64,000 bases of DNA from a virus (lineage: Duplodnaviria; Caudoviricetes). A program made the position numbers and the translations under genes. Location of the stretch: positions 32,001 through 96,000 of the IMG/VR virus record IMGVR_UViG_3300031555_004294; one strand, 5' to 3'. The number at the start of each line of letters is the position of its first letter. The stretch's first letter is position 1. The notes under the pieces were generated by a model. It saw only the letters and a list, made by a program, of their open reading frames with translations, did no database searches and had not been told where the DNA came from. Positions 1 to 64,000 of the stretch are shown piece after piece.

Positions 1-943
1 TAAAACAAACTACTGGCAAGCGCAAGCAAAAGATAATAAAAAAGCACTCTTATATCAGAGCAAACTTACTGTAAAACCAAAAGATAAGGTAGAGATTACA
101 TTTGAAGATATAGATGACTATTTTAAGGATAAAGACTATTCAAAAGATAAGTTACCTACTTGTAGTTATGATTATGATCCAGATGGCGAAATATTAGAGA
201 TAAAAATTCCTGATTTACATATTGGTTTACTATCATGGAGAGAAGAAACCAATGTAGATTATGATTTGAAGATAGTAAAACAAAGATTCTTCCAATGCAT
301 TAATGATATACTTGAAAGATGTAAAGGACGTAAATTTAAAAAGATAGTATTCGTAACTTTAGGAGATTTACTCCATGTAGATAATGATAAACAAGAAACT
401 ACAAATGGTACTTTCCAGCAAGTAGATGGAAGAGTAGCTAAGATAACAGAGTGTGCAGAAGATTTATTAATAGATACACTTACAATGCTGGGAGATAAAG
501 CACCAGTTGAATACATATATCTTTGTGGTAATCATGATAGAACAGTCGGTTATATGCTTGCAAGAAGTGTTTCAAATGCTTTTAGAAATGATAAGAATAT
601 TACGTGTGATATATCACCAAATCCAATTAAATATAGAAGATATGGAGTTGGTTTGGTATTATACCACCATGGTGATGCTCCTAAAAAGAATATTGCAGAA
701 TTGCCAATGAAATATGCAAAAGAAGAATTATCATATGCAAAGTTTGTTGAAATAAACTTGGGCCATTATCATGATGAAGAAGTAAAGTCTATTAATGGTT
801 CAAGAGTAAGATATTTTCCAACTATATGTGCATCAAGTTATTGGGAACATCAACAAGGATATAAATCGCCAGTAAATGCAATAGTGTGTGATATAAGAAA
901 TGAAAAAACAGGTCTAAGAGACACATGGTATAGTATGGTCTAA
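1..943 (+). CDS. Calcineurin-like metallophosphoesterase (5'-truncated by window edge)
   Basis: Frame is open from position 2; contains PDLHIG, GDLLH, GNHD, HHGD and GHYH metallophosphoesterase motifs. Confidence 0.85.
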   Translation, partial: KTNYWQAQAKDNKKALLYQSKLTVKPKDKVEITFEDIDDYFKDKDYSKDKLPTCSYDYDPDGEILEIKIPDLHIGLLSWREETNVDYDLKIVKQRFFQCINDILERCKGRKFKKIVFVTLGDLLHVDNDKQETTNGTFQQVDGRVAKITECAEDLLIDTLTMLGDKAPVEYIYLCGNHDRTVGYMLARSVSNAFRNDKNITCDISPNPIKYRRYGVGLVLYHHGDAPKKNIAELPMKYAKEELSYAKFVEINLGHYHDEEVKSINGSRVRYFPTICASSYWEHQQGYKSPVNAIVCDIRNEKTGLRDTWYSMV

Positions 944-1038
944 TAAGATGACAATTAATACGAGTTTCCCTTATATCTTAATTGGTATAAATGGTAAAAA
1001 ATAGAAATCTTTTATAAAGAAAGGTAGAAATACTAAAA

Positions 1039-1479
1039 ATGACACTCAATGAAAATCAAAAAGAAATGTATAAAAATTGTATTTTCTTAAATGAAAGTCT
1101 AACTAAAAAGAAAGAAACTATTCCAGCAACTTACTATACTACTATAGCTCAGTTAAGCTCAGCTTTATCAACTAAGATACTTCAAATAAAAACGATAAAA
1201 TCAGTGAATGCCAATAAAGATGACCACAATTTGATTATTACTTTAAAATATCCTACAGATAAATTTCGTTTTGAAAATGCTAAAGATGAAAAGATATGGA
1301 GTGATAGTATAAAGGATATCGATAAAGTTTTAGGTAGTTTAAAGAAACTAGTAAGAGATAAAACTGAGTTGCATGATACTGTATCAAACTACTATTTAGA
1401 TTTTAGTGAGTTTATTGTAAAGATTTCTTTTTATCATGAAGATGATAATTTTCAGATTAAGTTTAAATATGTTAAGTAA
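1039..1479 (+). CDS. Hypothetical protein with shared N-terminal leader MxLNExQxEMYKxCxFLNE (putative internal head protein)
   Basis: ORF 146 aa; first 19 aa nearly identical to those of ORFs 1520-2110 and 2128-2955. Confidence 0.7.
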   Translation: MTLNENQKEMYKNCIFLNESLTKKKETIPATYYTTIAQLSSALSTKILQIKTIKSVNANKDDHNLIITLKYPTDKFRFENAKDEKIWSDSIKDIDKVLGSLKKLVRDKTELHDTVSNYYLDFSEFIVKISFYHEDDNFQIKFKYVK

Positions 1480-1484
1480 ATTTA

Positions 1485-1514
1485 AAGAGGATTACCAAAG
1501 TAGGTAATCCTCTT
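1485..1514. terminator. Bidirectional hairpin terminator between convergent genes
   Basis: AAGAGGATTACC / GGTAATCCTCTT perfect 12-bp stem. Confidence 0.75.
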
Positions 1515-1519
1515 ATTTA

Positions 1520-2110
1520 TTACTTAGCATTTTTTAATCGTTTGTATTCATTTATAAAATTTCTTACATTAATAGAAATTTTTAAATTTGATTCTTGGAC
1601 TAGTTTTATATATGCAATAGCATCTACATAGTTTTTATGTTCTTTAGTAAAAATTTTATTAAAGAACTTACAATGCTGCATTGAATTTTTATATCCTACA
1701 AATTCCATATAAAATTGAAGTTTGTTTTGATATTCAAAACAAAATCCATTTAAATACTGTATTAAATCTTTATCAGATTTTGGTTTTTCGTCATGTGTAG
1801 TTTCATAATCTTTTATTAAATACTTTTTTAGTTCTGGGTGTTTATTTATATAGTCTAAACTAAAACTATTATTTCCTAGTGTAATTAACTTTACCTCACT
1901 GCATTTAGGTAATTTTTTTATACTAGCATAATCATCCATAGCAATAGGTAAAGCTTTTATAGCCTTTTTATTTAAGACACCCTCAACAATGACGTCTGCA
2001 GCAGTAAGAATAGCTAACACGGCAGTAATTGTTAATCCTGCTCCAACAATTCCTTCATTCAAAAATGTACAATCTTTATACATTTCTATTTGTTTTTCAT
2101 TAAGCTTCAT
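1520..2110 (-). CDS. Hypothetical protein with shared FLNE leader followed by a hydrophobic helix
   Basis: MKLNEKQIEMYKDCTFLNE|GIVGAGLTITAVLAIL; SD AAGGAG upstream. Confidence 0.7.
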   Translation of the reverse strand: MKLNEKQIEMYKDCTFLNEGIVGAGLTITAVLAILTAADVIVEGVLNKKAIKALPIAMDDYASIKKLPKCSEVKLITLGNNSFSLDYINKHPELKKYLIKDYETTHDEKPKSDKDLIQYLNGFCFEYQNKLQFYMEFVGYKNSMQHCKFFNKIFTKEHKNYVDAIAYIKLVQESNLKISINVRNFINEYKRLKNAK

Positions 2111-2127
2111 CTTTTTATTTCACTCCT

Positions 2128-2955
2128 TTACTTTAGGACTTTTAAATAATAGTAACCGTCATCCCAGTCACCATCTGCTTTTATCTGGCATTTATACTTA
2201 GATAACTTTGCATTAACATTTCTTTCAAACTCATCAGAATACTTCCAGAATTCATTTTGAATATCTGTGTCTCTAGGAGTCTTACTAAATTTAAGTAAGT
2301 CATAATCACCTATAGGAAGTTTATCCTTAACACCATCTATAAAGTCATCTCTGTAGTTATCCTTATAAGATTCACTAGCATAATCTAAAATGCCAATTGA
2401 GTTCTTTATTGGATACTTAGCTTTTATTGCTTTTAACTCTTCCTTGAAAGTATTTATTGCAAATACTAGCAGCTTTTTACGCTCATCAGGATTACTCTTA
2501 CTATCTTCAAATGTAATTGGGATATTATATTTCTTGATGAAATTAGCAGCACTATCAACTTCAGTTTCTAATATTTCTGTTTCTGTTCTTAATTGTTTAC
2601 CGTATTTTTTATCACTCTTACTAACAAATGAACCTTGAAATCTTACCTTATATAAGTAAATCTTTAAGTTTTTTAAAGCAGATTCATACTTTCTGTTTAT
2701 GATGATAGGAGTATTATATTCATTAATACTTGATTCATGTTCTTTCCATTCTGCTAATCGTCCTTTAGCACTAAAACCTATTTGAACTCTTAATGTTTTG
2801 CTTTTTGTCTCATGTACACTAGTGTTAGTTCTTAACGTATTACCACTTACTGGATATGTAGTTGCGTAGTAACCTACGGATTGTTTATTAAATAAACTTT
2901 CGTTCAGGAACACACAATTTTTATACATTTCTGTTTGTTTTTCATTTAAAATCAT
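2128..2955 (-). CDS. Hypothetical protein with shared FLNE leader
   Basis: MILNEKQTEMYKNCVFLNE|S; AACA-N6-TA motif upstream at 3004-3015. Confidence 0.7.
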   Translation of the reverse strand: MILNEKQTEMYKNCVFLNESLFNKQSVGYYATTYPVSGNTLRTNTSVHETKSKTLRVQIGFSAKGRLAEWKEHESSINEYNTPIIINRKYESALKNLKIYLYKVRFQGSFVSKSDKKYGKQLRTETEILETEVDSAANFIKKYNIPITFEDSKSNPDERKKLLVFAINTFKEELKAIKAKYPIKNSIGILDYASESYKDNYRDDFIDGVKDKLPIGDYDLLKFSKTPRDTDIQNEFWKYSDEFERNVNAKLSKYKCQIKADGDWDDGYYYLKVLK

Positions 2956-3003
2956 AACTTTTCTTACTCCATCCTTTCCTTATGAATTAGTAAGTTTTCC
3001 TAT

Positions 3004-3015
3004 TAATCTATTGTT
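3004..3015 (-). promoter_or_regulatory. AR9-type late promoter motif AACA-N6-TA
   Basis: Minus strand AACA-ATAGAT-TA about 50 nt upstream of the 2955 start; same motif upstream of several other late genes. Confidence 0.55.
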
Positions 3016-3115
3016 TTTCATGTAAAAATATAATTTATCAAAACATTAAAAATGAATGAAAATTTTATTTATATATCATTACCTTAGTAAAATTTTAATA
3101 AGGAAAGGATAGACT

Positions 3116-3742
3116 ATGAAACCACTAACTAAGCAACAAGTATTTGATTTGCAGCTCAAATGGAACATTAAGGCATCACCAAGTATAATGAAAAAGAAAA
3201 ATTGGTGGAATCATAAAGAGTACTGGGATTGGATTTCTGAAAATTGCGAGTTACCTAATGACTTCATTGACGAATTTAATGAGTATTTGGACTTCTATGA
3301 GCTTTCTAATAACGAATCAATATCAGAAGAAGTTTTTAGAAAATTCAAGGATAAAAAAGATATAGACTGGTTTTCTATAAAAGTTAGATTTCCACCATTT
3401 TCTAACAACTTTATCAATGATATGATAAAAGAGCATTACATAGAACCAACTTTAGATGATTCTCAGTATGACGATCTCGGAGGTAAATATTTCAGTATTA
3501 CTGATGATTTCGTTAAACAATATCATACTAGTGATTTCTATAATAAGTTTTACGATATAAGATTTTGGCGAGATATGCATGAATTTATCACTGAAATGAG
3601 TGTCGATTATTTCGACCAAGATATAATCAATCAATTTAAGAAGCAATATAAGAAACAACTTGACTATATTTCCGACCAAAAGAATCATGATAGATTTTAT
3701 TACACAGATGATGATGCATTCTTGGCTGTTTTTTGTTGGTAA
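3116..3742 (+). CDS. Tryptophan-repeat family protein with LTKxQxFDLxxKW N-terminal motif
   Basis: MKPLTKQQVFDLQLKW; WDWISENCELPNDFIDEF repeat unit. Confidence 0.7.
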   Translation: MKPLTKQQVFDLQLKWNIKASPSIMKKKNWWNHKEYWDWISENCELPNDFIDEFNEYLDFYELSNNESISEEVFRKFKDKKDIDWFSIKVRFPPFSNNFINDMIKEHYIEPTLDDSQYDDLGGKYFSITDDFVKQYHTSDFYNKFYDIRFWRDMHEFITEMSVDYFDQDIINQFKKQYKKQLDYISDQKNHDRFYYTDDDAFLAVFCW

Positions 3743-3771
3743 TAAATTATTAACTTTGGAGGTTTAATCAT

Positions 3772-4047
3772 ATGTCCAGAAAAAACAATCTTAATGTACC
3801 TGATGATTATCTTGAACAGGTCTGGTGGGCAGAAGGCTTTAAAGAATATCATGAAGTAAATCATGGTTACTTACTTGCTCAGTATTCACTTGGTAATAAG
3901 CAAAAGTATATTGTTTCATTAGGAGATATAACTTCTACAGTTGTAAGACATGTAGACAAGTATTATTACACTGAGAAAGAAGCATATGCATCTATAATTG
4001 AGTTACCATCTGCAAATAGAATGGGAGAATATAGTAGATACAGCTAA
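3772..4047 (+). CDS. Hypothetical protein
   Basis: 91-aa ORF with SD GGAGG. Confidence 0.6.
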   Translation: MSRKNNLNVPDDYLEQVWWAEGFKEYHEVNHGYLLAQYSLGNKQKYIVSLGDITSTVVRHVDKYYYTEKEAYASIIELPSANRMGEYSRYS

Positions 4048-4048
4048 C

Positions 4049-4489
4049 ATGAAACCACTAGAACTAACTAAAAAACAACTATTTGATTTACAGTTCAAGT
4101 ATCCTGAAATAGATGAAATTGGAAGGAATAATATTGATCTTGGTAGATACGGTGGCTATTATAAGAATTTTCTAAGTTGGTACGAAAATGAAGAAACTTG
4201 GAATTTTCTTATTACAAATCATAAAGATAAACTAACTGAAGAATTCCTTAGTGAGTTTATAGAGCAAGTAACATGGGTGAATGTTTATTGCATTTGTGAA
4301 CACTATGAACTTTCTGAAGAATTTATGAAAAAGTATAAAGATTATCTATACTGGCCGTATATTCTTATGTTCCAGAAACTTTCTTTATCATTTTTAGATG
4401 AAATGTCAGAATACTTGAACTATTTAAACAAAGAACGGTTTTTACCACCAAGTCTATTAGATGATACAAGAAAAGCATTAACACAATAA
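4049..4489 (+). CDS. Tryptophan-repeat family protein (LTKKQLFDLQFKY leader)
   Basis: Likely start ATG 4049 (MKPLELTKKQLFDLQFKY); LSEEFMKKYKDYLYW repeat. Confidence 0.7.
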   Translation: MKPLELTKKQLFDLQFKYPEIDEIGRNNIDLGRYGGYYKNFLSWYENEETWNFLITNHKDKLTEEFLSEFIEQVTWVNVYCICEHYELSEEFMKKYKDYLYWPYILMFQKLSLSFLDEMSEYLNYLNKERFLPPSLLDDTRKALTQ

Positions 4490-4496
4490 AACGTTT

Positions 4497-4537
4497 AGAA
4501 GATTACCTATTTCATTAGGTAATCTTCTTTCTTTTTT
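4497..4537 (+). terminator. Rho-independent terminator
   Basis: AGAAGATTACCTA / TAGGTAATCTTCT stem followed by T-rich tract. Confidence 0.75.
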
Positions 4538-4561
4538 AATGACTCGTTAAAGGAAATTATT

Positions 4562-4903
4562 ATGAGTATTTTACCAAAACCACTAACGAAAAAACAGATA
4601 TTTGATTTAAAGTTTAAATGGAACTTAGATACTGGTCTATTAGACGAAGGCGATGTTTTACTATTCTTTAGAGTTTTAGCATATACTACTGAATTATCTG
4701 AAGACTTTATGAGAGAGTTTAAAGATAATTTAGATTGGAAAAGTGTTTGTATGTGGCAAAAATTATCATCAGAAGAATTTATCTATGAGTTGAGAGAATA
4801 TATAGATTGGAGATGTTTGATTGAATATCAAAGAGATAATATTTCTTTAGATTTTTACCAAAAAATGAAACATGAAGGTTATATAAAACCATGGTATCAC
4901 TAA
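4562..4903 (+). CDS. Tryptophan-repeat family protein
   Basis: LTKKQIFDLKFKW leader; LSEDFMREFKDNLDW repeat. Confidence 0.7.
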   Translation: MSILPKPLTKKQIFDLKFKWNLDTGLLDEGDVLLFFRVLAYTTELSEDFMREFKDNLDWKSVCMWQKLSSEEFIYELREYIDWRCLIEYQRDNISLDFYQKMKHEGYIKPWYH

Positions 4904-5229
4904 CTAAGAAACAGATATTCGATTTAAAGTTTAAATGGGGTGTAGAGAAGGGAAATTTTGAAAGTCCACTTTTTCAAAAATTATTCTTTATAGATGTTGC
5001 ATACAAAGCTATTTTATCTGAGGAATTTATAAGAGATTTCAAAGATCAGTTAGATTGGGATGGTATTTCTAGATACCAACAGTTATCAGAAGACTTCATT
5101 GAAGAAATGAAAAATTATGTAAACTGGCAGATAATAATTAACAGTCAAAAATTATCTACTGCGCTCTATGAGAAAATGAAGAAAGAAGGATATATAAATG
5201 AAAACATTAACAAAGCATCAAATATTTAA
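4891..5229 (+). CDS. Tryptophan-repeat family protein
   Basis: LTKKQIFDLKFKW leader; LSEEFIRDFKDQLDW / LSEDFIEEMKNYVNW repeats. Confidence 0.7.
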   Translation: MVSLTKKQIFDLKFKWGVEKGNFESPLFQKLFFIDVAYKAILSEEFIRDFKDQLDWDGISRYQQLSEDFIEEMKNYVNWQIIINSQKLSTALYEKMKKEGYINENINKASNI

Positions 5230-5485
5230 CCTAAAATTTAAATGGCAAATACAACCCAACCCAGATGTTCCAAATGCATATCAAGATCCTTATTATAACG
5301 ATGATGAATTTTGGTATGATGTATTTGATAGTTTTGATCTTTTTATAGGTGATGAACTATCATTAGATGAGCTTGATAGACTTAATTCTGAGTTTGTAAT
5401 GGATTATTGGCCACAGATAGAATGGTTTTTAGAAGATGGTGGCTATTGGTCTAAGGAGTATCCTGAATGTATCTTAGATGAATAA
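5198..5485 (+). CDS. Small acidic protein with LTKHQIFNLKFKW leader
   Basis: Shares the leader motif with its neighbours. Confidence 0.65.
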   Translation: MKTLTKHQIFNLKFKWQIQPNPDVPNAYQDPYYNDDEFWYDVFDSFDLFIGDELSLDELDRLNSEFVMDYWPQIEWFLEDGGYWSKEYPECILDE

Positions 5486-5512
5486 TCATATTCCGTATTT
5501 ATCCTCGTTTTA

Positions 5513-5528
5513 ACTATATATCCTAAAT
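5513..5528 (+). promoter_or_regulatory. Putative early promoter motif A(A/C)TATATATYCTAA
   Basis: ACTATATATCCTAAAT 40 nt upstream of pncA; recurs at 13308, 23285, 26177, 35955. Confidence 0.55.
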
Positions 5529-5568
5529 TTGATTCAAAAATCAATATTTTTTACAAGGAGAAACAAAA

Positions 5569-6114
5569 ATGAAAAAAGTTTTAATCGTTGTCGATATGCA
5601 AAATGATTTTATCGACGGTGCTCTTGGAACTAAGGAAGCACAAGCAATTGTACCAAAGGTCATTGAAAAGATCAAAAATTTTGATGGTCAGGATATAATT
5701 GTAACCAAGGATACCCATAACAGAAGAGATTATTCTGTAACTCAGGAAGGAAGATTACTACCTGTAGAGCATTGTATTGATGGAACTACTGGATGGGAAC
5801 TTAATAGAGAGGTTGATGATCTTCTTTTCCGTTTAAACAATGTTGACTATGTTAAAAAGGCAACTTTTGGCAGTACTTATATAGCTGAAACTTTAAAAGA
5901 ATATGGTGAACAGTATGAGAGAATTGGTGAAATTACACTCATTGGTCTTTGTACTGACATCTGTGTGGTTTCTAATGCGATGCTTCTTAAAGCTTTCCTT
6001 CCTGAGACTAAAATCATTGTTGATGCTTCTTGCTGTGCTGGCGTAACCCCTGAAACTCATAAAGCAGCATTGACCACTATGAAAATGTGTCAAATCGAAG
6101 TGATCGGAGAATAA
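5569..6114 (+). CDS. pncA: Nicotinamidase / isochorismatase-family cysteine hydrolase
   Basis: VVDMQNDF, DTH, HCIDGTTGW, KATFG, GLCTDICV motifs; clustered with pncB. Confidence 0.88.
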   Translation: MKKVLIVVDMQNDFIDGALGTKEAQAIVPKVIEKIKNFDGQDIIVTKDTHNRRDYSVTQEGRLLPVEHCIDGTTGWELNREVDDLLFRLNNVDYVKKATFGSTYIAETLKEYGEQYERIGEITLIGLCTDICVVSNAMLLKAFLPETKIIVDASCCAGVTPETHKAALTTMKMCQIEVIGE

Positions 6115-6117
6115 TAT

Positions 6118-6666
6118 ATGAACATCATCAAAAAGTTTTTTGGTCATTTAATGACTGTTCATAAACATCGTAAAACAGTCCGTAGACTTTGTTTCCGTTG
6201 TGGATTATATTGGCAAGGAATTACACATGACTTGTCAAAATACTCTCCCACTGAGTTTATTAATGGAGTTAGATTCTTTACTGGGAAAGGATCACCCCAT
6301 CTTGGTGAAAGAGCTAAGTATGGTTATTCAAAAGCATGGCTTCATCATAAAAGTCATAACAAGCATCATGCAGAATATTGGCAAGATATTCTACCAGATG
6401 GAAAGTCTGGACCTATTAGAATGCCAGTAAAATATTTTGCAGAAATGATGTGTGATAGAGTAGCGGCATCTAAAATCTATTTGAAAGATGAGTATACTTG
6501 CGAGTCTCCTTTGAGGTATTATAGAACTCATAGAGATGAAAACCAGTTTAATCTTTCAGATAGAGAAAAATTAGAAGACCTTTTATTAGTGATGGCTTTA
6601 TCTGGAGAAGATATTATGTTTGACCGTTTGAAAAAGATGTGTAAAACCAATCAGAAAGGGAAATAA
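6118..6666 (+). CDS. HD-like DUF5662-type protein
   Basis: HDLSKYSPTEF, AWLHHKSHNKHHAEYW, EMMCDR motifs. Confidence 0.7.
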   Translation: MNIIKKFFGHLMTVHKHRKTVRRLCFRCGLYWQGITHDLSKYSPTEFINGVRFFTGKGSPHLGERAKYGYSKAWLHHKSHNKHHAEYWQDILPDGKSGPIRMPVKYFAEMMCDRVAASKIYLKDEYTCESPLRYYRTHRDENQFNLSDREKLEDLLLVMALSGEDIMFDRLKKMCKTNQKGK

Positions 6667-6668
6667 TT

Positions 6669-7886
6669 ATGATGACTCTAAGTCCTATTATTGTATCGCT
6701 TCTTGATACTGATCTGTACAAGTTCAACATGAATCAGGTCATGTTCCATAAACACACTAACTTGAATGGTAAATATCTATTCAAGTGTAGAAATGAGAAT
6801 ATTGACTTTACTCCTGAAATGGTTAAGGAAATTAACGAACAAATTGACTATTTATGTTCTCTTACTTTTTCAGATGAAGAACTTGATTATCTTGGCTCTT
6901 TAAGATTTATTAAGAGTGACTATGTAGAGTTCCTTAGACTTTGGAGACCTCTCCGTAGATATGTAAATTGTTGGAGGTCTCCTAAGAAACTTGAAAATGG
7001 AAATATTATAGGAGACTTGAATATTACAATTGAAGGTCCACTCTTCTCAGTCATGCAATTTGAAATCTATCTTCTTGAAATTGTTAATGAAACCTATTTC
7101 AGAATGAAGTATGATTATATGCGTCTTATGGATTCTGCAAAAGAAAAACTTGATCATAAGATCGAAGGATTCAAAACAGAAGAATATAATTTCAAGTTTG
7201 CAGAATTTGGTTGTCGTAGAAGACTTTCCAGAGAATGGCAAGATTATGTAGTAGGTGAACTACTTAAAACTGGTAAGTGTGTTGGTACATCAAATGTTTA
7301 TCTTGCTATGAAATATGGTTGTAAGCCTATTGGAACTTATGCTCATGAGTATGTACAGATGTATCAAGGCATTCCTGGTGTTACTCTTGCATATACAAAT
7401 AAAATGGCAATGGAAGAATGGTTTGATGAATATCAAGGTGATAATGGAACTGCATTAACTGATACACTGGGAACTGATTTGTTCCTCATGGATTTCAACA
7501 AGCTTCAAGCTACCTGTTATACTGGGGTAAGACATGATAGTGGCGATCCTATTGAATGGGGTGAAAAGATTATCGCTCATTATATCAAGCTTGGCATTGA
7601 TCCCAAAACAAAGACTTTATTGTTTAGTGATAGTCTTAACTTTGTTAAAGCACAAGACATATATAACCATTTCAGAGGACGTATCAATGTAAGTTTTGGT
7701 ATTGGAACTTATCTCTCCAATGATACAGATGTTGATCCATTAAACATTGTTATCAAACTTCAGTATGTTAATGGACATCCTGTAGCAAAGATCAGTGATA
7801 CACCTGGAAAGGCAATGTGTCAAGATAATAGTTATCTTGCATATTTGAAAAACGCAGTCGATTATAGACTAAAGGAAAAAATTTAA
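6669..7886 (+). CDS. pncB: Nicotinate phosphoribosyltransferase
   Basis: SLLDTDLYKFNM, EFGCRRR, GTSNV, GTYAHE, RHDSGDP, FSDSL, FGIGT, KISDTPGK motifs. Confidence 0.93.
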   Translation: MMTLSPIIVSLLDTDLYKFNMNQVMFHKHTNLNGKYLFKCRNENIDFTPEMVKEINEQIDYLCSLTFSDEELDYLGSLRFIKSDYVEFLRLWRPLRRYVNCWRSPKKLENGNIIGDLNITIEGPLFSVMQFEIYLLEIVNETYFRMKYDYMRLMDSAKEKLDHKIEGFKTEEYNFKFAEFGCRRRLSREWQDYVVGELLKTGKCVGTSNVYLAMKYGCKPIGTYAHEYVQMYQGIPGVTLAYTNKMAMEEWFDEYQGDNGTALTDTLGTDLFLMDFNKLQATCYTGVRHDSGDPIEWGEKIIAHYIKLGIDPKTKTLLFSDSLNFVKAQDIYNHFRGRINVSFGIGTYLSNDTDVDPLNIVIKLQYVNGHPVAKISDTPGKAMCQDNSYLAYLKNAVDYRLKEKI

Positions 7887-7912
7887 AATTTTTATAAAAG
7901 GAGAAACACAAA

Positions 7913-9961
7913 ATGGAATTTAAAAACTTCCTAATCAAATTTCAGGAAAACTTCAAAAATCTTACAAAAGATGAAACTCATCTTTATGAAGTTGAAGTAG
8001 ATAAGGATGTACTCTGGAATCTTTATCTCGACAGTTTCCCTGAAGGAACCAACCCCATTTACAGAGAAAGAAGAGAGTTTGATTGTAGCTGTTGCAGACA
8101 TTTCATCAAGCAGTTTGGTAATGTTGTCGTCATTAAGGACAACATGATCAAGACTATTTGGGAGTTTGATGCATGTAGTACAACCTTCCAGCCTGTTGTA
8201 AACGCTCTTGATGCATTTATCAAGGCTAATGTCATCACAAATGTTTACATCAGCAAGTTTAATAAAATCGGTACTGCATCCAACTTTGAAGATCTTGGAA
8301 ATGGAGAAGTAAAGAAATGGGAACACTTCTTTATTGATCTTCCATCTAAGTTTGTTGACAGATCTAATCGTTCCATTGGTGATCTTCAGGGTGATTTTAG
8401 AGACACTAAGAATGTTTTTAAACGTTCTCTTGACGAAATTACCAAGGAAAGTATCGATACTGTACTTGAACTTATTTCTTCCAACACGCTTTATAGGGGT
8501 GATGAATGGAAGCATGCTCTTACTGATCTCTTAAAGTACAAGAAGCAGTATGAAAAGCTTACTACAGAAGAAGAAAAAAATAACTATGCTTGGGTTATGT
8601 CTTCTAAAGTAGGTGCAGTTATTGGACGTATCCGTAATCATAGTATTGGTACACTTCTTTTAAACATCAGTGAAGATATGGATCTTGATCTTGCTGTTCG
8701 TAAGTATGAACAGATCGTAGCTCCTAGTACTTACAAGAGACCTAAGGCTATCTTCACTCAGAAGATGCTTGAAGATGCAAAGAAGACCATTGAAGAACTC
8801 GGTTACATGGATTCTTTGTCCAGAAGATATGCTACACTTGATGATATTACGGTCAACAATATCCTCTTCTCTAATAAGGATTCTGCTAAGAGAATTCAGG
8901 GAGGACTTGATATCTTTGATCAGATGTCCAAGGAGGTAGCTGTAAACCCTAAGAAGTTCTCTAAGGTTGAGGAAATTACAATTGACAATTTCATCAGCAA
9001 TGTTCTTCCTACAGCAAGAGAACTTGAAGTTCTGTTTGAGAATAAGCATGCTTCTAGCATGGTATCTTTGATTGCACCCAAGGATACGAATAGTAAGACC
9101 ATGTTCAAGTGGAACAATGGATTTAGCTGGGCATATTCTGGTAATATGACTGACAGCACTATGAAGGAAAATGTCAAGGCTGCTGGTGGTGATGTCACTG
9201 GTGATCTCAGATTCTCCATTCAGTGGAACGATACATCCTACAATCCTAATGACTTTGATGCTCATTGCATTGAACCCAGCGGTCTTGAAATCTATTATGG
9301 TAATAAGAGCTATCGTCATCCTTCCTCTGGTATGCTTGACGTAGATATTATCAACCCCATTCAAAATAAAGCTGCTGTAGAAAATATTACTTATGCAAGT
9401 AGAAATAAGATGCCGAAGGGTACTTATCAGTTCTTTGTACACTGCTATAATAACAAGGGTGGTAGAGATGGATTTAGTGCAGAGATTGAATTCGATGGAC
9501 AAATCTATTCTTTCGCTTACAATAAAGAACTTAGAACTGGAGAGAAAGTTTATGTAGCTGATGTTACATGGGACGGTCAGAGCTTTACTATCAAGGAAAA
9601 GCTTCCTTCAAGTACTTCCTCTAAAGAAGTATGGGGACTTAATACCAACCAGTTTATTCCTGTTTCTGTTATGTGTTACTCGCCTAATTACTGGGATGAA
9701 CAGAATGGCATTGGTCATAGACACTATTTCTTCATGCTGAAGGATTGTATTAACCCTGAATCTCCTAATGGATTCTATAATGAATTCCTCAAGCAAGAAC
9801 TTGAAAAGCATAAGAGAGTATTTGAAGCTCTCGGTGGTAAGATGAATGTTGAAGACACCAATGATCAGCTCTCTGGCATTGGATTCTCTTCTACTAAGAG
9901 AAATGAAGTAATCGTAAAGGTTAAGGGAACCACTGAAAGAGTTCTCAAGGTGAAATTCTGA
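7913..9961 (+). CDS. Large conserved phage protein with N-terminal CxCC site and C-terminal YfaP/DUF2135-like domain
   Basis: [10 protein letters not shown]; [11 protein letters not shown]...GMLDVDI...AVENI motif. Confidence 0.6.
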
Positions 9962-9962
9962 T

Positions 9963-10139
9963 ATGGATGAGAATAATAAACTTGATCAGGTCATTGAATT
10001 CTTAAATGAACACATAGCAGAAGTAACTGAGTATGCTAATTCTAAAGAGTATAGTGGCCTAGACCAACATGACTGCCGAATTGCAGCTGAAGCATACGAA
10101 CTTGTCTTGAATTTCGTTCAAGACTTAAAAACCAAGTAA
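9963..10139 (+). CDS. Small hypothetical protein (58 aa, not in ORF track)
   Basis: ATG at 9963 immediately after the previous stop, open to TAA 10139; fills the operon gap. Confidence 0.55.
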   Translation: MDENNKLDQVIEFLNEHIAEVTEYANSKEYSGLDQHDCRIAAEAYELVLNFVQDLKTK

Positions 10140-10172
10140 AACAAAATAAAATTATACAAAGGAGAAAATATC

Positions 10173-10544
10173 ATGTTTGAAATTGCAACTAGAAAGAAGT
10201 TTAGATTCCCCTTTAGAGGTATGGTAAGTGTTGAGGATCTTTGGGATCTTAAGGTAGAAGATCTCGATAGTATTTTCAAGACTCTTAACTCTCAGAAGAA
10301 GCAAATCAATGAAGAAAGTCTGCTTCACACTCAGACCGAAGCAGATGTAGAACTCAACCAGAAGATTGAGATTGTCAAGCACATTGTTTCTGTTAAGCTC
10401 GCTGAAGCTAAGGCAAGAACTGAAGCTAAGGCAAAGAAGGAACAGAAGCAGAAGATTATGGCTATCATGGAAGCAAAGAAGAATGAAGCTCTTGAAGGTA
10501 AAACTATTGAAGAGCTTGAAGCTATGCTTACTGAACTTGATTAA
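10173..10544 (+). CDS. Conserved phage coiled-coil protein
   Basis: MFEIATRKKFRFPFRGMVSVEDLWDL; SD AAAGGAG; phage-like codon usage. Confidence 0.7.
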   Translation: MFEIATRKKFRFPFRGMVSVEDLWDLKVEDLDSIFKTLNSQKKQINEESLLHTQTEADVELNQKIEIVKHIVSVKLAEAKARTEAKAKKEQKQKIMAIMEAKKNEALEGKTIEELEAMLTELD

Positions 10545-10552
10545 AAACTTTA

Positions 10553-10588
10553 GAAGGTTACCTAGAAATAGGTAACCTTCCTTTTTTT
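10553..10588 (+). terminator. Rho-independent terminator
   Basis: GAAGGTTACCTA / TAGGTAACCTTC stem plus T7. Confidence 0.8.
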
Positions 10589-10626
10589 AAACTTGATAGA
10601 TATTAGAAAGGAACTATAGATAAAAC

Positions 10627-10872
10627 ATGCCAAAAATGAAAGTTTACAGCTTTAAAGAAGCACAACGGATTGTATATAAGAATGGTTGGAAATTAGTTAG
10701 GATGAATGGTGATCACTTCTATTACAAAAAAGAAGGCAATCCAAGGCTCTTAACCCTAAGTCTAAACTTAAATCGAATGATTTGGCAACGGCTTATTAAA
10801 GAATTTGATATAAATTTGAATTGTAAGAAGAAAAAAGAAAATGAAGAAACTATCAAAGAAACAACTATTTGA
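10627..10872 (+). CDS. hicA: HicA/YcfA-like dsRBD-fold protein
   Basis: EAQRIVYKNGWKLVRMNGDHFYYKK matches the HicA GW...R..G.H pattern. Confidence 0.7.
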   Translation: MPKMKVYSFKEAQRIVYKNGWKLVRMNGDHFYYKKEGNPRLLTLSLNLNRMIWQRLIKEFDINLNCKKKKENEETIKETTI

Positions 10873-11323
10873 TCTACGATTCAAGTACTCTAATATAAAG
10901 CCACTTACTATAAGAAGTAAAAATATCAAGAATGGTGAATGGTGGAGATATAAAAAATATTGGGATGATCTTTGTGCATTTTCAACATTACCTGAAGACT
11001 TCATAAGAGAATATATAGATGTGGTAAATTGGAGGTTTATTTCAATTCGTCAAGATCTCTCTGAAGATTTCATAAGAGAATTCCAAGATAAAGTAGATTG
11101 GGAGTGTATTTCTATCAATCAAGATCTCTCTGAAGATTTCATAAGAGAATTCCAAGATAAAGTAGATTGGAAGATAATTTCTGAGTGTTGTATACTTTCA
11201 GAAGACTTCATTAGAGAAATGAAAGACAAAATAAAATGGAAATATGCTTATACTATAAACTTTATTTCCAGAGAATTTAGACGAGAAATGAGAGAGGAAG
11301 GGTATATTCCAAGTGGAGATTAA
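10841..11323 (+). CDS. Tryptophan-repeat family protein
   Basis: LSKKQLFDLRFKY leader; four L(S/P)EDFIRE..D.V.W repeats. Confidence 0.75.
   Translation: MKKLSKKQLFDLRFKYSNIKPLTIRSKNIKNGEWWRYKKYWDDLCAFSTLPEDFIREYIDVVNWRFISIRQDLSEDFIREFQDKVDWECISINQDLSEDFIREFQDKVDWKIISECCILSEDFIREMKDKIKWKYAYTINFISREFRREMREEGYIPSGD
11050..11170 (+). repeat. Exact 52-nt direct repeat, period 69 nt (one 23-aa Trp repeat unit)
   Basis: TCAAGATCTCTCTGAAGATTTCATAAGAGAATTCCAAGATAAAGTAGATTGG at 11050 and 11119. Confidence 0.9.
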
Positions 11324-11585
11324 CTTAACAAAACAACAAATATTCAATCTACAAATTAAATGGTCATATATCTATCCAATAAATTTTAATAATAGTGCAG
11401 TTAAAAACTGGTGGGAACACCAATTTAATTGGAATCTTATTTCTTTGAAGAAAGACTTACCTGAAGGATTTCTAAGAGAATTTAAAGAACATCTCAATTG
11501 GGATATTATAAAAACTAATTACAGTTTACTCTATACTCTATCAGTAGAATTCAAAAAAGAATTGATGCAAGAAGGATATATTTGA
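11313..11585 (+). CDS. Tryptophan-repeat family protein
   Basis: LTKQQIFNLQIKW leader; LPEGFLREFKEHLNW. Confidence 0.7.
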   Translation: MEINLTKQQIFNLQIKWSYIYPINFNNSAVKNWWEHQFNWNLISLKKDLPEGFLREFKEHLNWDIIKTNYSLLYTLSVEFKKELMQEGYI

Positions 11586-11707
11586 TAGCAAGAAAAAAAA
11601 TAGTAAGTTCCAATAAAACTTACTATTTTTTTTTTCTATGTTCCCGATGCCAAAAAAAAAAGTAATAAGAAGGTGAAGATAACCTATTACTTTTTCTATC
11701 ATTAATT

Positions 11708-12259
11708 TTAACTACATAATTTTTCTAAGTATACTTTGTATTCTTTATCATAAAACATAAAGAACTCTCTAATAAACTTTTTCACAGTTTCAGGATCTAC
11801 TGTAATATTTCCTCTATTAAGTATGTACTCAAGTATAGGTTTGTTACCATATGCAAGTGTATAATTAACAACAGACTCAGTAATTTCAACATTTCGCTTC
11901 TCTACAAAATACTTAAACCAATCAAGTGACTTTCTGTCAATACAACCAGTTAATGCTATAGATAGTAATTCTTTTTCTTCACAAACAGTACCATACTTAT
12001 CAAGCCAATAAATTACATTTTCAAATTTACCATTGATAGCTGCAACTGTCAGATGGTTGTCATCACCAATATGAGGATCACATCCATATTTAACTAGCAA
12101 TTCTGCTTCTTCAAAACTACCATATGCTAATGCTCTTGTAAGTGCAACTGGTATGTATGTGTAATAGGTTGCCTTACCAGTCTTTAATACCTCCTCAATC
12201 TTTTTAAGATTATGTGTGTCTAATACTTTCATAAGTTGTTGGTCGTCTTTAGATAACAT
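11708..12259 (-). CDS. Ankyrin-repeat protein
   Basis: ALAYGSFEEAELLVKYGCD, LTVAAINGKFENVIYWL; likely start ATG 12259 after SD AAAGGAG. Confidence 0.7.
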   Translation of the reverse strand: MLSKDDQQLMKVLDTHNLKKIEEVLKTGKATYYTYIPVALTRALAYGSFEEAELLVKYGCDPHIGDDNHLTVAAINGKFENVIYWLDKYGTVCEEKELLSIALTGCIDRKSLDWFKYFVEKRNVEITESVVNYTLAYGNKPILEYILNRGNITVDPETVKKFIREFFMFYDKEYKVYLEKLCS

Positions 12260-12389
12260 AATACATCTCTCCTTTTCATGATAAAAATTATTCCATTTAC
12301 AAGGTAAAGATATATAGATATAAACACTCAAAATACGTTATTTGAAAAATTTGAGATATAACCCAATACAGGTTATATCTCAAATAAAA

Positions 12390-13238
12390 TTACTTTACGA
12401 CTTGATTGTAAAGAGGAGTATAAACTTGAATCCAATGTTTCATAATTGGCATTTGCTCAGAAATGTAGTTATTTGCCTTTACATTTTTGACAACATTGTC
12501 ATACATATTCTTTAATTGGTTGGGATGTTTAACAAATACACCACTCTTAGTATCAAGTCTAAAGAATTCATCAACCTCAGATTCAGATAATGCAGGGAAG
12601 AATGCTTTACCTTCAGCTTTAGCTTTCTTTCTCCATTCTTGATACTTCTTATTGTATTCTTTATTCGTTTGCATTTGTTCTTTAACTCTTGCAAAGACAT
12701 CTCTAATACCTTCAGCTAGAATTTTCGTATCTTCTTTAACTGGTTGTAGAGTAACTTGAGGAGTAACAGGTAGTTCTGCAGTTTTCTCATCAGACATATT
12801 ACGAGCATTTCCTTTATATCTAGCTTCTAAACGGAAATAGTAAACATGCTCATCAAGCTTAGATCTAACATCACTAGGTAGGCTTTCATCCTTACCTGCA
12901 GCTTCATAAAGAGCCATCAAATGACAGAACATTTCATTTACAGATTGTGTCATCTGTTCCTCAGTATAAGACTGTCCATATTCACAGGATACTACTAAAA
13001 AAGTTTCACTTGGATCATTAGCAGTACTGTCTAAAACAGTCTTAAGATCTTTAGGCGCGTGACCTAACATCATCATCATTTCTGCAACTTCATCTACAAA
13101 AGCATCTAGTCTTTGATAGTAGTCTTGAGCTAGAAAATGTTTCCCATCAAAGTTCTTACCCTTAATCTTCCAATGTAATGCTCGCATATTGTAAGAGTAA
13201 AGAACCAGTGCATTAAAAATTTTTACTAAATGTGCCAT
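12390..13238 (-). CDS. dps: Dps/ferritin-like protein with C-terminal extension
   Basis: HWKIKGKNFDGKH...DEVAEMMMMLG matches the Dps ferroxidase signature; likely start ATG 13238. Confidence 0.75.
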   Translation of the reverse strand: MAHLVKIFNALVLYSYNMRALHWKIKGKNFDGKHFLAQDYYQRLDAFVDEVAEMMMMLGHAPKDLKTVLDSTANDPSETFLVVSCEYGQSYTEEQMTQSVNEMFCHLMALYEAAGKDESLPSDVRSKLDEHVYYFRLEARYKGNARNMSDEKTAELPVTPQVTLQPVKEDTKILAEGIRDVFARVKEQMQTNKEYNKKYQEWRKKAKAEGKAFFPALSESEVDEFFRLDTKSGVFVKHPNQLKNMYDNVVKNVKANNYISEQMPIMKHWIQVYTPLYNQVVK

Positions 13239-13351
13239 ATATCTTTTGTACCTTCCTTTCTTGAAGATCAATTTATAAATTTGTTGAACCGTACAAAGTA
13301 TTTTTTAAATATATATCCTAGATTTACATAAAAACAAAGGAGGCTATTAAA

Positions 13352-13702
13352 GTGAATGAATCTAAAGCTGTTAACGATATTTTCAAAAGATTTGAATTTG
13401 ACTTAACATTCAAATACAATCCTGCGTATTTTCTAATTAATGATAGAAGTGAGTTATATTTATTATGGATTTACGTTACTAAATTCTTAAAAATTTCTAC
13501 TAATGAAGCCTATATCGACCACTTACTATATACATCGGCTAAGTTTAAAGCATTTAGTTGTATCTTTTATATAGACTTTCTAAATAGACGATCTGATGTT
13601 TACTCAAAGAGTTATGCAATTGAACGAAAGAATTTAAAAATGGAAATGACATCTACTCTACCAGAATATTTTACAGTTTTAGCTACCTATAAGTTTGACT
13701 AA
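13352..13702 (+). CDS. Hypothetical protein
   Basis: GTG start with SD AAAGGAGG; early-type motif at 13308. Confidence 0.6.
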   Translation: MNESKAVNDIFKRFEFDLTFKYNPAYFLINDRSELYLLWIYVTKFLKISTNEAYIDHLLYTSAKFKAFSCIFYIDFLNRRSDVYSKSYAIERKNLKMEMTSTLPEYFTVLATYKFD

Positions 13703-13821
13703 ATCTTTAATTTAAAAGGAAGTATCAGAATTATAGATACTTTCTTTTTTTAATTTTAAAGTAGAAATGTAAAAATACATTAAAAATCCACATACTTATA
13801 AGGAAAGGAAATTAGTTTAAA

Positions 13822-14124
13822 ATGAGCGAATTAAGACCTTTAAATGACAATGTTATCGTAATCCCCTATATTCAAAAAGAAACTGAAAGCGGTATAGTAC
13901 TTCCTTCAAAATTAGTAGAGACGGAGGTTCCTGCATTCCATATTGTATCTTCTGTTGGTCCAAAAGTAAGAAACAAAGATATTAAAGAAGGTGCAGTTGT
14001 AATTATTCCTAAAAGAACTGGAAAATGGGTACCTTTTGAGGGATTTAAGTATATAATGGTCAACGAATCAGATATTCTGGCAGTTGTAGAAGGTGCTACT
14101 TATGAAAAAATGCCAGAGAATTAA
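13822..14124 (+). CDS. groES: GroES-like co-chaperonin
   Basis: LRPLNDNVIV, ETESGIVLP, VGPK, ESDILAVV. Confidence 0.88.
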   Translation: MSELRPLNDNVIVIPYIQKETESGIVLPSKLVETEVPAFHIVSSVGPKVRNKDIKEGAVVIIPKRTGKWVPFEGFKYIMVNESDILAVVEGATYEKMPEN

Positions 14125-14148
14125 ATAGAAAGAGAGGAAATAAGTAAA

Positions 14149-14952
14149 ATGGTCAATCAAATAGACAATGACTTTAACTTGTTTCAGCCAACTGAAACAG
14201 AACGTGCTGATCTTTTAGCAAAATTATCAGATGATATCATTACTTCTAACATTGAAGAACAGTTAAAGACAACTATGGTTAACTCTGCAATATACAATGA
14301 TATGCTTGCTGTATTTGAAACACGTTTTCAATTTATAACACAGTTCTATCCAGAAGATGAAATAATCATTGAAAGATGTAAAGATATTAGAAAAAGTGTT
14401 TACAAAAAGATCTATGATGCATTAGCAGAACGTTTTTCAATTTCATCTGAGCTTAGTAATAACTTAGACAGCGATGATTTCTTTTTTTATACTAGAGAAC
14501 TGTATAATTTCCTAGTTCTAAAGTATAAGAATAACCTCATCAATTTCTTTGTCAGTTACTTGTACTCACATAAAAAAGACTTAATCGTAAACTATGTCGA
14601 TGAAGAAGAAAAGAAAGATTTAATGTTCAAGTCTTTAAAGAAATCTTTAAGTAATCCTGATAATATCACACTTCTTTATAACATCGAGGAAATCATAGAG
14701 AACATATCTCAATACAATGATGAACCAGAATCTATTGTGGAAGAAATTATAAGTACTGATGAGTATGAAGCTACTAATTTTGCAATGAAAGAGTTACTTG
14801 TTGAAAACAAGTTTAACACTTACTTGGAAAAGATGTTCATTGAAGAGTACTTTAAACCTATCAATGATGATGACTTCAAATATGATCTGTATTCTTCCAT
14901 TAGAATTGACTTAATCACTCTGCTAAGACATGAAGAAAGTAGAAAGGTATAA
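14149..14952 (+). CDS. Hypothetical protein
   Basis: 267-aa ORF in operon with groES. Confidence 0.65.
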   Translation: MVNQIDNDFNLFQPTETERADLLAKLSDDIITSNIEEQLKTTMVNSAIYNDMLAVFETRFQFITQFYPEDEIIIERCKDIRKSVYKKIYDALAERFSISSELSNNLDSDDFFFYTRELYNFLVLKYKNNLINFFVSYLYSHKKDLIVNYVDEEEKKDLMFKSLKKSLSNPDNITLLYNIEEIIENISQYNDEPESIVEEIISTDEYEATNFAMKELLVENKFNTYLEKMFIEEYFKPINDDDFKYDLYSSIRIDLITLLRHEESRKV

Positions 14953-14958
14953 TAGTTT

Positions 14959-15681
14959 ATGGGTAGCAAAAAAAGAAGTAAATTCGTACAACAACAAAAA
15001 TATAATCGACATTTACAAAATAAGTCTGCATCGAACATGAATCATGCTATCAATAAAACTAATCGTAAGATAGCACAGTACAAACAGGATTACGAAGAAT
15101 CTGTTAATGCTATCATAGGTGACTTTATTAGAGAAAACAATTTAGACCCTGAAAAGATTCCTAACAATTCCAGAATCATTATTTTTGAATTGCTTAGAAA
15201 GAACGTTCAGAACAAACTTGATATGTACACTCAATATATTGCAGAACATCAAGAAGATGAAAATATCAAGGAATTCTATGATGCTCAAACTGTTTGTACT
15301 GAAGCTTTAGAACAGATTGACTGGATCTATGATTGGACTAGACCTTTGAAAAATGATAAATATCATCTGTACGATGGATATGAAGAATTGCTTGATAAGG
15401 CTAGCGAGAAACTAGAAAATAGTGGAAAGAAATTTGAATCTCTAAAGTCTGTTCTTGAAGTTATTGAAAATACAAATGTAGATTGTATTAAACACCTGTT
15501 ACATTATAGATTTTACCAGTTCTGTTACTTTATTGAGCAGAATGATGTTGACAGGTATTACATTTACATTTCAAATACCATTAAAAACCTCCTAATTTTA
15601 GATAGTACGGATCCTCTTGTAGAATTTTTAGTAAAAGACTTTAAGAAAGATGTCGATAATACTGAAGAATGCGAGAATTAA
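14959..15681 (+). CDS. Hypothetical protein
   Basis: 240-aa ORF in operon. Confidence 0.65.
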   Translation: MGSKKRSKFVQQQKYNRHLQNKSASNMNHAINKTNRKIAQYKQDYEESVNAIIGDFIRENNLDPEKIPNNSRIIIFELLRKNVQNKLDMYTQYIAEHQEDENIKEFYDAQTVCTEALEQIDWIYDWTRPLKNDKYHLYDGYEELLDKASEKLENSGKKFESLKSVLEVIENTNVDCIKHLLHYRFYQFCYFIEQNDVDRYYIYISNTIKNLLILDSTDPLVEFLVKDFKKDVDNTEECEN

Positions 15682-15687
15682 TTAACT

Positions 15688-16479
15688 ATGACTTATACCT
15701 TTTTAAAACAAGAAGAAGATAAAGTTGTATTTGTAGGCAATAGACTAGATATTTACCTCCCTAAATCTTATTTTGATGAAGATATGCTTGCTGAAGAACT
15801 TGGAACTCAGATCAAGACTATAGCTTGCTTTGTAATGCGTTATTATAAAGACCCTGACAGTACTAAGTATGAAACTTATCAGCTATCTTTACCAGAAGAT
15901 ATTACTTTTTCATTTTCTGAGTTCAAAGATAATGTTAAAGAAGTATTAGTTGAGAGGAATTTTAATGAAGATGGAATAGATGAAGAACTTGATAGTGATG
16001 ATGAAGTAGAAGATAGTTATAAGATTTTTACTCTTTATCAAAATGACATTTTCATCAATAATCTTAACCATGCAAAAAGCTATAAAAACACAGAAAAGTT
16101 ATTAAAGTTACATCAGAAGGGAAAACTCCCAAAAATGATTAAGTATAGTGACTTTATTAAACTTTATCTAGAAAACATGGAAACAAATAGTACTGATTTA
16201 CAGGTTCCTTCATTAATTCTAGAAATGACTATTTCTGAGTTAGCAAGGTATAAGCAAAATCCAGAAATTCCATTTAGACAAGTTATAGGAAAATCTAATT
16301 CAAAGATTTCAGAATTAGATTACAAGCAGGCATCTATTAAGGAATTAGCTATGCTTTCCTCCTCATTTACAGCTATGACTAGTGAAAACATTAACAAAGC
16401 GATTGTATATTCTGTTTCTAAATCCAGAGATGGCGGAAAAGAAGCAGAAACTCCAATCGAACCAACCATAAAGTACTAA
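15688..16479 (+). CDS. Putative RNA polymerase beta-prime C-terminal fragment (split phage RNAP subunit)
   Basis: ILEMTISELAR and SIKELAMLSSSFTAMTSENINKAI resemble the beta-prime C-terminal HIE.IVRQM and GIT.ASL..SF.SAASFQET segments. Confidence 0.5.
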   Translation: MTYTFLKQEEDKVVFVGNRLDIYLPKSYFDEDMLAEELGTQIKTIACFVMRYYKDPDSTKYETYQLSLPEDITFSFSEFKDNVKEVLVERNFNEDGIDEELDSDDEVEDSYKIFTLYQNDIFINNLNHAKSYKNTEKLLKLHQKGKLPKMIKYSDFIKLYLENMETNSTDLQVPSLILEMTISELARYKQNPEIPFRQVIGKSNSKISELDYKQASIKELAMLSSSFTAMTSENINKAIVYSVSKSRDGGKEAETPIEPTIKY

Positions 16480-16540
16480 TAACATTTAAACTTCGATTAT
16501 TCTTTTTTTAGAATAATCGAAGTTTTTATCATTTTTTCAG

Positions 16541-16614
16541 AACAAGATATTAGATTTATTCTCCTAGTTTTATGAATTCTATGAAAAGTTCTCATTCGTT
16601 TCAACAAATATATA
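16541..16614 (+). promoter_or_regulatory. Two AR9-type late promoter motifs upstream of tail sheath
   Basis: AACA-AGATAT-TA (16541) and AACA-AATATA-TA (16603). Confidence 0.55.
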
Positions 16615-16730
16615 AAACTTTATAAACTGCTATAACTTTATAAAATTTATGACAAAAAAAGAAAGGAGGTTTCTGCTGTATAATATAAAATAAACAACTA
16701 CATTATATTTTTAACAGCAGGAAATTTTAT

Positions 16731-19658
16731 ATGGCAATTAGTTATGTACATCCTTCTGTAAGCAGTACTATTACTGACAATTCTACTACGTATATTACTG
16801 CTTCAGGAACTACTAAATTATTCGCTGTTTTTACTTCTGAAAAGGGTATTGACAATGAAATCCAAACTATAACTTCTGCTTCTGAGTTTATTTTTAACTA
16901 TGGCGAACCTAACATGAAGCTATATGGTCAGGCTGGTTACAATATTGTTAACTGGTTGAATGCTGGCGGTGCTGTATATTGCTTACGTGTTCTTCCTGAA
17001 GATGCTGGCTATGCAAATGCTATTGTTAACATTCAGACTAAGAAAACCCAGAAAGAAGTATTAGATGTTAATGGTGAGCTTGTAGTTGTAGATAATGTCG
17101 AGTTACGTCCTTGCATTACTTATACTAACCTTAACAATACGTCTAAAACGGAAATTGAGTCTGAATTAAGACGTGTCACTGCTGAAACTATTGATGGTTA
17201 TACAAACAATATGCTGTTTGCAGTAATTCCAAATGGTAGAGGTAAGGGATATAATAACTTAGGTTTCAGATTTAGCTTAACTGAAGCTTATGATTCTACT
17301 TACGAATTCCGTCTTTATAATTTTGAAGTAACACAAACTTCTAGTACTGGTAGTGTATCTGTTATTCAAGGTCCTTTCCTTGTTTCTTTAGATCCTGATG
17401 CTATGTCTAACAGTGGTAGTTCTTTCTTTATCACTGACGTAATCGACAACTACTGTGATTACTTCACAGTTATCTTCAATGAAGACAACTATGAGAAATT
17501 AGCTAAGCTTATCAATCCTGAAGTTCATCCTAATAAGATTGACTTTTTCAGTGGTTTAAGTCGTCAGATTAATGGTGAGTACGAAACTTATTATGATGAG
17601 CGTACCAACAAGGAAGAAGATATTCATATGTCTGTTATCAGATATACTGATGATGGCAAAGCTACCAATGAGCGTAATATCATCGATGCTTCTGATGCTA
17701 TTGAGAATTCTATTGCATTGATCGACAATGCTTATCGTAATGAACAGTATGAACGTTATAATGAATCTTTTGAGCGTTCTAAAGAAGTTTTAAGTATTAT
17801 CAAGAAATTTGAAGATGCATCTACTCGTAAAGTTGCATATAATAACATTGAACTAGATACAATTAAAGACGAAAATGGTAAAGCATATACGCTTGATGCT
17901 GGTGTTGCAGCTTTTGAAGCTGATAATTCTGTAGCAGAAGCATATGATGTCTTTGAAGTTGCTAAGGGCGAATTAACTAATGATGTTTCTGAAGCTACTT
18001 ACAATATTGCTAATGCAGAAGTTTATGCTCTATCCGTTTGCATTAATGCTTTAGTCGATCAGCTTTATGAATTATTTGACTATGCAAGAATTAGTCAAGG
18101 TGTAGATGATTCTCATGCATCTACTGTTGCTACTCTTTTAACAGATCTTCAAACTGTTGAAGGTAAACTTAAGTCCATGACTGTTGCTGAACTTAATTGC
18201 AATAAGCATAAGAATACTGTTTCTGAGCTTTCTGAAACCTTTAACAATCTGAATGTTAATTCAATTAACTCTGAAAAAGAAGAATTTATTTATGAGGTCA
18301 TTGGAAAAGTTGAAAGTATCTTAGCAACAATCAAGAATATTTCTGATGCGGTTGAGGGTTCTTCTAATACCTTTGCAGATAGCCATTTAGAAGAAGTAGA
18401 AACTGCTCTAAATGTAATTAAGACTGATTATGATACTCTCACTGATGATTATACAACTGCTGTTGATTATGAGATTTCATTAGAATCTGCATGGAGAACC
18501 ATTAGAAATCTGTTAAAGGTTGAGTCTCTCTATTTTACAATTAATCTTGCACTTTTAGAGAATAAATCTGTTGCTTACAATGAGCTTAAAGAGCCATTAA
18601 ATAGCTTAAAGGCAAGAGTTGTTTCCTTCATTAATACTGTCAAGTCTGAAATCGGTGGTTTCGATTATGCGGCTGCTAAAACTTCTATCGTTTCCATCCA
18701 GAAGGATACAACCGATAAGAAGCAGGAAACCTACTACACAGTTTCTCAGAACTTTGATAACTATGTATCTCTACTTTACGGTACCGATGGTTCTATAGAA
18801 GATGTTTCTTATAGAGATCATGCAGTTGAGAAACTAATCATTGAAGGCTATAAGGGTATGATTGATGACTCCTTAACTGATAAGGAACAGTGGCCCATCG
18901 ACATGGTTCTTGACGCTAACTACTCTGCTAATATTAAGAGTGCAATTGCTGTTCTTTGTACTGAACTTCGTACTGACTTTATGGGTATTCTTGATACTGA
19001 GTTACAAGCAACTCCTGGTGATGCTATCAACTATAGAAAGAGTTCCATCAACTTCAACAACTATCGTCTTGCTATCTTTACTCAGGACTTTGTTGTTTCC
19101 GATAGTGAATATACTGGTAATGAGATTAGAATAACTCCTACTTATTTCCTTGCGTCCAAGATTCCTTCTAATGATAACACTAATGGTATCCATTGGAATT
19201 TTGTTGGTCCTCGTCGTGGTACTGTTACTGGCTTTAAGTCTGTTTCCTTCTTACCTAATGTTGAGTGGAGAGAAAGACTATATAACGCACAGATTAACTA
19301 TGTACAACAGGATCAGATTTCTACTAGATTCAACTCTCAGTTAACCTCTCAGCACAGTGTTTCTGCACTGTCTAATATTAGCTGTGTACGTACTCTTCTC
19401 AGAATTCAGCGTGATGTTGAAGATTTAATGAAGAACTACCAGTTTGAATTCAATGATTCTGTAACTATTACCAACGCACAGACCGATCTTAGTGCTTATC
19501 TGAATAAATGGATTGCTAACCGTGCTTGTGATTCTATCTCTGGTACTGTTTATGCATCCGACTATGATAGACAACAGAAGCTTCTTCGTGTTAAGGTTGA
19601 ACTTACCTTCAATTCTATCATCGAACGTATCGCTATTGACCTGGTTGTCAATGCATAA
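16731..19658 (+). CDS. Contractile tail sheath protein
   Basis: YVHPSV N-terminus, YGEPN...GGAVYCLRV, C-terminal GPRRG, LYNAQINY, FEFND, IERIAIDLVV sheath features. Confidence 0.88.
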   Translation: MAISYVHPSVSSTITDNSTTYITASGTTKLFAVFTSEKGIDNEIQTITSASEFIFNYGEPNMKLYGQAGYNIVNWLNAGGAVYCLRVLPEDAGYANAIVNIQTKKTQKEVLDVNGELVVVDNVELRPCITYTNLNNTSKTEIESELRRVTAETIDGYTNNMLFAVIPNGRGKGYNNLGFRFSLTEAYDSTYEFRLYNFEVTQTSSTGSVSVIQGPFLVSLDPDAMSNSGSSFFITDVIDNYCDYFTVIFNEDNYEKLAKLINPEVHPNKIDFFSGLSRQINGEYETYYDERTNKEEDIHMSVIRYTDDGKATNERNIIDASDAIENSIALIDNAYRNEQYERYNESFERSKEVLSIIKKFEDASTRKVAYNNIELDTIKDENGKAYTLDAGVAAFEADNSVAEAYDVFEVAKGELTNDVSEATYNIANAEVYALSVCINALVDQLYELFDYARISQGVDDSHASTVATLLTDLQTVEGKLKSMTVAELNCNKHKNTVSELSETFNNLNVNSINSEKEEFIYEVIGKVESILATIKNISDAVEGSSNTFADSHLEEVETALNVIKTDYDTLTDDYTTAVDYEISLESAWRTIRNLLKVESLYFTINLALLENKSVAYNELKEPLNSLKARVVSFINTVKSEIGGFDYAAAKTSIVSIQKDTTDKKQETYYTVSQNFDNYVSLLYGTDGSIEDVSYRDHAVEKLIIEGYKGMIDDSLTDKEQWPIDMVLDANYSANIKSAIAVLCTELRTDFMGILDTELQATPGDAINYRKSSINFNNYRLAIFTQDFVVSDSEYTGNEIRITPTYFLASKIPSNDNTNGIHWNFVGPRRGTVTGFKSVSFLPNVEWRERLYNAQINYVQQDQISTRFNSQLTSQHSVSALSNISCVRTLLRIQRDVEDLMKNYQFEFNDSVTITNAQTDLSAYLNKWIANRACDSISGTVYASDYDRQQKLLRVKVELTFNSIIERIAIDLVVNA

Positions 19659-19776
19659 TTTTATGAACTAATTATTAGAGCCAATAATTATAATTGGGAG
19701 GATAGAAGATTAAACTTTTCTATCCTCCCATGATTAAAATTCTAAATTAAAAATTTGAAAGGAGATTTTCCTATAT

Positions 19777-20640
19777 ATGTTAAGACATGATCCACAAAAT
19801 GTTGTAGTCTTTAATAATAATGGCGGACCTGCTAGCAATAAAAGTTTCTTTAATGGTTCTTACAATACAATGAACTTAGACTTCGATCCTCTAGTAACTG
19901 GTTATTCCTTCTTTAAATGGGTCGTTGTTCCTACTTGGATTACAGATACATTTGCTGATTTCCAAGCTATGACTGAAAAGAACTTCTTAACTGGCTTCTC
20001 ACTTGCTGATATGGAACTACAGACAACTGATATTACTCATGGTTTTGCAGCAAATACTTATAACGTTGCTTCTAACATCCAGAAGGGTAATAATGAATTC
20101 TCTATCACTCACAGAGAATTCTCTGGTTCTCCCATTCGTAATATGTATCAGTACTGGGTATCTGGTATCCGTGATCCTGAGACTGGTATTGCTACCTATC
20201 CTCGTGTTCATGGTGTTGACTACTCTGCCAAGAACCATACTGGTGAGCTTGTTTACATTGTAACTCGTCCTGACGCAGATAACGTTGGTAGACCTAACAT
20301 TGAGTTTGCTTGCTACTACACTGCAGTTATGCCTACTAAGATTCAGCTTTCTCAGTTTGCATTTACACATGGTACTCATGATGCTGTAGAATATGAACAA
20401 AACTTCCGTGGCGTATTCCATATGTCTAGTAAAGTTGATGCTTTTGCTAAGCAAGTTTTAGCTGAAAAGGTTTATGGCTTTATGGAAATGGGTGAATTTG
20501 ATCCCAAGAATCCTGACATGGGTTATAAAACTATGAAAGATACATATTCTGCTAATTATGGTAAGAGTATGATTGGTAATTATGGTGCTACTTCTCTGTT
20601 AGATAAAGAACTTGGCGGTTCTGCTAAGAACTATGTCTAA
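19777..20640 (+). CDS. Tail tube protein
   Basis: Immediately follows the sheath; 287 aa; EFSGSPIRNMYQYWVSGIRDPETG typical of jumbo-phage tube proteins. Confidence 0.75.
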   Translation: MLRHDPQNVVVFNNNGGPASNKSFFNGSYNTMNLDFDPLVTGYSFFKWVVVPTWITDTFADFQAMTEKNFLTGFSLADMELQTTDITHGFAANTYNVASNIQKGNNEFSITHREFSGSPIRNMYQYWVSGIRDPETGIATYPRVHGVDYSAKNHTGELVYIVTRPDADNVGRPNIEFACYYTAVMPTKIQLSQFAFTHGTHDAVEYEQNFRGVFHMSSKVDAFAKQVLAEKVYGFMEMGEFDPKNPDMGYKTMKDTYSANYGKSMIGNYGATSLLDKELGGSAKNYV

Positions 20641-20651
20641 TTTTTAATAAA

Positions 20652-20697
20652 AATGACAAGAATACCTTTACGGTATTCTTGTCATTTAATTTTTTAT
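20652..20697. terminator. Bidirectional terminator between tube and portal
   Basis: AATGACAAGAATACC / GGTATTCTTGTCATT stem flanked by A and T tracts. Confidence 0.75.
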
Positions 20698-23201
20698 AGA
20701 CCACCAAAATCAGAAGTTCCACCATCATCGCCACTCATAGAAGCGTTCTTAATGGAAGTTTCAGTTTTATTAATCTTAGCTTTTTCTAAGAGTTTTTCAT
20801 ACTTATCCCATTCAAATGTGCTTAACAAGTCTTTTGTTAGTTCACGTTTAAATTCAGTTGATAGTTCTGCATCATTAGGATCTACTAATGTCTGGGTTAC
20901 AAAATCTATAATATCTCTAGAGTTTGTAATACGTTCAGTAATGGTAGTCATATTTAATGCTTGAGGGGGTGGGAATTTAACAGTTAGAGAATCTAAGTCA
21001 AAATAAGTATCTTCTAACAGACTCTTATCCTTAGCTACCTTATTTCTTTCCTTTTCAGTATCAACTAAAATTGTCTCATCATTTTCTCTACTATTGAGTT
21101 TCTTAAGATCTCTTTGTTTCTTTTTCAAGTCATAATCATTAAGATACTCATTTTTATAAAGTAAACGGAACATTTTAGTAAACTGATCTCCAAACATTGT
21201 CTGGAAAACAAGGATAGAACGAACAAATTTACCATTCATCATTCCGAGAGATCTAGCAAATTCTGTCTGTTCGGAATAACTAAGGAATTCTGGAGGAATA
21301 CCTATACCAGAAATCATAGCTTTTAATAAGTAATCTAAGAAATCATTTGTTATTTCGACGTTCATCCCAGGTATAGTGTCTATTTCAACAGGTTTTTGAC
21401 CCTCTACTACAGGAATGTAATAATCTTGGAAAGTTCCTATAGCTTGTAGTAACGTGTTAATGTCTCCACCAAAATTACTCATTTTGATATCTTTCGTCTT
21501 GATATCTCTCATAAACTGTTGAACTACAGCTTCTGTATCATTATCAAGATCGACTTCCACATAAAATGCTCTCTTTTCAGGCGATCTTACTAGTCTTAAC
21601 ATTACTTGTGAAGTTAAGACTGCTAAATAAAGTTTAGCAGAGAATAATACATTCTTGAATAAGCTGTCATAGTAATCTCCAGAACCACTACCAAAATGTA
21701 TAACTTCGTTAGGTCTTAAATATACCATACGAATTTGCTTATTCAGTAGATAGTTTTGCTTAAGTAACTCATAAACTGTATTTTTAAATTCTGGATGCTT
21801 ATTGATGAATTTTTTATCAATACGCTTTGCCATATTTTTAACAAAGATATCAGTAATCAGTCTATACTTAGCATTAATTATATCTGGCTTGTCATTTGCT
21901 TGAGACTTAAAAGAAGTGAAAATATTAGAAGACATACTGTATGAACCAGTAGTTAACATATCAGCATTATTTTCTAAGTTTTCAATGTAATAGTAACCAT
22001 ACTCAAAATCATCCAGTACCAACTTAATAGTTCTTTCTGGCTTTAATATTTTCAATACAGAACCACCGACTCTAATATCATCAGTCTTTTTAGTCTTATT
22101 ATAGGGATTTAGATTCTTTCTATCTTCACTATCTTGATTCTGGAAGTTATTGAATAATTCCTTTTTACTAGCATAACCAAATTGTTTTGAGATTTCTACA
22201 TTATCTTCTAACAAACAAGATGAATCTTCAGAAAAGACAAAATTATTGTTCAAGATTTCTGCTATATCATGAGAAAACTTTTGTTTGGTCTCATTGAATA
22301 ATTTTACCTCTTCGTTATAGATGGCTAGATCGGCCTGATATGATTCATTTAAATTTTTCTTATCCTTATAATCTGATGGTACTGGTTTCTTTGCAGGTAC
22401 TTTAACGTTACTTATATCAAAGATTTCTGACAATTGTAAGATGTCATCATTAGATAACTCAATTTCAGATTCAGCTAATGGTTTAAATGTAGAACTTTCT
22501 TTAAGACTACTATCTTCAGATAGCATTACCTTAGAAATTTCGTCATTTAGTTTTAATACTGCAACAAATTGATCTCCTAATACTAATGTATCTCTTATGA
22601 TATTTTTAGTGTGTTTATTTATATTGTACTTCTCAATTAAGGTCTTACAATTTTTTATGATATTTGTATTTTCCTTGTCTTCTTTAACCATTGATGTAAT
22701 AACATCATCTAGATAAATTAAAAAAGTATCTTTTGTAAAGTCATCAGGAGACATAATATTGTCAACATACGTATTTATTGCCTGACTCATCTGAGGGATG
22801 TTATCATAAATTAACTGATAACTGCTGTATAACTGAAATCTACCAGATTCTTGGCTGAAAAGCTCATTCATAGAATAAATGTCGTTTTCATTAGCCATTT
22901 GTTCTATGCTTCTTAGTTGTTTTTTTGCTTCTTCTACACTAGCACTTTTACTAGGACGTCCTATGCCAGATGAATTTTTCATGTTTACTGCATTGAAAAA
23001 CTCTATGATGTCATCGCCTGTGGATTTCTTATATTTATACATGACACTGTCAACAAAATTTTTTATATCAGCAATGTCTTGAACGTTAGAATCTCCGAAT
23101 TTTTCAGTGGTCCCATATAATTCAGAAGTTGATAGTTTAGATACTACGCGAAATTGATCTAACTTATCTTTCATGGTTAATTCTTTCTTCTTATCGGCCA
23201 T
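20694..23201 (-). CDS. Portal protein (T4 gp20-like)
   Basis: RLVRSPEKRAFYVEV, DYYIP, EIDTIPG, IGIPPEFL portal motifs; late motif at 23234-23245. Confidence 0.88.
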   Translation of the reverse strand: MADKKKELTMKDKLDQFRVVSKLSTSELYGTTEKFGDSNVQDIADIKNFVDSVMYKYKKSTGDDIIEFFNAVNMKNSSGIGRPSKSASVEEAKKQLRSIEQMANENDIYSMNELFSQESGRFQLYSSYQLIYDNIPQMSQAINTYVDNIMSPDDFTKDTFLIYLDDVITSMVKEDKENTNIIKNCKTLIEKYNINKHTKNIIRDTLVLGDQFVAVLKLNDEISKVMLSEDSSLKESSTFKPLAESEIELSNDDILQLSEIFDISNVKVPAKKPVPSDYKDKKNLNESYQADLAIYNEEVKLFNETKQKFSHDIAEILNNNFVFSEDSSCLLEDNVEISKQFGYASKKELFNNFQNQDSEDRKNLNPYNKTKKTDDIRVGGSVLKILKPERTIKLVLDDFEYGYYYIENLENNADMLTTGSYSMSSNIFTSFKSQANDKPDIINAKYRLITDIFVKNMAKRIDKKFINKHPEFKNTVYELLKQNYLLNKQIRMVYLRPNEVIHFGSGSGDYYDSLFKNVLFSAKLYLAVLTSQVMLRLVRSPEKRAFYVEVDLDNDTEAVVQQFMRDIKTKDIKMSNFGGDINTLLQAIGTFQDYYIPVVEGQKPVEIDTIPGMNVEITNDFLDYLLKAMISGIGIPPEFLSYSEQTEFARSLGMMNGKFVRSILVFQTMFGDQFTKMFRLLYKNEYLNDYDLKKKQRDLKKLNSRENDETILVDTEKERNKVAKDKSLLEDTYFDLDSLTVKFPPPQALNMTTITERITNSRDIIDFVTQTLVDPNDAELSTEFKRELTKDLLSTFEWDKYEKLLEKAKINKTETSIKNASMSGDDGGTSDFGGL

Positions 23202-23327
23202 AAAAATATTTCCCTTCCTTTCTACTGAAATTTTATTGAATTGTTTTTGTTATAAATTTTTGTAAAAGATTAAAGAAATCTAGAAATATATATTCTAAGT
23301 GTGTAGTAAAGAAGGAGAAATAAACCG

Positions 23328-23615
23328 ATGAAAATAGTACAAAGGAAAAATCTTGAAAAGTATATCGATAAATGTTTTGATGAAATAGCATTAAAGTATG
23401 TTATAATGCATGGTGGCATAATAGAAAATGAAGGTTATCGTATAAAATATTTTAAACTACTTCTTGGCAAAGCTAGGAATTTTGTAATACCTTTTGAAAA
23501 AGGAAAATTTGAATACATCAGCTATAAAGATTGCTTTATAGTTAACCGATCTTACATTAAGCATTACTTAAAGCAAGCTATATTTGATATAGAAATGCAA
23601 ACTTTAAATAACTAA
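23328..23615 (+). CDS. Small hypothetical protein (C-terminal LKQAIFDIEM family)
   Basis: Paralog of the next two ORFs; early motif at 23285. Confidence 0.65.
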   Translation: MKIVQRKNLEKYIDKCFDEIALKYVIMHGGIIENEGYRIKYFKLLLGKARNFVIPFEKGKFEYISYKDCFIVNRSYIKHYLKQAIFDIEMQTLNN

Positions 23616-23633
23616 AAAGGGAAAAATGGTAAT

Positions 23634-23915
23634 ATGATTTTAGAATTAAATGTACATGAATTTGAAGAATTTATTGAGAACTATCTTGAATCACTTAATT
23701 TGAACTATTGCATAGCTAATCTAATTGAATGTAATAGTGGTTTCCATATACGTTTTTATAAGCTATTTACTAGAAAATATCAAACTCTAATATTGGAATT
23801 CAATCATAAAGATTTCAACTATGATCAGAGAAAAAGGATATTCACATTTAACTCAGACGTTTTAGAAAAGAAAATAAAATCCCTAATTTTTTATCATGAA
23901 ATGAAAGGAGAATAA
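23634..23915 (+). CDS. Small hypothetical protein (same family)
   Basis: C-terminal IKSLIFYHEM. Confidence 0.65.
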   Translation: MILELNVHEFEEFIENYLESLNLNYCIANLIECNSGFHIRFYKLFTRKYQTLILEFNHKDFNYDQRKRIFTFNSDVLEKKIKSLIFYHEMKGE

Positions 23916-23917
23916 AG

Positions 23918-24202
23918 TTGGCAGTACTATCAAAAGGATGTTTTGATATTTATATTAAAGGTTTACTTGCAGATTTAAATCCTGATGATGAAAAATGTAT
24001 TTACTTTACTAATACACTTAGCAATTCTTATTTTATAAAGATCACAAACCCATTTAAAGATAAAATTAGTAATAATTTTTTATACTTTGACTATGGAAAC
24101 CTTGAGTACAATATGGAAAAGGAAGAATTTAAATTCAATCCTAAGTTTATCATACATAAACTGAAACAAATCATCTTTAATATAGAAATGGAAAAGTCCT
24201 AA
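23918..24202 (+). CDS. Small hypothetical protein (same family)
   Basis: TTG start after AAAGGAG; C-terminal LKQIIFNIEM. Confidence 0.6.
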   Translation: MAVLSKGCFDIYIKGLLADLNPDDEKCIYFTNTLSNSYFIKITNPFKDKISNNFLYFDYGNLEYNMEKEEFKFNPKFIIHKLKQIIFNIEMEKS

Positions 24203-24256
24203 CATATAAAAAATTTTACGAACCTATAATTAAAAACTTTTTACAGAAGATAAGGA

Positions 24257-24502
24257 GTGTTTAACTATATGGCATCGATTAAAAAAGCATCCGTATTTAG
24301 CGACTTTGCATCAGAAACACAAATTACAGATGAAGACCTTAAAATACCACCAACAGAAGGTGATTTAAAAGATGTACAACAGGTTTTAGATGATTTTAAA
24401 ATTGACGTTTGTGTATTAGATATGAAATTTAATACTAGATTTGCACTACAACGATTTTTAAGAGATCAGATTACAAAAAAATTAAAACGAAAGGGAGAAT
24501 AA
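24257..24502 (+). CDS. Hypothetical protein
   Basis: Short ORF directly upstream of the DNA polymerase gene. Confidence 0.55.
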   Translation: MFNYMASIKKASVFSDFASETQITDEDLKIPPTEGDLKDVQQVLDDFKIDVCVLDMKFNTRFALQRFLRDQITKKLKRKGE

Positions 24503-24505
24503 CTT

Positions 24506-26164
24506 ATGGGATTCCATCAGTTAATAAAAACGGTAAAATGTCAAGACTACGATGATCGAGGAAATAAATTTGACGTTTTAATCAAGGTTTTGAAAGATGA
24601 AGAAACTGGAGAAAAATTTACTGAGATTATTGAAGATCCAGATTTTACCTATTATGTAACCAAAGATGAGTATGAGTTAACAGAACAAGTCAACTATATT
24701 GAAAAAGATAAAGTTAGAGAAGTAACTACATCTTCAAGTAATATTGTAAAATCAGTTGCATATGAAACTGGAAATGAAGAGTTTTTCTGGAAATGTATTA
24801 GGGACAAAAAGTTCAGTCAGTCTAAAGCCGTATTTTTAGACCCTAATGTTCATGGTTCTGATATCGATTTAGAAGACTATTATATTGGAAGACACTATAA
24901 TAAGTATCCAGCTGAAAATTCTAAGAATGCTTTTACAAAAGCGTTTATCGATATTGAAGTTGATTCAATGAAAATTATAGGATTCCCTGAACCAGAAGTT
25001 GCTGAATGCCCTGTTAATGCAATTGCATTCTTCAATGATTCCAATATGACACTATATGGTCTATTTTTAAGAAATCCTGAGAATCCTTTAATTGAAGATT
25101 TTGAAAAGAATAAACTCAAGGAATTTAAAAAGAGAATCAAACAGAAGTATAAAGATAAGGGTTTGGACATTAAGTTAAAGCTAACTTGGTATGATGAAGA
25201 AAATGAGTTAGGTTTGATTAGTGATTTCTTCTATTTGGTTAACTATTTAAAACCTGACTTCTTAGGTGCTTGGAACTTCTGTGGTTTCGACTTTTCGTAC
25301 TTAATGAATAGAATTGTCACGTTAGGAGAAAACCCAAATGACATAATCTGTTCTGAAGATATACCATATAAACAGTGTTATTTAAATAAGGATACTAAAT
25401 CGACAGATTTTGCTGATGACGCTTCTTACATTGCTGTTAGTAGTTATACAAACTATCTTGACCAAATGCTATTATTTGCAGCCTTACGTAAAGGAGCTGG
25501 TAAGCGAGAATCATATTCTTTGGATGCTATTGCATTTGAAGAACTTGGTGAAAACAAGTTGGAATTTAAAGACCCAAATACATCAACTAAGAATTCTGCA
25601 TGGGTTGATTATGAAGAGTTTATTGAATATAACCTGCACGACACGATGCTGTTATATATGCTTGAGAACAAGAATAAAGACTTCAACATGATTTACACTG
25701 TAGCAGCTAAGACTGAAACTCGTATTCAAAAGGCTCTAAAGAAAACTGTCTGTCTAAAAAATCTTGCGAGAAGGTTTTATTATGATAGAGGTTACATCAT
25801 GTCTAACAACCATAACACGAATTATGGTGGAATGAATGAACATGATAAGGTAAGCTTTCGCGGTGCGTTTGTAGCAGATCCTTTGTTAAACAAAGCCTTG
25901 GGAATTATGATAAATGGAATGAGATCAAAATTTGTCTTTGAAAATGTTATTGACTTTGACCTTACATCACTTTATCCTAGTATCATCTTAGCATTTAATG
26001 TAGATGCTACAACGCAAATAGGTAGAATTGAATCCGATTTCTTTGATTCACCAAGACTAATGGATGATATAGTCACGAAAGACTATATAAACATTGGTAA
26101 GACATATTTTGACTTACCTAACGTTACTGATATGTTAAATGTATTAGAAAGTAAAACCGCATAA
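24506..26164 (+). CDS. Family B DNA polymerase, N-terminal subunit (3'-5' exonuclease plus motif A) of a split polymerase
   Basis: ExoI FIDIEV, ExoII WNFCGFDFSY, SYSLDAIA, ExoIII YNLHD, motif A DFDLTSLYPSII; ends before motifs B and C. Confidence 0.88.
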   Translation: MGFHQLIKTVKCQDYDDRGNKFDVLIKVLKDEETGEKFTEIIEDPDFTYYVTKDEYELTEQVNYIEKDKVREVTTSSSNIVKSVAYETGNEEFFWKCIRDKKFSQSKAVFLDPNVHGSDIDLEDYYIGRHYNKYPAENSKNAFTKAFIDIEVDSMKIIGFPEPEVAECPVNAIAFFNDSNMTLYGLFLRNPENPLIEDFEKNKLKEFKKRIKQKYKDKGLDIKLKLTWYDEENELGLISDFFYLVNYLKPDFLGAWNFCGFDFSYLMNRIVTLGENPNDIICSEDIPYKQCYLNKDTKSTDFADDASYIAVSSYTNYLDQMLLFAALRKGAGKRESYSLDAIAFEELGENKLEFKDPNTSTKNSAWVDYEEFIEYNLHDTMLLYMLENKNKDFNMIYTVAAKTETRIQKALKKTVCLKNLARRFYYDRGYIMSNNHNTNYGGMNEHDKVSFRGAFVADPLLNKALGIMINGMRSKFVFENVIDFDLTSLYPSIILAFNVDATTQIGRIESDFFDSPRLMDDIVTKDYINIGKTYFDLPNVTDMLNVLESKTA

Positions 26165-26290
26165 TTGACAGTTTTAACTATATATTTTAAACTTGAAGAA
26201 ATTAAATGTTTTCTTCAAGTTTAAAATTCTTTATTTGACATCTTTAGTAACTTGAATTAATTGACAGGAGGACTTATGAAGTAGCTAATT

Positions 26291-26989
26291 ATGATTAACA
26301 GATTGACAGAATTTATAGCACAAACAAAAGGTATATCAACTAATCGATGGATATACTTCGATCAGGGTCTAAGTTATACTTATGACGGTGATCAATTAGT
26401 ACAAGCAATAACAAATTTTAAAGAAGACAAAAAAGGTGGAGAATTTTTTAGTGATAAAACTTTTAAGATTCAAGTAGACGAATTTAATGATTTTCTAAAG
26501 GAATACAAGAAGTCAATAATCGGAACCAATATTTTAGAAGATAACACTATTGAAATCAAAACAAGTATACCAAATGTCAAGTTAGAATTTAAATGGACAA
26601 ATGCAGATACTCTAAAGTTAGAACAGATTAAAACTTTCTTTAATAGCTTAGTAGCGTCTGATAGTACAAAAATTTTCGATCATAGTTTTTCAAAAGAAGA
26701 AATCTCAAAATTCACATCAGAAAAAAGTAACAGAATTTATACTTTCACAGATAATAGTATCTCCTTCGATAGTATCAGTACAAAGGACATGATGTTGATG
26801 ATTTCAATTTTTCCAAAGTATCTTGGAAAAATACTATCATCTACTAAAGAACTAAACCTAAAAATTTATTCTACTGAGAAAGATTTTATCTATCTAGTTC
26901 ACTTTAATGTCAAAAACATGAATATAGTGACGGATTACTATGGTTTATGTTCAGATCTCATTCCAATAGAGGAAGGAGGTTTGGACTGA
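26291..26989 (+). CDS. Hypothetical protein
   Basis: 232-aa ORF downstream of polB. Confidence 0.65.
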   Translation: MINRLTEFIAQTKGISTNRWIYFDQGLSYTYDGDQLVQAITNFKEDKKGGEFFSDKTFKIQVDEFNDFLKEYKKSIIGTNILEDNTIEIKTSIPNVKLEFKWTNADTLKLEQIKTFFNSLVASDSTKIFDHSFSKEEISKFTSEKSNRIYTFTDNSISFDSISTKDMMLMISIFPKYLGKILSSTKELNLKIYSTEKDFIYLVHFNVKNMNIVTDYYGLCSDLIPIEEGGLD

Positions 26990-27187
26990 TGCCTATCGAA
27001 GTAGAAGTTGATGTAAGCAATGTAAATGAAAACAATAACAATTCCAATAATAGCAACGACAACTAAATAAAACAAATCTCAAAAATAGTGAAATTGTAGT
27101 AAAATACAATTTCACTATTTTTTTTTTATTTTAGTTTTGGATATATATAATTCATTAGATTACAAAAATTAAGGAGGAAAAATTTTC

Positions 27188-29953
27188 ATGAAAATTTTAT
27201 ACTTAAGATTGGTAAATTCAGCAGGTATCTATGCAGGTACAAGTAAGCGAGAAATTGAGATTGATTTTACCAAAGGTAAGAATAATATTGTCATGCTTTT
27301 CGGTGGGAATGGATCGGGTAAAACGACACTAATGAGTTCACTTCATCCTTTCACTGGAACTTGTAATGATGAAAGAGACAAATTCTTTATAGAAGGAAAA
27401 GATGGAGAAAAAGAAATTCATTATTTAGTGGATGATAGAGTCTACATGATTCGACATTATATTTCTGCTAAGAACAAAACTAAATCGTTCATTTCTTTTA
27501 TGGACTACAATGACTACATTTCAAAACCACAAGCAAAAGATGAGCTAGCTGACAAATATGGAAATGAACTTAATGAAAATGGTGGAGTACTTACTTTCAA
27601 AGATCTAGTTGAAATCCATTTAGGCGTTGATGAAGAATTCTTTAAGATTTCTCGTATTGGTTCTAATGTTACTAACTTCATTGATCTATCAACTGCAAAT
27701 CGTAAAAAGTATATTTCAACTTTCTTACCAAACATTGAGGAGTACTTACAACGTTATAAGATTGTCAACGAAAAGTACAAAGCAATGACTAAAGAAATCA
27801 AGTATCTTTCTGATGAGATTTTAAAGTTAGATGATGAAGCTACTTTAAAGCTAGAAAGAACTAGATTAGAAAAACAGTTAGAATCTCTAAGAACGTCTCT
27901 TGAAAAATGTAGTAACCGTATTGCATCTGCTAAGGTAATGGTAACTACTTTGGATAAGGATGGCGTATTAAAGGCAGCTAAGTATGAGAATCCCTACACT
28001 AAAGAGTTGACTTCTTTAGAAACTGAAAGGGTTAAGATTGAGGAATACACAAGCAATTACTCATTAGAACAAACTAAAATAAACATCGAAGCTACTGAGA
28101 AAGAATTAGCAGAACTTGATAATGACATTCTACAGCTCAAGGAAAAAATTGGATTTGATAAGGAAAATCTAGGTACTATTTCCGTTAGTATCAGAACAAA
28201 AAAGAAGCAGATTGATGGTATGTCAGTTCAAGACTTATCTGAACTAAGAGAAATGTTAGATGACAGAGATAACCGAATCAAAAGCTTAAATGAAGAATTG
28301 AGTGGATTTGATATGTCTGTTTTCATCAAAGAAAATATCGATAGTTCTTCTAATGTAGCTCCTGCTATGCGTCGTATCTATTCAGTACTGTCTGAAGAAC
28401 AAAGTAAGATTAGCATAGGAGCTGAATCTATTTTAAGTAAACTTTTCATTTCTAAAGTGATGTCTTGGTCCAAGTTCAATTTTGAAATTGACAGCATGAA
28501 GAAAGCTAAGAAAGAAAAAGAATCTACAAGACAAGATTTAAGAAGTAAACTTACAGTAGCAAACTCTAACAAGAAGTATCTGTCTATCTTAGAAAAAAGG
28601 CCTGTAGATTGTACCGATGATAGTTGTCCTTTCATAGCTAATGCTCTTCAGTACAAAAATGTTGAATCTGAGATTGAGAAGTTAGAAGAAGATATCGAAA
28701 CTGTAACATCTGAGATTGAGAAGTTAGAAGAAGATATCGAAACTTTTGAGTCCGTAAAGAACATTGGAGATCGAATTGAAAGATTGTACAATACAGAAAA
28801 GGGTTGTTTTGAGAGTTTGAATGAAATTTTGAAAGATTTTTCTGTTAACTCATTTGAGGACTTAATGGTATATTTCCTAACTACAACCACTCTAGAAAAG
28901 AGACAAGTATTGTTTAATGGTTCTGAAACTTTAAATTCTTACTTCAACTTTACAACTGAAATTTCAGACTTAGAGAAAGAAAAAGAAACTATCAACGAGA
29001 AGATCAAAGCTAATGAGCAAATTGGTAGTATCTATAAAGATCTGAATGAAGAATTAGATGGACTAAACACTAGATACAATGAAATTAGTGACAATATTAC
29101 TGAACAGAGTAAGACATTAGATCTTTACACTTTCAATAAATCTCAACTTTCCAATAGAATGGATAAACTAAATGAGATTATTGCACAATTTGAAAGAGAA
29201 AAAGAATTCTTAGAAAAGTACAATGAAGTTAAGACCAAATATGAAGATGCTGAAAAGGTATTAAATGAGATTTCTGATCTAGCTGATACTATTGCAGAAG
29301 GTAAAGAAGAAAAAGAGTCTTATAGTAAACAGATTCCTATCATTGAGGAAGCTTTGGACAATGTAAAGTTGAAGATTAACAAGTTGAAGGATTATACTGA
29401 ACGTAAGAAAGTTCTTGATGAAAACTATGAAAAGACAAGTTGGATTAAAGATAGCTTGAATCCTACTAAGGGAATTCCAGTTTACTTTATCGATGACTAT
29501 CTTAACAGAACTAAGTTCATTACAAACAACCTGCTTGACATTTCTCAACATGGTAAGTTCGCTATTGCTTTTGAAGTAACAGATAAAGATTTCTTTATCA
29601 AGGTCTATAAAAATAATGGTGACGTACTGTCTGATATATCTCAAGCTTCTCAGGGAGAGACTGCTCTGACTTCTCTATCCTTATCTTTGGCTTTGATAGA
29701 ACAGTCTATGAAGAAGTATAACATCTTCTTGTTAGATGAATTAGATGGTGCTTTAGACACTGCTAACCGTAGAAGTTTCATTGATATGGTCCAAGCTCAA
29801 ATGAAGATTCTAAACTCTGAGCAAGTATTTATCATCTCACATAACAATGAGTTTGAAAACATACCAGTTGATATGATTCTGTTGAGAGATAACGGTATTG
29901 ATTTGAACAATAAAGAGTTCATGGAAAATAAATCTGTACTTTTTAACGTGTAA
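27188..29953 (+). CDS. sbcC: SbcC/Rad50-like SMC ATPase
   Basis: Walker A GGNGSGKTT, long coiled coil, zinc hook CTDDSCP, signature ASQGE, Walker B LLDELDGALD, ISH. Confidence 0.92.
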   Translation: MKILYLRLVNSAGIYAGTSKREIEIDFTKGKNNIVMLFGGNGSGKTTLMSSLHPFTGTCNDERDKFFIEGKDGEKEIHYLVDDRVYMIRHYISAKNKTKSFISFMDYNDYISKPQAKDELADKYGNELNENGGVLTFKDLVEIHLGVDEEFFKISRIGSNVTNFIDLSTANRKKYISTFLPNIEEYLQRYKIVNEKYKAMTKEIKYLSDEILKLDDEATLKLERTRLEKQLESLRTSLEKCSNRIASAKVMVTTLDKDGVLKAAKYENPYTKELTSLETERVKIEEYTSNYSLEQTKINIEATEKELAELDNDILQLKEKIGFDKENLGTISVSIRTKKKQIDGMSVQDLSELREMLDDRDNRIKSLNEELSGFDMSVFIKENIDSSSNVAPAMRRIYSVLSEEQSKISIGAESILSKLFISKVMSWSKFNFEIDSMKKAKKEKESTRQDLRSKLTVANSNKKYLSILEKRPVDCTDDSCPFIANALQYKNVESEIEKLEEDIETVTSEIEKLEEDIETFESVKNIGDRIERLYNTEKGCFESLNEILKDFSVNSFEDLMVYFLTTTTLEKRQVLFNGSETLNSYFNFTTEISDLEKEKETINEKIKANEQIGSIYKDLNEELDGLNTRYNEISDNITEQSKTLDLYTFNKSQLSNRMDKLNEIIAQFEREKEFLEKYNEVKTKYEDAEKVLNEISDLADTIAEGKEEKESYSKQIPIIEEALDNVKLKINKLKDYTERKKVLDENYEKTSWIKDSLNPTKGIPVYFIDDYLNRTKFITNNLLDISQHGKFAIAFEVTDKDFFIKVYKNNGDVLSDISQASQGETALTSLSLSLALIEQSMKKYNIFLLDELDGALDTANRRSFIDMVQAQMKILNSEQVFIISHNNEFENIPVDMILLRDNGIDLNNKEFMENKSVLFNV
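28666..28744 (+). repeat. Exact 37-nt direct repeat, period 42 nt (two heptads) in the SbcC coiled coil
   Basis: ATCTGAGATTGAGAAGTTAGAAGAAGATATCGAAACT at 28666 and 28708. Confidence 0.9.
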
Positions 29954-30154
29954 AAAACGAACAATAAAATAAATCATCAATAAAATCATATTACATTTCT
30001 TAATCTAAAGATGACAATTTTTATTTCCTTTCTTTAAAAATCAGTTATCTAAAATGAGACTATCTGGAGTAAAATCTAGATAGTCTCATTGACATTTCAA
30101 AACAAAAAATTATAAAATTTGACAACTCTAAAAGAAAGGAGACTTATTAGAGTC

Positions 30155-30619
30155 ATGTTTTTAAGAAACGACAATAATGCAGCATTTACGCTGTCTGAAA
30201 GTATACAATTCAAAGAATTTTTAAGAAATTCTGCAACAAAAGTTGAAAAATTTCTATGTTCCTGCTCTAAATTTGCTAAGAATGCTATTACGAAAGAAAA
30301 ATTTAAACAGATGAAAATCACAGGTTCACTTCCTCAAATTAAGGAACTTTTAGAGCCTGACTGTGTACAAAGTTTCATTCTTGCAGGTAAACATGGTTGT
30401 ACTGTTCTTTTACTTCCTCTAATAGCCGAGTTCTTTAGTTCTTCAGCAGTTACAAATAAAGAAAAAGAAGCTAAAGTAAAACAATTAAGAGATGATCTTA
30501 AAGAAGCAGAGAGAATTACTAAAGAAGAATTTGATGAAGGAATGAAGAAAATAAATGAAACTGGTATAGCTTGTTTCAAAGAAAATATAAATACGGTGAT
30601 TAAACCATACAAATTCTAA
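30155..30619 (+). CDS. Hypothetical protein
   Basis: Likely ATG 30155 downstream of AAGGAG; AACA-N6-TA at 30101. Confidence 0.55.
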   Translation: MFLRNDNNAAFTLSESIQFKEFLRNSATKVEKFLCSCSKFAKNAITKEKFKQMKITGSLPQIKELLEPDCVQSFILAGKHGCTVLLLPLIAEFFSSSAVTNKEKEAKVKQLRDDLKEAERITKEEFDEGMKKINETGIACFKENINTVIKPYKF

Positions 30620-30716
30620 GATAATTTTTTACAAGAAATATATGACTTTTTCAGATTAAAAAATTTTCCTATAAACAGTTTTATAAAATTTGTTTATGGG
30701 AGGTCATATAAAAACT

Positions 30717-30998
30717 ATGGCACGTAATACTGAGAAAGAACTCAAGTATACCATCATAGAACATGTTGCTGACTTATCCGAGCCTGATAGTAAAGGTTAT
30801 GTGAAACAGCTCAATATTATGACTTGGGGTAATTATAAGAAGCCAGTCATTGATATTCGTAAGTGGCAGTATAAAGAAGATGGTACTGTAGTTTGTGGTA
30901 AAGGTATAACCTTAGACTTGAATGATTTGGTTGCTTTACAGAAGATCAACACAAAGAATTTAGAACGTTACTTCGAAGAAGAGAACGATGAAGAATAA
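30717..30998 (+). CDS. YdbC/PC4-like ssDNA-binding protein
   Basis: KQLNIMTWG...IDIRKW...GKGITL pattern of the YdbC/PC4 family. Confidence 0.75.
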   Translation: MARNTEKELKYTIIEHVADLSEPDSKGYVKQLNIMTWGNYKKPVIDIRKWQYKEDGTVVCGKGITLDLNDLVALQKINTKNLERYFEEENDEE

Positions 30999-31072
30999 AA
31001 TTTGAGAGTATAGGTTATATTGTACGCCTATACTCTCAAATTTTTCATCAAAAGAAAGGATGTGTTTGATTT

Positions 31073-31381
31073 ATGATTGCATATTATGAAGATGACTTTT
31101 TAGAGTTATTACGAGATAAATTTGGTTCCGAAATGGTACAGTACAATATAGATTTTAAAATTATCAAATTAAATGATCAGGATGTCTTAATTTTAATTGT
31201 CAGCACGAATAACAAAAGACGAATTAACAGTAGCGTAAGAGACACAGATATAGTTTTTAACGAAACTCAAGATGAAAATGGAAATGATGTATGTGAAATT
31301 ATTCTGCTAAATGAAAAAAATTTAAATACATTTTTCTCAAAAATAAAGAAGACTATTTTTGACATCTGCTTAGTCAAATAA
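31073..31381 (+). CDS. Hypothetical protein (C-terminal IKKTIFDICL, like the 23328 family)
   Basis: ORF with SD; motif similarity. Confidence 0.6.
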   Translation: MIAYYEDDFLELLRDKFGSEMVQYNIDFKIIKLNDQDVLILIVSTNNKRRINSSVRDTDIVFNETQDENGNDVCEIILLNEKNLNTFFSKIKKTIFDICLVK

Positions 31382-31391
31382 GGAGACAAAC

Positions 31392-32555
31392 ATGATAAAG
31401 GTAAGAAGAGATTTTAATAAGACTAAACCAAGATCTCAAATGAATGAAAAAGAAAGAGAGCAGGATGATATTTACAATTCTGATACTACAATGGAGAAAA
31501 TACTAAACTCCAAAAAAATCAGATATGAAATTTTAAACTCACTGTTTTCTAAGATTCCAAAACATATTACAACTGTTACAATGTACATTGATGTTTTCAG
31601 TATCATCAATAATCTTTACAATCCACAAGTTTTAGAAAATATCAGTGCTTTCAATGATGAAAAGTCTTTCATATTTTCATCGAATTTGATAAACTTAGCT
31701 GCTCATTTCCGTAATTACTTTGCAACTAGAAAACAGTTTTACACCAACTTTGTATTTTACTACTCTACTGAAAAAAGTGAAAAAGAATTAGGTGTCTACC
31801 CTGACTATAGGAAAGAATTTTATACAAAACGTCTTGATAATAATTCAGAGTTCATTTTAATGAATAATCTGATTAGAGAAAACTTAAAGTTATGTGAGAT
31901 TTTAAGTAACTATCTACCACACATTTACTTTGTAAACACTAAGGAACTTAATCCAAACTTAGTTCCTCATCACTTCATTCAGTGTCAAGAAAAAGATGAA
32001 ATGTCAATCATCTACTCTAATGACAAATTACAAATGATACACTGTTTACAGAATAAAGATACCTACTTGCTAACATCTAGCTTTGGAAATGTTAATTTGT
32101 ATTCACAAATGGACTTAGTAGAACTTTACAACAATAAAGAGAACTACGAAATTAACCCACAGTTACTTCCTTATATGTTCGCATTTAGTGGAAATAAGAA
32201 ATATTCAGTAGAAGGCTGTAAGGGATATGCAGAATTAAAAACTTGCAAATTTTTTAAGAAATTGCTAGACCAAAATGTTATTTCTAACATAAATTACAAG
32301 GAACCTTCTATCTTCCTTAATGAAATAAAGAATTCTATCAGTCCAGAACAATATCATATACTAGAACGAAATATTTCTCTCTTCCATTTTCCGTCTATGT
32401 ATATGGAACTAACTGATAAGGAAATTCTATCTACCTTTACCGTAAAGGATCTACAAGATATGAAATCGTTAGTAGAAATAAATGCAGAACGCTATGAAAA
32501 ATATCCTTTACATTTAGAGGAGCTAATGATAGGAGAAGATTATGAATCGATCTAG
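31392..32555 (+). CDS. Putative 5'-3' exonuclease/FEN-like (T4 RNase H-like) protein
   Basis: N-terminal YIDVF, YPDYRK, SNDK, H3TH-like SVEGCKGYAELKT; the acidic catalytic set looks incomplete. Confidence 0.45.
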   Translation: MIKVRRDFNKTKPRSQMNEKEREQDDIYNSDTTMEKILNSKKIRYEILNSLFSKIPKHITTVTMYIDVFSIINNLYNPQVLENISAFNDEKSFIFSSNLINLAAHFRNYFATRKQFYTNFVFYYSTEKSEKELGVYPDYRKEFYTKRLDNNSEFILMNNLIRENLKLCEILSNYLPHIYFVNTKELNPNLVPHHFIQCQEKDEMSIIYSNDKLQMIHCLQNKDTYLLTSSFGNVNLYSQMDLVELYNNKENYEINPQLLPYMFAFSGNKKYSVEGCKGYAELKTCKFFKKLLDQNVISNINYKEPSIFLNEIKNSISPEQYHILERNISLFHFPSMYMELTDKEILSTFTVKDLQDMKSLVEINAERYEKYPLHLEELMIGEDYESI

Positions 32556-32578
32556 TGTAATGCTAGATCGATTTTTTT

Positions 32579-34195
32579 TTGATGAAAGGCGGTGTATTTC
32601 ATTTGGCATTAAATTCTTTAGAAAATATAAAATCTACAGCATATCCTACATTTTTACAAAATATGAAAAAGTATTTTCATAAAATTTCTTTTTCAGCAAT
32701 CATAACTAATGATGATGGAACCACAACAGTTATAGATTTATCAGACGTTCTTTTTGATTTTAAAACTTTTAAGCTTTACAATGCATTTGTATTTCCAGTA
32801 GTTGCAGTATCTGTAAATTTAACGCCAAAACAACATAAGACTTTTGCAAATAACTTAGACAGGTTGCAATTTAGATTAAATCTAGAAAAATTTCAAGAAA
32901 CAGATATTTCAACAAATAACAACAGAATGTTTGATAAAACTACAGACAGTGTGTATAAAAATTTGATACTAGAATTATCAGACTACGAAAAACAACGTTT
33001 TATTGATGAAACTGAACGAAATAATAATGGATTTGAAGAGAGTATAAAGATTCCAGTTTACATGGAACTATTTAAGGCAGAACATTTAGCTATCAATAAA
33101 AATCCTATAAACGGAATTTTTAATGATGTAGATATGGACAGTTTACTAATACATCTCTTGAAAAAATCTAAACAAAAAATGTTAGTACAAAAATCTAATA
33201 GAAAAGAAAAACTAAAGCAAGTTGTATTACCAGGCAAGAATTTAGCACAAACTATTGAGTATTTACAAGAAGTTTATGGTATCTATAGATCTGGTTTACG
33301 ACTCTTTTTTGATTTTGATAGAGGGTACTGTTTATCGCATGATATCACAGAAAATGAGCCTGTATCTGAAAAAGAACCTATAGAGTATAAAAATGTAGTT
33401 TGCTATATAGATAGACAATCTGAAAGATCAACTAGTTCTTCTGGATGCTGGATGGATGATACAACTAAAACATATTATCTGCTGGCACCTAATTCAAATC
33501 AATTAGAAACCATGGATAAGTCATCCAAAAATATTTATGGGAATAAATTAGTCATCCAGTCATCAACTCAAGATAAAAAACAAGTTGATCAAAAAATTTT
33601 AGACAATAATTACAAAATAGAAAATAGTACAAATACCAAAACAGTACTTGAATCAAGAACTGTAACAAGAAATCAAGATTATACTGTAGCGAAAAATGAT
33701 ACATTGTCATCTATTGCTAGAAAATTTAATATCTCCGTGTCTGAAATTATCGCAAATAACAAAAATATTGTAAATGAAGACTCGATATATGTTAAACAGA
33801 CTATAAAAATACCAATTACAACTGTTGAGATTATTGAAGTTGACAAAATCCTATCTGAAGTTGAAAGTACTGTTAAACCAGATGAAAAAGAAGAAAAAGT
33901 TAAGTACTATTACAACACATCATCCAATTCATATGCTGAAGACGAGTTATTATCTAGGATAAATCGCAATGAGTTAAAGTATATAGGAAATTTTAAAGAT
34001 GTAGATGAAACATTTTTATCTATGAACAAAGCTATATATCTATCTTTCTTAGATGAGTCTTACACCAATTATAACGGTATGTATGAAATAGAAGGTATGG
34101 GTACAATTTATACAAAAATAGGAAAAAATATTTATGAAACGGATACTATAGTAACATTTACTAGATTAACAAAAGGATTTTTAGCATTCTCATAA
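32579..34195 (+). CDS. LysM-containing virion/baseplate-type protein
   Basis: YTVAKNDTLSSIARKFNISVSEIIANN LysM domain. Confidence 0.7.
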   Translation: MMKGGVFHLALNSLENIKSTAYPTFLQNMKKYFHKISFSAIITNDDGTTTVIDLSDVLFDFKTFKLYNAFVFPVVAVSVNLTPKQHKTFANNLDRLQFRLNLEKFQETDISTNNNRMFDKTTDSVYKNLILELSDYEKQRFIDETERNNNGFEESIKIPVYMELFKAEHLAINKNPINGIFNDVDMDSLLIHLLKKSKQKMLVQKSNRKEKLKQVVLPGKNLAQTIEYLQEVYGIYRSGLRLFFDFDRGYCLSHDITENEPVSEKEPIEYKNVVCYIDRQSERSTSSSGCWMDDTTKTYYLLAPNSNQLETMDKSSKNIYGNKLVIQSSTQDKKQVDQKILDNNYKIENSTNTKTVLESRTVTRNQDYTVAKNDTLSSIARKFNISVSEIIANNKNIVNEDSIYVKQTIKIPITTVEIIEVDKILSEVESTVKPDEKEEKVKYYYNTSSNSYAEDELLSRINRNELKYIGNFKDVDETFLSMNKAIYLSFLDESYTNYNGMYEIEGMGTIYTKIGKNIYETDTIVTFTRLTKGFLAFS

Positions 34196-34219
34196 AATTA
34201 GAAAGGAGAAGTTTGTAAG

Positions 34220-34846
34220 ATGAAGAAATATAAATTTGAAAGTACAATGCATTCACAAAGAATGTTTCTTGGAATTATTTGTGGTTTATTACCTATTTGC
34301 TGTGTTTTATTTGGTTTATTAGGTACAGGTACAAATCCTACTGGCTGGTGGAATTCAATATCTGCTACATATTATGCAAACTCTAAAATGTGGCTAATTG
34401 GTTCTCTAACACTTGCATCGTTCTTTTTCTTTACTTATAAAGGATATGACTTAGGTGACCGAGTATTTACAACAATTAGTGGCATTGCATCAATTTGTAT
34501 TGTAATTTTCCCATGTAATATAAATTCTGTTACTGATACACACGTTGGTCTCTTAATGTTGCCAATTAATGTTTCTCATATCATACATTGTATTGCAGCA
34601 TCAGTATTATTTATTGGATTTGCGTTGATGATACTGATACAGTTTACAAAAGGTAATAACAAGAAACGAAACATCTTATATATAGTTTGTGGAAGTATAA
34701 TTGCAGTTTTTATGCTTAACCAAATCCTATCAGTAGTTTTAAATTATCCTGGTTACTGGACTATGATTAACGAGTTTTTTATGCTTGAAGCTTTTGCAGT
34801 TGCTTGGATTGTAAAGGGTGCGTCTATACAAAAAATAGAAGAATAA
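34220..34846 (+). CDS. Multi-pass membrane protein (DUF998-like)
   Basis: About 6 hydrophobic helices; SISATYY motif. Confidence 0.7.
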   Translation: MKKYKFESTMHSQRMFLGIICGLLPICCVLFGLLGTGTNPTGWWNSISATYYANSKMWLIGSLTLASFFFFTYKGYDLGDRVFTTISGIASICIVIFPCNINSVTDTHVGLLMLPINVSHIIHCIAASVLFIGFALMILIQFTKGNNKKRNILYIVCGSIIAVFMLNQILSVVLNYPGYWTMINEFFMLEAFAVAWIVKGASIQKIEE

Positions 34847-34851
34847 AATTT

Positions 34852-34896
34852 AAAGAGGAAAGTGATTAAGTATCACTTTCCTCTTGTTTTTTTTTT
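34852..34896. terminator. Bidirectional terminator
   Basis: AAGAGGAAAGTGAT / ATCACTTTCCTCTT stem plus T tract between convergent genes. Confidence 0.75.
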
Positions 34897-34897
34897 G

Positions 34898-35802
34898 TTA
34901 AGACTCCCAGATTTCTTTCATCTTACGCTTCATCTCAATGATGAGCTTATTTGTGTATAGCATCGAATAACTATCTGTAGTCATACGTGATACTATAGAC
35001 ATGGGTGAGTAGATTGCTAAAATATTCTCATCAGGATATCTTTCAGAGAAAGGCTCTTCGCCTTTAGGTAATACGTCACTAACAATTGTCTTAACAGCAG
35101 TACCATAAACAACCTTATCGCCTGTCTTCAATCTGTCTCTATGTTTTACATAGAATTCGATAATGATACCTTCAAAGTCAATACCCTTAATCTTCTCGTC
35201 TTTGATCTGATCAACTCTTGGGAAAATTGTAGATTTGTTATTGGTATTCTCTACTATCTTCTTTCTAGTATTAACTTCTTTAGCATAGCTATCGATTAGC
35301 TTTTGAATGGACTCAGAACAAATTTCTTTAGGTACATTGTAGTAAACCTTAATGTCGATTATCTCACCAGAATACTTAGCTTTGATTGAGTCTTTACCCA
35401 TATCTTCTACAAACTCAGCAAAATCATCACCCATGCTATCAAGAATTCTATTTGCATCAGCATCTTCAAAAGTATGCTCGAAGGAAATTAAACTTTCACT
35501 AGTTTTAACATGTTGATGTTTTTTAACCATTTGTAGAATGTTTGTATTAGGTGCTAGCTTCACAGTAGTTGCCATAGTTACATAAGACGACATATTTTCC
35601 GAAACCTCATTTGTAATAACAGATGAGTCCTCTAATGTATAGTCACCCTGTGCTATAGCTACTTTTGCTAGTAAACCTTGAGAGAATGTAACTTTATCAG
35701 TTTTATTACCTAAGAAGAAATCACTATTCTTTGCTAGAATGTCATTCTTCTTAAATTTTTGACCTTCTTCGAAAAGTAGGTCTTTTTTGTTGGAAATGTA
35801 AA
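34898..35802 (-). CDS. rpoB: RNA polymerase beta subunit, exon 2
   Basis: Open frame from 35802: (F)YISNKK...GLLAKVAIAQGDYTLEDSSVI, GDKVVYGTAVKTIVSDVLP, YSPMSIVSRM (equivalent to beta GYNFEDA, GDK..GRHGNKG, NPLGVPSRM). Confidence 0.9.
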
Positions 35803-35936
35803 CATTAATATTTGCATAGAGACATTAATTCTATGACTGCTAGGCTTTTAAACCTAGATTAGACTATATCTTCTTGTACTTTCCTATTATACAATCATTT
35901 GACTGCAATATAGTCGTTGAACTTATCTTAAAAAAT
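35803..35936 (-). ncRNA. Group I intron 3' catalytic half (P6a 3' strand, R, P7.1, P3', S, P9, omega-G)
   Basis: ATTTTTTAAGATAAGTTCAACGACTATA...AAGATATAGTCTAATCTAGGTTTAAAAGCCTAG...AATG|. Confidence 0.88.
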
Positions 35937-35954
35937 GTAATTTTGAAAAATTTG

Positions 35955-35970
35955 AATATATATTCTAAAT
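35955..35970 (+). promoter_or_regulatory. Early-type promoter motif driving the intron-embedded operon
   Basis: AATATATATTCTAAAT, near-identical to AATATATATTCTAAGT at 23285; lies 19 nt inside the P6a arm. Confidence 0.6.
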
Positions 35971-36137
35971 GTAGATAAAAGGTGCTACGAATTAGATAGT
36001 AATTCTATCCTTTAACAGAATTGGCAAATGCAGATTTGAACTCTGTGTAAAGTCCCTGTTATAGCAGTAGTTAAATGGAATTTGAGAAACAGCCTTTAAA
36101 AATTTTTATACTTTTACTAAAAGGAGTTAACTACAAA

Positions 36138-37019
36138 ATGGAAAAAACTATCTACAACGGAATGGAATTTAATTACTATCAGATCGCTGAAATCCTGCTT
36201 GGTAATATGGAAGGTATTGATACATCTAACTACACTGATCCTAAAATTTCTTATCAAGAAATGCAAAAAATTAGATTGCGACTGGTTGAAGATAAGAAAA
36301 TTAAAGATAGTTGGTATGAAAATTTTGGTTTAAAACAGATTAACGGAAAATGGATGTCTGTTAGAAATATTAAACCTTGTCCTATTTCAGAAGGAAATTG
36401 CGATAAAGGAATTCAAATTCTGTTAGGTCTTAAAAAAGGGTTAGACGTATCTATTTACGCAAAACCTGAGTTTAGCGGTTTACAGATGCAGGAAATTAGA
36501 TTAGGTCTTGAAAAAGGGTTAGACGTATCTATTTACGCAAAACCTGAATATAGTCACCATCAGATGGACAAAATTCTATTTGGTCTTGAAAGAGGGTTAG
36601 ATGTGTCTATTTACGCAAAACCTGAGTTTGACAGTTGCCAAATGAATCAAATCATATGTTTTCTTGTAAGAGGATTTGACATAAATAAATATCTTGATGC
36701 AGGAATTACTAGTTCAGATATGTTATATGAAGCTGGACGTGGTCTTAATGAAGGTATAGACTTATTCGATTATGCTAAGCAGTTAAATGATTCAACTCAG
36801 CTTTATGAGATTTTAATGGGTATTCGAAAAGGAATAGATGTATCTGTATATGCTAAACCTGAGTTTAGCACCGATCAGATGTGTCAAATCAGAATAGGCC
36901 TTGAAAGGGGATTAGACGTATCTGCATATGCAAAACCTGAACTTAAAGCTAGTGTGATGAAACAGATCAGATTCTGTCTTCAAAAAGGACTAGATATGAC
37001 CGTACATCTTAAAACTTAA
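36138..37019 (+). CDS. Repeat protein (26-aa GLEKGLDVSIYAKPEF repeats), intron-embedded gene 1
   Basis: At least 5 well-conserved plus degenerate copies of Q.I..GL.KGLDVS.YAKPE; ATG 36138 after AAAGGAG. Confidence 0.8.
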   Translation: MEKTIYNGMEFNYYQIAEILLGNMEGIDTSNYTDPKISYQEMQKIRLRLVEDKKIKDSWYENFGLKQINGKWMSVRNIKPCPISEGNCDKGIQILLGLKKGLDVSIYAKPEFSGLQMQEIRLGLEKGLDVSIYAKPEYSHHQMDKILFGLERGLDVSIYAKPEFDSCQMNQIICFLVRGFDINKYLDAGITSSDMLYEAGRGLNEGIDLFDYAKQLNDSTQLYEILMGIRKGIDVSVYAKPEFSTDQMCQIRIGLERGLDVSAYAKPELKASVMKQIRFCLQKGLDMTVHLKT

Positions 37020-37050
37020 TTTTACTTGAACAAAAGGAGAACTAATAAAA

Positions 37051-37482
37051 ATGAATGTAACAACTTCAATCATTAACGAACACGGAAACCAACTCAAATT
37101 CACATCTATTCCTCGAAGATACACATCAGGAAATACAGAATATTGGAAGGAATATGATAAGAACGGTAATCTTATCTATGAAAGATTTTCCAATGACGTT
37201 GTAAGGACTCATCTCTATGATGCACAGGGTAAGTTTATCCTTACATACGATCCTTCAGAAATGGGAGCTATAGTAGCTATCCGTCTTTTCTATGATGAGT
37301 ATCGTAGTGTAATGGCAGAACTTGCTTTTGCATATGGAAGTACTCATACTATCGAATGGACTGATATAGCTCAGAGAAGAGCATTCCAGATCGGTATCAA
37401 TGGATATACTTTCATCTTTGATGAGAGAGATGTAGCTAAAGAAAAAACCTTCCAAGATTTTGTAAAAACAAAGGAGAACTAA
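37051..37482 (+). CDS. Hypothetical protein, paralog of 37713-38150 (intron-embedded)
   Basis: WKEYDKNGNLIYERFS / IGINGYTFIFDERD. Confidence 0.75.
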   Translation: MNVTTSIINEHGNQLKFTSIPRRYTSGNTEYWKEYDKNGNLIYERFSNDVVRTHLYDAQGKFILTYDPSEMGAIVAIRLFYDEYRSVMAELAFAYGSTHTIEWTDIAQRRAFQIGINGYTFIFDERDVAKEKTFQDFVKTKEN

Positions 37483-37486
37483 CAAA

Positions 37487-37681
37487 ATGAAACTTCGTGA
37501 TGTACTCAATGTTATTAGTGGTGGCACTAATATCAGAATCTCTGTCAACTGCAATACTATCTTTTCTGGTCGAATGGCCGATGTAAAGGTAACTGATTGG
37601 ACCAATACTGTCGGTCCTTATCTGGATAATGAAGTCTACAGACTCAATACTTTCAATGGTTACATAACTATCGCTTGCTAA
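37487..37681 (+). CDS. Small hypothetical protein (intron-embedded)
   Basis: SD AAAGGAG, 64 aa. Confidence 0.65.
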   Translation: MKLRDVLNVISGGTNIRISVNCNTIFSGRMADVKVTDWTNTVGPYLDNEVYRLNTFNGYITIAC

Positions 37682-37712
37682 AAATCACACAAGCAAAGGA
37701 GAATTAAACAAA

Positions 37713-38150
37713 ATGCTTGAATCTAAAACTATCATCGAAACTGAAAATGGCAATCGTCTTGAGTTTACGAATTTCACTCCTGACCAAATTAAATCCTATG
37801 GTAAGATCTGGAGGGAATATGATACCAATGGTAATCTTATTCATGAAAGATTTTCTACTGGAGTTATGAAAAACTATCTTTATGATGAGGATAATAAACT
37901 CATCGAAGAATATGATCCTATGGTAAAAGGAGCCATCAATGAAATTCGCATTTTCTATGACGAAGGTCATAAAATCAAGGCAGAACTTACTTTTGCCTTT
38001 GGTGGTACTACAATCATCGATTGGACTGATGTAACTCAAAGAGGACTCTATGAAATTGGTATCAACGCATATACTTTTATCTTTGATGAAAGAGATGCCG
38101 TTAGAGAAAGATTTTTCCAAGATTTTATAGTAACAAAGGAGACAAAATAA
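37713..38150 (+). CDS. Hypothetical protein, paralog of 37051-37482 (intron-embedded)
   Basis: WREYDTNGNLIHERFS / IGINAYTFIFDERD. Confidence 0.75.
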   Translation: MLESKTIIETENGNRLEFTNFTPDQIKSYGKIWREYDTNGNLIHERFSTGVMKNYLYDEDNKLIEEYDPMVKGAINEIRIFYDEGHKIKAELTFAFGGTTIIDWTDVTQRGLYEIGINAYTFIFDERDAVRERFFQDFIVTKETK

Positions 38151-38151
38151 A

Positions 38152-38595
38152 ATGTCATCTACTAATGCAGAATTCGAAATTGGAGAATTTGTAATAACAA
38201 CAGAAAAAATCCAAAATCACCATGGTTCTCTTGAAAAAGACATGGTTGTAGAAATAGTCGGTATAAACAAATCAAATCATACATACGATGTCTGTTTTGA
38301 TAGTGACGCTGGAAAGATTCTTGGAGTTCTTCGTGAAGTTAGTCATACAAGTCTCAAGAGATCTCCTATTCTTAACAGTTCTTATAGATTCACAGAATGT
38401 ACTAGAACTGCAGTAGAAAAAATAGAGCAAGCTATTTCCGTTATTTACGATCAAGATGCAAATGAAGAATGTATTAATGATCTTAAAAATGTCATTGAAC
38501 TTCTTTTTAAGGCTAGACACAATGTTCGTTTTACATTAACACCTGAGATGATCAAGAAATATGAAACACTCAACAAAGGAGAAATAACAAAATGA
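38152..38595 (+). CDS. Hypothetical protein, possible SH3-like N-terminus (intron-embedded)
   Basis: FEIGEFV...VEIVG...YDV pattern; C-terminal helix resembles 38592-38825. Confidence 0.65.
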   Translation: MSSTNAEFEIGEFVITTEKIQNHHGSLEKDMVVEIVGINKSNHTYDVCFDSDAGKILGVLREVSHTSLKRSPILNSSYRFTECTRTAVEKIEQAISVIYDQDANEECINDLKNVIELLFKARHNVRFTLTPEMIKKYETLNKGEITK

Positions 38596-38825
38596 AAATC
38601 AAAACAACAAATATCAATCAAGACAGCAATAAAATTGAAATCGATAACAACACCCAAAAATACATGGGTCATATCACATCTGCTATTGACAAGGCAGAAC
38701 AAGCTCTTTCGAGTATAACTTATACAAGTCATTCAGATGTAAACGAAGAGCCTATCAAGCTTATCAATAAAGCCATCGAACTTCTTGAAAAAGCTCAGGA
38801 TAGTACCATCTACAAACCTGTATAA
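38592..38825 (+). CDS. Small hypothetical protein (intron-embedded)
   Basis: AIDKAEQALS...AIELLEKA resembles AVEKIEQAIS...VIELLFKA of the previous ORF. Confidence 0.65.
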   Translation: MKIKTTNINQDSNKIEIDNNTQKYMGHITSAIDKAEQALSSITYTSHSDVNEEPIKLINKAIELLEKAQDSTIYKPV

Positions 38826-38842
38826 AGGAGATACCACAACAT

Positions 38843-39061
38843 ATGGAAACTTTTATAATTTGCTTTAAACTTGACAATGCTTATAGGATTTTAGATCAAG
38901 TTGCCATTGTCTATGCAAGAAATCAAGACCATGCAATAAGCCTTCTTAATGCAATGTATGAGAAGTGTCAGTATGAATCAATAAAGTCCATTTACAGTGT
39001 TAGCAAATTAAGTGAAGATGGTAATCCTACTATTTTCACATATACCCCAGCTTTATATTAA
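38843..39061 (+). CDS. Small hypothetical protein (intron-embedded)
   Basis: SD AAAGGAG; 72 aa. Confidence 0.6.
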   Translation: METFIICFKLDNAYRILDQVAIVYARNQDHAISLLNAMYEKCQYESIKSIYSVSKLSEDGNPTIFTYTPALY

Positions 39062-39072
39062 GGAGAACGACT

Positions 39073-39813
39073 ATGGTTACAAAATACAATGTCATTAATT
39101 TCTTTGAAAAAAGAAAAGGTGACCCAACTGTTCCTCATACAATAGATGAGAAACATGAAAACATCATCTACAAAGATACAGGTAAAGTCCTTGCTACAAT
39201 CGATGAGTACATGGCTGCTATGAAAAAAGTACTTCATTGTGACTTTGAACTCATCTATGATGAACATCCTTCCTGTTTCTCAGTCATCCGTTGTAAGGAA
39301 TGTGGAACTGTAATCTTTGAACGTTATGATGAAGATTATGATCCAAATCTTTGCTGTCCTACTTGTGGGGGCTATAAAACTTACTTTGATTTCTGGACGA
39401 AGGAAGAAATTGATAGTGATGAGGAAAAACAAAAAGCTATCAAAAACTACGAAGAAATGCAACGTGAGTTGGATGAGTCCTATGCAAGACGACAGAAAAG
39501 AGGAGGTCTTTATGATTGGGAGATTTGGAAAAAGAGAATTGAGTTCAAGAAAACCCTTTGGAATATCTCTCTTGAATGTGATAATCTTTTCTATAGCAAA
39601 CCAAAACTTAAAGGTCTAAAACTCATTATCAAAATGAGTAAAAGAGATCCTGAATATGACGACATGTTTGTCTGGAAGAAGTCTACAAGAATTCCTCTAT
39701 CTTGGTATGCTTTCTACATACATTGTATTCTCCCATACTCTAAAACATGTCCAGAAGAATTACGCAAGTACCATTTCTGGCAGAAGAAACCTAAAGATCA
39801 GGAGGAAGGATAA
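39073..39813 (+). CDS. Zinc-ribbon-containing hypothetical protein (intron-embedded)
   Basis: CKECG and CPTCG pairs. Confidence 0.7.
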   Translation: MVTKYNVINFFEKRKGDPTVPHTIDEKHENIIYKDTGKVLATIDEYMAAMKKVLHCDFELIYDEHPSCFSVIRCKECGTVIFERYDEDYDPNLCCPTCGGYKTYFDFWTKEEIDSDEEKQKAIKNYEEMQRELDESYARRQKRGGLYDWEIWKKRIEFKKTLWNISLECDNLFYSKPKLKGLKLIIKMSKRDPEYDDMFVWKKSTRIPLSWYAFYIHCILPYSKTCPEELRKYHFWQKKPKDQEEG

Positions 39814-39816
39814 TTT

Positions 39817-40275
39817 ATGCACAACATCACTACAAGATACAAAGAGATTAAAGTTTGGTCTGCAAGTAAATTTAATCTCATCATCGCTATCGTTTTCATC
39901 GTTCTTACTGTACTGCTTGAAGCAGGAATTTTACACTGTATATTTACAGATAAAATTGGAAGTGCTGTTTTATTACAGTTTATGGTATCACCAATAACAA
40001 TTGTAGTTGCATCATGTGGAATTGGTACTTATAAACGAAGAAAAGAATTTACATTATACTTCAGCCAAATTGATGACGTTATTGATATCTCAAGACTTAA
40101 ATCTGAATATCATCTTTGCATGATTGATGGGTATGGTGTATTATTTATCAAAAACGATGATATACCTTCATATTCTGATTGGACTACTTTTGGTAGCTAT
40201 AATTCTACTTATAGAATTGAAGAAAAGTTTTTTAAAAATAGCACAATTTCTTTCATTACTAAAAAGGAGGACTAG
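39817..40275 (+). CDS. Membrane protein with two TM helices (intron-embedded)
   Basis: LIIAIVFIVLTVLLEAGIL and AVLLQFMVSPITIVVASC hydrophobic segments. Confidence 0.65.
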   Translation: MHNITTRYKEIKVWSASKFNLIIAIVFIVLTVLLEAGILHCIFTDKIGSAVLLQFMVSPITIVVASCGIGTYKRRKEFTLYFSQIDDVIDISRLKSEYHLCMIDGYGVLFIKNDDIPSYSDWTTFGSYNSTYRIEEKFFKNSTISFITKKED

Positions 40276-40279
40276 AATA

Positions 40280-40450
40280 ATGAAAACCTATAGTGTAAGT
40301 ATACTTCATAAAACTGGTAGGGTTGTAAGACCTTATATCTTCAACGTTGAAGCATCAAATGAAAAAGATGCAGAGAATGAAGTCATGAGTAAAGTTAAAG
40401 CTCTTAATCTTAAAGGATCTTTAAGCGTTGATTTCGTTGAAGAAATTTAA
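40280..40450 (+). CDS. Small hypothetical protein (intron-embedded)
   Basis: ATG 40280 after AAAGGAGG; MKTYSVSI...VEASNEKDAE. Confidence 0.65.
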   Translation: MKTYSVSILHKTGRVVRPYIFNVEASNEKDAENEVMSKVKALNLKGSLSVDFVEEI

Positions 40451-40473
40451 CAAACAGAAAGGAAAATATCGCC

Positions 40474-40734
40474 ATGATGACTAAAACCCAATTTGCAAAA
40501 AAGATCGTTGAAGGATTTTGCAAAGATGTTGACTACAGAACTATTACTGATTGGTCTCCTTATATCTGTATGAGTAGTAGACTCGCAGTTGCATTAGAAT
40601 TCCTTGGATTGATTCCGAAGGATTCTTATACAGAATCTAGAGGAGGAATTGAAATGGTTTACTATGACAAGGAGAATAATGAGTCTGCAATTCTTTCAAC
40701 CAGAGAACTTCTTTCGTTGCTTCCTGATGAATAA
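40474..40734 (+). CDS. Small hypothetical protein (intron-embedded)
   Basis: 86-aa ORF with SD AAAGGA. Confidence 0.65.
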   Translation: MMTKTQFAKKIVEGFCKDVDYRTITDWSPYICMSSRLAVALEFLGLIPKDSYTESRGGIEMVYYDKENNESAILSTRELLSLLPDE

Positions 40735-40748
40735 TTAAAGTTCAAGAA

Positions 40749-41190
40749 AGTGTTAAGGGATCACTTTAAATATCCCTTCTCTAATTTATAAAACTAGAAA
40801 GGAAATATGTTAACCATGAAACGTGAATATATTGACAACGAAGAAATCATGAGTAACGATACTATTGAAATGGAGCATATCGTCACTGCAAAAAGGATTG
40901 AAAATAATATTGTGCTTTTTCAAAACGTAATTGCTAGTTTTTCAGGTGTAAAACTTACCGATGGTAAAGGCCCAAATGATCCAGATGAAGATGCATTTTG
41001 TGAGTTCAAATACAAAGATGATAAATTTTACTATAGAGATAGTCTCACAAAAGAGTTTGAAGAAGTTACATATGCTTTTTGGACGAATACTCTCTTATAC
41101 TATGTTTCTGAAGGACATAGTATTCATTATTTCAATGAAGACTAATTCATCTACATACAGTGTTAAGGGATCACTATAAATGTCCCTTCT
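40749..41190 (+). repeat. 32-nt direct repeat (2 mismatches) containing a hairpin, flanking ORF 40807-41145
   Basis: AGTGTTAAGGGATCACT(T/A)TAAAT(A/G)TCCCTTCT at 40749-40780 and 41159-41190. Confidence 0.85.
40807..41145 (+). CDS. Hypothetical acidic protein (last intron-embedded gene)
   Basis: 112-aa ORF with SD AAAGGA. Confidence 0.65.
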   Translation: MLTMKREYIDNEEIMSNDTIEMEHIVTAKRIENNIVLFQNVIASFSGVKLTDGKGPNDPDEDAFCEFKYKDDKFYYRDSLTKEFEEVTYAFWTNTLLYYVSEGHSIHYFNED

Positions 41191-41197
41191 TTTTTTA
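41165..41197 (+). terminator. Terminator of the intron-embedded operon
   Basis: AAGGGA...TCCCTT hairpin plus T tract, ending just before the P6a arm. Confidence 0.7.
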
Positions 41198-41199
41198 TA

Positions 41200-41286
41200 A
41201 TTTTTTAAGATAAGCTGCTGATTATACAAAATTTTGTATGTTCCAGCAATTAAGGAAGTTTATCAAGGTGATCAATAATAAATTTC
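41200..41286 (-). ncRNA. Group I intron 5' half (P1/IGS, P3, P4, P5, P6a 5' strand)
   Basis: |GAAATTTATTATTGATCACC...AATTGCTGGAACATACAAAATTTTGTATAATCAGCAGCTTATCTTAAAAAAT. Confidence 0.88.
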
Positions 41287-44200
41287 AACCACCATTAGAG
41301 TTTTTACTAATACGTTCAGATATATCAATTACATCTGTCGTACCATCTTTGTAACGAATTATTACTAACTCGTTCTTTGTATCTACCTTTTCTACTACAC
41401 CATCTTGTTCTGCAATAGATACAAAGTCAGAGGATAAAGTATAAGGTAGAGTTCTTTCTATACCAGAGCCATATAAAGGTCTGGATTGTTTTTCAGTGGG
41501 AACTGAGTGTTTCGCTTGTTGCGTCTGCATTCCAATTCTCGGAGGATCCGCATGAAGTGAGGTATAGCAAGACAATAGTTCACCAGCTGTTAGCATATTA
41601 GTTGCTGCTAAGTCTTGAACGTTAGTATTTGTATCGATGAAACCAAAATTGTTAGTTACTTTAGGATTATAACTGAGCTGACGAGTTACGCCAACCTTAT
41701 TACTATCAGGTGAACTTATTCCAAGTAGACCAACCATACTTTGGTCGTAAGATCTCATTTGAGGTGTAAAGGCATCATCTAAATTAGTACCTCCGATACC
41801 CTTATAAGTTGTTGATCCAAGTCTTTCAATTTCAAGCACAGGACTAAGTGTCGAATATGCTTCAACAATAGGACTTTCAACCAACTTCTTAATTACAGCA
41901 TCAGGACTGTGTAATGAAATCTTTCTATCAGTATAACCTGACTTATAAGCATCTTTATATTCCCTAACAGCTTCAGATAACACATCATACAATGTTGCAT
42001 TAACAGTTTCTATACTACGTAGACGATAGTTTTTCATATCATTTACAGGTACATAACTGTTATCAGACAATAAAGTATTACAATGTAACAAAACTCCTAA
42101 AAGGTCATTAGGAAGTTTCATGTAATCTAAAATTTCTTTAGTCTTAGGGTCTAAAAGGAAGTTCAAAGTATTTTGGAAACCTTTAGCTAAGTTTCTCTTA
42201 CCATAACGTAAATCAAAATACTCGATGTAAATACCTTTTTCATTCATAGCTGCAAATTCAGTTTCCTTCAAGAAAGGAATGTCATTCAATCCATTCATGA
42301 GTAAACTGTTTCTTAATGGAGTAGACTTATAGTTCAGATAACCATCAGCAAATCTTATAGATGACCATAATGAAACATCGTCATCATCTAATTGCTTCTT
42401 TTTTTCTGAGAACTCGTATTCTATTCCATATCTAAGCATTACATTTTCTAAACCAAAATAGAAACCTGTAAGAATAATTAACGGAATCATAGTTCCAGTT
42501 ACTTTAGTTCTTACATACATGAACTTAGAAGAAACTTTTTGATTTAGCAGCTTCTTATAAAGTTCTGTCTCTTCATGTTGTTTAAAAATACTTAGGACTA
42601 GATTGAAAATTGAAGTATAAGTTGTACTAGCTTGAAGTTTCAAAGCTTCATTCAAGTTAGAATTGTAGGAATGAATTAAACCATCTTCTACGTTGATAGT
42701 ATAAATGATACCATTTACTTTGTTAACTCCTAGCAAGTACTCTCCTTCTGGAATTGAATCATCAATACTTCTATCTAAGAATTCTGAAATCTCAGCATTT
42801 ACTTTATCTCGGTTAAAACATAACATAACGTTTCTGTTATAGTCAAACGAGAGCATATATCTAGAAACTTCGTCATACTCCATTAGAGTTGAATATTTAG
42901 AGTTAACTTGGACGCAATTTCCTAACTTTACAGAAATCTTTCCTTTATGACTAGGTGCATCTTTCAAAATAAAATTCTTCAATTTGTCAGAGTTAGATGA
43001 AAGTTTGGAATTAAATCTCCAGAAAAACATCTTACCCTTGTCAGTAGAAATTGAAACTTCGTTTGGCTTATTTTTAGTAATTGGTAGCTTCATTAACTGT
43101 TTACCAATACTAACTTTGTGATCATTAAGATACATGAACGAATTATCATAAATGATAGGCATCTCGATGTTAACGATATGTCTATTACCCCAACCATCTT
43201 CGTAATTGACCTTAATGAGTTCTTTCTTGTTAATTTCATCTGAGATATCTTCTCTTGAGAGGTCAGTTATATAAATAGGACATTCTGGATCATTATTAAA
43301 CGCAGAAAGGACTTTAATCAAGTCTTTATCTTTTTGATTCTTAACGTAGTTTCTATCTAATTCTTTAAGAGTACAAGTTTTTACTTCCTCATTCAGTGTG
43401 TTAATGTTTATCGTTTCTGTATTAATAGAATGAACTTCATGGTCATGCAAAATGTTATCAATATTGAGTGGCTTGTTACTCACTTTAATATTGACATCAA
43501 CTTTATTTTGCTTTTCCTTAAGTCGTTCTAACTTATTTTCAGGAACTGTAGTCTGATTATTTTTCAAATTGACGAGATAATTCAAAAATCTCTCATCATT
43601 ATTAAGTTCATCTTCTAGTTCATCAACATTGTTAAAGGAAGTTGCTTTATTATCAATGGTTTTTTCAATTCTATCTAGAAGTTCTAAATCATCCGTGTTT
43701 AAAGCAATTTTGTCTGTCAGTTTTAGTCCTTTTACAATCTTATTTTTAATGGGTTTTGCTATATCAGCTTTAACCTGTTTTGATTGTAAATTCTTAATTT
43801 TTTCTGAAGATTGTTTATTTGTTACAGATAAAACTTTACTACTGGATTGAACTATTTGATTATCAGAATTCTGAATTTCTGCTTCTTCTTCCTTATCCAA
43901 CTCTATTCCATTAGAAATTTTATACAAGATGTTTGAAAGTTTCTTGAATTTAGCTAATGAAAATTTTGGATCAGAAAAGTCTACTAAAAACATTCTCGTA
44001 TTGTTTTTATCAGAAAATACGAACTTGTATTTTTTAAAGAACTCGTAATCAAAAGTTCCCTGTTTAAGCATGAAATACAAGATATTTTCAAAACTAAATA
44101 TACGTCCAGTAGTAATTAGCTCTTTAGGAATTACTTGAATGAAAACTTCAGAATAACTATTAGTTTTACCTAAAATTTCTTTTAAAAATGGTATGAATGG

Positions 44201-44617
44201 TTTTAATTTACTTTCAAAACTTTTATAAGATTTATACGTCTCTTCAAATACTTTATAATATCCATAGGTATCAAAATAAGTATTGTATCCTCCATATAAA
44301 TCTAATTTGATTCGCTTAAAAGTAATATTTGGACTTTTAACATCCATTTCTTTGTACTTTACATCTTGTAAAGTATCTACTTTTCTACCCCTACAAGAAG
44401 CTAATTTTTCTGTTTTATAAGGATAGAAGTAACCTTTTACAAATTGTTTGATAAACAGATTGGAGTTAATGATGTCATAAACATCTGATGAAGATGTATT
44501 CAACGAAAATATTAATCGACCTTTTTGTTTATTAGTATTTTCATCATTACTTAGATAGAGGTTATAATTTTTATAAAGATACAAATTTTTATCTAAATCG
44601 TAGTAATTAACCCTCAT
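41287..44617 (-). CDS. rpoB: RNA polymerase beta subunit, exon 1 (spliced product predicted 1411 aa; likely virion RNAP)
   Basis: RSYDQSMVGLLGISSPDSNKVGVTRQL, HADPPRIGMQTQQAKHSVP (beta DANRALMGSNMQRQAVP equivalent); ends at KNSNGG at the splice site. Confidence 0.9.
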
Positions 44618-44648
44618 ATAAGCTTTTCTCCTCCTTTCACTTTTTAGT

Positions 44649-44660
44649 TAGTATTTTGTT
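44649..44660 (-). promoter_or_regulatory. AR9-type late promoter motif upstream of RNAP beta
   Basis: AACA-AAATAC-TA 32 nt before the ATG; SD AAAGGAGG in between. Confidence 0.55.
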
Positions 44661-45117
44661 TGTATAACATAATCTATATCAGATCATATAATTATTTGGT
44701 AGTAATTTTTATTTTTTATAAATTTTTAATTCTATTAGATTTTTAAAAATCTAATAGAATTTTTTATTTAATTTATATTAAAAATTTTATAATTTATAAA
44801 AACCCCCTCTAAATCTCCCCCATAAGGAAAAATTAGGAAATTTTGTAGCTGTAATTTTATGTTACGATGAACTAGATTTTTAAATTTTTAAAAATACGAG
44901 TAATAATTCATTACTAAAACTAGGTATATACTAAATTAGGAAAAACAACATTTTATCGTTTAAAATTTAATCCAATTTTTAAGTATATATTTTTGTTTTA
45001 GAAATAGTATTATGTGAGGTATGAAATAGTATCTTCTTCCTATTTCTTATTTTCTCATAGTATTATTTTGTACAAAATAATACTCAAAAAAAATTATTAA
45101 AAGGAGGACTAACAAAC

Positions 45118-45837
45118 ATGGCAGTTGTTAGCAAGAAAAAGCCCGTTGCGTCAAACACACCCGCAACTACTAAGACCACCAATACTGTAGAAAAGAAGGC
45201 AGTAGCACCCGTTAAGAAGACTGAAACTAAGCAGGCTCCTGTTAAGAAGGCAGAGACCAATAAGAAACTAACTCTTAAGGGTGAACCCAAGGCTCCTAAG
45301 TCCTTTGAGATTAGAGAAGGCAGCCAGGCTACTCAGGACGCTTTTATTGACCGCTTCTATAAGAAGTTCCTTGATCTTGGTTATGATGTAACTAAGGAAC
45401 AGGTTAAGGCTGTTAAGAAGGCATATAGTGAAACCCTTAGAGAAGTAACTGACATTGCTTCCTATCAGGATGTTGATGCTGGTATTTACTATGCTCGTCG
45501 CTATATCAAGGCACGTGTAACTGCACCCCCTAAGGCTGGTAATGGTCTTAAGACCCTTATGAATGGTCACTATGAACTCAAGGTACGTAAGCTCCTTGGT
45601 AATGAAGAAGAATTTAAGTTCTTTGGTGATGTAAATGAAGATGGCACTATCTTCATTACTGAAGATGGAACTGAAATTCCTCTTACTGAAGAAGAAGTTG
45701 AAGTAAAGCCTGCAACTAAGAAGACCGTTACTAAGAAGGCTCCTGTTGTTGTAGAAGAGGAAGAAGAATTTGAAGAAGAGGAAATCGAAGAGGATGAAGA
45801 ATACGATGATTTCCTTGATGACGAGGATGAAGAGTAA
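45118..45837 (+). CDS. HU/IHF-like DNA-binding protein with Lys-rich N-terminus and acidic C-tail
   Basis: VTKEQVKAVKKAYSETL...ARRYIKARVTAPPKAG resembles the HU helix 2 and arm; highly biased codons suggest high expression. Confidence 0.5.
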   Translation: MAVVSKKKPVASNTPATTKTTNTVEKKAVAPVKKTETKQAPVKKAETNKKLTLKGEPKAPKSFEIREGSQATQDAFIDRFYKKFLDLGYDVTKEQVKAVKKAYSETLREVTDIASYQDVDAGIYYARRYIKARVTAPPKAGNGLKTLMNGHYELKVRKLLGNEEEFKFFGDVNEDGTIFITEDGTEIPLTEEEVEVKPATKKTVTKKAPVVVEEEEEFEEEEIEEDEEYDDFLDDEDEE

Positions 45838-45956
45838 TTCTTTCATCGTTTAAAAATAACATAGAGAACTAATTAAATAAAATTGGTGAGAGTAGATAGA
45901 AATATTTACTCTCACCTTTTTACTAATTTTTTTGATGGAAAGGAGAAATTTAAGTT

Positions 45957-46676
45957 ATGTATAACCCTGCTACTGATAGTAATCCTTTATTTCAAGTAGA
46001 CTTTGATTGGAATAAGAAACCAATTATTTGCATTAACATATCTGAGATGGTAAAACAAAAGTATAAGATACCAATGCAATATGAAACTATTAATATTGGC
46101 GGCAACTCAGACGACATGCATTTTCTATGTCGAAAAATTGACAGATACTTACTTCATATAGTTGAAGAAATTGCTGAATTTTTGAAAGAATTTAATGATA
46201 TAAATACAAAATTTCCTGATTTAAAAAATTACACAGAACATAAAGAATGTCTTATGGAGCTTATTGATGTAACAGCTTATATTACAAGTCTCCTAAGTCT
46301 ATTCTATATAGATCTCAATGGTTTAGAAAATACGAAAAACTTAGAAAATAGTTTTGAAAGAATTTTTAATGACGAAATTAGCAGTCTTAAAAATGAAGAT
46401 GTGAAAAATGTAGTAAATGAAAAGTTACTTAACATAGAAAGCATACTAATAAATGGAATTAGAAGAAATTTTCCAGAAAGAAAATGGCATAAAGATACTG
46501 ATAGAATTCTTTCAGTAAAAGAACTTTATGATCTTTATAAGAGTTGTATTCGTGAATGTACAAAAGCTCTTTATGTTGCAGTATTATTGTTTTTATACTT
46601 GACTGATATGAATGTTGACCTTTTTACACAGATGTTTCTTGACAAAAATGAAGAAGTATATTCTTTAAAAAAATAA
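45957..46676 (+). CDS. All-alpha NTP pyrophosphatase (dimeric dUTPase/MazG-like)
   Basis: HIVEEIAEF...LMELIDV and RKWHK motifs. Confidence 0.55.
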   Translation: MYNPATDSNPLFQVDFDWNKKPIICINISEMVKQKYKIPMQYETINIGGNSDDMHFLCRKIDRYLLHIVEEIAEFLKEFNDINTKFPDLKNYTEHKECLMELIDVTAYITSLLSLFYIDLNGLENTKNLENSFERIFNDEISSLKNEDVKNVVNEKLLNIESILINGIRRNFPERKWHKDTDRILSVKELYDLYKSCIRECTKALYVAVLLFLYLTDMNVDLFTQMFLDKNEEVYSLKK

Positions 46677-46764
46677 AAAAGAGAACAACTATATTATACG
46701 ATTGAAAAATTTAATAACTCAATCGTGTAGTATAGTTCGTTCAGTTTTTACAAATTATTTTTAT

Positions 46765-46841
46765 TGGGGTGTAGCCAAGTGGCCTAAGGCACGAGACTTT
46801 GACTCTCGCATTCGAATGTTCAAATCATTCCACCCCAGCCA
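46765..46841 (+). tRNA. tRNA-Gln(TTG)
   Basis: Cloverleaf, CGAGA-CTTTGAC-TCTCG, encoded CCA. Confidence 0.92.
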
Positions 46842-47055
46842 ACGGTATATTTGTTAGAAGCATCGACAAGGATATGAGTTGTTGGAGTACTATGAAGAGT
46901 AAATGCGAGATTATCGCAGTTAGCCACCTAAGCAATGCGTGCATGTAATGGATATTAGTTTCAAATATTGAGTTCTCCGCCAATTCCAGAGTATGACTGA
47001 CCTTCAACAGAAAACTGTAAAACAAAGAGGGAAATAAGACATATGAAAGAGGTTT

Positions 47056-47610
47056 ATGAAAATGAGCAAATCAATGCTATTTAATTGGGCATTCAAGCGA
47101 ATTTTAGGGTTAAGAGATGTTGGTGTATTCTTTAAGGTAATGAAGGAGCGCAAAGAAATTAAAACACAAGTTAATCTTAAAGGAGCCATAAGTTCTCCTA
47201 ATCATCTTAGCGAAATCATTGTTGGTCATGATGAACAGATTGATAAATGGATTGAGCCTATGGCTGCTGGAACTGAAAGTTGCCCTTATTGGGATTGTAC
47301 AAGACTGTTCTACGGCAAGGAGGCTAACTTTGACTGGGGCGAAAAGAATATGGAATATTGGCTTGGTATGAGACAAACAGTTCTAGCTCCTATCATCCCT
47401 ATTCCGATTTGTGCTTATGAGGAAGTCTATATTCTTGGTGAATCGGATAAGGCTTTTAGAGATTGCATGAAGAAGTATGGTAAAGCTCGTGCTTTCCATG
47501 ATCACGCTGAAGAGTTTGGTGCAAAGAAGATAATTGATAAAACAAATGTCTACTTTATGCAATGTGACATTTCTTATATGAAAGACCCTGTGTGGTCTAC
47601 TTGTGAGTGA
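47056..47610 (+). CDS. Hypothetical protein inside the tRNA cluster
   Basis: 184-aa ORF, SD GAGG. Confidence 0.6.
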   Translation: MKMSKSMLFNWAFKRILGLRDVGVFFKVMKERKEIKTQVNLKGAISSPNHLSEIIVGHDEQIDKWIEPMAAGTESCPYWDCTRLFYGKEANFDWGEKNMEYWLGMRQTVLAPIIPIPICAYEEVYILGESDKAFRDCMKKYGKARAFHDHAEEFGAKKIIDKTNVYFMQCDISYMKDPVWSTCE

Positions 47611-47746
47611 TGTAGTCGCTATACAAATGACTATCTTTTTGTGAAATTATATTTCACACAAGTGAGCCTCTGTTGTGAACAGACTCCAAGGCTACGGCGA
47701 TTGGCCTCTCGAAAGAGTTAAAAATCGCCATTTATTTCAAATAATT

Positions 47747-47837
47747 GGAGAGATACCCAAGAGGTCGAAGGGGGCGGTCTACTAAACCGCTAGGGCATGT
47801 AAATGTTGCAAGAGTTCAAATCTCTTTCTCTCCGCCA
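47747..47837 (+). tRNA. tRNA-Ser(ACT), unusual A34 anticodon
   Basis: GGAGAGA/TCTCTCC acceptor, G discriminator, long variable arm, GCGGT-CTACTAA-ACCGC. Confidence 0.85.
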
Positions 47838-47888
47838 AATATTTATTAAAGTTCTCAGTAGTTTTAACCTGTTGGGAACTTTATCTAT

Positions 47889-47963
47889 GCTGGTGTGGCT
47901 CAATGGCAGAGCAGCTGATTTGTAATCAGCAGGTTGATGGTTCGAATCCGTTCACCAGCTCCA
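47889..47963 (+). tRNA. tRNA-Thr(TGT)
   Basis: GCTGA-TTTGTAA-TCAGC, CCA. Confidence 0.93.
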
Positions 47964-47966
47964 TTT

Positions 47967-48041
47967 CGGGATGTAGCGTATTGGTTACGCACTAGTTTTG
48001 GGAACTAGATCAAGTAGGTTCGATTCCTATCATTCCGACCA
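47967..48041 (+). tRNA. tRNA-Pro(TGG)
   Basis: CTAGT-TTTGGGA-ACTAG, CCA. Confidence 0.9.
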
Positions 48042-48129
48042 GAAATATTGATTAAAGTCTTGATATTTTAAATTACTAGACTTTAAATTTTTAAAAATCT
48101 GAGTAATAAATAATTATTCAGATTTTTAT

Positions 48130-48205
48130 TCCTCCTTAGCTCAGTCGGCAGAGCACCTGACTGTTAATCAGGGTGTCGCTGGTTCAAGCCCAGCAGGGGG
48201 AGCCA
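48130..48205 (+). tRNA. tRNA-Asn(GTT)
   Basis: CCTGA-CTGTTAA-TCAGG, CCA. Confidence 0.93.
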
Positions 48206-48247
48206 TATTAAAGTCTTGATAAATTAAATCATCAAGACTTTACATTT

Positions 48248-48323
48248 GCAGTAGTAACTCAATTGGTAGAGTGCTAGCCTTCCAAGCTGGATGTCGCGAG
48301 TTCGAGCCTCGTCTACTGCTCCA
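48248..48323 (+). tRNA. tRNA-Gly(TCC)
   Basis: CTAGC-CTTCCAA-GCTGG, CCA. Confidence 0.93.
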
Positions 48324-48467
48324 ACAAAAAATTTAAATCAAGTTTTAAATACATATTTTAAACTTGAAAAAAAAGGAAACGTATTAAAGTAAATTTTAAA
48401 TACATATTCTTATTCTGTAAAAAGAAAATGAATTACATGACAAATGTTAACACTTTCCTTTACATAT

Positions 48468-48554
48468 GGGGGTATGGCGGAACAGGTAGACGCAAGGGAC
48501 TTAAAATCCCTCGGTAGAGATACTGTGAGGATTCGAATTCCTCTACCCCCACCA
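48468..48554 (+). tRNA. tRNA-Leu(TAA)
   Basis: AGGGA-CTTAAAA-TCCCT, long variable arm, CCA. Confidence 0.93.
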
Positions 48555-48607
48555 CTCGTTTAGGTAATTCTATCCTATAATAGAATTACCTAAACATTTT
48601 TATTTAT

Positions 48608-48684
48608 GGGACATTAGCTCAGTTGGTCAGAGCATTCGGCTCATAACCGAACGGTCCAAGGTTCGAGACCTTGATGTCCCACCA
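48608..48684 (+). tRNA. tRNA-Ile2/Met(CAT), Ile2-like body
   Basis: TTCGG-CTCATAA-CCGAA; body resembles Firmicute lysidine tRNA-Ile2. Confidence 0.88.
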
Positions 48685-48689
48685 TATAT

Positions 48690-48765
48690 GATCCATTAGC
48701 TCAGATGGCAGAGCACATGACTTTTAATCATGGTGTCCGGAGTTCGACTCTCCGATGGATCACCA
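48690..48765 (+). tRNA. tRNA-Lys(TTT)
   Basis: CATGA-CTTTTAA-TCATG, CCA. Confidence 0.93.
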
Positions 48766-49023
48766 AAGGCAATTGTAACTATTTCTATAGCTTCAATTGT
48801 TTTCAATTTTTTACAACCCTATAAGTAGCATTCAAAGTTACTTATAGGGTGAAAATTTTATTTTTTTTTTTGCATTCTATACAATCTTTCCTATTTTTAT
48901 CATTTTAGTAGTTTAACCTTCTTAGAACAAAGTATTAATACAACTCTTGTATTGACAAACAATAAAAATTTCTTACAAAAACATCAGAAAATATATTACA
49001 TGAAAGGAGGGAAATTTGTAAAA

Positions 49024-52000
49024 ATGCCTAAAAATTTTGGTAAAAATTTAGCTAAATCTTTTAAGTATGGTGTTGTAGATACATTTTTAGAAAAGACTGC
49101 CCCAGATATAGCAGAACAATTAAAATCTGGTAAAGAAGATATTAAGTCTGCTTTAGAGAAAGCTAGTGCTTCTAACAATGGTAATATTAAGAAAAATCAA
49201 TCATCCAGTACTAAAAATGGTTTAGGTGATATGCGTAAAAACATACTAGCTGATATTAAATCTGGTAACTGGTTTGGTAATAAAGACCGAGCTGCACAGT
49301 CTATGATGAGTAGTATGGGCTTAGATGAAATGCTTGGTGATGATGATTTTTTAGATGGTTTAGACTTTAAAGAAGGTACTACAACTATTACTAAAGATCA
49401 AAAGACTGGAGATATTGATTTTTCATTTGAAACTACAAATGAAACTCATGTTACCGATAATCGTACTAACGTTCGTAATATCACTCAAATCCAAAATAAT
49501 AAAGTAGATGGCAAATTATTGGCTACTGTAACTTCACAGATGGTCGGTAATATGTCCACTATTTCTACACAAATTAAACAAATTTCTCAATTTCATCTAG
49601 ATGAAACTAGACGTTACTATAGTGATAGCTTGCGTCTGTTGACAGATATAAATGAAACTTTAAAGAAGTCTTATACCTTACAGACTCCTAAAGGTCAAAC
49701 TAGTGTGTTGAATGAGGTATTCAATGGTGGTAGTTTAAGTTTAGAAGCTTATGGAAAAGCTTTAACTAAGGGTATGATGGGTGGTATGCTGGATAAAGAT
49801 ACCATGGAAATGGGTAAAATGATGGTATCCAACCTGTTTGCTGACCCTATGAAAACTGCTATTGGTTTGGCTATGGATGCTGCTATACCTAAAGCTGTTA
49901 AGAAGGGTATGGGAGATTTAAATGAAAACTTCACTAAAACTATGAAGACATTGGTTTTACAGTTAAGTGAAGGTAAAAAAGGTAAAGGTAGTCCTTTACA
50001 AAAATTTTTAGGTAGTATTCTAGGTTTAGATTTAGGAACTGCTAAAGTTAAATTTGAAAACAAAGTTGTACCATTTGATAGTGAAACTAAACGTAGTATA
50101 GTTAATACTATCCCTGAATTATTACTTAAAATCCATGGTGCTATTACTAAGCTAGGCGGAACTGGAAATGGTACTGGTAGTGTAAAAGAACTTAAAATTG
50201 ATCCTGAAACAGGTCTACCAACTTATAAAGAAATAAAAAAAGAAAGAAAAGCAGATAGACAATTTGCTAGTAAATTAGTTGGTGATAAGTACGATTATAG
50301 TAGTGCTGGGTTATCTGAAGAAGGAATAAAAGCACAACAGACTATAGACAGACTAGAAAAGAAAATTAAAGAACTGCAAGATAAAAAGCTAGGTGTTCTT
50401 GATACAAGTCAAGATGGTAATATTTCTACTGCTAGAAAATTACTTCACAGACAGCAAATGTCTTTGTCTAGTGCTGATAGGGAAAAAATTAAAAAAGCTC
50501 AACTTTCTCGTGATGAAAATTTTGAGGAGTATTCTGAATTACTTTACAAACTTTATAGTACTTCAGATCGTGGACTAAATAGTTCTGTTTTAAAAACAAT
50601 TCAAGCTAAAGAATTTGATAGACGAGCTAATGGCGGAACAGTATCAGATAAATCTTTCGATCAAATGATAAAAGAATTATCACCTGAACAGCAAAAAGTA
50701 TTAGGTAAAATGATACGAGATATAGAAACTACACCAGGTAATAAAAAGTCTACTAAAAATACTAATAAAAAAGCTGGTGAAATTTGGTCAGAAGCTAAAG
50801 AAGGTAATAAAGGTTTTAAAGGCTTTTTTAGAACATTGGCTACTTTTACCAATGAATATTCCAAACAACTTTTTGACAATTTAAATAAAGGTCTGTCAAA
50901 CATAATGTTTGGTAATGAAAAAGGTCTTAAACATAATTTATCTAAAAAAGTTGGTTCATGGGCAGATAAACATGCGGATGACAAAGGACCACTTGGTTGG
51001 GTTGCAAAAAGAACTAAAGGATTTTTGGATAAACGTAAACAAGAAGAAGAGTTACGTCAAAAACAAATGGCTGACGATCAAAATGCAACTCGTATTGCTG
51101 TTGAAACTTTATTACAAGAAGCACAAAGTGATAACTGTATTTCTGTCAAAGTTCAACGTATTGGTGATAAAGCTAAAGAAACTTTTGAAAACATTCAAAA
51201 TAACGTAGCTGAAAAAATGGGTGTTGAAACTGATGGTAAAACTGGTAAAGAAATCAGAAAAGGCATCTTTGCATCTGCAAAACGCAAGTTTAAGAGTAAT
51301 TTTATCACAGATAAAATGAAAGAAGCAGGAATGTCTGAAGATGATAAGCTAACCACACTTTTACATCATCGTATGAAAGAATTTATGGAACCAATCACTG
51401 CTACTTTTAAAGAACAGTTCTTTGGTGATGATGAAGATTCTGTAAAAAACCAAATCAGATTCTTCTTAACTGGTAAGAAGAAAAAAGGTGATGAAAAGAC
51501 TGGTAAAAGTTTGTTAGATAGACTTTCTGGCGATTTTCTTAGCTATCTTAGAAATCCTGATGGAAAGAAAGAGATAAATAATCCAAATAGTTTCTTAAAT
51601 CAATGGAAAGAAATCGGTTTAACATTCTTTGAAGAGTTTAAGTATCTTACCAAGAATTTTATTAAGATGGCATTTAATGGTCTTAAGAGATACTATAAGT
51701 TTTTACTTGTTGATATTCCTAAGAAAGTTTTAGGTATGTTTGGTAGAACTAAAACTGGTGAAAAATTTAAATCTTTCGGACGTGAAATGGGCGAAAGAGT
51801 TATGGGTGTTACTAATGTTTTTAGAAGAATGTCAACTTCTTTACAAGAAGATCAAATCTCTAGAATAAACAAAAACTTTTTATCAGATGAAACAGAAGAA
51901 TACGATCTCAATAATGGTAAAAAAGGCAAACGTAGAAAGTTAAATGTTGATGCCATTAGCAGTGCATCTAACGAGGAAAAGGCACAACTTCTTAAGAACA

Positions 52001-55000
52001 AAGGTTTGATGGCCAGACTTAAAAAAGAAAATCCTGACTTAATTAAAGACCTTAAGATGTCTGTCGGCGAACGAACTATTGCAGACAAAATTAGTTCTTT
52101 ACAGTCTGCTTTAGTAGATGGTCCAAAGAGAATGGCAGCTCAATTTGTTGAAGGTCTTAGAGACTTTGAACGTTCTAAAGGTAAACATAGAGAAGAGATT
52201 AAAACCTATGAACACGAAGCTAAAAAAGAAGCTAAAAGTCGTGGTTTAAAAGGTAAGTCTAAAAAATCATTCATTCAAGATTATTCTAAGACTAAATTTG
52301 ACTTAGCACATGAAAGTGAATTTGGTGCTACTAAATATACTAAAGCAGCTGCAACCGATAAAGACGGTGTATTTGCTGCAGCTAAAGGTTCTTTTGATGC
52401 AGATGTTGCTAAGAAAGCTGAAGAAGAAAAAGCTAAACAAACTGCCGACCAACAAACTGCCGAAGCAACTAGTAAATTAGTTGAACAGAATGAAGAAGGT
52501 AAAGTAGAACGTAGTTCAAGATTTAAGAAAATCATAAGCTATGTGACTATGGGATTCTTACTCATGAAGGGTGGAACTAAAACTATTTCTACTGCTATCA
52601 AAGGTGTTGTTGGTGCTGTTAAAGTAGTAGCTAAGGTTATCAAAGGTGTAATTAAAATTTTAGCCGTTCCGCTTAAAATATTGAACGGTTTAACTAAGGG
52701 TGCTGCTGGTAAGTTAATAAGCAGTGGTCTATTAGTTACCATGCTTTATACGTATCTAGCTTCAAAAGTAATAACAGCTGGTAAGAAAGCTATAGAAGTT
52801 TTTAAAACTACTGGCAGAGGTATTGGAAAAGCAGCTAAATTTGTTGGTGGTGTTGGTAAAGGTATTGGTGGTGGTGTTTCTGGCTTTAGAAAATCTGAAT
52901 CCAAAGGCTTTATGGGAAAAATGAGTGACGGACTCAAAGGATTTAAATCTGGTTCTGGATTATTTAAGAACAAAGCAAATGTATCAGCTAATTCAGCATT
53001 AAACATCGATCAAGAAAAGATGCAAAATGATCCAGTATATCAAGCTAAAGTCTATGAAGCAGAAAAAATAAGAGATGCTGCTGATATAAGATATCAGGCT
53101 ACAATAGACCAAATTCAAGGTACTAATGAAACTGAAAAACTTATAGCAGAACAAAAGCTGAAAAATAATGCAGCTAATTTAGCTGAAGAACAAAAAGGCT
53201 TTAAGGGTTTCTTGGCAAAAATGTTTGCTAAAAGAACTGCTAATGAAGCAACCATAGAAGGTATGAAAACAGCAGCCGCTACAACTATTACAACATCTGA
53301 AATAACTGGAGAATCCACGAGTTTAATGCAACGACTGAAAATGAAGCTTACGGGTGCTCAAACAGATGTTGCTATAAAATCTACTGCTGCTACTGGTACA
53401 GCTGTAACTGATAGTGTTTCAAGTCCTCTTTCTTCTGCTGTTGAAGCACTTGCCAATGTAGCAAGTGGTATACCAGTAATAGGTCCTGCTGTAAGTGCTG
53501 CAATTGCTGCTTTTGGTGGACCTATTGTTAGTGCGTTACCACTCTTAGCCCCTGCAATACTTATTCCTATTATTGGGAGTATAGCTGCTAGTGGTAAAGT
53601 CAAAGATATAGGTAAAACTATTGGAAGTAAAATTGGTGGTCTTGCTAAGAAGTTTAATATTAAATCTATCTTCAAAAAAGCTATGGCTGGTTCTAAGATG
53701 AAAAAGGCAAAAAATGCGTCCAAAAGAGAGAAAGAAAAAGAACGTCTTAAAGCAATTATGTCTAGTAAACTCTTTAAATTTGCTCCACTTCCAGTAAAAC
53801 TCCCAATTTTTGCAAGAGCAAAAATGCTTGGTATAACAAAAGAAGAAATGGATGAATATAAAGAGCAGAAAAAAGAAGATAAACGTAACAAGATGAAAGA
53901 AAGAATTAAGGCTGTCATAACTAGTGAAGAGTTTACTAAGATGAGTAAGCCTAAACAAATTTTCTGGAAATTCTTAGCTAAAAAGTATGGTGTATCTACA
54001 AATGCAAGTCAAACTAATGCTACAGCTTCAGCTATAGGTAGCTTAAATGACCTGAATAAGAATGCATCTCCTTCTGTTCTTGCTTCTGCTATGACACCAG
54101 TTGTTGGTCAAGAACAAGATGGAATGATCTGGACTGGCGGTAAGTGGGAAAGTAAGGCTAACTTAAAAGTTGGTCGTTCCATTGGTAATTCAGTCTGGGA
54201 TGGTGAAAAGTTAGTAGCTAAATCCAAAGACGAAGAAAATAAGAATGAAAAGGCTTTCAATGAAAAAGTCTTATCAACTGGTTTATTAGGTGAAACAATG
54301 GATAGCAAGACTACTAGTTCAAGTTCACTAGGTAGCAAGTTGAAAAAACTTGTTGGTAACTCTTTAGCATCTATTAAAGATGGTATATCTAATATCCTTG
54401 GACTTAACAAAGATACAAATAGTTCTTCTTCAACTAGTTCTATTGGTAGTTCATCTTATGCTCCATCATCTGGTTTAGCTGGTAAAGCATCTAATTCTCC
54501 CACTGTAATGCAAGGTGCATCTTCTTCAATGAAAGCTTCTACAGAAGCAGAAGGAGCTGCTAAAGTAAATACAAGTTACGCTTCTGGTTCTGAGTTAGTA
54601 AATGGTTTCCCATATTTTAGACAAGGTGATGACCGTTGGGGTAATGTTATGTACTCTGCTACTGGTGATTCAAGTCAGACTATTCGTTCTTCTGCTTGTG
54701 GACCTACTAGTGCTGCAATGGTACTACGTTCATTCGGTGTAAATGTTACTCCTGTAGAAACTTCTGCTTGGAGTGTAGCTAATGGATACCGAACTGCAAA
54801 TAATGGTACGTCTCATGCATTTATGACTGCTATTGGTAAGAAATATGGATTAACTGTAGACTCTATTGGTAATAATATTGAAGCTGCTGAAAGTTATTTA
54901 GCTAAAGGTCTTCCTATTATTTCTACTGGTAAGGGTTCTGCTCCATTTACTACTGGAGGACACTTTATTGTACTTAGCGGTACTGACGGTAAGGGTAACT

Positions 55001-55617
55001 TCTTTGTTAACGACCCAGTTAGTAAAGAACGTTCTAAAAAGTACTCTAAAGCTGATCTCAAGTCTAAAATCCGTGGTATGTGGGTATTCTCTAAGAATGG
55101 TAAGGGTTCTATTGGTAATATTCCAACTACAGTTGAATCCTCTAGTACTAGTACATTACCTTCTGTAGTACCTAGTATACCTGCAAGTACAGCTATCAGT
55201 AATGTAGATACAACAACTGCTATACCTACTAGTTATGATACGACTTCAAGTAATGTAGCTGCTGCTGTTACAAATAACGCAGTCACGAAGGCAACTTCTA
55301 CAGGTTCTTCTGGTTACACAGAAGTATTGACAAAACTAACCACTATTAGTACCATTTTGGCTAATATTGCTTCTTATGATCAGACTACTGCTGAAAGTAT
55401 TAAGAAGTTTTTAGAGGAATCTTCTAATGAAAATGGAACTAATAATGAAACAGTTACAAACAATGATACAAAAACAGTAATTTCTAATGGAGGAAATAAT
55501 AACTTCTTCACATCTTCAAATTCAAGCTATATCAATTCTAGATTTGGACAAAATCCCAATTCGATTTATGCTAGGTTCTTAAGACCATCTACAATAGAAA
55601 TAGCAAAAGGTAATTAA
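49024..55617 (+). CDS. Tape-measure-like giant tail protein with C-terminal C39-like cysteine peptidase domain
   Basis: About 2200 aa, K/G/A-rich helical; PYFRQGDDRWG...ACGPTSAAMV...GHFIVL...VNDP; likely ATG 49024 after AAAGGAGG; late motif at 48926. Confidence 0.75.
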   Translation: MPKNFGKNLAKSFKYGVVDTFLEKTAPDIAEQLKSGKEDIKSALEKASASNNGNIKKNQSSSTKNGLGDMRKNILADIKSGNWFGNKDRAAQSMMSSMGLDEMLGDDDFLDGLDFKEGTTTITKDQKTGDIDFSFETTNETHVTDNRTNVRNITQIQNNKVDGKLLATVTSQMVGNMSTISTQIKQISQFHLDETRRYYSDSLRLLTDINETLKKSYTLQTPKGQTSVLNEVFNGGSLSLEAYGKALTKGMMGGMLDKDTMEMGKMMVSNLFADPMKTAIGLAMDAAIPKAVKKGMGDLNENFTKTMKTLVLQLSEGKKGKGSPLQKFLGSILGLDLGTAKVKFENKVVPFDSETKRSIVNTIPELLLKIHGAITKLGGTGNGTGSVKELKIDPETGLPTYKEIKKERKADRQFASKLVGDKYDYSSAGLSEEGIKAQQTIDRLEKKIKELQDKKLGVLDTSQDGNISTARKLLHRQQMSLSSADREKIKKAQLSRDENFEEYSELLYKLYSTSDRGLNSSVLKTIQAKEFDRRANGGTVSDKSFDQMIKELSPEQQKVLGKMIRDIETTPGNKKSTKNTNKKAGEIWSEAKEGNKGFKGFFRTLATFTNEYSKQLFDNLNKGLSNIMFGNEKGLKHNLSKKVGSWADKHADDKGPLGWVAKRTKGFLDKRKQEEELRQKQMADDQNATRIAVETLLQEAQSDNCISVKVQRIGDKAKETFENIQNNVAEKMGVETDGKTGKEIRKGIFASAKRKFKSNFITDKMKEAGMSEDDKLTTLLHHRMKEFMEPITATFKEQFFGDDEDSVKNQIRFFLTGKKKKGDEKTGKSLLDRLSGDFLSYLRNPDGKKEINNPNSFLNQWKEIGLTFFEEFKYLTKNFIKMAFNGLKRYYKFLLVDIPKKVLGMFGRTKTGEKFKSFGREMGERVMGVTNVFRRMSTSLQEDQISRINKNFLSDETEEYDLNNGKKGKRRKLNVDAISSASNEEKAQLLKNKGLMARLKKENPDLIKDLKMSVGERTIADKISSLQSALVDGPKRMAAQFVEGLRDFERSKGKHREEIKTYEHEAKKEAKSRGLKGKSKKSFIQDYSKTKFDLAHESEFGATKYTKAAATDKDGVFAAAKGSFDADVAKKAEEEKAKQTADQQTAEATSKLVEQNEEGKVERSSRFKKIISYVTMGFLLMKGGTKTISTAIKGVVGAVKVVAKVIKGVIKILAVPLKILNGLTKGAAGKLISSGLLVTMLYTYLASKVITAGKKAIEVFKTTGRGIGKAAKFVGGVGKGIGGGVSGFRKSESKGFMGKMSDGLKGFKSGSGLFKNKANVSANSALNIDQEKMQNDPVYQAKVYEAEKIRDAADIRYQATIDQIQGTNETEKLIAEQKLKNNAANLAEEQKGFKGFLAKMFAKRTANEATIEGMKTAAATTITTSEITGESTSLMQRLKMKLTGAQTDVAIKSTAATGTAVTDSVSSPLSSAVEALANVASGIPVIGPAVSAAIAAFGGPIVSALPLLAPAILIPIIGSIAASGKVKDIGKTIGSKIGGLAKKFNIKSIFKKAMAGSKMKKAKNASKREKEKERLKAIMSSKLFKFAPLPVKLPIFARAKMLGITKEEMDEYKEQKKEDKRNKMKERIKAVITSEEFTKMSKPKQIFWKFLAKKYGVSTNASQTNATASAIGSLNDLNKNASPSVLASAMTPVVGQEQDGMIWTGGKWESKANLKVGRSIGNSVWDGEKLVAKSKDEENKNEKAFNEKVLSTGLLGETMDSKTTSSSSLGSKLKKLVGNSLASIKDGISNILGLNKDTNSSSSTSSIGSSSYAPSSGLAGKASNSPTVMQGASSSMKASTEAEGAAKVNTSYASGSELVNGFPYFRQGDDRWGNVMYSATGDSSQTIRSSACGPTSAAMVLRSFGVNVTPVETSAWSVANGYRTANNGTSHAFMTAIGKKYGLTVDSIGNNIEAAESYLAKGLPIISTGKGSAPFTTGGHFIVLSGTDGKGNFFVNDPVSKERSKKYSKADLKSKIRGMWVFSKNGKGSIGNIPTTVESSSTSTLPSVVPSIPASTAISNVDTTTAIPTSYDTTSSNVAAAVTNNAVTKATSTGSSGYTEVLTKLTTISTILANIASYDQTTAESIKKFLEESSNENGTNNETVTNNDTKTVISNGGNNNFFTSSNSSYINSRFGQNPNSIYARFLRPSTIEIAKGN

Positions 55618-55742
55618 GAAATTACAGTTTTCTGACAAAATAAAAAAGTTACTCTAATGACATCATGAAGAAATTTTATTTCATAAAGTTGTCATTAGAG
55701 TAACTAAAAATTATAAAAGAAAGTTGAGGTGAAGAATTAAAA

Positions 55743-57611
55743 ATGGCATATAATATTCCAAACAGTATTGAGTATATAACATACGAAGTACAAGACGGTG
55801 ATACTTATGAATCTATTGCAAAGAAATTTAATATAACTATGGCTGAAATTGTCACCTTGAATAATCTTGATGCTACTGATTTTGATACACTTTACATTGG
55901 TTCAACTTTAAAAGTAGGTCTGCGAGATAAAACTACTGGAAATTTAGTTTCTACTGGTATTACTACTGATGACAACATAGAAAAGACTCTTAGAGAAGCC
56001 TCCTTACAAACTATAAGTGTTGATAGCGTAACACAAGAAACATTAAACAGAATAAAGGAAGAGTATAATAAAGGTGGATTACCATCAATAGTAAATGAGT
56101 TAGTTTATTTAGGTGAACTCGGTTATACTAAAGATGAAGTACTTTTATTGCTAAACGATTATTCCGTAAATCTTGATTTATCGAATGTTAATATATTTGA
56201 ACTATCAAATGCTGTAATTAATGCACTTAAAGAATCAGAAAAAAGAAATTCTACTTATGATGACTCAGATTTAAGTAAAGATACTATACTTGGATTACCA
56301 TTTAGATATAATACTTACACTGATCCTAGACGTAGAGTTTATAATAGTACATTTATGGCTGATGCAAGTATTGTTTCTATAATTCCTGGCAGACCTCTAT
56401 TTAGAGGATCAGACGATGATGATAGTGTAGAACCTATAAAAACTATAAGAGAACTTTTTGAATACAGTGATGATGAAGATGATATTTTAAGTACGACTCA
56501 GGAAGCACTGTTAAATACTGATGAGGCTATTTTAAGTTTCCTTCAAAGAAGTCAGAAAAATAATATAGAAAATGGTGACTTGCGATATTACAGATTTAAG
56601 GATGACTACATGGAATTTTTGAAATACTTAGATCTAAACATTTCAACATTAGCTGTTAAAATGGGTGTAGGTGATTTAATAACAGCCAGTTACACTGACT
56701 TTATGAAAAATATAGAAAGTGACTCTATATTTAACATTAGCCATGCCTTTAAATTTTTCTGTACTAAGAGTGGCTCTAGTACCAATGAGTCAATTAGTAA
56801 TGAGTTTGGTGACTCGCAACTTGCAGGCACAATGAATGGCGTTTCGGATACAGCAAATGAATTAATGTATCTTTTAGGAGAAGCTGGTACAGGAGTAAGT
56901 AAATACGCATCAGATCTAGCTAGTACTTTAACTGAAACTATGGATAGTTTAATTAGTGGTATTTTTGATAAAGCATCTGGTTCTGTAAAACAATTAGGTG
57001 GTTCTATTGGAGCTGCTGTAAGCGGAAATAAGGTTATCTGGCCACAAATATGGAAAAACTCCTCTTTCCAAAGATCGTATAATTTTTCTTTTGAGTTTGT
57101 TTCTCCATATGGTTCTCCTGAAGCTATTTTCCGTTATGTATATTTACCTTTCTTGACATTATTAACATTAGCTTCTCCAAAGCAATATGGTACTAATGGC
57201 TATGGTAGTCCTTTTTTAATTAGAATAGATATGCCTGGTTTCTGTACAAGTGATTTATCTGTCATTCAGAATATGTCATGGAAAAAAGGTGGTAATGATG
57301 GTTTATTTACTAACGATGGACTTCCTTTAGCTATGACTGTCGATATTACCGTTCAAGATCTTTATCCAAACATGGCTATGTCAAGAACATATGCACATTT
57401 ACGACATAATACTGGAATGCATGGATTCCTTGACAATCTTGCAGGTTTAACTGTACAGAGATTTTCTCCATTTGAGAATATAAAGAACAGCTTAGTTACT
57501 AGAGCAGCTAATATCCTTGGTGGTGTTGACCGTTCTCTTGGTGAAGGTTTAAAATCTAAAGTTTATTCTATTTCTGCTAATAGTATCTTTGGTTCCATTT
57601 ATAACGATTAA
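55743..57611 (+). CDS. LysM-containing baseplate/tail-associated virion protein
   Basis: YEVQDGDTYESIAKKFNIT LysM; WPQIWKNSSFQRSYNFSFEFVSPYG tube-initiator-like region. Confidence 0.7.
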   Translation: MAYNIPNSIEYITYEVQDGDTYESIAKKFNITMAEIVTLNNLDATDFDTLYIGSTLKVGLRDKTTGNLVSTGITTDDNIEKTLREASLQTISVDSVTQETLNRIKEEYNKGGLPSIVNELVYLGELGYTKDEVLLLLNDYSVNLDLSNVNIFELSNAVINALKESEKRNSTYDDSDLSKDTILGLPFRYNTYTDPRRRVYNSTFMADASIVSIIPGRPLFRGSDDDDSVEPIKTIRELFEYSDDEDDILSTTQEALLNTDEAILSFLQRSQKNNIENGDLRYYRFKDDYMEFLKYLDLNISTLAVKMGVGDLITASYTDFMKNIESDSIFNISHAFKFFCTKSGSSTNESISNEFGDSQLAGTMNGVSDTANELMYLLGEAGTGVSKYASDLASTLTETMDSLISGIFDKASGSVKQLGGSIGAAVSGNKVIWPQIWKNSSFQRSYNFSFEFVSPYGSPEAIFRYVYLPFLTLLTLASPKQYGTNGYGSPFLIRIDMPGFCTSDLSVIQNMSWKKGGNDGLFTNDGLPLAMTVDITVQDLYPNMAMSRTYAHLRHNTGMHGFLDNLAGLTVQRFSPFENIKNSLVTRAANILGGVDRSLGEGLKSKVYSISANSIFGSIYND

Positions 57612-57679
57612 CAATTTTGTATTTTTTATAAAAAATTTGAAACTATCAATTCATTAATAAGATTTGCGAAAGAATTGAG

Positions 57680-58234
57680 GTGAATTATAGTTTGGGTGAT
57701 TTATCTGAAAAGGAAATACAAAAATATGAAAAGCTAAAAGCTAAGATAGAACTTAACAATCCTTGGCATAGTATTGAATTTTTTTTAAACATAGAGCCAG
57801 AGCCTTATGCTCGACCTAGAAAATCTAGAAAGTTGGAACAACTAGGAAAAAATAATGTTTTCTACAATCCTAGATCTAGTTATCATAAGAAACTGAGAAA
57901 AGAAATAGAGCGTCAGATAACTGAGCGGATTAGAGGTTTTCAGCTTGTAGATGGAGAAGTTCATTTATATGCTGAATTTGGTCTTGTACCACCTAAAGCA
58001 TATACTAAAAGCAAAAATAAGTGGCAATTACTTACAGACAGGATTATAACACCTACAGTTAGACCTGATATAGATAACTGGATTAAACCAATTATGGACG
58101 TTTTAAACAAATTAGTTTATACTGATGACGGACAAATTACCAGACTATGTGTTGATAAAGTTTATTCAGTTCTAGAACATCCATATGTAAAAATACGCAT
58201 AAATTATAGACAAGATCCTATAAAATTAAGGTGA
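57680..58234 (+). CDS. rusA: RusA-family Holliday junction resolvase
   Basis: PEPYARPR, RPDIDNWIKPIMDVL...DDGQI. Confidence 0.88.
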   Translation: MNYSLGDLSEKEIQKYEKLKAKIELNNPWHSIEFFLNIEPEPYARPRKSRKLEQLGKNNVFYNPRSSYHKKLRKEIERQITERIRGFQLVDGEVHLYAEFGLVPPKAYTKSKNKWQLLTDRIITPTVRPDIDNWIKPIMDVLNKLVYTDDGQITRLCVDKVYSVLEHPYVKIRINYRQDPIKLR

Positions 58235-58257
58235 AAAGGAGGAAACAAAGACAAATT

Positions 58258-58803
58258 ATGCACACTAATACTGATTTTTTAGACAGTTCTGAGATTTTAA
58301 CAGAGCAAGATTACTCTGATTTAAGAGACATACAAGACATTAAGAAACAAGTACTTTCTTACATTGACATGTCAATTTTAGTTAATTACATTTCTAAACT
58401 TATAGATGACTCTCCTTTTCTTTCTTTTAAAAATGAGAGATCAAAGAAGTATATTGATAAGCGTAGACCAATTTTCTATATAAAGGTTGACAAAGAAAAG
58501 ACTTTAGCTTCAAAAGTTTATAACGATAGAAACGTTAAGTTTAACAGTCAAGATGATGAAGTAAAATTTTTCTTTAACGTGGTTTACATGGAAGTAATAT
58601 CCAATGTTACTAGCTACATTACTGCGTCTCTAAAACAAAATCCTGATTTAGAAAACTATATTGCTGAAAAAGACATTTTTAAAGATATCAAAAAAGAAAA
58701 TCGTAAAACTATAGCAGACCAAACTGCAGTTTTATCTACTATGTTTGGTGTTCGCTTTTCTCAAGATGACTCTACTGTAATCACATTAGAGATGCTTCTA
58801 TAA
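58258..58803 (+). CDS. Hypothetical protein
   Basis: ATG 58258 after AAAGGAGG. Confidence 0.6.
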   Translation: MHTNTDFLDSSEILTEQDYSDLRDIQDIKKQVLSYIDMSILVNYISKLIDDSPFLSFKNERSKKYIDKRRPIFYIKVDKEKTLASKVYNDRNVKFNSQDDEVKFFFNVVYMEVISNVTSYITASLKQNPDLENYIAEKDIFKDIKKENRKTIADQTAVLSTMFGVRFSQDDSTVITLEMLL

Positions 58804-58808
58804 AAACT

Positions 58809-58850
58809 CCCCTTAAAGACTTTATGTCTTTAAGGGGAAAATTTTTATTT
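58809..58850. terminator. Bidirectional terminator
   Basis: CCCCTTAAAGAC / GTCTTTAAGGGG stem between convergent genes. Confidence 0.75.
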
Positions 58851-60152
58851 TTAGTCACGATTAAAATTAATGGTTTTTACCAAAGATTTTAATTGAGAAG
58901 GAGTAAGATTGAAAATCTTGCTTGTAAACATAGTTTCTAACAGAGTATACTCAGTGATACTTTCAGCTAGAACTAAGTCCATTTTAACACCATTTTCATC
59001 ATTACTTTCAACTAGAATGCTTGATGCATAAGCAATGTTACCTTCAAGAAGGTTTCTAAAGAGAGATTTAGAATTGCGTTCTTGATAACGAGACTTACCA
59101 AAAATGTTTAGAAATTCAGTTGACTCAGACTGGTTTGCATTAACACTAACATTTTTACCGTCAGTCTTAATTGTAATCTGCATAGTGCTATCAGAAGTTT
59201 GTGTAGCATCAGCTTCTACTTCAGGTTCTTCACCTTCAACAGGAGGGACACTGTCAGCAGTAGCATCAGCTTCTACTTCTTCATCAGATGTTTCAAGTTC
59301 ATCAAGTTCGTCATCACCTAAATCATCTTCGTCTAAATCCTCATCGTCAACTTCTAATTCTTCACCTTCGGTTTCCTTTTCCATAGCTTCTAATTCTTCA
59401 TCAGAAAGATCGTCTTCATCTTCGATATCTTCATCAACATCTTCATCTTCGATATCTTCATCTAAAGAATCTGCAGCATCAGCCATTTCTTTTTCGTCTT
59501 CTTTTTCTTCTTCTTTCTGCTTAGAAATCTTCTTCTCTTCTTTAATTGTATCGGTTACCTTCTTTTTAACCTCACCAGCAATTTCATCAGAAAGATCTTT
59601 AGATTTTCTAGCTTCAGAAAGAATACTATCAACAACAGACTCACTGAATACATCAACAGTATCTCTATTTCTAATCTTTTCTTTTACTAAGCCTACTAAC
59701 TCATAGTAAGCGGATTCCATCATTAGGTTTCCATTATTAGTAAAGTTGGATTCAGAAATTACACCGTTTGCAAACATACCTTCAATATAGGTAGTAACCT
59801 TCTCTGATAAGCCTTTCTGCTTTTCAATGTAACTCTCATCAAATACTAAACCAGAGATAACCATCTCTGCTAAATATCTAGACAGAATTTTTGTTGTAAG
59901 TGTTTTCTCTAATCTAATGTCTTCTTGCAATCTTCTACGTCTATTGATCGTATTACTGTTGACAAGATTCTTAGCATTTTGTTCTTTTAAAAGCTCTGCT
60001 TGTGCTTGCTCTCTATAAGCTTCAATCTGCTTTTCATTTTTCATGGTTTCATTGAGATTTTTCAAATTTTCAGAAATTCTTGCATCTCTTTTAGCTGCAT
60101 TAGTTTTGCTATATGGTAAAATCTCAGTTTGGTTGAAATCAAAAAAATTCAT
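58851..60152 (-). CDS. Highly acidic protein, putative prohead core/scaffold or internal protein
   Basis: Long D/E tract; many (I/L/M/F)-x-E sites (LNE, LQE, ISE, ILSE, LLE, LVE, LAE). Confidence 0.55.
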   Translation of the reverse strand: MNFFDFNQTEILPYSKTNAAKRDARISENLKNLNETMKNEKQIEAYREQAQAELLKEQNAKNLVNSNTINRRRRLQEDIRLEKTLTTKILSRYLAEMVISGLVFDESYIEKQKGLSEKVTTYIEGMFANGVISESNFTNNGNLMMESAYYELVGLVKEKIRNRDTVDVFSESVVDSILSEARKSKDLSDEIAGEVKKKVTDTIKEEKKISKQKEEEKEDEKEMADAADSLDEDIEDEDVDEDIEDEDDLSDEELEAMEKETEGEELEVDDEDLDEDDLGDDELDELETSDEEVEADATADSVPPVEGEEPEVEADATQTSDSTMQITIKTDGKNVSVNANQSESTEFLNIFGKSRYQERNSKSLFRNLLEGNIAYASSILVESNDENGVKMDLVLAESITEYTLLETMFTSKIFNLTPSQLKSLVKTINFNRD

Positions 60153-60178
60153 ATTTTAATTTACCAATCCTTTCTTCA

Positions 60179-63100
60179 TTATTTGTAAGTTATAACTATT
60201 CCAACTTGGAAGTTTTCAGAACCCTGAGTATATGCTTCCTTATATACATGGACATTAAGATATTCGGGTACATAATTAATAAGTTGTTTCTTAGACATAT
60301 CTTTAACTGAAGGAAAGTCATGATAGATAATTTGGTTTCCATTAGATTTGATTAACTGACCGTTAAGTTCTTCAAACTCAATGTAGTTTATATCCTCAAA
60401 GTTCTTTTCTAATTCACGAATTAGGTTAGAAATTGCAAACGTATTAGAAGGTTTTTCATTGACTTTTTCTACAAAATCTAGTATAAAGTTTTTGATCTTA
60501 AAGTCTAAATCTTGAGTGTAACTATCAATCAGAGTAATAGACAGTTTCATAGTAATGTTAGTGTTAATATCTGCGCCATTCTTATTATGGAAATGCTTAG
60601 AAGGTCCATAAGTATTGTAGAACTTTAGATTGATGTTTGTATTATTTTCTAACTTGTTAAAGCTATCCTTTAAGATACTGTAGTAAACGTCAAATGTATT
60701 AAAGAAGTCTTTAAACACAGTATAGTTGTATAGATAATGCTTTCCTACAACTGGTAGATCTTTGATTATAATAGCACCGCTCTCAGATGTAATATCTAAT
60801 GTAGGATTGATGATATCACTGGTTATCTTGAAGAAGTTAAATGGAGCATTAGATTCCATTTTAACAGCACAAGAATATTCTATTTCATTTCCATCTGAGT
60901 CTCTATCAATTATAAGATTTAGAGGTTCAGACATAGCTAACGAATTGGAATAATATAGGTTTCCATCTGGATCTCTAAGAGTCTTTACTAAGAAACAGAG
61001 TTCAATGATAACATCTTCAGGTATATACAAGCTTTCTAATACATCACCAATATCTCCATGGTCAGGATCAATATTCTTTACACAATTAACTAGGTTCAGT
61101 CTATTGTCATGTAGTTTGTTATCTGTAGTGAGTGTATATTTGAATTCCAAATTTGAAAAATTATCATTCTCAAAATCAAAGTAACCAAGATATCTTCCAG
61201 TTGTTGTTTTTAACAAACATCTAGCTACTAATATCTTTTCATCCTTACAGTATTTGTAATACTCATTATCATCATCAAAATGATAAACTCTAACTTTTTC
61301 TTCTTTAGCTTTAATGTCCTCTATCGTTGAACGAATATTTGCAAACAACGTAGTATTTAGGTTAAAGCTTAGGAAATATTTATTGATGTCATTTACAACT
61401 TTGTAAGAATACTTAGGAATAGCTTCAATTGCATTTCCATTTTCATCTTTTACCACATACTCGTCTAGTAATTCTTCTGTAGTAGTATCGTACTCCATCA
61501 ATACACTAGTTTCGATGAATCCATTAGTCATAACAGTATTACGTTTAGTTATATTATTTTCATCATCAACATCTAACTCATCTGAAAGTAATCTATCATA
61601 AGTGATAGAACTACGTTTAACATTGACGTTGTTTAATACAAATTCAGATGAAATATTACCATTTATCTCACTGTAATTGAAATAGATATTTTTGTCCAAT
61701 GTATTCGTTACAGTTAGTATATTGGGAAATACATTTCCATCACGTTCTACCAAAGTATAATGAATTGCAAAAGGAATACGATAGACTATATCATTTTCAT
61801 TTACAGATTCATCTTTTAATTTGTAGTCAGATATTAGTAAGTATCCATCACCATTATAAAATCTGAAACCTTCATCAGAAAGTTCATCTTTATACTTACT
61901 GTAGTAGTGCTGGTAATCTTCCTTGTAAGGAATATATATTTTACCATCACTTAAAGTGTATATGTCAGTCTTCTCATCATATTTGATTTCACCTGCAAGT
62001 TTTAAATGTTCAACATCAGACGTAAGTTCAATGTATCTAGGGAACTCATTTGGAATGAAATTAGTAAGCTTTGATTCATCATCACCAACTACTACTCTCA
62101 TTCTACTATCATTTTCATTGTAGACTGTATATTCTTCACCATTATAAGTATAGAAGACATACTCGTCTTCTTCATATGTGTAATTTAACAAGTCCTTCTT
62201 AATGAAAGTTAGATTTTTCATAGAAATGCAATTAGTAGTCTTATCTGTAAAGAGTACATCAGGTCTGTCTCTAAAATCGATTAGCTTATCGTTTGGTAGA
62301 TACTGAATGATCTTCAAAACTTTCATGTCATTTTCATTGATACTATTCCAAGTATCAAAGTCTAAATTATTGTAACCACAAAGTTCATCCAAACCAAACT
62401 TATCAGACAGAGTATATAATGTATCATCTTGTTTGGTGATATAGTAGAATTCTCTATTGTCTTTTGCAAACAATACAGTTTTGTATTCTACAGGAATTAC
62501 ACATTCATTGTCATTATTCCAACACCAAAGGTCTTCAACAGTATCACTTACATTGTTAATGCAAGTCTTGATGAGTGTACTTACTGTTTGTAGCGAATAA
62601 TCCTCTACATCTTCACTAGAATAAACGTGATCAAAATTGTTAATGAGAAGAATGTCTAAAACTGTAGTATTATGGCTTTCTGCAATTGTTTTTAAGGTAT
62701 CATTTAATTGTACCTCATACTCATCATACTGTGTTTTAGAAATTTCTTTTTCAATTTTTGCAATCTTTACAATCTCATCAAATATAAAGTCTTTGTTGTC
62801 ATCATAATCGTTAATCCGTCTTATTTCATCGACAGTCATATTGAACGCAGACGCAACAAACTCTATTTCAACAGTACCTTCAATCTCACAGTAGTTGTAT
62901 CTAGTAACGGTTTCTACTGTTTTTTCTTTATTATTAGGAACTTTTATCGTATAGCTATTTGGAATCACAGTTTCTGTCGTATAGTCAAGAATAATTTCAA
63001 GACCTACTTCTAAGACTTGATCTATTGGAACTGTTTTAAGTGACTCATTATAGTTATAGATTTTCTCTGCTCTTTCAACAACATTTTCAGAAATAGAACC

Positions 63101-64000
63101 AATTGTATCATTTTCCTTAGTTGTATAAGTAACAGGAATTGTGTTTACAATTTCTTTTAGAAGTGGTTCATTTTCTACAGCATTTATATGACCAATTACA
63201 GATTCAATGTAAGCATTGTACTTTTCCTCAACATTTTCATTTCTTTCTGCTAAAGTATTGTAAACGTTTTTAAATTTAGACTGTTCTTCGCCACCAACAG
63301 TTAGAGTTTTACCTAACTTATAAAGATCTTCGAAAGTTAAATTATAGAAGTCTAAAATATCTTGAACAGAAGTAGTTTTAGGATCAAAGATGTCAGAAAT
63401 TACAGCATTTCCATTAAAGCTAGTTGGATCCTTTACAATTAAAACCTTGTCAGTATCAAAGGAATGGTCGCTTATGTTATTTGTAGAAGTTAGATTTTCA
63501 AATGTTATGTTATACTGGTTGCAAATACTTGTAATAGTATCGGTTTCAGTAGTTAAATGATGCTGAATATTTTCAATAGTAGTACTACCAGTAGGTACAT
63601 AATTCTCGTCATATTCTTCTCTATATCTTACAAAAATTCTAGGCGGTTCATAGTCATAGGAAATATAAAGTTCTTCTAAATCAGATTCACCAACTTTATA
63701 GCCTCCGATGCTATTAATCATATCCTTAAACTCAGAATCCTTCAACCAAATATAGAGTTTCTTATACATGTAAATTGCATCCAACTCTTGTTCGTACTCA
63801 CTATAATATTTACCATGTACGGGAGATTCAGAAATGATGTAATTTCTAAGTTTTCCAGTAACGATATTCTTATTCGAGTCAAAGTTGTAAATTGGAATTT
63901 TCTCAAATGCATACGCATTTAAAAATGCTCTTAAACTGTCATTGTACTCCAATAAAAGATCTTCTGTTTCATAGTAATAGAAATTTAAGGATTTTTCATT
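60179..64000 (-). CDS. Large multi-LysM baseplate-wedge-like virion protein (5' end beyond the window)
   Basis: Frame open to position 64000; several LysM-like repeats (YTTKENDTIGSIS, YEVQLNDTLKTIAE, YITKQDDTLYTLS); C-terminal LKFYNTYGPS. Confidence 0.7.
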   Translation of the reverse strand, partial: NEKSLNFYYYETEDLLLEYNDSLRAFLNAYAFEKIPIYNFDSNKNIVTGKLRNYIISESPVHGKYYSEYEQELDAIYMYKKLYIWLKDSEFKDMINSIGGYKVGESDLEELYISYDYEPPRIFVRYREEYDENYVPTGSTTIENIQHHLTTETDTITSICNQYNITFENLTSTNNISDHSFDTDKVLIVKDPTSFNGNAVISDIFDPKTTSVQDILDFYNLTFEDLYKLGKTLTVGGEEQSKFKNVYNTLAERNENVEEKYNAYIESVIGHINAVENEPLLKEIVNTIPVTYTTKENDTIGSISENVVERAEKIYNYNESLKTVPIDQVLEVGLEIILDYTTETVIPNSYTIKVPNNKEKTVETVTRYNYCEIEGTVEIEFVASAFNMTVDEIRRINDYDDNKDFIFDEIVKIAKIEKEISKTQYDEYEVQLNDTLKTIAESHNTTVLDILLINNFDHVYSSEDVEDYSLQTVSTLIKTCINNVSDTVEDLWCWNNDNECVIPVEYKTVLFAKDNREFYYITKQDDTLYTLSDKFGLDELCGYNNLDFDTWNSINENDMKVLKIIQYLPNDKLIDFRDRPDVLFTDKTTNCISMKNLTFIKKDLLNYTYEEDEYVFYTYNGEEYTVYNENDSRMRVVVGDDESKLTNFIPNEFPRYIELTSDVEHLKLAGEIKYDEKTDIYTLSDGKIYIPYKEDYQHYYSKYKDELSDEGFRFYNGDGYLLISDYKLKDESVNENDIVYRIPFAIHYTLVERDGNVFPNILTVTNTLDKNIYFNYSEINGNISSEFVLNNVNVKRSSITYDRLLSDELDVDDENNITKRNTVMTNGFIETSVLMEYDTTTEELLDEYVVKDENGNAIEAIPKYSYKVVNDINKYFLSFNLNTTLFANIRSTIEDIKAKEEKVRVYHFDDDNEYYKYCKDEKILVARCLLKTTTGRYLGYFDFENDNFSNLEFKYTLTTDNKLHDNRLNLVNCVKNIDPDHGDIGDVLESLYIPEDVIIELCFLVKTLRDPDGNLYYSNSLAMSEPLNLIIDRDSDGNEIEYSCAVKMESNAPFNFFKITSDIINPTLDITSESGAIIIKDLPVVGKHYLYNYTVFKDFFNTFDVYYSILKDSFNKLENNTNINLKFYNTYGPSKHFHNKNGADINTNITMKLSITLIDSYTQDLDFKIKNFILDFVEKVNEKPSNTFAISNLIRELEKNFEDINYIEFEELNGQLIKSNGNQIIYHDFPSVKDMSKKQLINYVPEYLNVHVYKEAYTQGSENFQVGIVITYK

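Follow-up and report, generated by a model that had tools for sequence, protein, structure and literature searches.

A predicted group I intron with a 12-gene antisense operon in the virion RNA polymerase beta-like gene of an AR9-like giant phage

The interrupted beta-like gene

We examined a 64,000-nucleotide stretch of a metagenomic IMG/VR record (IMGVR_UViG_3300031555_004294; hereafter the window), whose minus strand carries two separated parts of a virion RNA polymerase (RNAP) beta-like gene. Exon 1 (positions 41287-44617) comprises 1110 codons and the first base of a Phe codon, and in tblastn searches it matched AR9 g189, whose annotation is virion RNAP beta subunit, as well as other jumbo-phage beta subunits. 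Without splicing it would be read as a minus-strand open reading frame (ORF) at 41285-44617 (1110 aa) ending GGT GGT T|GA, in which the TGA is made with the first intron bases. Exon 2 (34898-35802) completes the Phe codon with two bases, followed by 300 codons and a stop; its frame is open from 35800 to 34898, displays the motifs GDYTLED, GDK and SRM, and shares 47% identity with the C-terminal exon of AR9 g189. Joining the exons gives a predicted product of 1411 aa (1110 + 1 + 300) that reads SNGG-F-YISNKK across the junction. Adjoining the Shine-Dalgarno site of exon 1 (44637-44628) on its upstream side is a candidate late-promoter motif, AACAAAATACTA (44649-44660, minus strand), which fits the AR9 late consensus AACA-(6N)-TA (PMC5312081) and, because the motif is short, is suggestive only. 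Beyond the 3' end of exon 2, a bidirectional terminator with a 14-bp stem (34853-34885) is common to the beta-like gene and a convergent plus-strand gene.

The beta gene is uninterrupted at exactly the junction codon in at least 10 relatives (Staphylococcus phages S6, SA1 and MarsHill; Listeria phage LPJP1; Bacillus phage Goe21; metagenomic loci L013-L017), with one codon between the two matches, and this continuity fixes the exon junction to the codon. An intron occupies the identical site in AR9, in Bacillus phage vB_BpuM-BpSp (BpSp; KT895374) and in an IMG/VR relative (L008). Compared with L008, the first 69 codons of exon 2 show 23 synonymous and 12 non-synonymous codon differences, a pattern indicating purifying selection. 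No ATG, GTG or TTG lies upstream to start these 69 codons in either the window phage or L008. Since they are selected as coding yet startless, the comparison indicates that splicing is required.

Two ribozyme halves and a long-range P6 helix

The intron spans 41286-35803 on the minus strand (5,484 nt), and its ends form a 5' half (41200-41286), recognised by matches to RF00028 and to a second model, R1, by conservation in the L008 intron L008-B and by cofolding, and a 3' half (35803-35936), recognised by the same two models, compensatory changes and cofolding. Between them lies a gap of 5,263 nt (35937-41199). Within the 5' half, the internal guide sequence (IGS) GATCACC (41273-41267) stands opposite exon GGTGGTT (41293-41287) to form P1, a 7-bp helix (GGUGGUU/GAUCACC) closed by a U.G pair at the 5' splice site; it is followed by the 5' strand of P3 (41259-41253), P4 (TGCTGG/TCAGCA; 41248-41243 and 41221-41216), P5 (41239-41224) and the 5' strand of P6 (41214-41200). 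The 3' half opens with the other strand of P6 (35936-35922), which completes a perfect 15-bp long-range helix, and continues through R, the 5' strand of P7 (35922-35910), the P7.1 hairpin (35907-35890), P3' (35885-35878), S, the 3' strand of P7 (35872-35861), P9 (35857-35840) and P9.1 (35835-35815) to the omega-G (35803), the last intron base before exon 2, which is found likewise in AR9, BpSp and L008-B. P3 pairs ACUUCCU with AGGAAAGU around one bulge; where L008-B has U in place of C, the pair persists as G.U. The core helices P3, P4, P5, P6 and P7, the R and S elements and the subgroup IA mark P7.1 were thus all located, and P1, P4, P5, P6, P7/P7.1, P9 and P9.1 all emerged from unconstrained cofolding. 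The core is atypical, because P3' and P7' have no P8 hairpin between them, just ACAAG between P3' and S; the same gap occurs in AR9's same-site intron, and P8 is present in the compact introns I1-I3, in L008-A and in I4. The initial annotation had placed the exon ends at 41287 and 35802, with the same junction and product length and the halves 5,263 nt apart, and had described the IGS, P4, P5, R, S, P9 and omega-G; our analysis agrees on each of these coordinates and adds P3, P6 and P7.1, which had been left out, and the absence of P8, which had gone unmentioned.

The truncated RF00028 matches of the two halves are complementary: the 3' half gave a 5'-truncated match (22.3 bits; E 5.6e-4; model 105-253) and the 5' half a 3'-truncated one (14.5 bits; E 0.08; model 1-122), neither half, scored alone, reaching the Rfam gathering score of 50 bits. 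With the independent R1 model, built from three compact introns elsewhere in the same genome, the 3' half scored 31.4 bits (E 1e-5; model 112-206) and the 5' half 15 bits (E 0.1; model 54-111). For the window, L008-A and L008-B, these R1 matches split between model positions 111 and 112; the 3' part alone was recovered from I4 and BpSp, beginning at model 112 and 118, respectively. Both ribozyme halves are about 95% identical to L008-B, versus 82-87% for the exons. Differences in the 5' half are confined to loops or are wobble-compatible, and compensatory changes turn a G-C pair of P9 into A-U and a C-G pair of P9.1 into U-A. P1 covaries with its exon, reading GGUGGUU/GAUCACC in the window versus GUGGGU/GCUCAC in AR9, and across the intron-family alignment 89.6% of cells are paired versus 70.9% in shuffles, with 27 pairs differing on both sides. 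Because covariance-model matches, covariation and folding coincide, we identify both intron ends as halves of a group IA ribozyme, which, on sequence grounds, confirms the earlier proposal of a virion RNAP beta-like gene, here of an uncultivated AR9-like giant gut phage, split by a group I intron. We infer that the intron is functional and would self-splice by guanosine-initiated catalysis.

The 15-bp P6 complement is the sole perfect inverted repeat of at least 13 nt in the region, with a chance expectation of ~4e-9 per anchored register, and its predicted duplex energy is -13.9 kcal/mol versus -3.8 ± 1.8 for shuffles (0 of 2000 reach it). P6 helices of -12 to -14.5 kcal/mol were found in L008-B, L008-A and I4, their sequences differing among introns, and in L008-B a 1-bp deletion is matched on both strands. 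All four cargo-bearing introns have a P6 of 13-16 bp, versus 5-8 bp in compact introns; in BpSp the duplex energy test found no significant long-range P6. In the window, P6 is predicted to close a 5,263-nt loop that holds the cargo.

The antisense cassette and its counterparts

Inside this loop, 12 cargo genes follow one another on the plus strand (36075-41145): genes 1 to 4 at 36075-37019, 37051-37482, 37487-37681 and 37713-38150, genes 5 to 8 at 38152-38595, 38592-38825, 38843-39061 and 39073-39813, and genes 9 to 12 at 39817-40275, 40280-40450, 40474-40734 and 40807-41145. The count of 12 plus-strand ORFs in the initial annotation holds; as a correction, the tenth gene begins at ATG 40280 and encodes 56 aa. 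An AGGAG-type Shine-Dalgarno sequence precedes 11 of the 12 starts by 7-10 nt. No Pfam, PHROG or NCBIfam family scored above cut-off for any of the 12 proteins; c2 and c4 are paralogs (53% identity). Searches of the same three collections for homing endonucleases (LAGLIDADG, GIY-YIG, HNH, His-Cys and PD-(D/E)xK) found none in the 12 cargo proteins and five sense-strand ORFs, and the cargo of L008, BpSp and I4 likewise gave no Pfam, PHROG or NCBIfam match to one.

Ahead of the first gene and in cargo orientation is a putative early (virion-RNAP type) promoter, GAATATATATTCT-(AAATGT)-A (35954-35973), whose motif (35954-35966) fits the phage's own recurring motif AAATATATATTCT at 12/13 positions. 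It fits the AR9 early-promoter consensus AAATATATATTAT-(6N)-G (PMC5312081) at 11/13, the rules for this phage's polymerases being known by analogy with AR9, and it is conserved in L008-B although the adjoining cargo is unrelated. Behind the last gene, a predicted intrinsic terminator (41165-41199, plus strand) consists of the hairpin AAGGGATCAC...GTCCCTT followed by CTTTTTTTATAATTTTTT; read on the sense RNA, the hairpin has an A-run before it and no U-tail after it. A hairpin and T-run occupy the equivalent position in L008-B, L008-A, I4 and BpSp. The P6 loop thus appears to be a complete, self-contained antisense transcription unit of early promoter, 12 genes and intrinsic terminator, and it resembles a moron-like autonomous cassette in that its own promoter and terminator flank genes that are dispensable among relatives.

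The same frame of promoter, terminator and P6 recurs in three further introns, one within this genome's terminase gene and the other two in L008, with unrelated cargo and different P6 sequences. In the terminase intron a hairpin and U-run also follow in the sense direction, directly after the 5' half, which would favour separate transcripts at that gene. At the beta-gene site itself, the intron is compact in AR9, holds two antisense ORFs in BpSp and about five unrelated ORFs in L008; the complete 319.6-kb genome of a relative lacks cargo genes c8 and c2. The initial annotation had proposed that the intron is a landing site for accessory genes and had suggested looking among related phages for an intron-less gene, a small intron or different cargo; the first turned up in at least 10 relatives. 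The second, in AR9, and the third, in BpSp and L008, strengthen the proposal, together with the absence of c8 and c2.

In AR9, the orthologous g189 has six exons, and an early gene that has an early promoter of its own, g190 (HNH endonuclease), lies within one of its introns (PMC5312081; GenBank KU878088). The AR9 intron at the identical SNGG|F codon (L002 2056-2359) has the same P4 core, R and S elements; unlike the window intron, it is compact (304 nt) and empty. AR9 offers a likeness to the window in that one intron of its late beta gene harbours an early gene together with an early promoter; however, g190 is a single homing endonuclease gene in a different intron and on the host-gene strand, whereas the window intron has 12 antisense genes, their own terminator and no endonuclease found. 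BpSp is annotated with separate RNAP beta fragments and hypothetical proteins (gp248 / gp247-gp246 / gp245), and has an intron at the same codon, a 5' half homologous to that of AR9 and two opposite-strand ORFs between the halves that end in a hairpin and T-run just inside the 5' half. Since BpSp is cultivated, such an arrangement is compatible with viability. It differs from the window in having only two antisense ORFs (1.4 kb), too little space between gp246 and R for an early promoter, a degenerate R element and a 4-bp P8. T-even group IA introns such as T4 td with I-TevI resemble the window intron in their P7.1 core, in foreign DNA within the P6 loop and in an insert with expression signals of its own; there, the insert is one sense-strand homing endonuclease gene, in an intron of about 1 kb in total. 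Gene-filled multi-kilobase loops are compatible with splicing, as the mitochondrial ND5-717 group I intron of hexacorals and corallimorpharians carries many ordinary genes in a peripheral loop (18-19 kb; PMC6545197), although its cargo sits in P8 and is a mitochondrial gene set, whereas the phage genome here is roughly 300 kb.

Splicing in cis, its alternatives and the role of the intron

The best explanation, to which we assign a probability of roughly 0.6, is a late virion RNAP beta-like gene interrupted after SNGG by a functional IA intron whose read-through transcript is spliced in cis. Early in infection, the injected virion RNAP would transcribe the cassette from about 35973 to about 41200, and this mRNA would overlap no ribozyme core element. 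Late in infection, a second phage RNAP would start upstream of exon 1 and pass both the hairpin, lacking a U-tail when read this way, and the 5.2-kb antisense stretch; the 15-bp P6, P3 and P7 would unite the ribozyme halves, and guanosine-initiated splicing would link GGTGGTT to TTTACATT to yield the 1411-aa protein. The long P6 would keep the halves joined even if the loop were cut, for example as double-stranded RNA with leftover early mRNA. Speaking for this reading are the colinearity of both exons on one strand and the late-type motif ahead of exon 1. On the intron sense strand we found no strong intrinsic terminator and only one AACA-N6-TR motif, none near the 3' half, versus about five expected from its genome-wide density. 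These observations take the promoter and termination rules of the phage's polymerases from AR9 by analogy. Against this reading stand the sub-threshold Rfam scores of the halves, the P8-less core and the sense-direction U-run of the terminase intron; in addition, the 5.2-kb antisense loop could pair with early mRNAs as double-stranded RNA, and BpSp, the sole cultivated phage with antisense ORFs at the site, is without a significant long-range P6.

Alternatively, though we consider this unlikely, a bipartite ribozyme could splice in trans, as the initial annotation had also suggested: two RNAs, one of exon 1 plus the 5' half and one of the 3' half plus exon 2, would pair through the 15-bp P6, P3 and P7, or one precursor would be cut first in the loop. 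The T4 td intron, split in its P6a loop, trans-splices in vitro. The extended P6 of the four cargo-bearing introns fits this alternative, as do the sense-direction hairpin and U-run of the terminase intron and the palindromic early promoter core AATATATATT; however, closing a 5.2-kb loop in cis needs a long P6 equally, the window hairpin lacks a sense-strand U-tail, and the promoter motif, read in the sense direction, is a poorer fit to the phage consensus (11/13, +1 being a pyrimidine). In none of the four introns is the 3' half preceded, over several hundred nucleotides, by a late-type AACA-N6-TR motif, and, with the phage's signals inferred, the expected places showed neither a sense-strand terminator after the 5' half nor an AR9-type late promoter ahead of the 3' half. 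Natural trans-splicing group I introns depend on such pairing, and in the mitochondrial examples, Isoetes cox1 (PMC2731911) and Prasinoderma rnl (PMC3873408), the ribozyme is likewise broken in a peripheral loop with halves expected to base-pair; there, the halves lie at separate loci or strands and separate transcripts were shown, whereas the window halves are colinear, with no separate transcription signals found.

A beta gene that is split or decaying, with intron-like ends as mere relics and no splicing, would recall other jumbo phages, whose beta and beta' subunits are frequently encoded in pieces (PMC5312081). The sub-threshold Rfam score of each half, the missing P8 and an ATG at 35593 that could begin a 231-aa product lean this way, but the 69 startless codons before that ATG carry GDYTLED and evolve as coding in both phages, the break lies within a block uninterrupted in at least 10 relatives, the ribozyme halves are more conserved than the exons and carry compensatory changes, and two phages whose nucleotide sequences differ by 13-18% each retain the two exons intact, so that we regard it as very improbable. 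Least credible of all is an assembly artefact, in which the 5.3-kb cassette was misjoined into a compact intron of the metagenomic contig. The source is a metagenomic record, intron sequences are repeated in the genome, depth peaks at 41230-41280, and one X1 contig links 35934 to 41159 (shorter side 30 letters, content between unread). Yet the same arrangement is seen at this site in L008, an independent contig that comes from a different sample, the frame is found again in three other introns, an X1 contig covers 35905-36462 without differences and an X2 contig covers 40453-41188.

To our knowledge, phage group I introns have been regarded as small selfish elements with at most one homing endonuclease gene. 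What appears to be new here is a complete operon of 12 genes that runs on the opposite strand and has control signals of its own, within an intron of an essential, highly conserved gene. The frame occurs with differing contents at other essential-gene sites, namely terminase and a second beta-gene site, which suggests that introns in essential genes of this phage group also carry ordinary accessory genes. There is a practical trap, since gene callers give two beta 'fragments' and overlook the intron; the published BpSp genome is a case of this. The locus also offers a natural system for studying how a 5-kb loop is closed by a ribozyme and whether that ribozyme acts as one molecule or two. Trans-splicing, if true, would make this bipartite group I intron the first to occur naturally outside organelles, and also the first viral one, and the P6 arms, early promoter and terminator would form a swappable slot through which the clade exchanges early-gene cassettes inside essential genes. 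More broadly, the ribozyme would shield the host gene from insertion and the essential gene would make the site hard to delete, and intron loops may serve giant phages as a site, hitherto unrecognised, for keeping and exchanging accessory early genes.

Structure and junction of the interrupted polymerase gene

In both of its halves, the interrupted gene matches the beta-like virion RNA polymerase subunit encoded by jumbo phages of the AR9/PBS1 type; its counterpart in Bacillus phage AR9, g189, bears the annotation of virion RNA polymerase beta subunit and consists of six joined segments. The window belongs to an IMG/VR virus record from animal fecal metagenomes (156.9 kb; completeness estimated at 61%; GC = 31%). 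On the minus strand, an ORF at 41285-44617 encodes 1110 aa and ends in ...SNGG followed by TGA, and the frame of exon 2 starts with YISNKKDLLF... and is open from 35800 to 34898. In Staphylococcus phages S6, SA1 and MarsHill, Listeria phage LPJP1 and Bacillus phage Goe21, all intron-less at this position, exactly one codon lies between the two matched parts, as it does in five distant metagenomic loci. Since relatives match both parts with this one-codon spacing, the exon junction proposed in the initial annotation is correct to the codon. The predicted splice junction reads GGTGGTT joined to TTTACATT, and the spliced product would be 1411 aa long. A megablast search with the whole region returned no match among GenBank phages, and a metagenome scan returned only distant relatives, all without the intron. 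When IMG/VR was searched for exact 30-nt matches to the 3' half of the ribozyme, the sole match was a 319.6-kb contig (319,626 b; estimated complete), IMGVR_UViG_3300029305_004950, hereafter L008, whose exon 2 shares 85% amino-acid identity with that of the window.

The first 69 codons of exon 2, which include the GDYTLED motif, carry 23 synonymous and 12 non-synonymous codon differences between the window and L008. In both phages, the stretch that runs from the last in-frame stop to the first conserved exon 2 codon contains no ATG, GTG or TTG. Because these 69 codons are conserved without a start codon in both phages, we infer from the sequences that they could be translated only when joined to exon 1.

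A divided group I ribozyme closed by a long-range P6

All of the intron elements listed in the initial annotation were recovered in place. Rfam RF00028 matched the 5' half of the ribozyme (41190-41296, model 1-122, 14.5 bits, E 0.08) and the 3' half (35840-35960, model 105-253, 22.3 bits, E 5.6e-4) as two truncated and complementary hits. Three compact introns of the window's genome (I1-I3) share a core of TTAATTGCTGGAA...AATCAGCA, a P6 hairpin, GTTCAACGACTA, P7.1, P3', P8 and AAGATATAGTCT. A covariance model with these three as its sole input (R1) scored the 3' half at 31.4 bits (E 1e-5, model 112-206) and the 5' half at 15 bits (E 0.1, model 54-111). In the cargo-bearing introns with both halves recovered, namely that of the window, the same-site intron of L008 (L008-B) and a second beta-gene intron of L008 (L008-A), the R1 match breaks between model positions 111 and 112, inside P6. 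Another R1 match, at 55301-55427, was rejected as chance, as it falls inside a 2221-aa ORF. This plus-strand ORF (48952-55617) adjoins a plus-strand cluster of nine tRNA genes (46765-48765), among them a tRNA-Ser(ACT) at 47747-47837 that was called by ARAGORN only and lies below the Rfam tRNA threshold.

Unconstrained cofolding of the two halves with ViennaRNA yielded P1, P4, P5, an intermolecular P6, P7 with a nested P7.1, P9 and P9.1. Immediately past P4', the 5' half carries CTTATCTTAAAAAAT (41214-41200), and immediately ahead of R the 3' half carries ATTTTTTAAGATAAG (35936-35922). The two stretches pair as a 15-bp helix without mismatch, and no other perfect inverted repeat in the region reaches 13 nt; the helix has a chance of about 4e-9 per anchored register and a duplex energy of -13.9 kcal/mol, compared with -3.8 +/- 1.8 for shuffles (0/2000). 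We rejected a reading of this repeat as transposon ends, since its arms sit exactly at the P6 position of the compact introns and the arm sequence differs in each of four introns. In a family alignment, 89.6% of cells were paired, compared with 70.9% after shuffling and 29-41% with slid partners, the first figure leaning towards the model to which the alignment was fitted; in 27 pairs both partners change. A synonymous exon difference between the window phage (GGUGGUU/GAUCACC) and AR9 (GUGGGU/GCUCAC) is matched by covariation in P1.

No P8 hairpin was found between P3' and the S element, where only ACAAG occurs (35878-35872). P8 is likewise absent after P3' from L008-B and from the compact same-site intron of AR9; it is not absent from the other introns of the window's genome, and the same-site intron of Bacillus phage BpSp has a 4-bp P8. 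As the exons remain intact in the window phage and in L008 despite their divergence, the core lacking P8 is presumably functional.

The antisense cargo and the route of splicing

The 12 plus-strand cargo genes (c1-c12) are preceded by an early promoter at 35954-35973 (GAATATATATTCT-AAATGT-A) that matches AAATATATATTCT, a motif recurring upstream of genes in this genome, and the experimentally defined early promoter of AR9, AAATATATATTAT-(6N)-G (PMC5312081). Its TTCT end, being asymmetric, shows that it points in the same direction as the cargo. AGGAG-type Shine-Dalgarno sites stand at 11 of the 12 genes, the tenth gene starts at 40280, and a hairpin with a T-run (41165-41199) terminates the unit. 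The predicted cargo mRNA, from ~35973 to ~41200, lies within the P6 loop and is complementary to no core element of the ribozyme. A hairpin of the form TTAAGGGATCAC..TAAAT.TCCCTT occurs twice in the cassette, between c11 and c12 with a weak T-run (40755-40778) and in the final terminator (41165-41188), and the same hairpin closes the unrelated cassette of L008-A (L008:6100-6125). It may be a shared terminator module, or cassettes may grow gene by gene; the repetition is a hint that cassettes are exchanged or accrete in modules.

The cargo proteins are ORFans, with no usable match from Pfam, PHROGs or NCBIfam, from tblastn against phages or from a single query of the ESM Atlas, and no homing endonuclease domain was found in the intron cargo on either strand. 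The c1 product (36075-37019) contains tandem repeats of ~36 aa (GLxKGLDVSIYAKPEF...); its only matches are human-fecal phage contigs that lack annotation (MT836110, MT835757). Genes c2 and c4 (within 37051-38150) are paralogs with 53% identity, c8 has a zinc-ribbon-like CxxC pair with a sub-threshold zinc-ribbon match, and c9, judged by eye, looks like a membrane protein. As homologs of c8 and c2 are missing from the whole of the complete L008 genome, we regard the cargo as accessory. Among the sequencing runs found to contain this stretch none was of RNA, and the reads gave short DNA contigs only. One contig of fecal run X1 joins 35934 to 41159 and leaves out 5,224 nt, its shorter side being 30 letters long; it may derive from a strain with no cargo or different cargo, and a cargo-less variant is not claimed from this single joint, which is too weak to use.

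Splicing could proceed in cis, from one read-through precursor, or in trans, from two separate RNAs. We favor splicing in cis, at a probability of roughly 0.6: the exons are colinear, exon 1 has a late-type AACA-(6N)-TA motif upstream, the cargo terminator lacks a U-tail in the sense direction, and no strong terminator was found on the sense strand of the intron. Nor was a late-type motif found near the 3' half, the whole 5.5 kb holding one where ~5 would be expected. Joining of two RNAs, for which natural trans-splicing group I introns offer precedent (PMC2731911, PMC3873408), appears rather unlikely here; the extended P6 clamp and the bidirectional appearance of the terminator in the terminase intron (I4) of the window's genome speak for it, but a long P6 is required under both routes. 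Back-splicing as in coral mitochondria was rejected, as its precursor must be permuted, which takes a small circular genome.

Cargo-bearing introns in related phages

In L008-B the antisense cargo is not that of the window and is shorter, with ~5 ORFs; a single small ORF among them is weakly related to one in the window. Between the two phages the ribozyme halves are ~95% identical, compared with 82-87% nucleotide identity in the exons, and similarity is lost at the cargo, the promoter excepted. The ribozyme differences comprise loop changes, a wobble-compatible C-to-U in P3 and three compensatory events: G-C to A-U in P9, C-G to U-A in P9.1, and a 1-bp deletion in P6 on both strands. L008-A (L008:6003-7565), inserted after HADPP, where the window's beta gene is continuous, has a canonical P7.1-P3'-P8, an antisense ORF of 397 aa (6139-7332) and a 15-bp P6 (CTATAAAAATGTAAA / TTTACATTTTTATAG) that differs in sequence from that of the window. 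Outside the window, I4 (L006:1501-2130; G000:C1 ~33536-34165) is built on the same frame as the window's intron, with a 5' half, a hairpin that is terminator-like whichever way it is read, a lone antisense ORF of 94 aa, an early promoter (CAAATATATATTCT), a P6 of 13 bp (TCATTTATAAAAA) and a 3' half. R1 matched the complete L008 genome 22 times, including several lone 5' halves (model 53-111) and 3' halves (112-206), for example at 239554-239634 / 238275-238386, 4156-4250 and 3025-3091; by these matches, at least five introns of that genome appear to be split by inserts.

Among known systems, the published annotation of BpSp (KT895374), a cultivable phage of Bacillus pumilus, gives the beta gene as separate fragments, and two of its introns bear opposite-strand ORFs, gp249 in one and gp247 with gp246 in the other (L001:5229-5931, 7369-8996). 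Its same-site intron holds two antisense ORFs, but its R element is degenerate and, unlike in the window, no significant long-range P6 was detected. In AR9 g189, an intron other than the same-site one carries one sense-strand gene, for an endonuclease, whereas the window's cargo is antisense and multi-gene. Coral mitochondria are known to have giant group I introns filled with genes (PMC6545197); these are processed differently and carry their cargo in P8, whereas the window's lies in the P6 loop. Our literature search found no paper on antisense multi-gene cassettes in phage introns. Related phages hold each of the states that the initial annotation had proposed to look for, namely intron-less genes, a compact same-site intron in AR9 and different cargo in L008-B. 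The cargo-bearing intron frame is genuine, and it recurs within this clade of phages.

Follow-up and report, generated by a model that had tools for sequence, protein, structure and literature searches.

A perfect inverted repeat around an antisense operon is the P6 helix of a group I intron in a jumbo phage RNA polymerase gene

In a 64,000-nt stretch of a Caudoviricetes virus record (IMGVR_UViG_3300031555_004294; the whole stretch is called the window here), two perfectly complementary 15-nt arms lie more than 5 kb apart. What do these arms do and, if they belong to a divided ribozyme, are its halves brought together within one transcript or from two? CTTATCTTAAAAAAT (35922-35936) and ATTTTTTAAGATAAG (41200-41214) are exact reverse complements at 15 of 15 positions, as the first-pass annotation had reported. 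Such a repeat is weak evidence by itself, because 15-bp inverted repeats are not rare in this AT-rich window: 15 perfect 15-mer inverted-repeat k-mer pairs not more than 10 kb apart were counted, against ~4 (maximum 11) in Markov-1 shuffles. The other inverted repeats of the window lie within coding sequence and have no adjoining intron motifs. Here, on the minus strand, the 5' arm (41214-41200) follows the group I element Q (AATCAGCAG, 41223-41215) without a gap and the 3' arm (35936-35922) likewise runs directly into R (TTCAACGACTAT, 35921-35910). This zero offset at both ends agrees with the earlier placement of the arms directly after Q and before R. For a fixed Q and a fixed R, the chance of a perfect 15-bp complement at zero offset is ~6e-9 at the base composition of the window. 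It is this register with Q and R, not the inverted repeat alone, that carries the significance. In the minimum free energy (MFE) fold of the entire 5,484-nt RNA all 15 arm positions are paired, closing a loop of 5,263 nt. Register and fold both place the insert between the two P6/P6a strands, with P6 formed around it. The repeat forms the P6 (P6/P6a) helix of a genuine group I intron, as the annotation had read it.

41200 to 41214, minus strand: 5' strand of P6, RNA CUUAUCUUAAAAAAU (sequence, fold)
35922 to 35936, minus strand: 3' strand of P6, RNA AUUUUUUAAGAUAAG (sequence, fold)

The host gene, encoded on the minus strand, is that for virion RNA polymerase beta-N in an AR9-like jumbo phage.

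41287 to 44617, minus strand: exon 1 of the beta-N gene, homologue of AR9 g189 (ORF list; tblastn to AR9 and BpSp; alignment to LPJP1 and phiR1-37)
34898 to 35802, minus strand: exon 2 (ORF list, homologue alignment)
44649 to 44660, minus strand: suggested late promoter motif, AR9-type AACA-N6-TA, 43 nt upstream of the exon 1 ATG (consensus from PMC5312081)
34853 to 34885, both strands: bidirectional terminator hairpin ending the host gene and a converging plus-strand gene

Exon 1 ends in ...KNSNGG, and an in-frame TGA (41287-41285) spans the 5' splice site. The first 69 codons of exon 2 (35800-35594) are kept in relatives although none of them is an ATG, GTG or TTG. Including these codons 5' of the first ATG, exon 2 aligns with the beta genes of AR9 and BpSp along 98-100% of its length. 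In the uninterrupted genes of LPJP1 and phiR1-37 exactly one codon separates ...GG from YI..., and five distant metagenome homologues are contiguous at the insertion point, the codon following ...NSNGG. The uninterrupted homologues set the splice sites at 41287|41286 and 35803|35802 and delimit a 5,484-nt intron (41286 to 35803, minus strand). At the same codon AR9 has an ordinary 300-nt intron, which scores 76.3 bits against RF00028. The motif at 44649-44660 is just suggestive of a late promoter of the host gene, because it carries little information.

The two flanks of the insert together provide the ribozyme core.

41215 to 41286, minus strand: 5' half of the ribozyme (sequence; MFE fold with both halves joined; comparison with complete paralogous introns)
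35803 to 35921, minus strand: 3' half of the ribozyme (partial Rfam match, sequence, fold, alignments)

P1 forms between the guide GATCACC (41273-41267) and GGTGGTT (41293-41287) at the end of the exon. The 5' splice site comes after a U (GGTGGTU|G) that forms a U.G pair with the guide, and the intron ends in G (omega-G, 35803). The 5' half continues with P3 (ACTTCC, 41259-41254), P4 (TTGCTGG, 41249-41243), the P5 hairpin (41240-41224) and Q/P4' (AATCAGCAG). The 3' half comprises R/P7 (TTCAACGACTAT), a P7.1-like hairpin (35907-35890), P3' (GGAAAGT, 35884-35878), S/P7' (AAGATATAGTCT, 35872-35861) and the P9 (35857-35840) and P9.1 (35835-35815) hairpins. P4 (P/Q; TTGCTGG...CAGCAG, 41249-41215) and P7 (R/S) thereby stand in the order of RF00028, and the core elements run in the same linear order as in complete paralogous introns of this genome, which score 55-57 bits. 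The Rfam model, split by the 5.3-kb insert, matched just 35873-35842 (model positions 220-251) with 18.3 bits against a gathering threshold of 50. The P3 pairing ACTTCC/GGAAAGT holds one bulge. No hairpin fitting P8 was found between P3' and J8/7, where all four aligned paralogues possess one; the orthologous AR9 intron has a weak P8 at best. The intron is a candidate for self-splicing with guanosine.

An autonomous transcription unit on the other strand occupies the P6-closed loop exactly, with an early promoter, 11 ORFs and a one-way terminator.

35954 to 35966, plus strand: early (virion RNA polymerase) promoter, AR9-type, GAATATATATTCT (AR9 consensus match, conserved block)
36138 to 41145, plus strand: cargo of 11 ORFs antisense to the intron (ORF list, family scans)
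41165 to 41199, plus strand: cargo terminator, hairpin AAGGGA...TCCCTT followed by a T-run (sequence, repeated blastn matches, alignment)

The early promoter lies 17 nt inside the 3' arm and is directed into the cargo. The AR9 early promoter consensus is AAATATATATTAT-N6-G (PMC5312081), and the counterpart block in the relative L008, conserved in the alignment, is GAATATATATTAT-N6-G. The terminator is one-way because the minus strand has no U-run after the hairpin, which is found again at ~40749-40780 and in L008. Two cargo ORFs (37051-37482 and 37713-38150) are paralogues with 53% identity, and the first cargo ORF contains an internal repeat. Ten cargo ORFs were scanned against Pfam and PHROGs, and no HNH, GIY-YIG, LAGLIDADG or other nuclease, nor any other family, was found; among these ten, no homing endonuclease is encoded by the insert.

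The P6 stem was compared among ten cargo-bearing introns of five phage lineages, namely that of the window and nine others (G000 33.6 kb, L008 site A, L023, L024, L029, two in BpSp, PALS_2 and AR9 g190). L008 has two cargo introns in tandem, 252 nt apart, and in BpSp one intron holds two cassettes. In the paralogous G000 33.6 kb intron a hairpin with T-runs on both sides lies just past the 5' arm, a point against the reading favoured below. All ten introns bearing ORFs or cassettes have a perfect P6 stem of 8-15 bp, each of different sequence, and the nine other stems likewise adjoin Q and R. In cargo-free introns (n = 11) the P6 at the same place measures only 4-8 bp. The orthologue at L008 site B has 14 Watson-Crick pairs and two G.U pairs, with pair 14 changed from A-U to U-A. 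Compensatory changes were also found in P9 and P9.1 among the window, L008 and L037. Selection maintains the P6 pairing: orthologues show compensatory changes, paralogous stems are perfect but different, and stems are short where cargo is lacking. Ongoing selection had been proposed from the perfection of the stem, and the comparison supports it. The further suggestion that a long stem is needed to span 5 kb was not supported as worded. The stem is not specially long for its cargo, since stems of 10-14 bp close loops of 0.2-1.9 kb and a 15-bp stem in a relative closes a loop of just 1.3 kb.

RNA libraries also bear on splicing. In each of the metatranscriptome runs X19 and X20, one contig runs directly from 35802 to 41287 and omits exactly 5,484 nt. 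Both splice sites had been set independently by protein alignment, and they agree exactly with this RNA joint. In the DNA run X1 the entire cargo is covered, and the 35802-41287 joint is absent. The junction contigs are Logan contigs of a relative from a single study and show neither strand nor ends. At 86-91% identity, this RNA lineage stands nearer to the window than do the intron-bearing L008 and L037 lineages, and X19 and X20 also contain contigs with the intron 5' half, the arm, the terminator and cargo homologues. The exact junction is consistent with exon ligation in this relative if its DNA carries the intron; an intron-less allele, such as that present in L038 (a relative 74-81% identical), would produce the same junction.

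How are the two halves brought together? Probably, P6 closes a giant cargo-bearing intron of the beta-N gene that is spliced in cis after continuous transcription. Early in infection, the injected virion polymerase would transcribe the cargo on the plus strand. Later, the host gene, with a late-type motif upstream of exon 1, would be read on the minus strand as a single precursor running through the cargo. The emerging 3' arm could then pair with its 5' partner in a 15-bp helix of about -13 kcal/mol, setting P3-P4-P5 beside P7-P3'-P9 so that the ribozyme folds and joins the exons in cis to give ...NSNGG-F-YISNKK.... We infer the continuity of the precursor, the timing and the self-splicing. 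Splicing in cis is favoured over trans-splicing, since the cargo contains no minus-strand terminator detectable by sequence scan, no late promoter is found near the 3' half, and the halves are always collinear. They lie on the same strand in 10/10 cargo introns, 5.3 kb apart here, and in none of the ten are they dispersed or rearranged.

It seems unlikely that, instead, a 5' RNA (exon 1, P1-P5 and the 5' arm) and a 3' RNA (the 3' arm, P7-P9 and exon 2) are made separately and become an active bipartite ribozyme once the 15-bp duplex has paired them. Precedents exist: when the T4 td intron is divided within this loop, its two RNAs trans-splice in vitro (H1/H2 assay), but the reaction requires 55 C or chaperones (PMC1920258); natural trans-spliced group I introns are found in organelles (PMC2731911). 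The stem of the window is long and perfect, but equally long stems also close loops of just 0.2-1.3 kb. A separate 3' RNA would need a start of its own. The early promoter core GAATATATATTC is palindromic and lies 17 nt from the 3' arm, so the 3' RNA might begin leftward from it or at a non-consensus late promoter. Read leftward, however, the early motif has three mismatches, and the AR9 virion polymerase fails with a single promoter mismatch (PMC5312081). AR9 late promoters with non-standard spacing exist (PMC5312081), and the first-pass annotation had pointed to an AACA-N7-TA near-miss (~36048-36060, minus strand). This motif is of low information, the exact form AACA-N6-T[AG] occurring ~1 per kb in the window. 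Over ~4.8 kb upstream of the 3' half there is no exact late motif, the sole minus-strand copy in the cargo being 4.8 kb away. The 5' arm is not followed by a minus-strand terminator, and both the tandem introns of L008 and the two-cassette intron of BpSp would require three separate RNAs. The trans-splicing option that the annotation had left standing thus found no pointer in promoter scan, terminator scan or arrangement of the halves. If true, viruses and bacterial systems would gain their first natural example of a trans-spliced group I intron.

Two further explanations were weighed. It is very improbable that the repeat belongs chiefly to the DNA level and is not needed in the RNA, whether as terminal inverted repeats of a mobile cassette, as a recombination or inversion site, or as a side effect of the terminator T-run pairing with the A-rich region upstream of the promoter. 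The distal part of every 5' arm is indeed A-rich and merges into the A-tract of the cargo terminator, and the 3' arm is T-rich, but the non-homopolymer parts of the arms are also perfectly complementary (CGTAA/TTACG, TGTAAA/TTTACA, TCATTTAT/ATAAATGA). Cassette ends (terminator hairpin, promoter block) are common to different introns, yet the arms differ between cassettes that share these inner ends, the opposite of what transposon ends show. The direction of the cargo varies among phages (sense in AR9 and PALS_2, antisense in the window), which inversion from arm to arm would yield, and three independent metagenome contigs break at 35931-35939. Against this stand the exact Q/R register of the arms, the required position of P6, and the shorter helix at the same position in cargo-free introns. 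Even less credible is a dead intron, with the two ORFs translated separately as split beta fragments and the repeat a relic. In phiKZ-like and AR9-like phages, beta and beta' are each divided among separate genes (PMC5312081; a preprint), gene callers give a 231-residue ORF from ATG 35593, and P8 was not found. Such a relic is hard to reconcile with the 69 start-less codons before this ATG, kept in L008 (86% overall) and AR9, or with an intron core shared at 100% identity, from the arm to P7', by three lineages with exons ~80-82% identical. The compensatory changes in P6, P9 and P9.1 and the ligated junction in the relative's RNA libraries speak against it as well.

Several known systems come close to this arrangement. 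T4 td is an IA-type phage intron with a coding insert in a P6a-closed loop (PMC3073962); as in the window, the insert lies within P6/P6a, and a cut in that loop yields two RNAs able to reassemble and splice in vitro (PMC1920258), the split (H1/H2) being an artificial construct. The td cargo is one sense-strand homing endonuclease gene (I-TevI, ~0.7 kb) overlapping the core, whereas the 5.26-kb loop of the window holds 11 antisense ORFs, none recognisable as a nuclease, and its P6 is one continuous 15-bp helix beginning right after Q. AR9 g189, the orthologous virion RNA polymerase beta-N gene, has five group I introns, one with the early gene g190 (PMC5312081). Its intron at the identical codon is cargo-free, with a P6a of 8 bp and a 3-nt loop. 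The g190 intron of this late gene carries an early promoter together with g190 in its P6a loop (PMC5312081), and a perfect 10-bp stem (ACTCTCGTTA/TAACGAGAGT) closes that loop. The cargo there is one HNH nuclease gene, g190, oriented sense, in contrast to the antisense 11-ORF operon with its own terminator.

Ordinary genes are also carried in a peripheral loop by the hexacoral mitochondrial ND5-717, an 18-19 kb group I intron that is removed exactly (PMC6545197). Its many genes lie in P8, on the same strand of a circular organelle genome, while the window's cargo lies in P6, antisense, in a phage genome; in corallimorpharians ND5-717 is removed by back-splicing of a short permuted precursor. 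The halves of the trans-spliced introns Isoetes cox1i1305 and placozoan cox1, reassembled by base pairing (PMC2731911), are genomically far apart, rearranged and transcribed separately. The halves in the window are collinear on one strand, 5.3 kb apart, with no sign of separate transcription in motif and terminator scans. Transcription of an intron gene against its host gene is shared with the mycobacteriophage LittleE capsid intron (PMC3706429) and Didymium S956-2 (PMC3679873), both still spliced in cis. These two carry a single antisense homing endonuclease gene, whereas the intron described here carries a multi-gene non-nuclease operon.

The sequences CTTATCTTAAAAAAT (35922-35936) and ATTTTTTAAGATAAG (41200-41214) are exact reverse complements, and the perfect 15-bp inverted repeat reported in the first-pass annotation was thus borne out. 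By itself, such a repeat is unremarkable in the window, which has an A+T content of 69%. Perfect 15-mer inverted pairs no more than 10 kb apart occur 15 times, whereas Markov-1 shuffles contain ~4 on average and at most 11. The remaining repeats sit in coding sequence with nothing intron-like adjoining; none adjoins Q or R, and they were rejected as further P6 clamps and attributed to chance. The repeat at 35922-41214 is significant because of its position. On the minus strand, the 5' arm starts immediately after AATCAGCAG, the Q/P4' element of the group I core, and the 3' arm stops immediately before TTCAACGACTAT, the R/P7 element. The arms therefore directly follow Q and directly precede R, as had been proposed earlier. 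At the base composition of the window, the probability of a perfect 15-bp complement in exactly this register is ~6e-9.

The window is part of a 157-kb IMG/VR virus record. The gene interrupted by the intron encodes the virion RNA polymerase beta-N of AR9-like jumbo phages and was found in two pieces:

44617-41285, minus strand, beta-N piece 1, ORF of 1,110 residues
35593-34898, minus strand, beta-N piece 2, ORF of 231 residues

Piece 2, with a 77-codon extension ahead of its ATG, has matches along 98-100% of its length in AR9, PBS1, BpSp and staphylococcal jumbo phages. In the uninterrupted genes of LPJP1 (a Listeria phage) and phiR1-37 (a Yersinia phage) exactly one residue lies between ...NSNGG and YISNKK, and distant metagenome homologues are contiguous at this point (n = 5). 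This fixes the 5' splice site between 41287 and 41286 and the 3' splice site between 35803 and 35802. The 5' site follows a U able to pair with the G in the guide GATCACC, and the 3' site follows a G. The spliced protein reads ...GG-F-YISN..., the intron is 5,484 nt long and the loop between the arms 5,263 nt. The 69 exon-2 codons ahead of the ATG contain no start codon, yet are conserved, so that exon 2 needs to be joined to exon 1 for translation. In AR9 the orthologue g189 is annotated as six joined pieces; at the codon used in the window it carries an ordinary intron of ~300 nt (76 bits against RF00028; AR9 junctions were placed by tblastn), and BpSp has a 1.6-kb intron there. One metagenome scan yielded distant homologues only (31-40% identity), all intron-less at this site, which are useful for placing the junction and not for stem covariation. 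In the phage collection, megablast found nothing matching the 9.9-kb region, and an exact-pattern scan of viral contigs (3' core and both arm junctions) returned only one already known relative.

Three metatranscriptome runs and one DNA run were compared with window positions 34800-44700. The RNA runs X19 and X20, both from one bovine study, each contain one contig joining 35802 to 41287 and skipping exactly 5,484 nt; in X20 this contig is 1,519 nt long, with 914 and 604 nt either side of the joint. The RNA joint coincides to the base with the splice sites derived from the protein alignment. The DNA run X1 spans the whole cargo, and the joint was not seen in it. The junction contigs stem from a relative 86-91% identical to the window and carry no strand or end information. 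The word shares of the RNA runs are small (0.06-0.10), and uncovered stretches of the window are no evidence either way. An intron-less allele would look identical to a spliced-RNA joint. Indeed, a 1,834-nt Logan contig from a more distant relative (L038, 74-81% identity) lacks the intron here, and it is evidently DNA because its other introns are kept. Nevertheless, we favour real splicing as the source of the RNA joint. The RNA lineage is nearer to the window than L008 and L037, two relatives which both carry the cargo intron, and X19 and X20 also hold contigs with the 5' half of the window intron, the arm, the terminator and cargo homologues. Among the long proteins of a large protein collection, no uninterrupted homologue above 61% identity was found. 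An assignment of the X20 lineage to L008, L037 or L038 was rejected, as it matches none of them at 18 variant sites. In L038, one small intron is present in full at the position corresponding to window 34985, and the tail of a second lies where 41537 would be; intron positions in the beta-N gene therefore turn over rapidly. Stretches of 32-43 nt within window 36063-36110 match unrelated contigs in all three RNA runs, at a depth of up to 543; these contigs diverge from the window on both flanks and may reflect a short shared motif or chance.

Folding of the joined halves without the cargo gave P1, P4/P5, the 15-bp P6, P7 with a P7.1-like hairpin, P9 and P9.1, and a P3 pseudoknot is possible (ACTTCC with GGAAAGT). 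Small introns elsewhere in this genome, complete and scoring above the Rfam threshold, align with the two halves in collinear order. Rfam at gathering threshold detected no intron in the window; a permissive scan matched the 3' tip only (18.3 bits), because the insert splits the model. A P8 hairpin was looked for at 35873-35890 (minus strand) and not found. Between P3' (GGAAAGT) and J8/7 there is only ACAAG, where all four aligned paralogous introns have a P8 of 5-6 bp, and the deletion is common to L008 and L037. Judged from its sequence, the window intron seems to lack P8. A group I core that still yields ligated exons without this hairpin would be unusual.

When the entire intron (5,484 nt) is folded, the MFE structure pairs all 15 stem positions (duplex energy -13.1 kcal/mol). 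The same intron with a different, 1.96-kb cargo is present in L008 (IMGVR_UViG_3300029305_004950), the exons of which are ~82% identical to the window. Its stem comprises 14 Watson-Crick pairs and two G.U pairs; pair 14 changed from A-U to U-A, which is equally readable as a one-base shortening of both arms in concert. Compensatory changes were also found in P9 (G-C to A-U) and P9.1 (C-G to U-A). The third lineage, L037, has a 3' arm of the L008 type. From the 3' arm through P7' the window, L008 and L037 are 100% identical, while the exons differ by 18-20%. Stems were compared in ten introns with an insert in the P6 loop, from five phage lineages.

Stems and loops of the cargo introns. There are eleven rows since the window intron has its orthologue at L008 site B, which counts among the nine others only by its own cargo and stem.
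Window intron: 15 perfect bp, loop 5,263 nt
L008 site A intron: 15 perfect bp, loop 1,308 nt
L008 site B intron: 14 perfect bp, loop 1,960 nt
Own-genome intron near 33.6 kb: 13 perfect bp, loop 433 nt
L024 intron: 13 perfect bp, loop 1,155 nt
L023 intron: 11 perfect bp, loop 214 nt
PALS_2 intron: 11 perfect bp, loop 926 nt
BpSp intron with gp247 cassette: 11 perfect bp, loop 409 nt
BpSp second intron: 10 perfect bp, loop 434 nt
AR9 g190 intron: 10 perfect bp, loop ~0.7 kb
L029 intron: 8 perfect bp, loop 184 nt

All of these stems are perfect, differ in sequence and lie in the Q/R register, whereas insert-free introns (n = 11) have 4-8 bp (-4.7 to -6.6 kcal/mol). The changes in the orthologue, the perfect but diverse stems and the short insert-free stems show that pairing is kept by selection, more strongly when the loop is loaded. 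The earlier expectation of selection and of covariation in homologous loci thus held. The suggestion that a 5-kb cargo needs a long stem was not supported in that form: 15 bp marks the upper end of the range, yet the same length also closes a loop of 1,308 nt. Three contigs from independent metagenomes (L030, L033 and L034), identical to the window across exon 2 and the 3' half, stop in or at the 3' arm (window 35931, 35939 and 35934). These contig ends suggest that the cargo varies among co-existing strains, with the differences beginning exactly at the stem.

The cargo consists of 11 plus-strand ORFs (36138-41145), including one paralogue pair and one internal repeat. Searches of ten of these ORFs against Pfam and PHROG gave no credible family and no nuclease, and tblastn with the 246-residue ORF found no match in phages. 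An early-promoter-like sequence, GAATATATATTCT, lies on the plus strand at 35954-35966, 17 nt inside the 3' arm. It closely matches the AR9 early promoter AAATATATATTAT-N6-G, which is recognised by the virion polymerase (PMC5312081); the L008 equivalent is GAATATATATTAT-N6-G. A hairpin with a T-run at 41165-41199, just inside the 5' arm, terminates the unit. Since promoter and terminator both sit just inside the arms, the transcription unit fills the loop exactly. Terminator hairpin and promoter block recur in other cargo introns despite their differing stems. A sigma-70 promoter scan gave 41 hits, below the 49 expected from shuffles, and is irrelevant here because the phage has its own polymerases. 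Eight tRNA genes are clustered elsewhere in the window (46765-48762, plus strand).

The exons are probably joined in cis from a single precursor. A late-type motif (AACA-N6-TA) precedes the exon 1 start by 43 nt, and a minus-strand terminator was sought in the cargo and not found; read on the minus strand, the cargo terminator is not followed by a U-run. In trans-splicing, the two ribozyme halves would be made as separate RNAs, which we consider improbable. A separate 3' RNA could be argued from the promoter core GAATATATATTC (35954-35965), which lies near the 3' arm and is a perfect palindrome, so that the motif can also be read leftward, toward the 3' intron half (three mismatches to the AR9 consensus). 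However, the cargo minus strand carries just one exact match to the late motif, and this lies 4.8 kb away from the 3' half; the window-wide frequency is ~0.8 per kb. The paralogous intron near 33.6 kb, with T-runs on both sides of the hairpin adjoining its 5' arm, is in line with separate transcripts, as is the td intron, which trans-splices in vitro when cut in the corresponding loop, although heat or chaperones are needed (PMC1920258). Against this, the halves are collinear in all ten cargo introns, and three separate RNAs would be required both for L008, where two cargo introns are only a 252-nt exon apart, and for BpSp, where one intron holds two antisense cassettes. The capsid intron of LittleE further illustrates that a phage intron can be spliced efficiently in cis while carrying an antisense gene (PMC3706429). 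Cis-splicing therefore remains our preferred reading.

The two cargo introns in the beta-N gene of L008 lie at L008:6020-7572 and 7823-10001. The upstream one is absent from the window; its single ORF, antisense and 397 residues long, gives odd Pfam matches of the repeat type (Myb-like), and its terminator hairpin is the same as that of the window cargo.

In phage group I introns, the textbook arrangement is a loop with an ORF closed by a P6a helix. The window element works like, and belongs with, the P6a of td-type introns; it differs in that its cargo is not a homing endonuclease. In AR9, the early gene g190 lies with its own promoter inside an intron of the late gene g189 (PMC5312081). This is a published precedent for the window locus, with the difference that g190 runs in the sense direction, its P6a being a perfect 10-bp helix, whereas the window cargo is antisense. 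In scale, the mitochondrial ND5-717 intron comes closest; it carries genes on the same strand and in P8 (PMC6545197), in contrast to antisense genes in the P6 loop. The loop size and the antisense multi-gene operon are far outside the descriptions found for phage or bacterial introns. What sets the locus apart is this scale, a 5.3-kb loop with 11 antisense genes. Comparison of ten cargo introns also yields a clamp rule: a loaded loop goes with a longer helix that is maintained without mismatches. The rule poses a testable question, namely which clamp length a ribozyme needs to fold across kilobases of unrelated RNA, and is relevant to designing ribozymes that are split or carry cargo. Intron loops serve these phages as safe slots for early accessory genes within essential late genes.

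A third cargo intron of the same phage was found outside the window (G000:C1:33500-34175, minus strand), with TCATTTATAAAAA after Q and TTTTTATAAATGA before R. Its 433-nt loop, closed by 13 perfect bp, contains one antisense ORF of 94 residues (membrane-type), a block AATATATATT that resembles a promoter, and a hairpin flanked on either side by A/T runs. The BpSp intron at the window's site (KT895374, 5394-7000) has two antisense ORFs, each in a loop of its own: gp247 in L6a behind an 11-bp stem and gp246 after R, in a P7.1-like loop. The exon pieces gp250, gp248 and gp245 are annotated as separate genes in the published BpSp genome, and we flag these gene calls accordingly. At L029:17813-18035 (G001:C1, ~173.8-174.0 kb) an 8-bp P6 (CTAAAAAA/TTTTTTAG) surrounds a 184-nt insert with a promoter-like AT block, no ORF and a sense-oriented hairpin with a T-run; a sense terminator inside an intron is puzzling.
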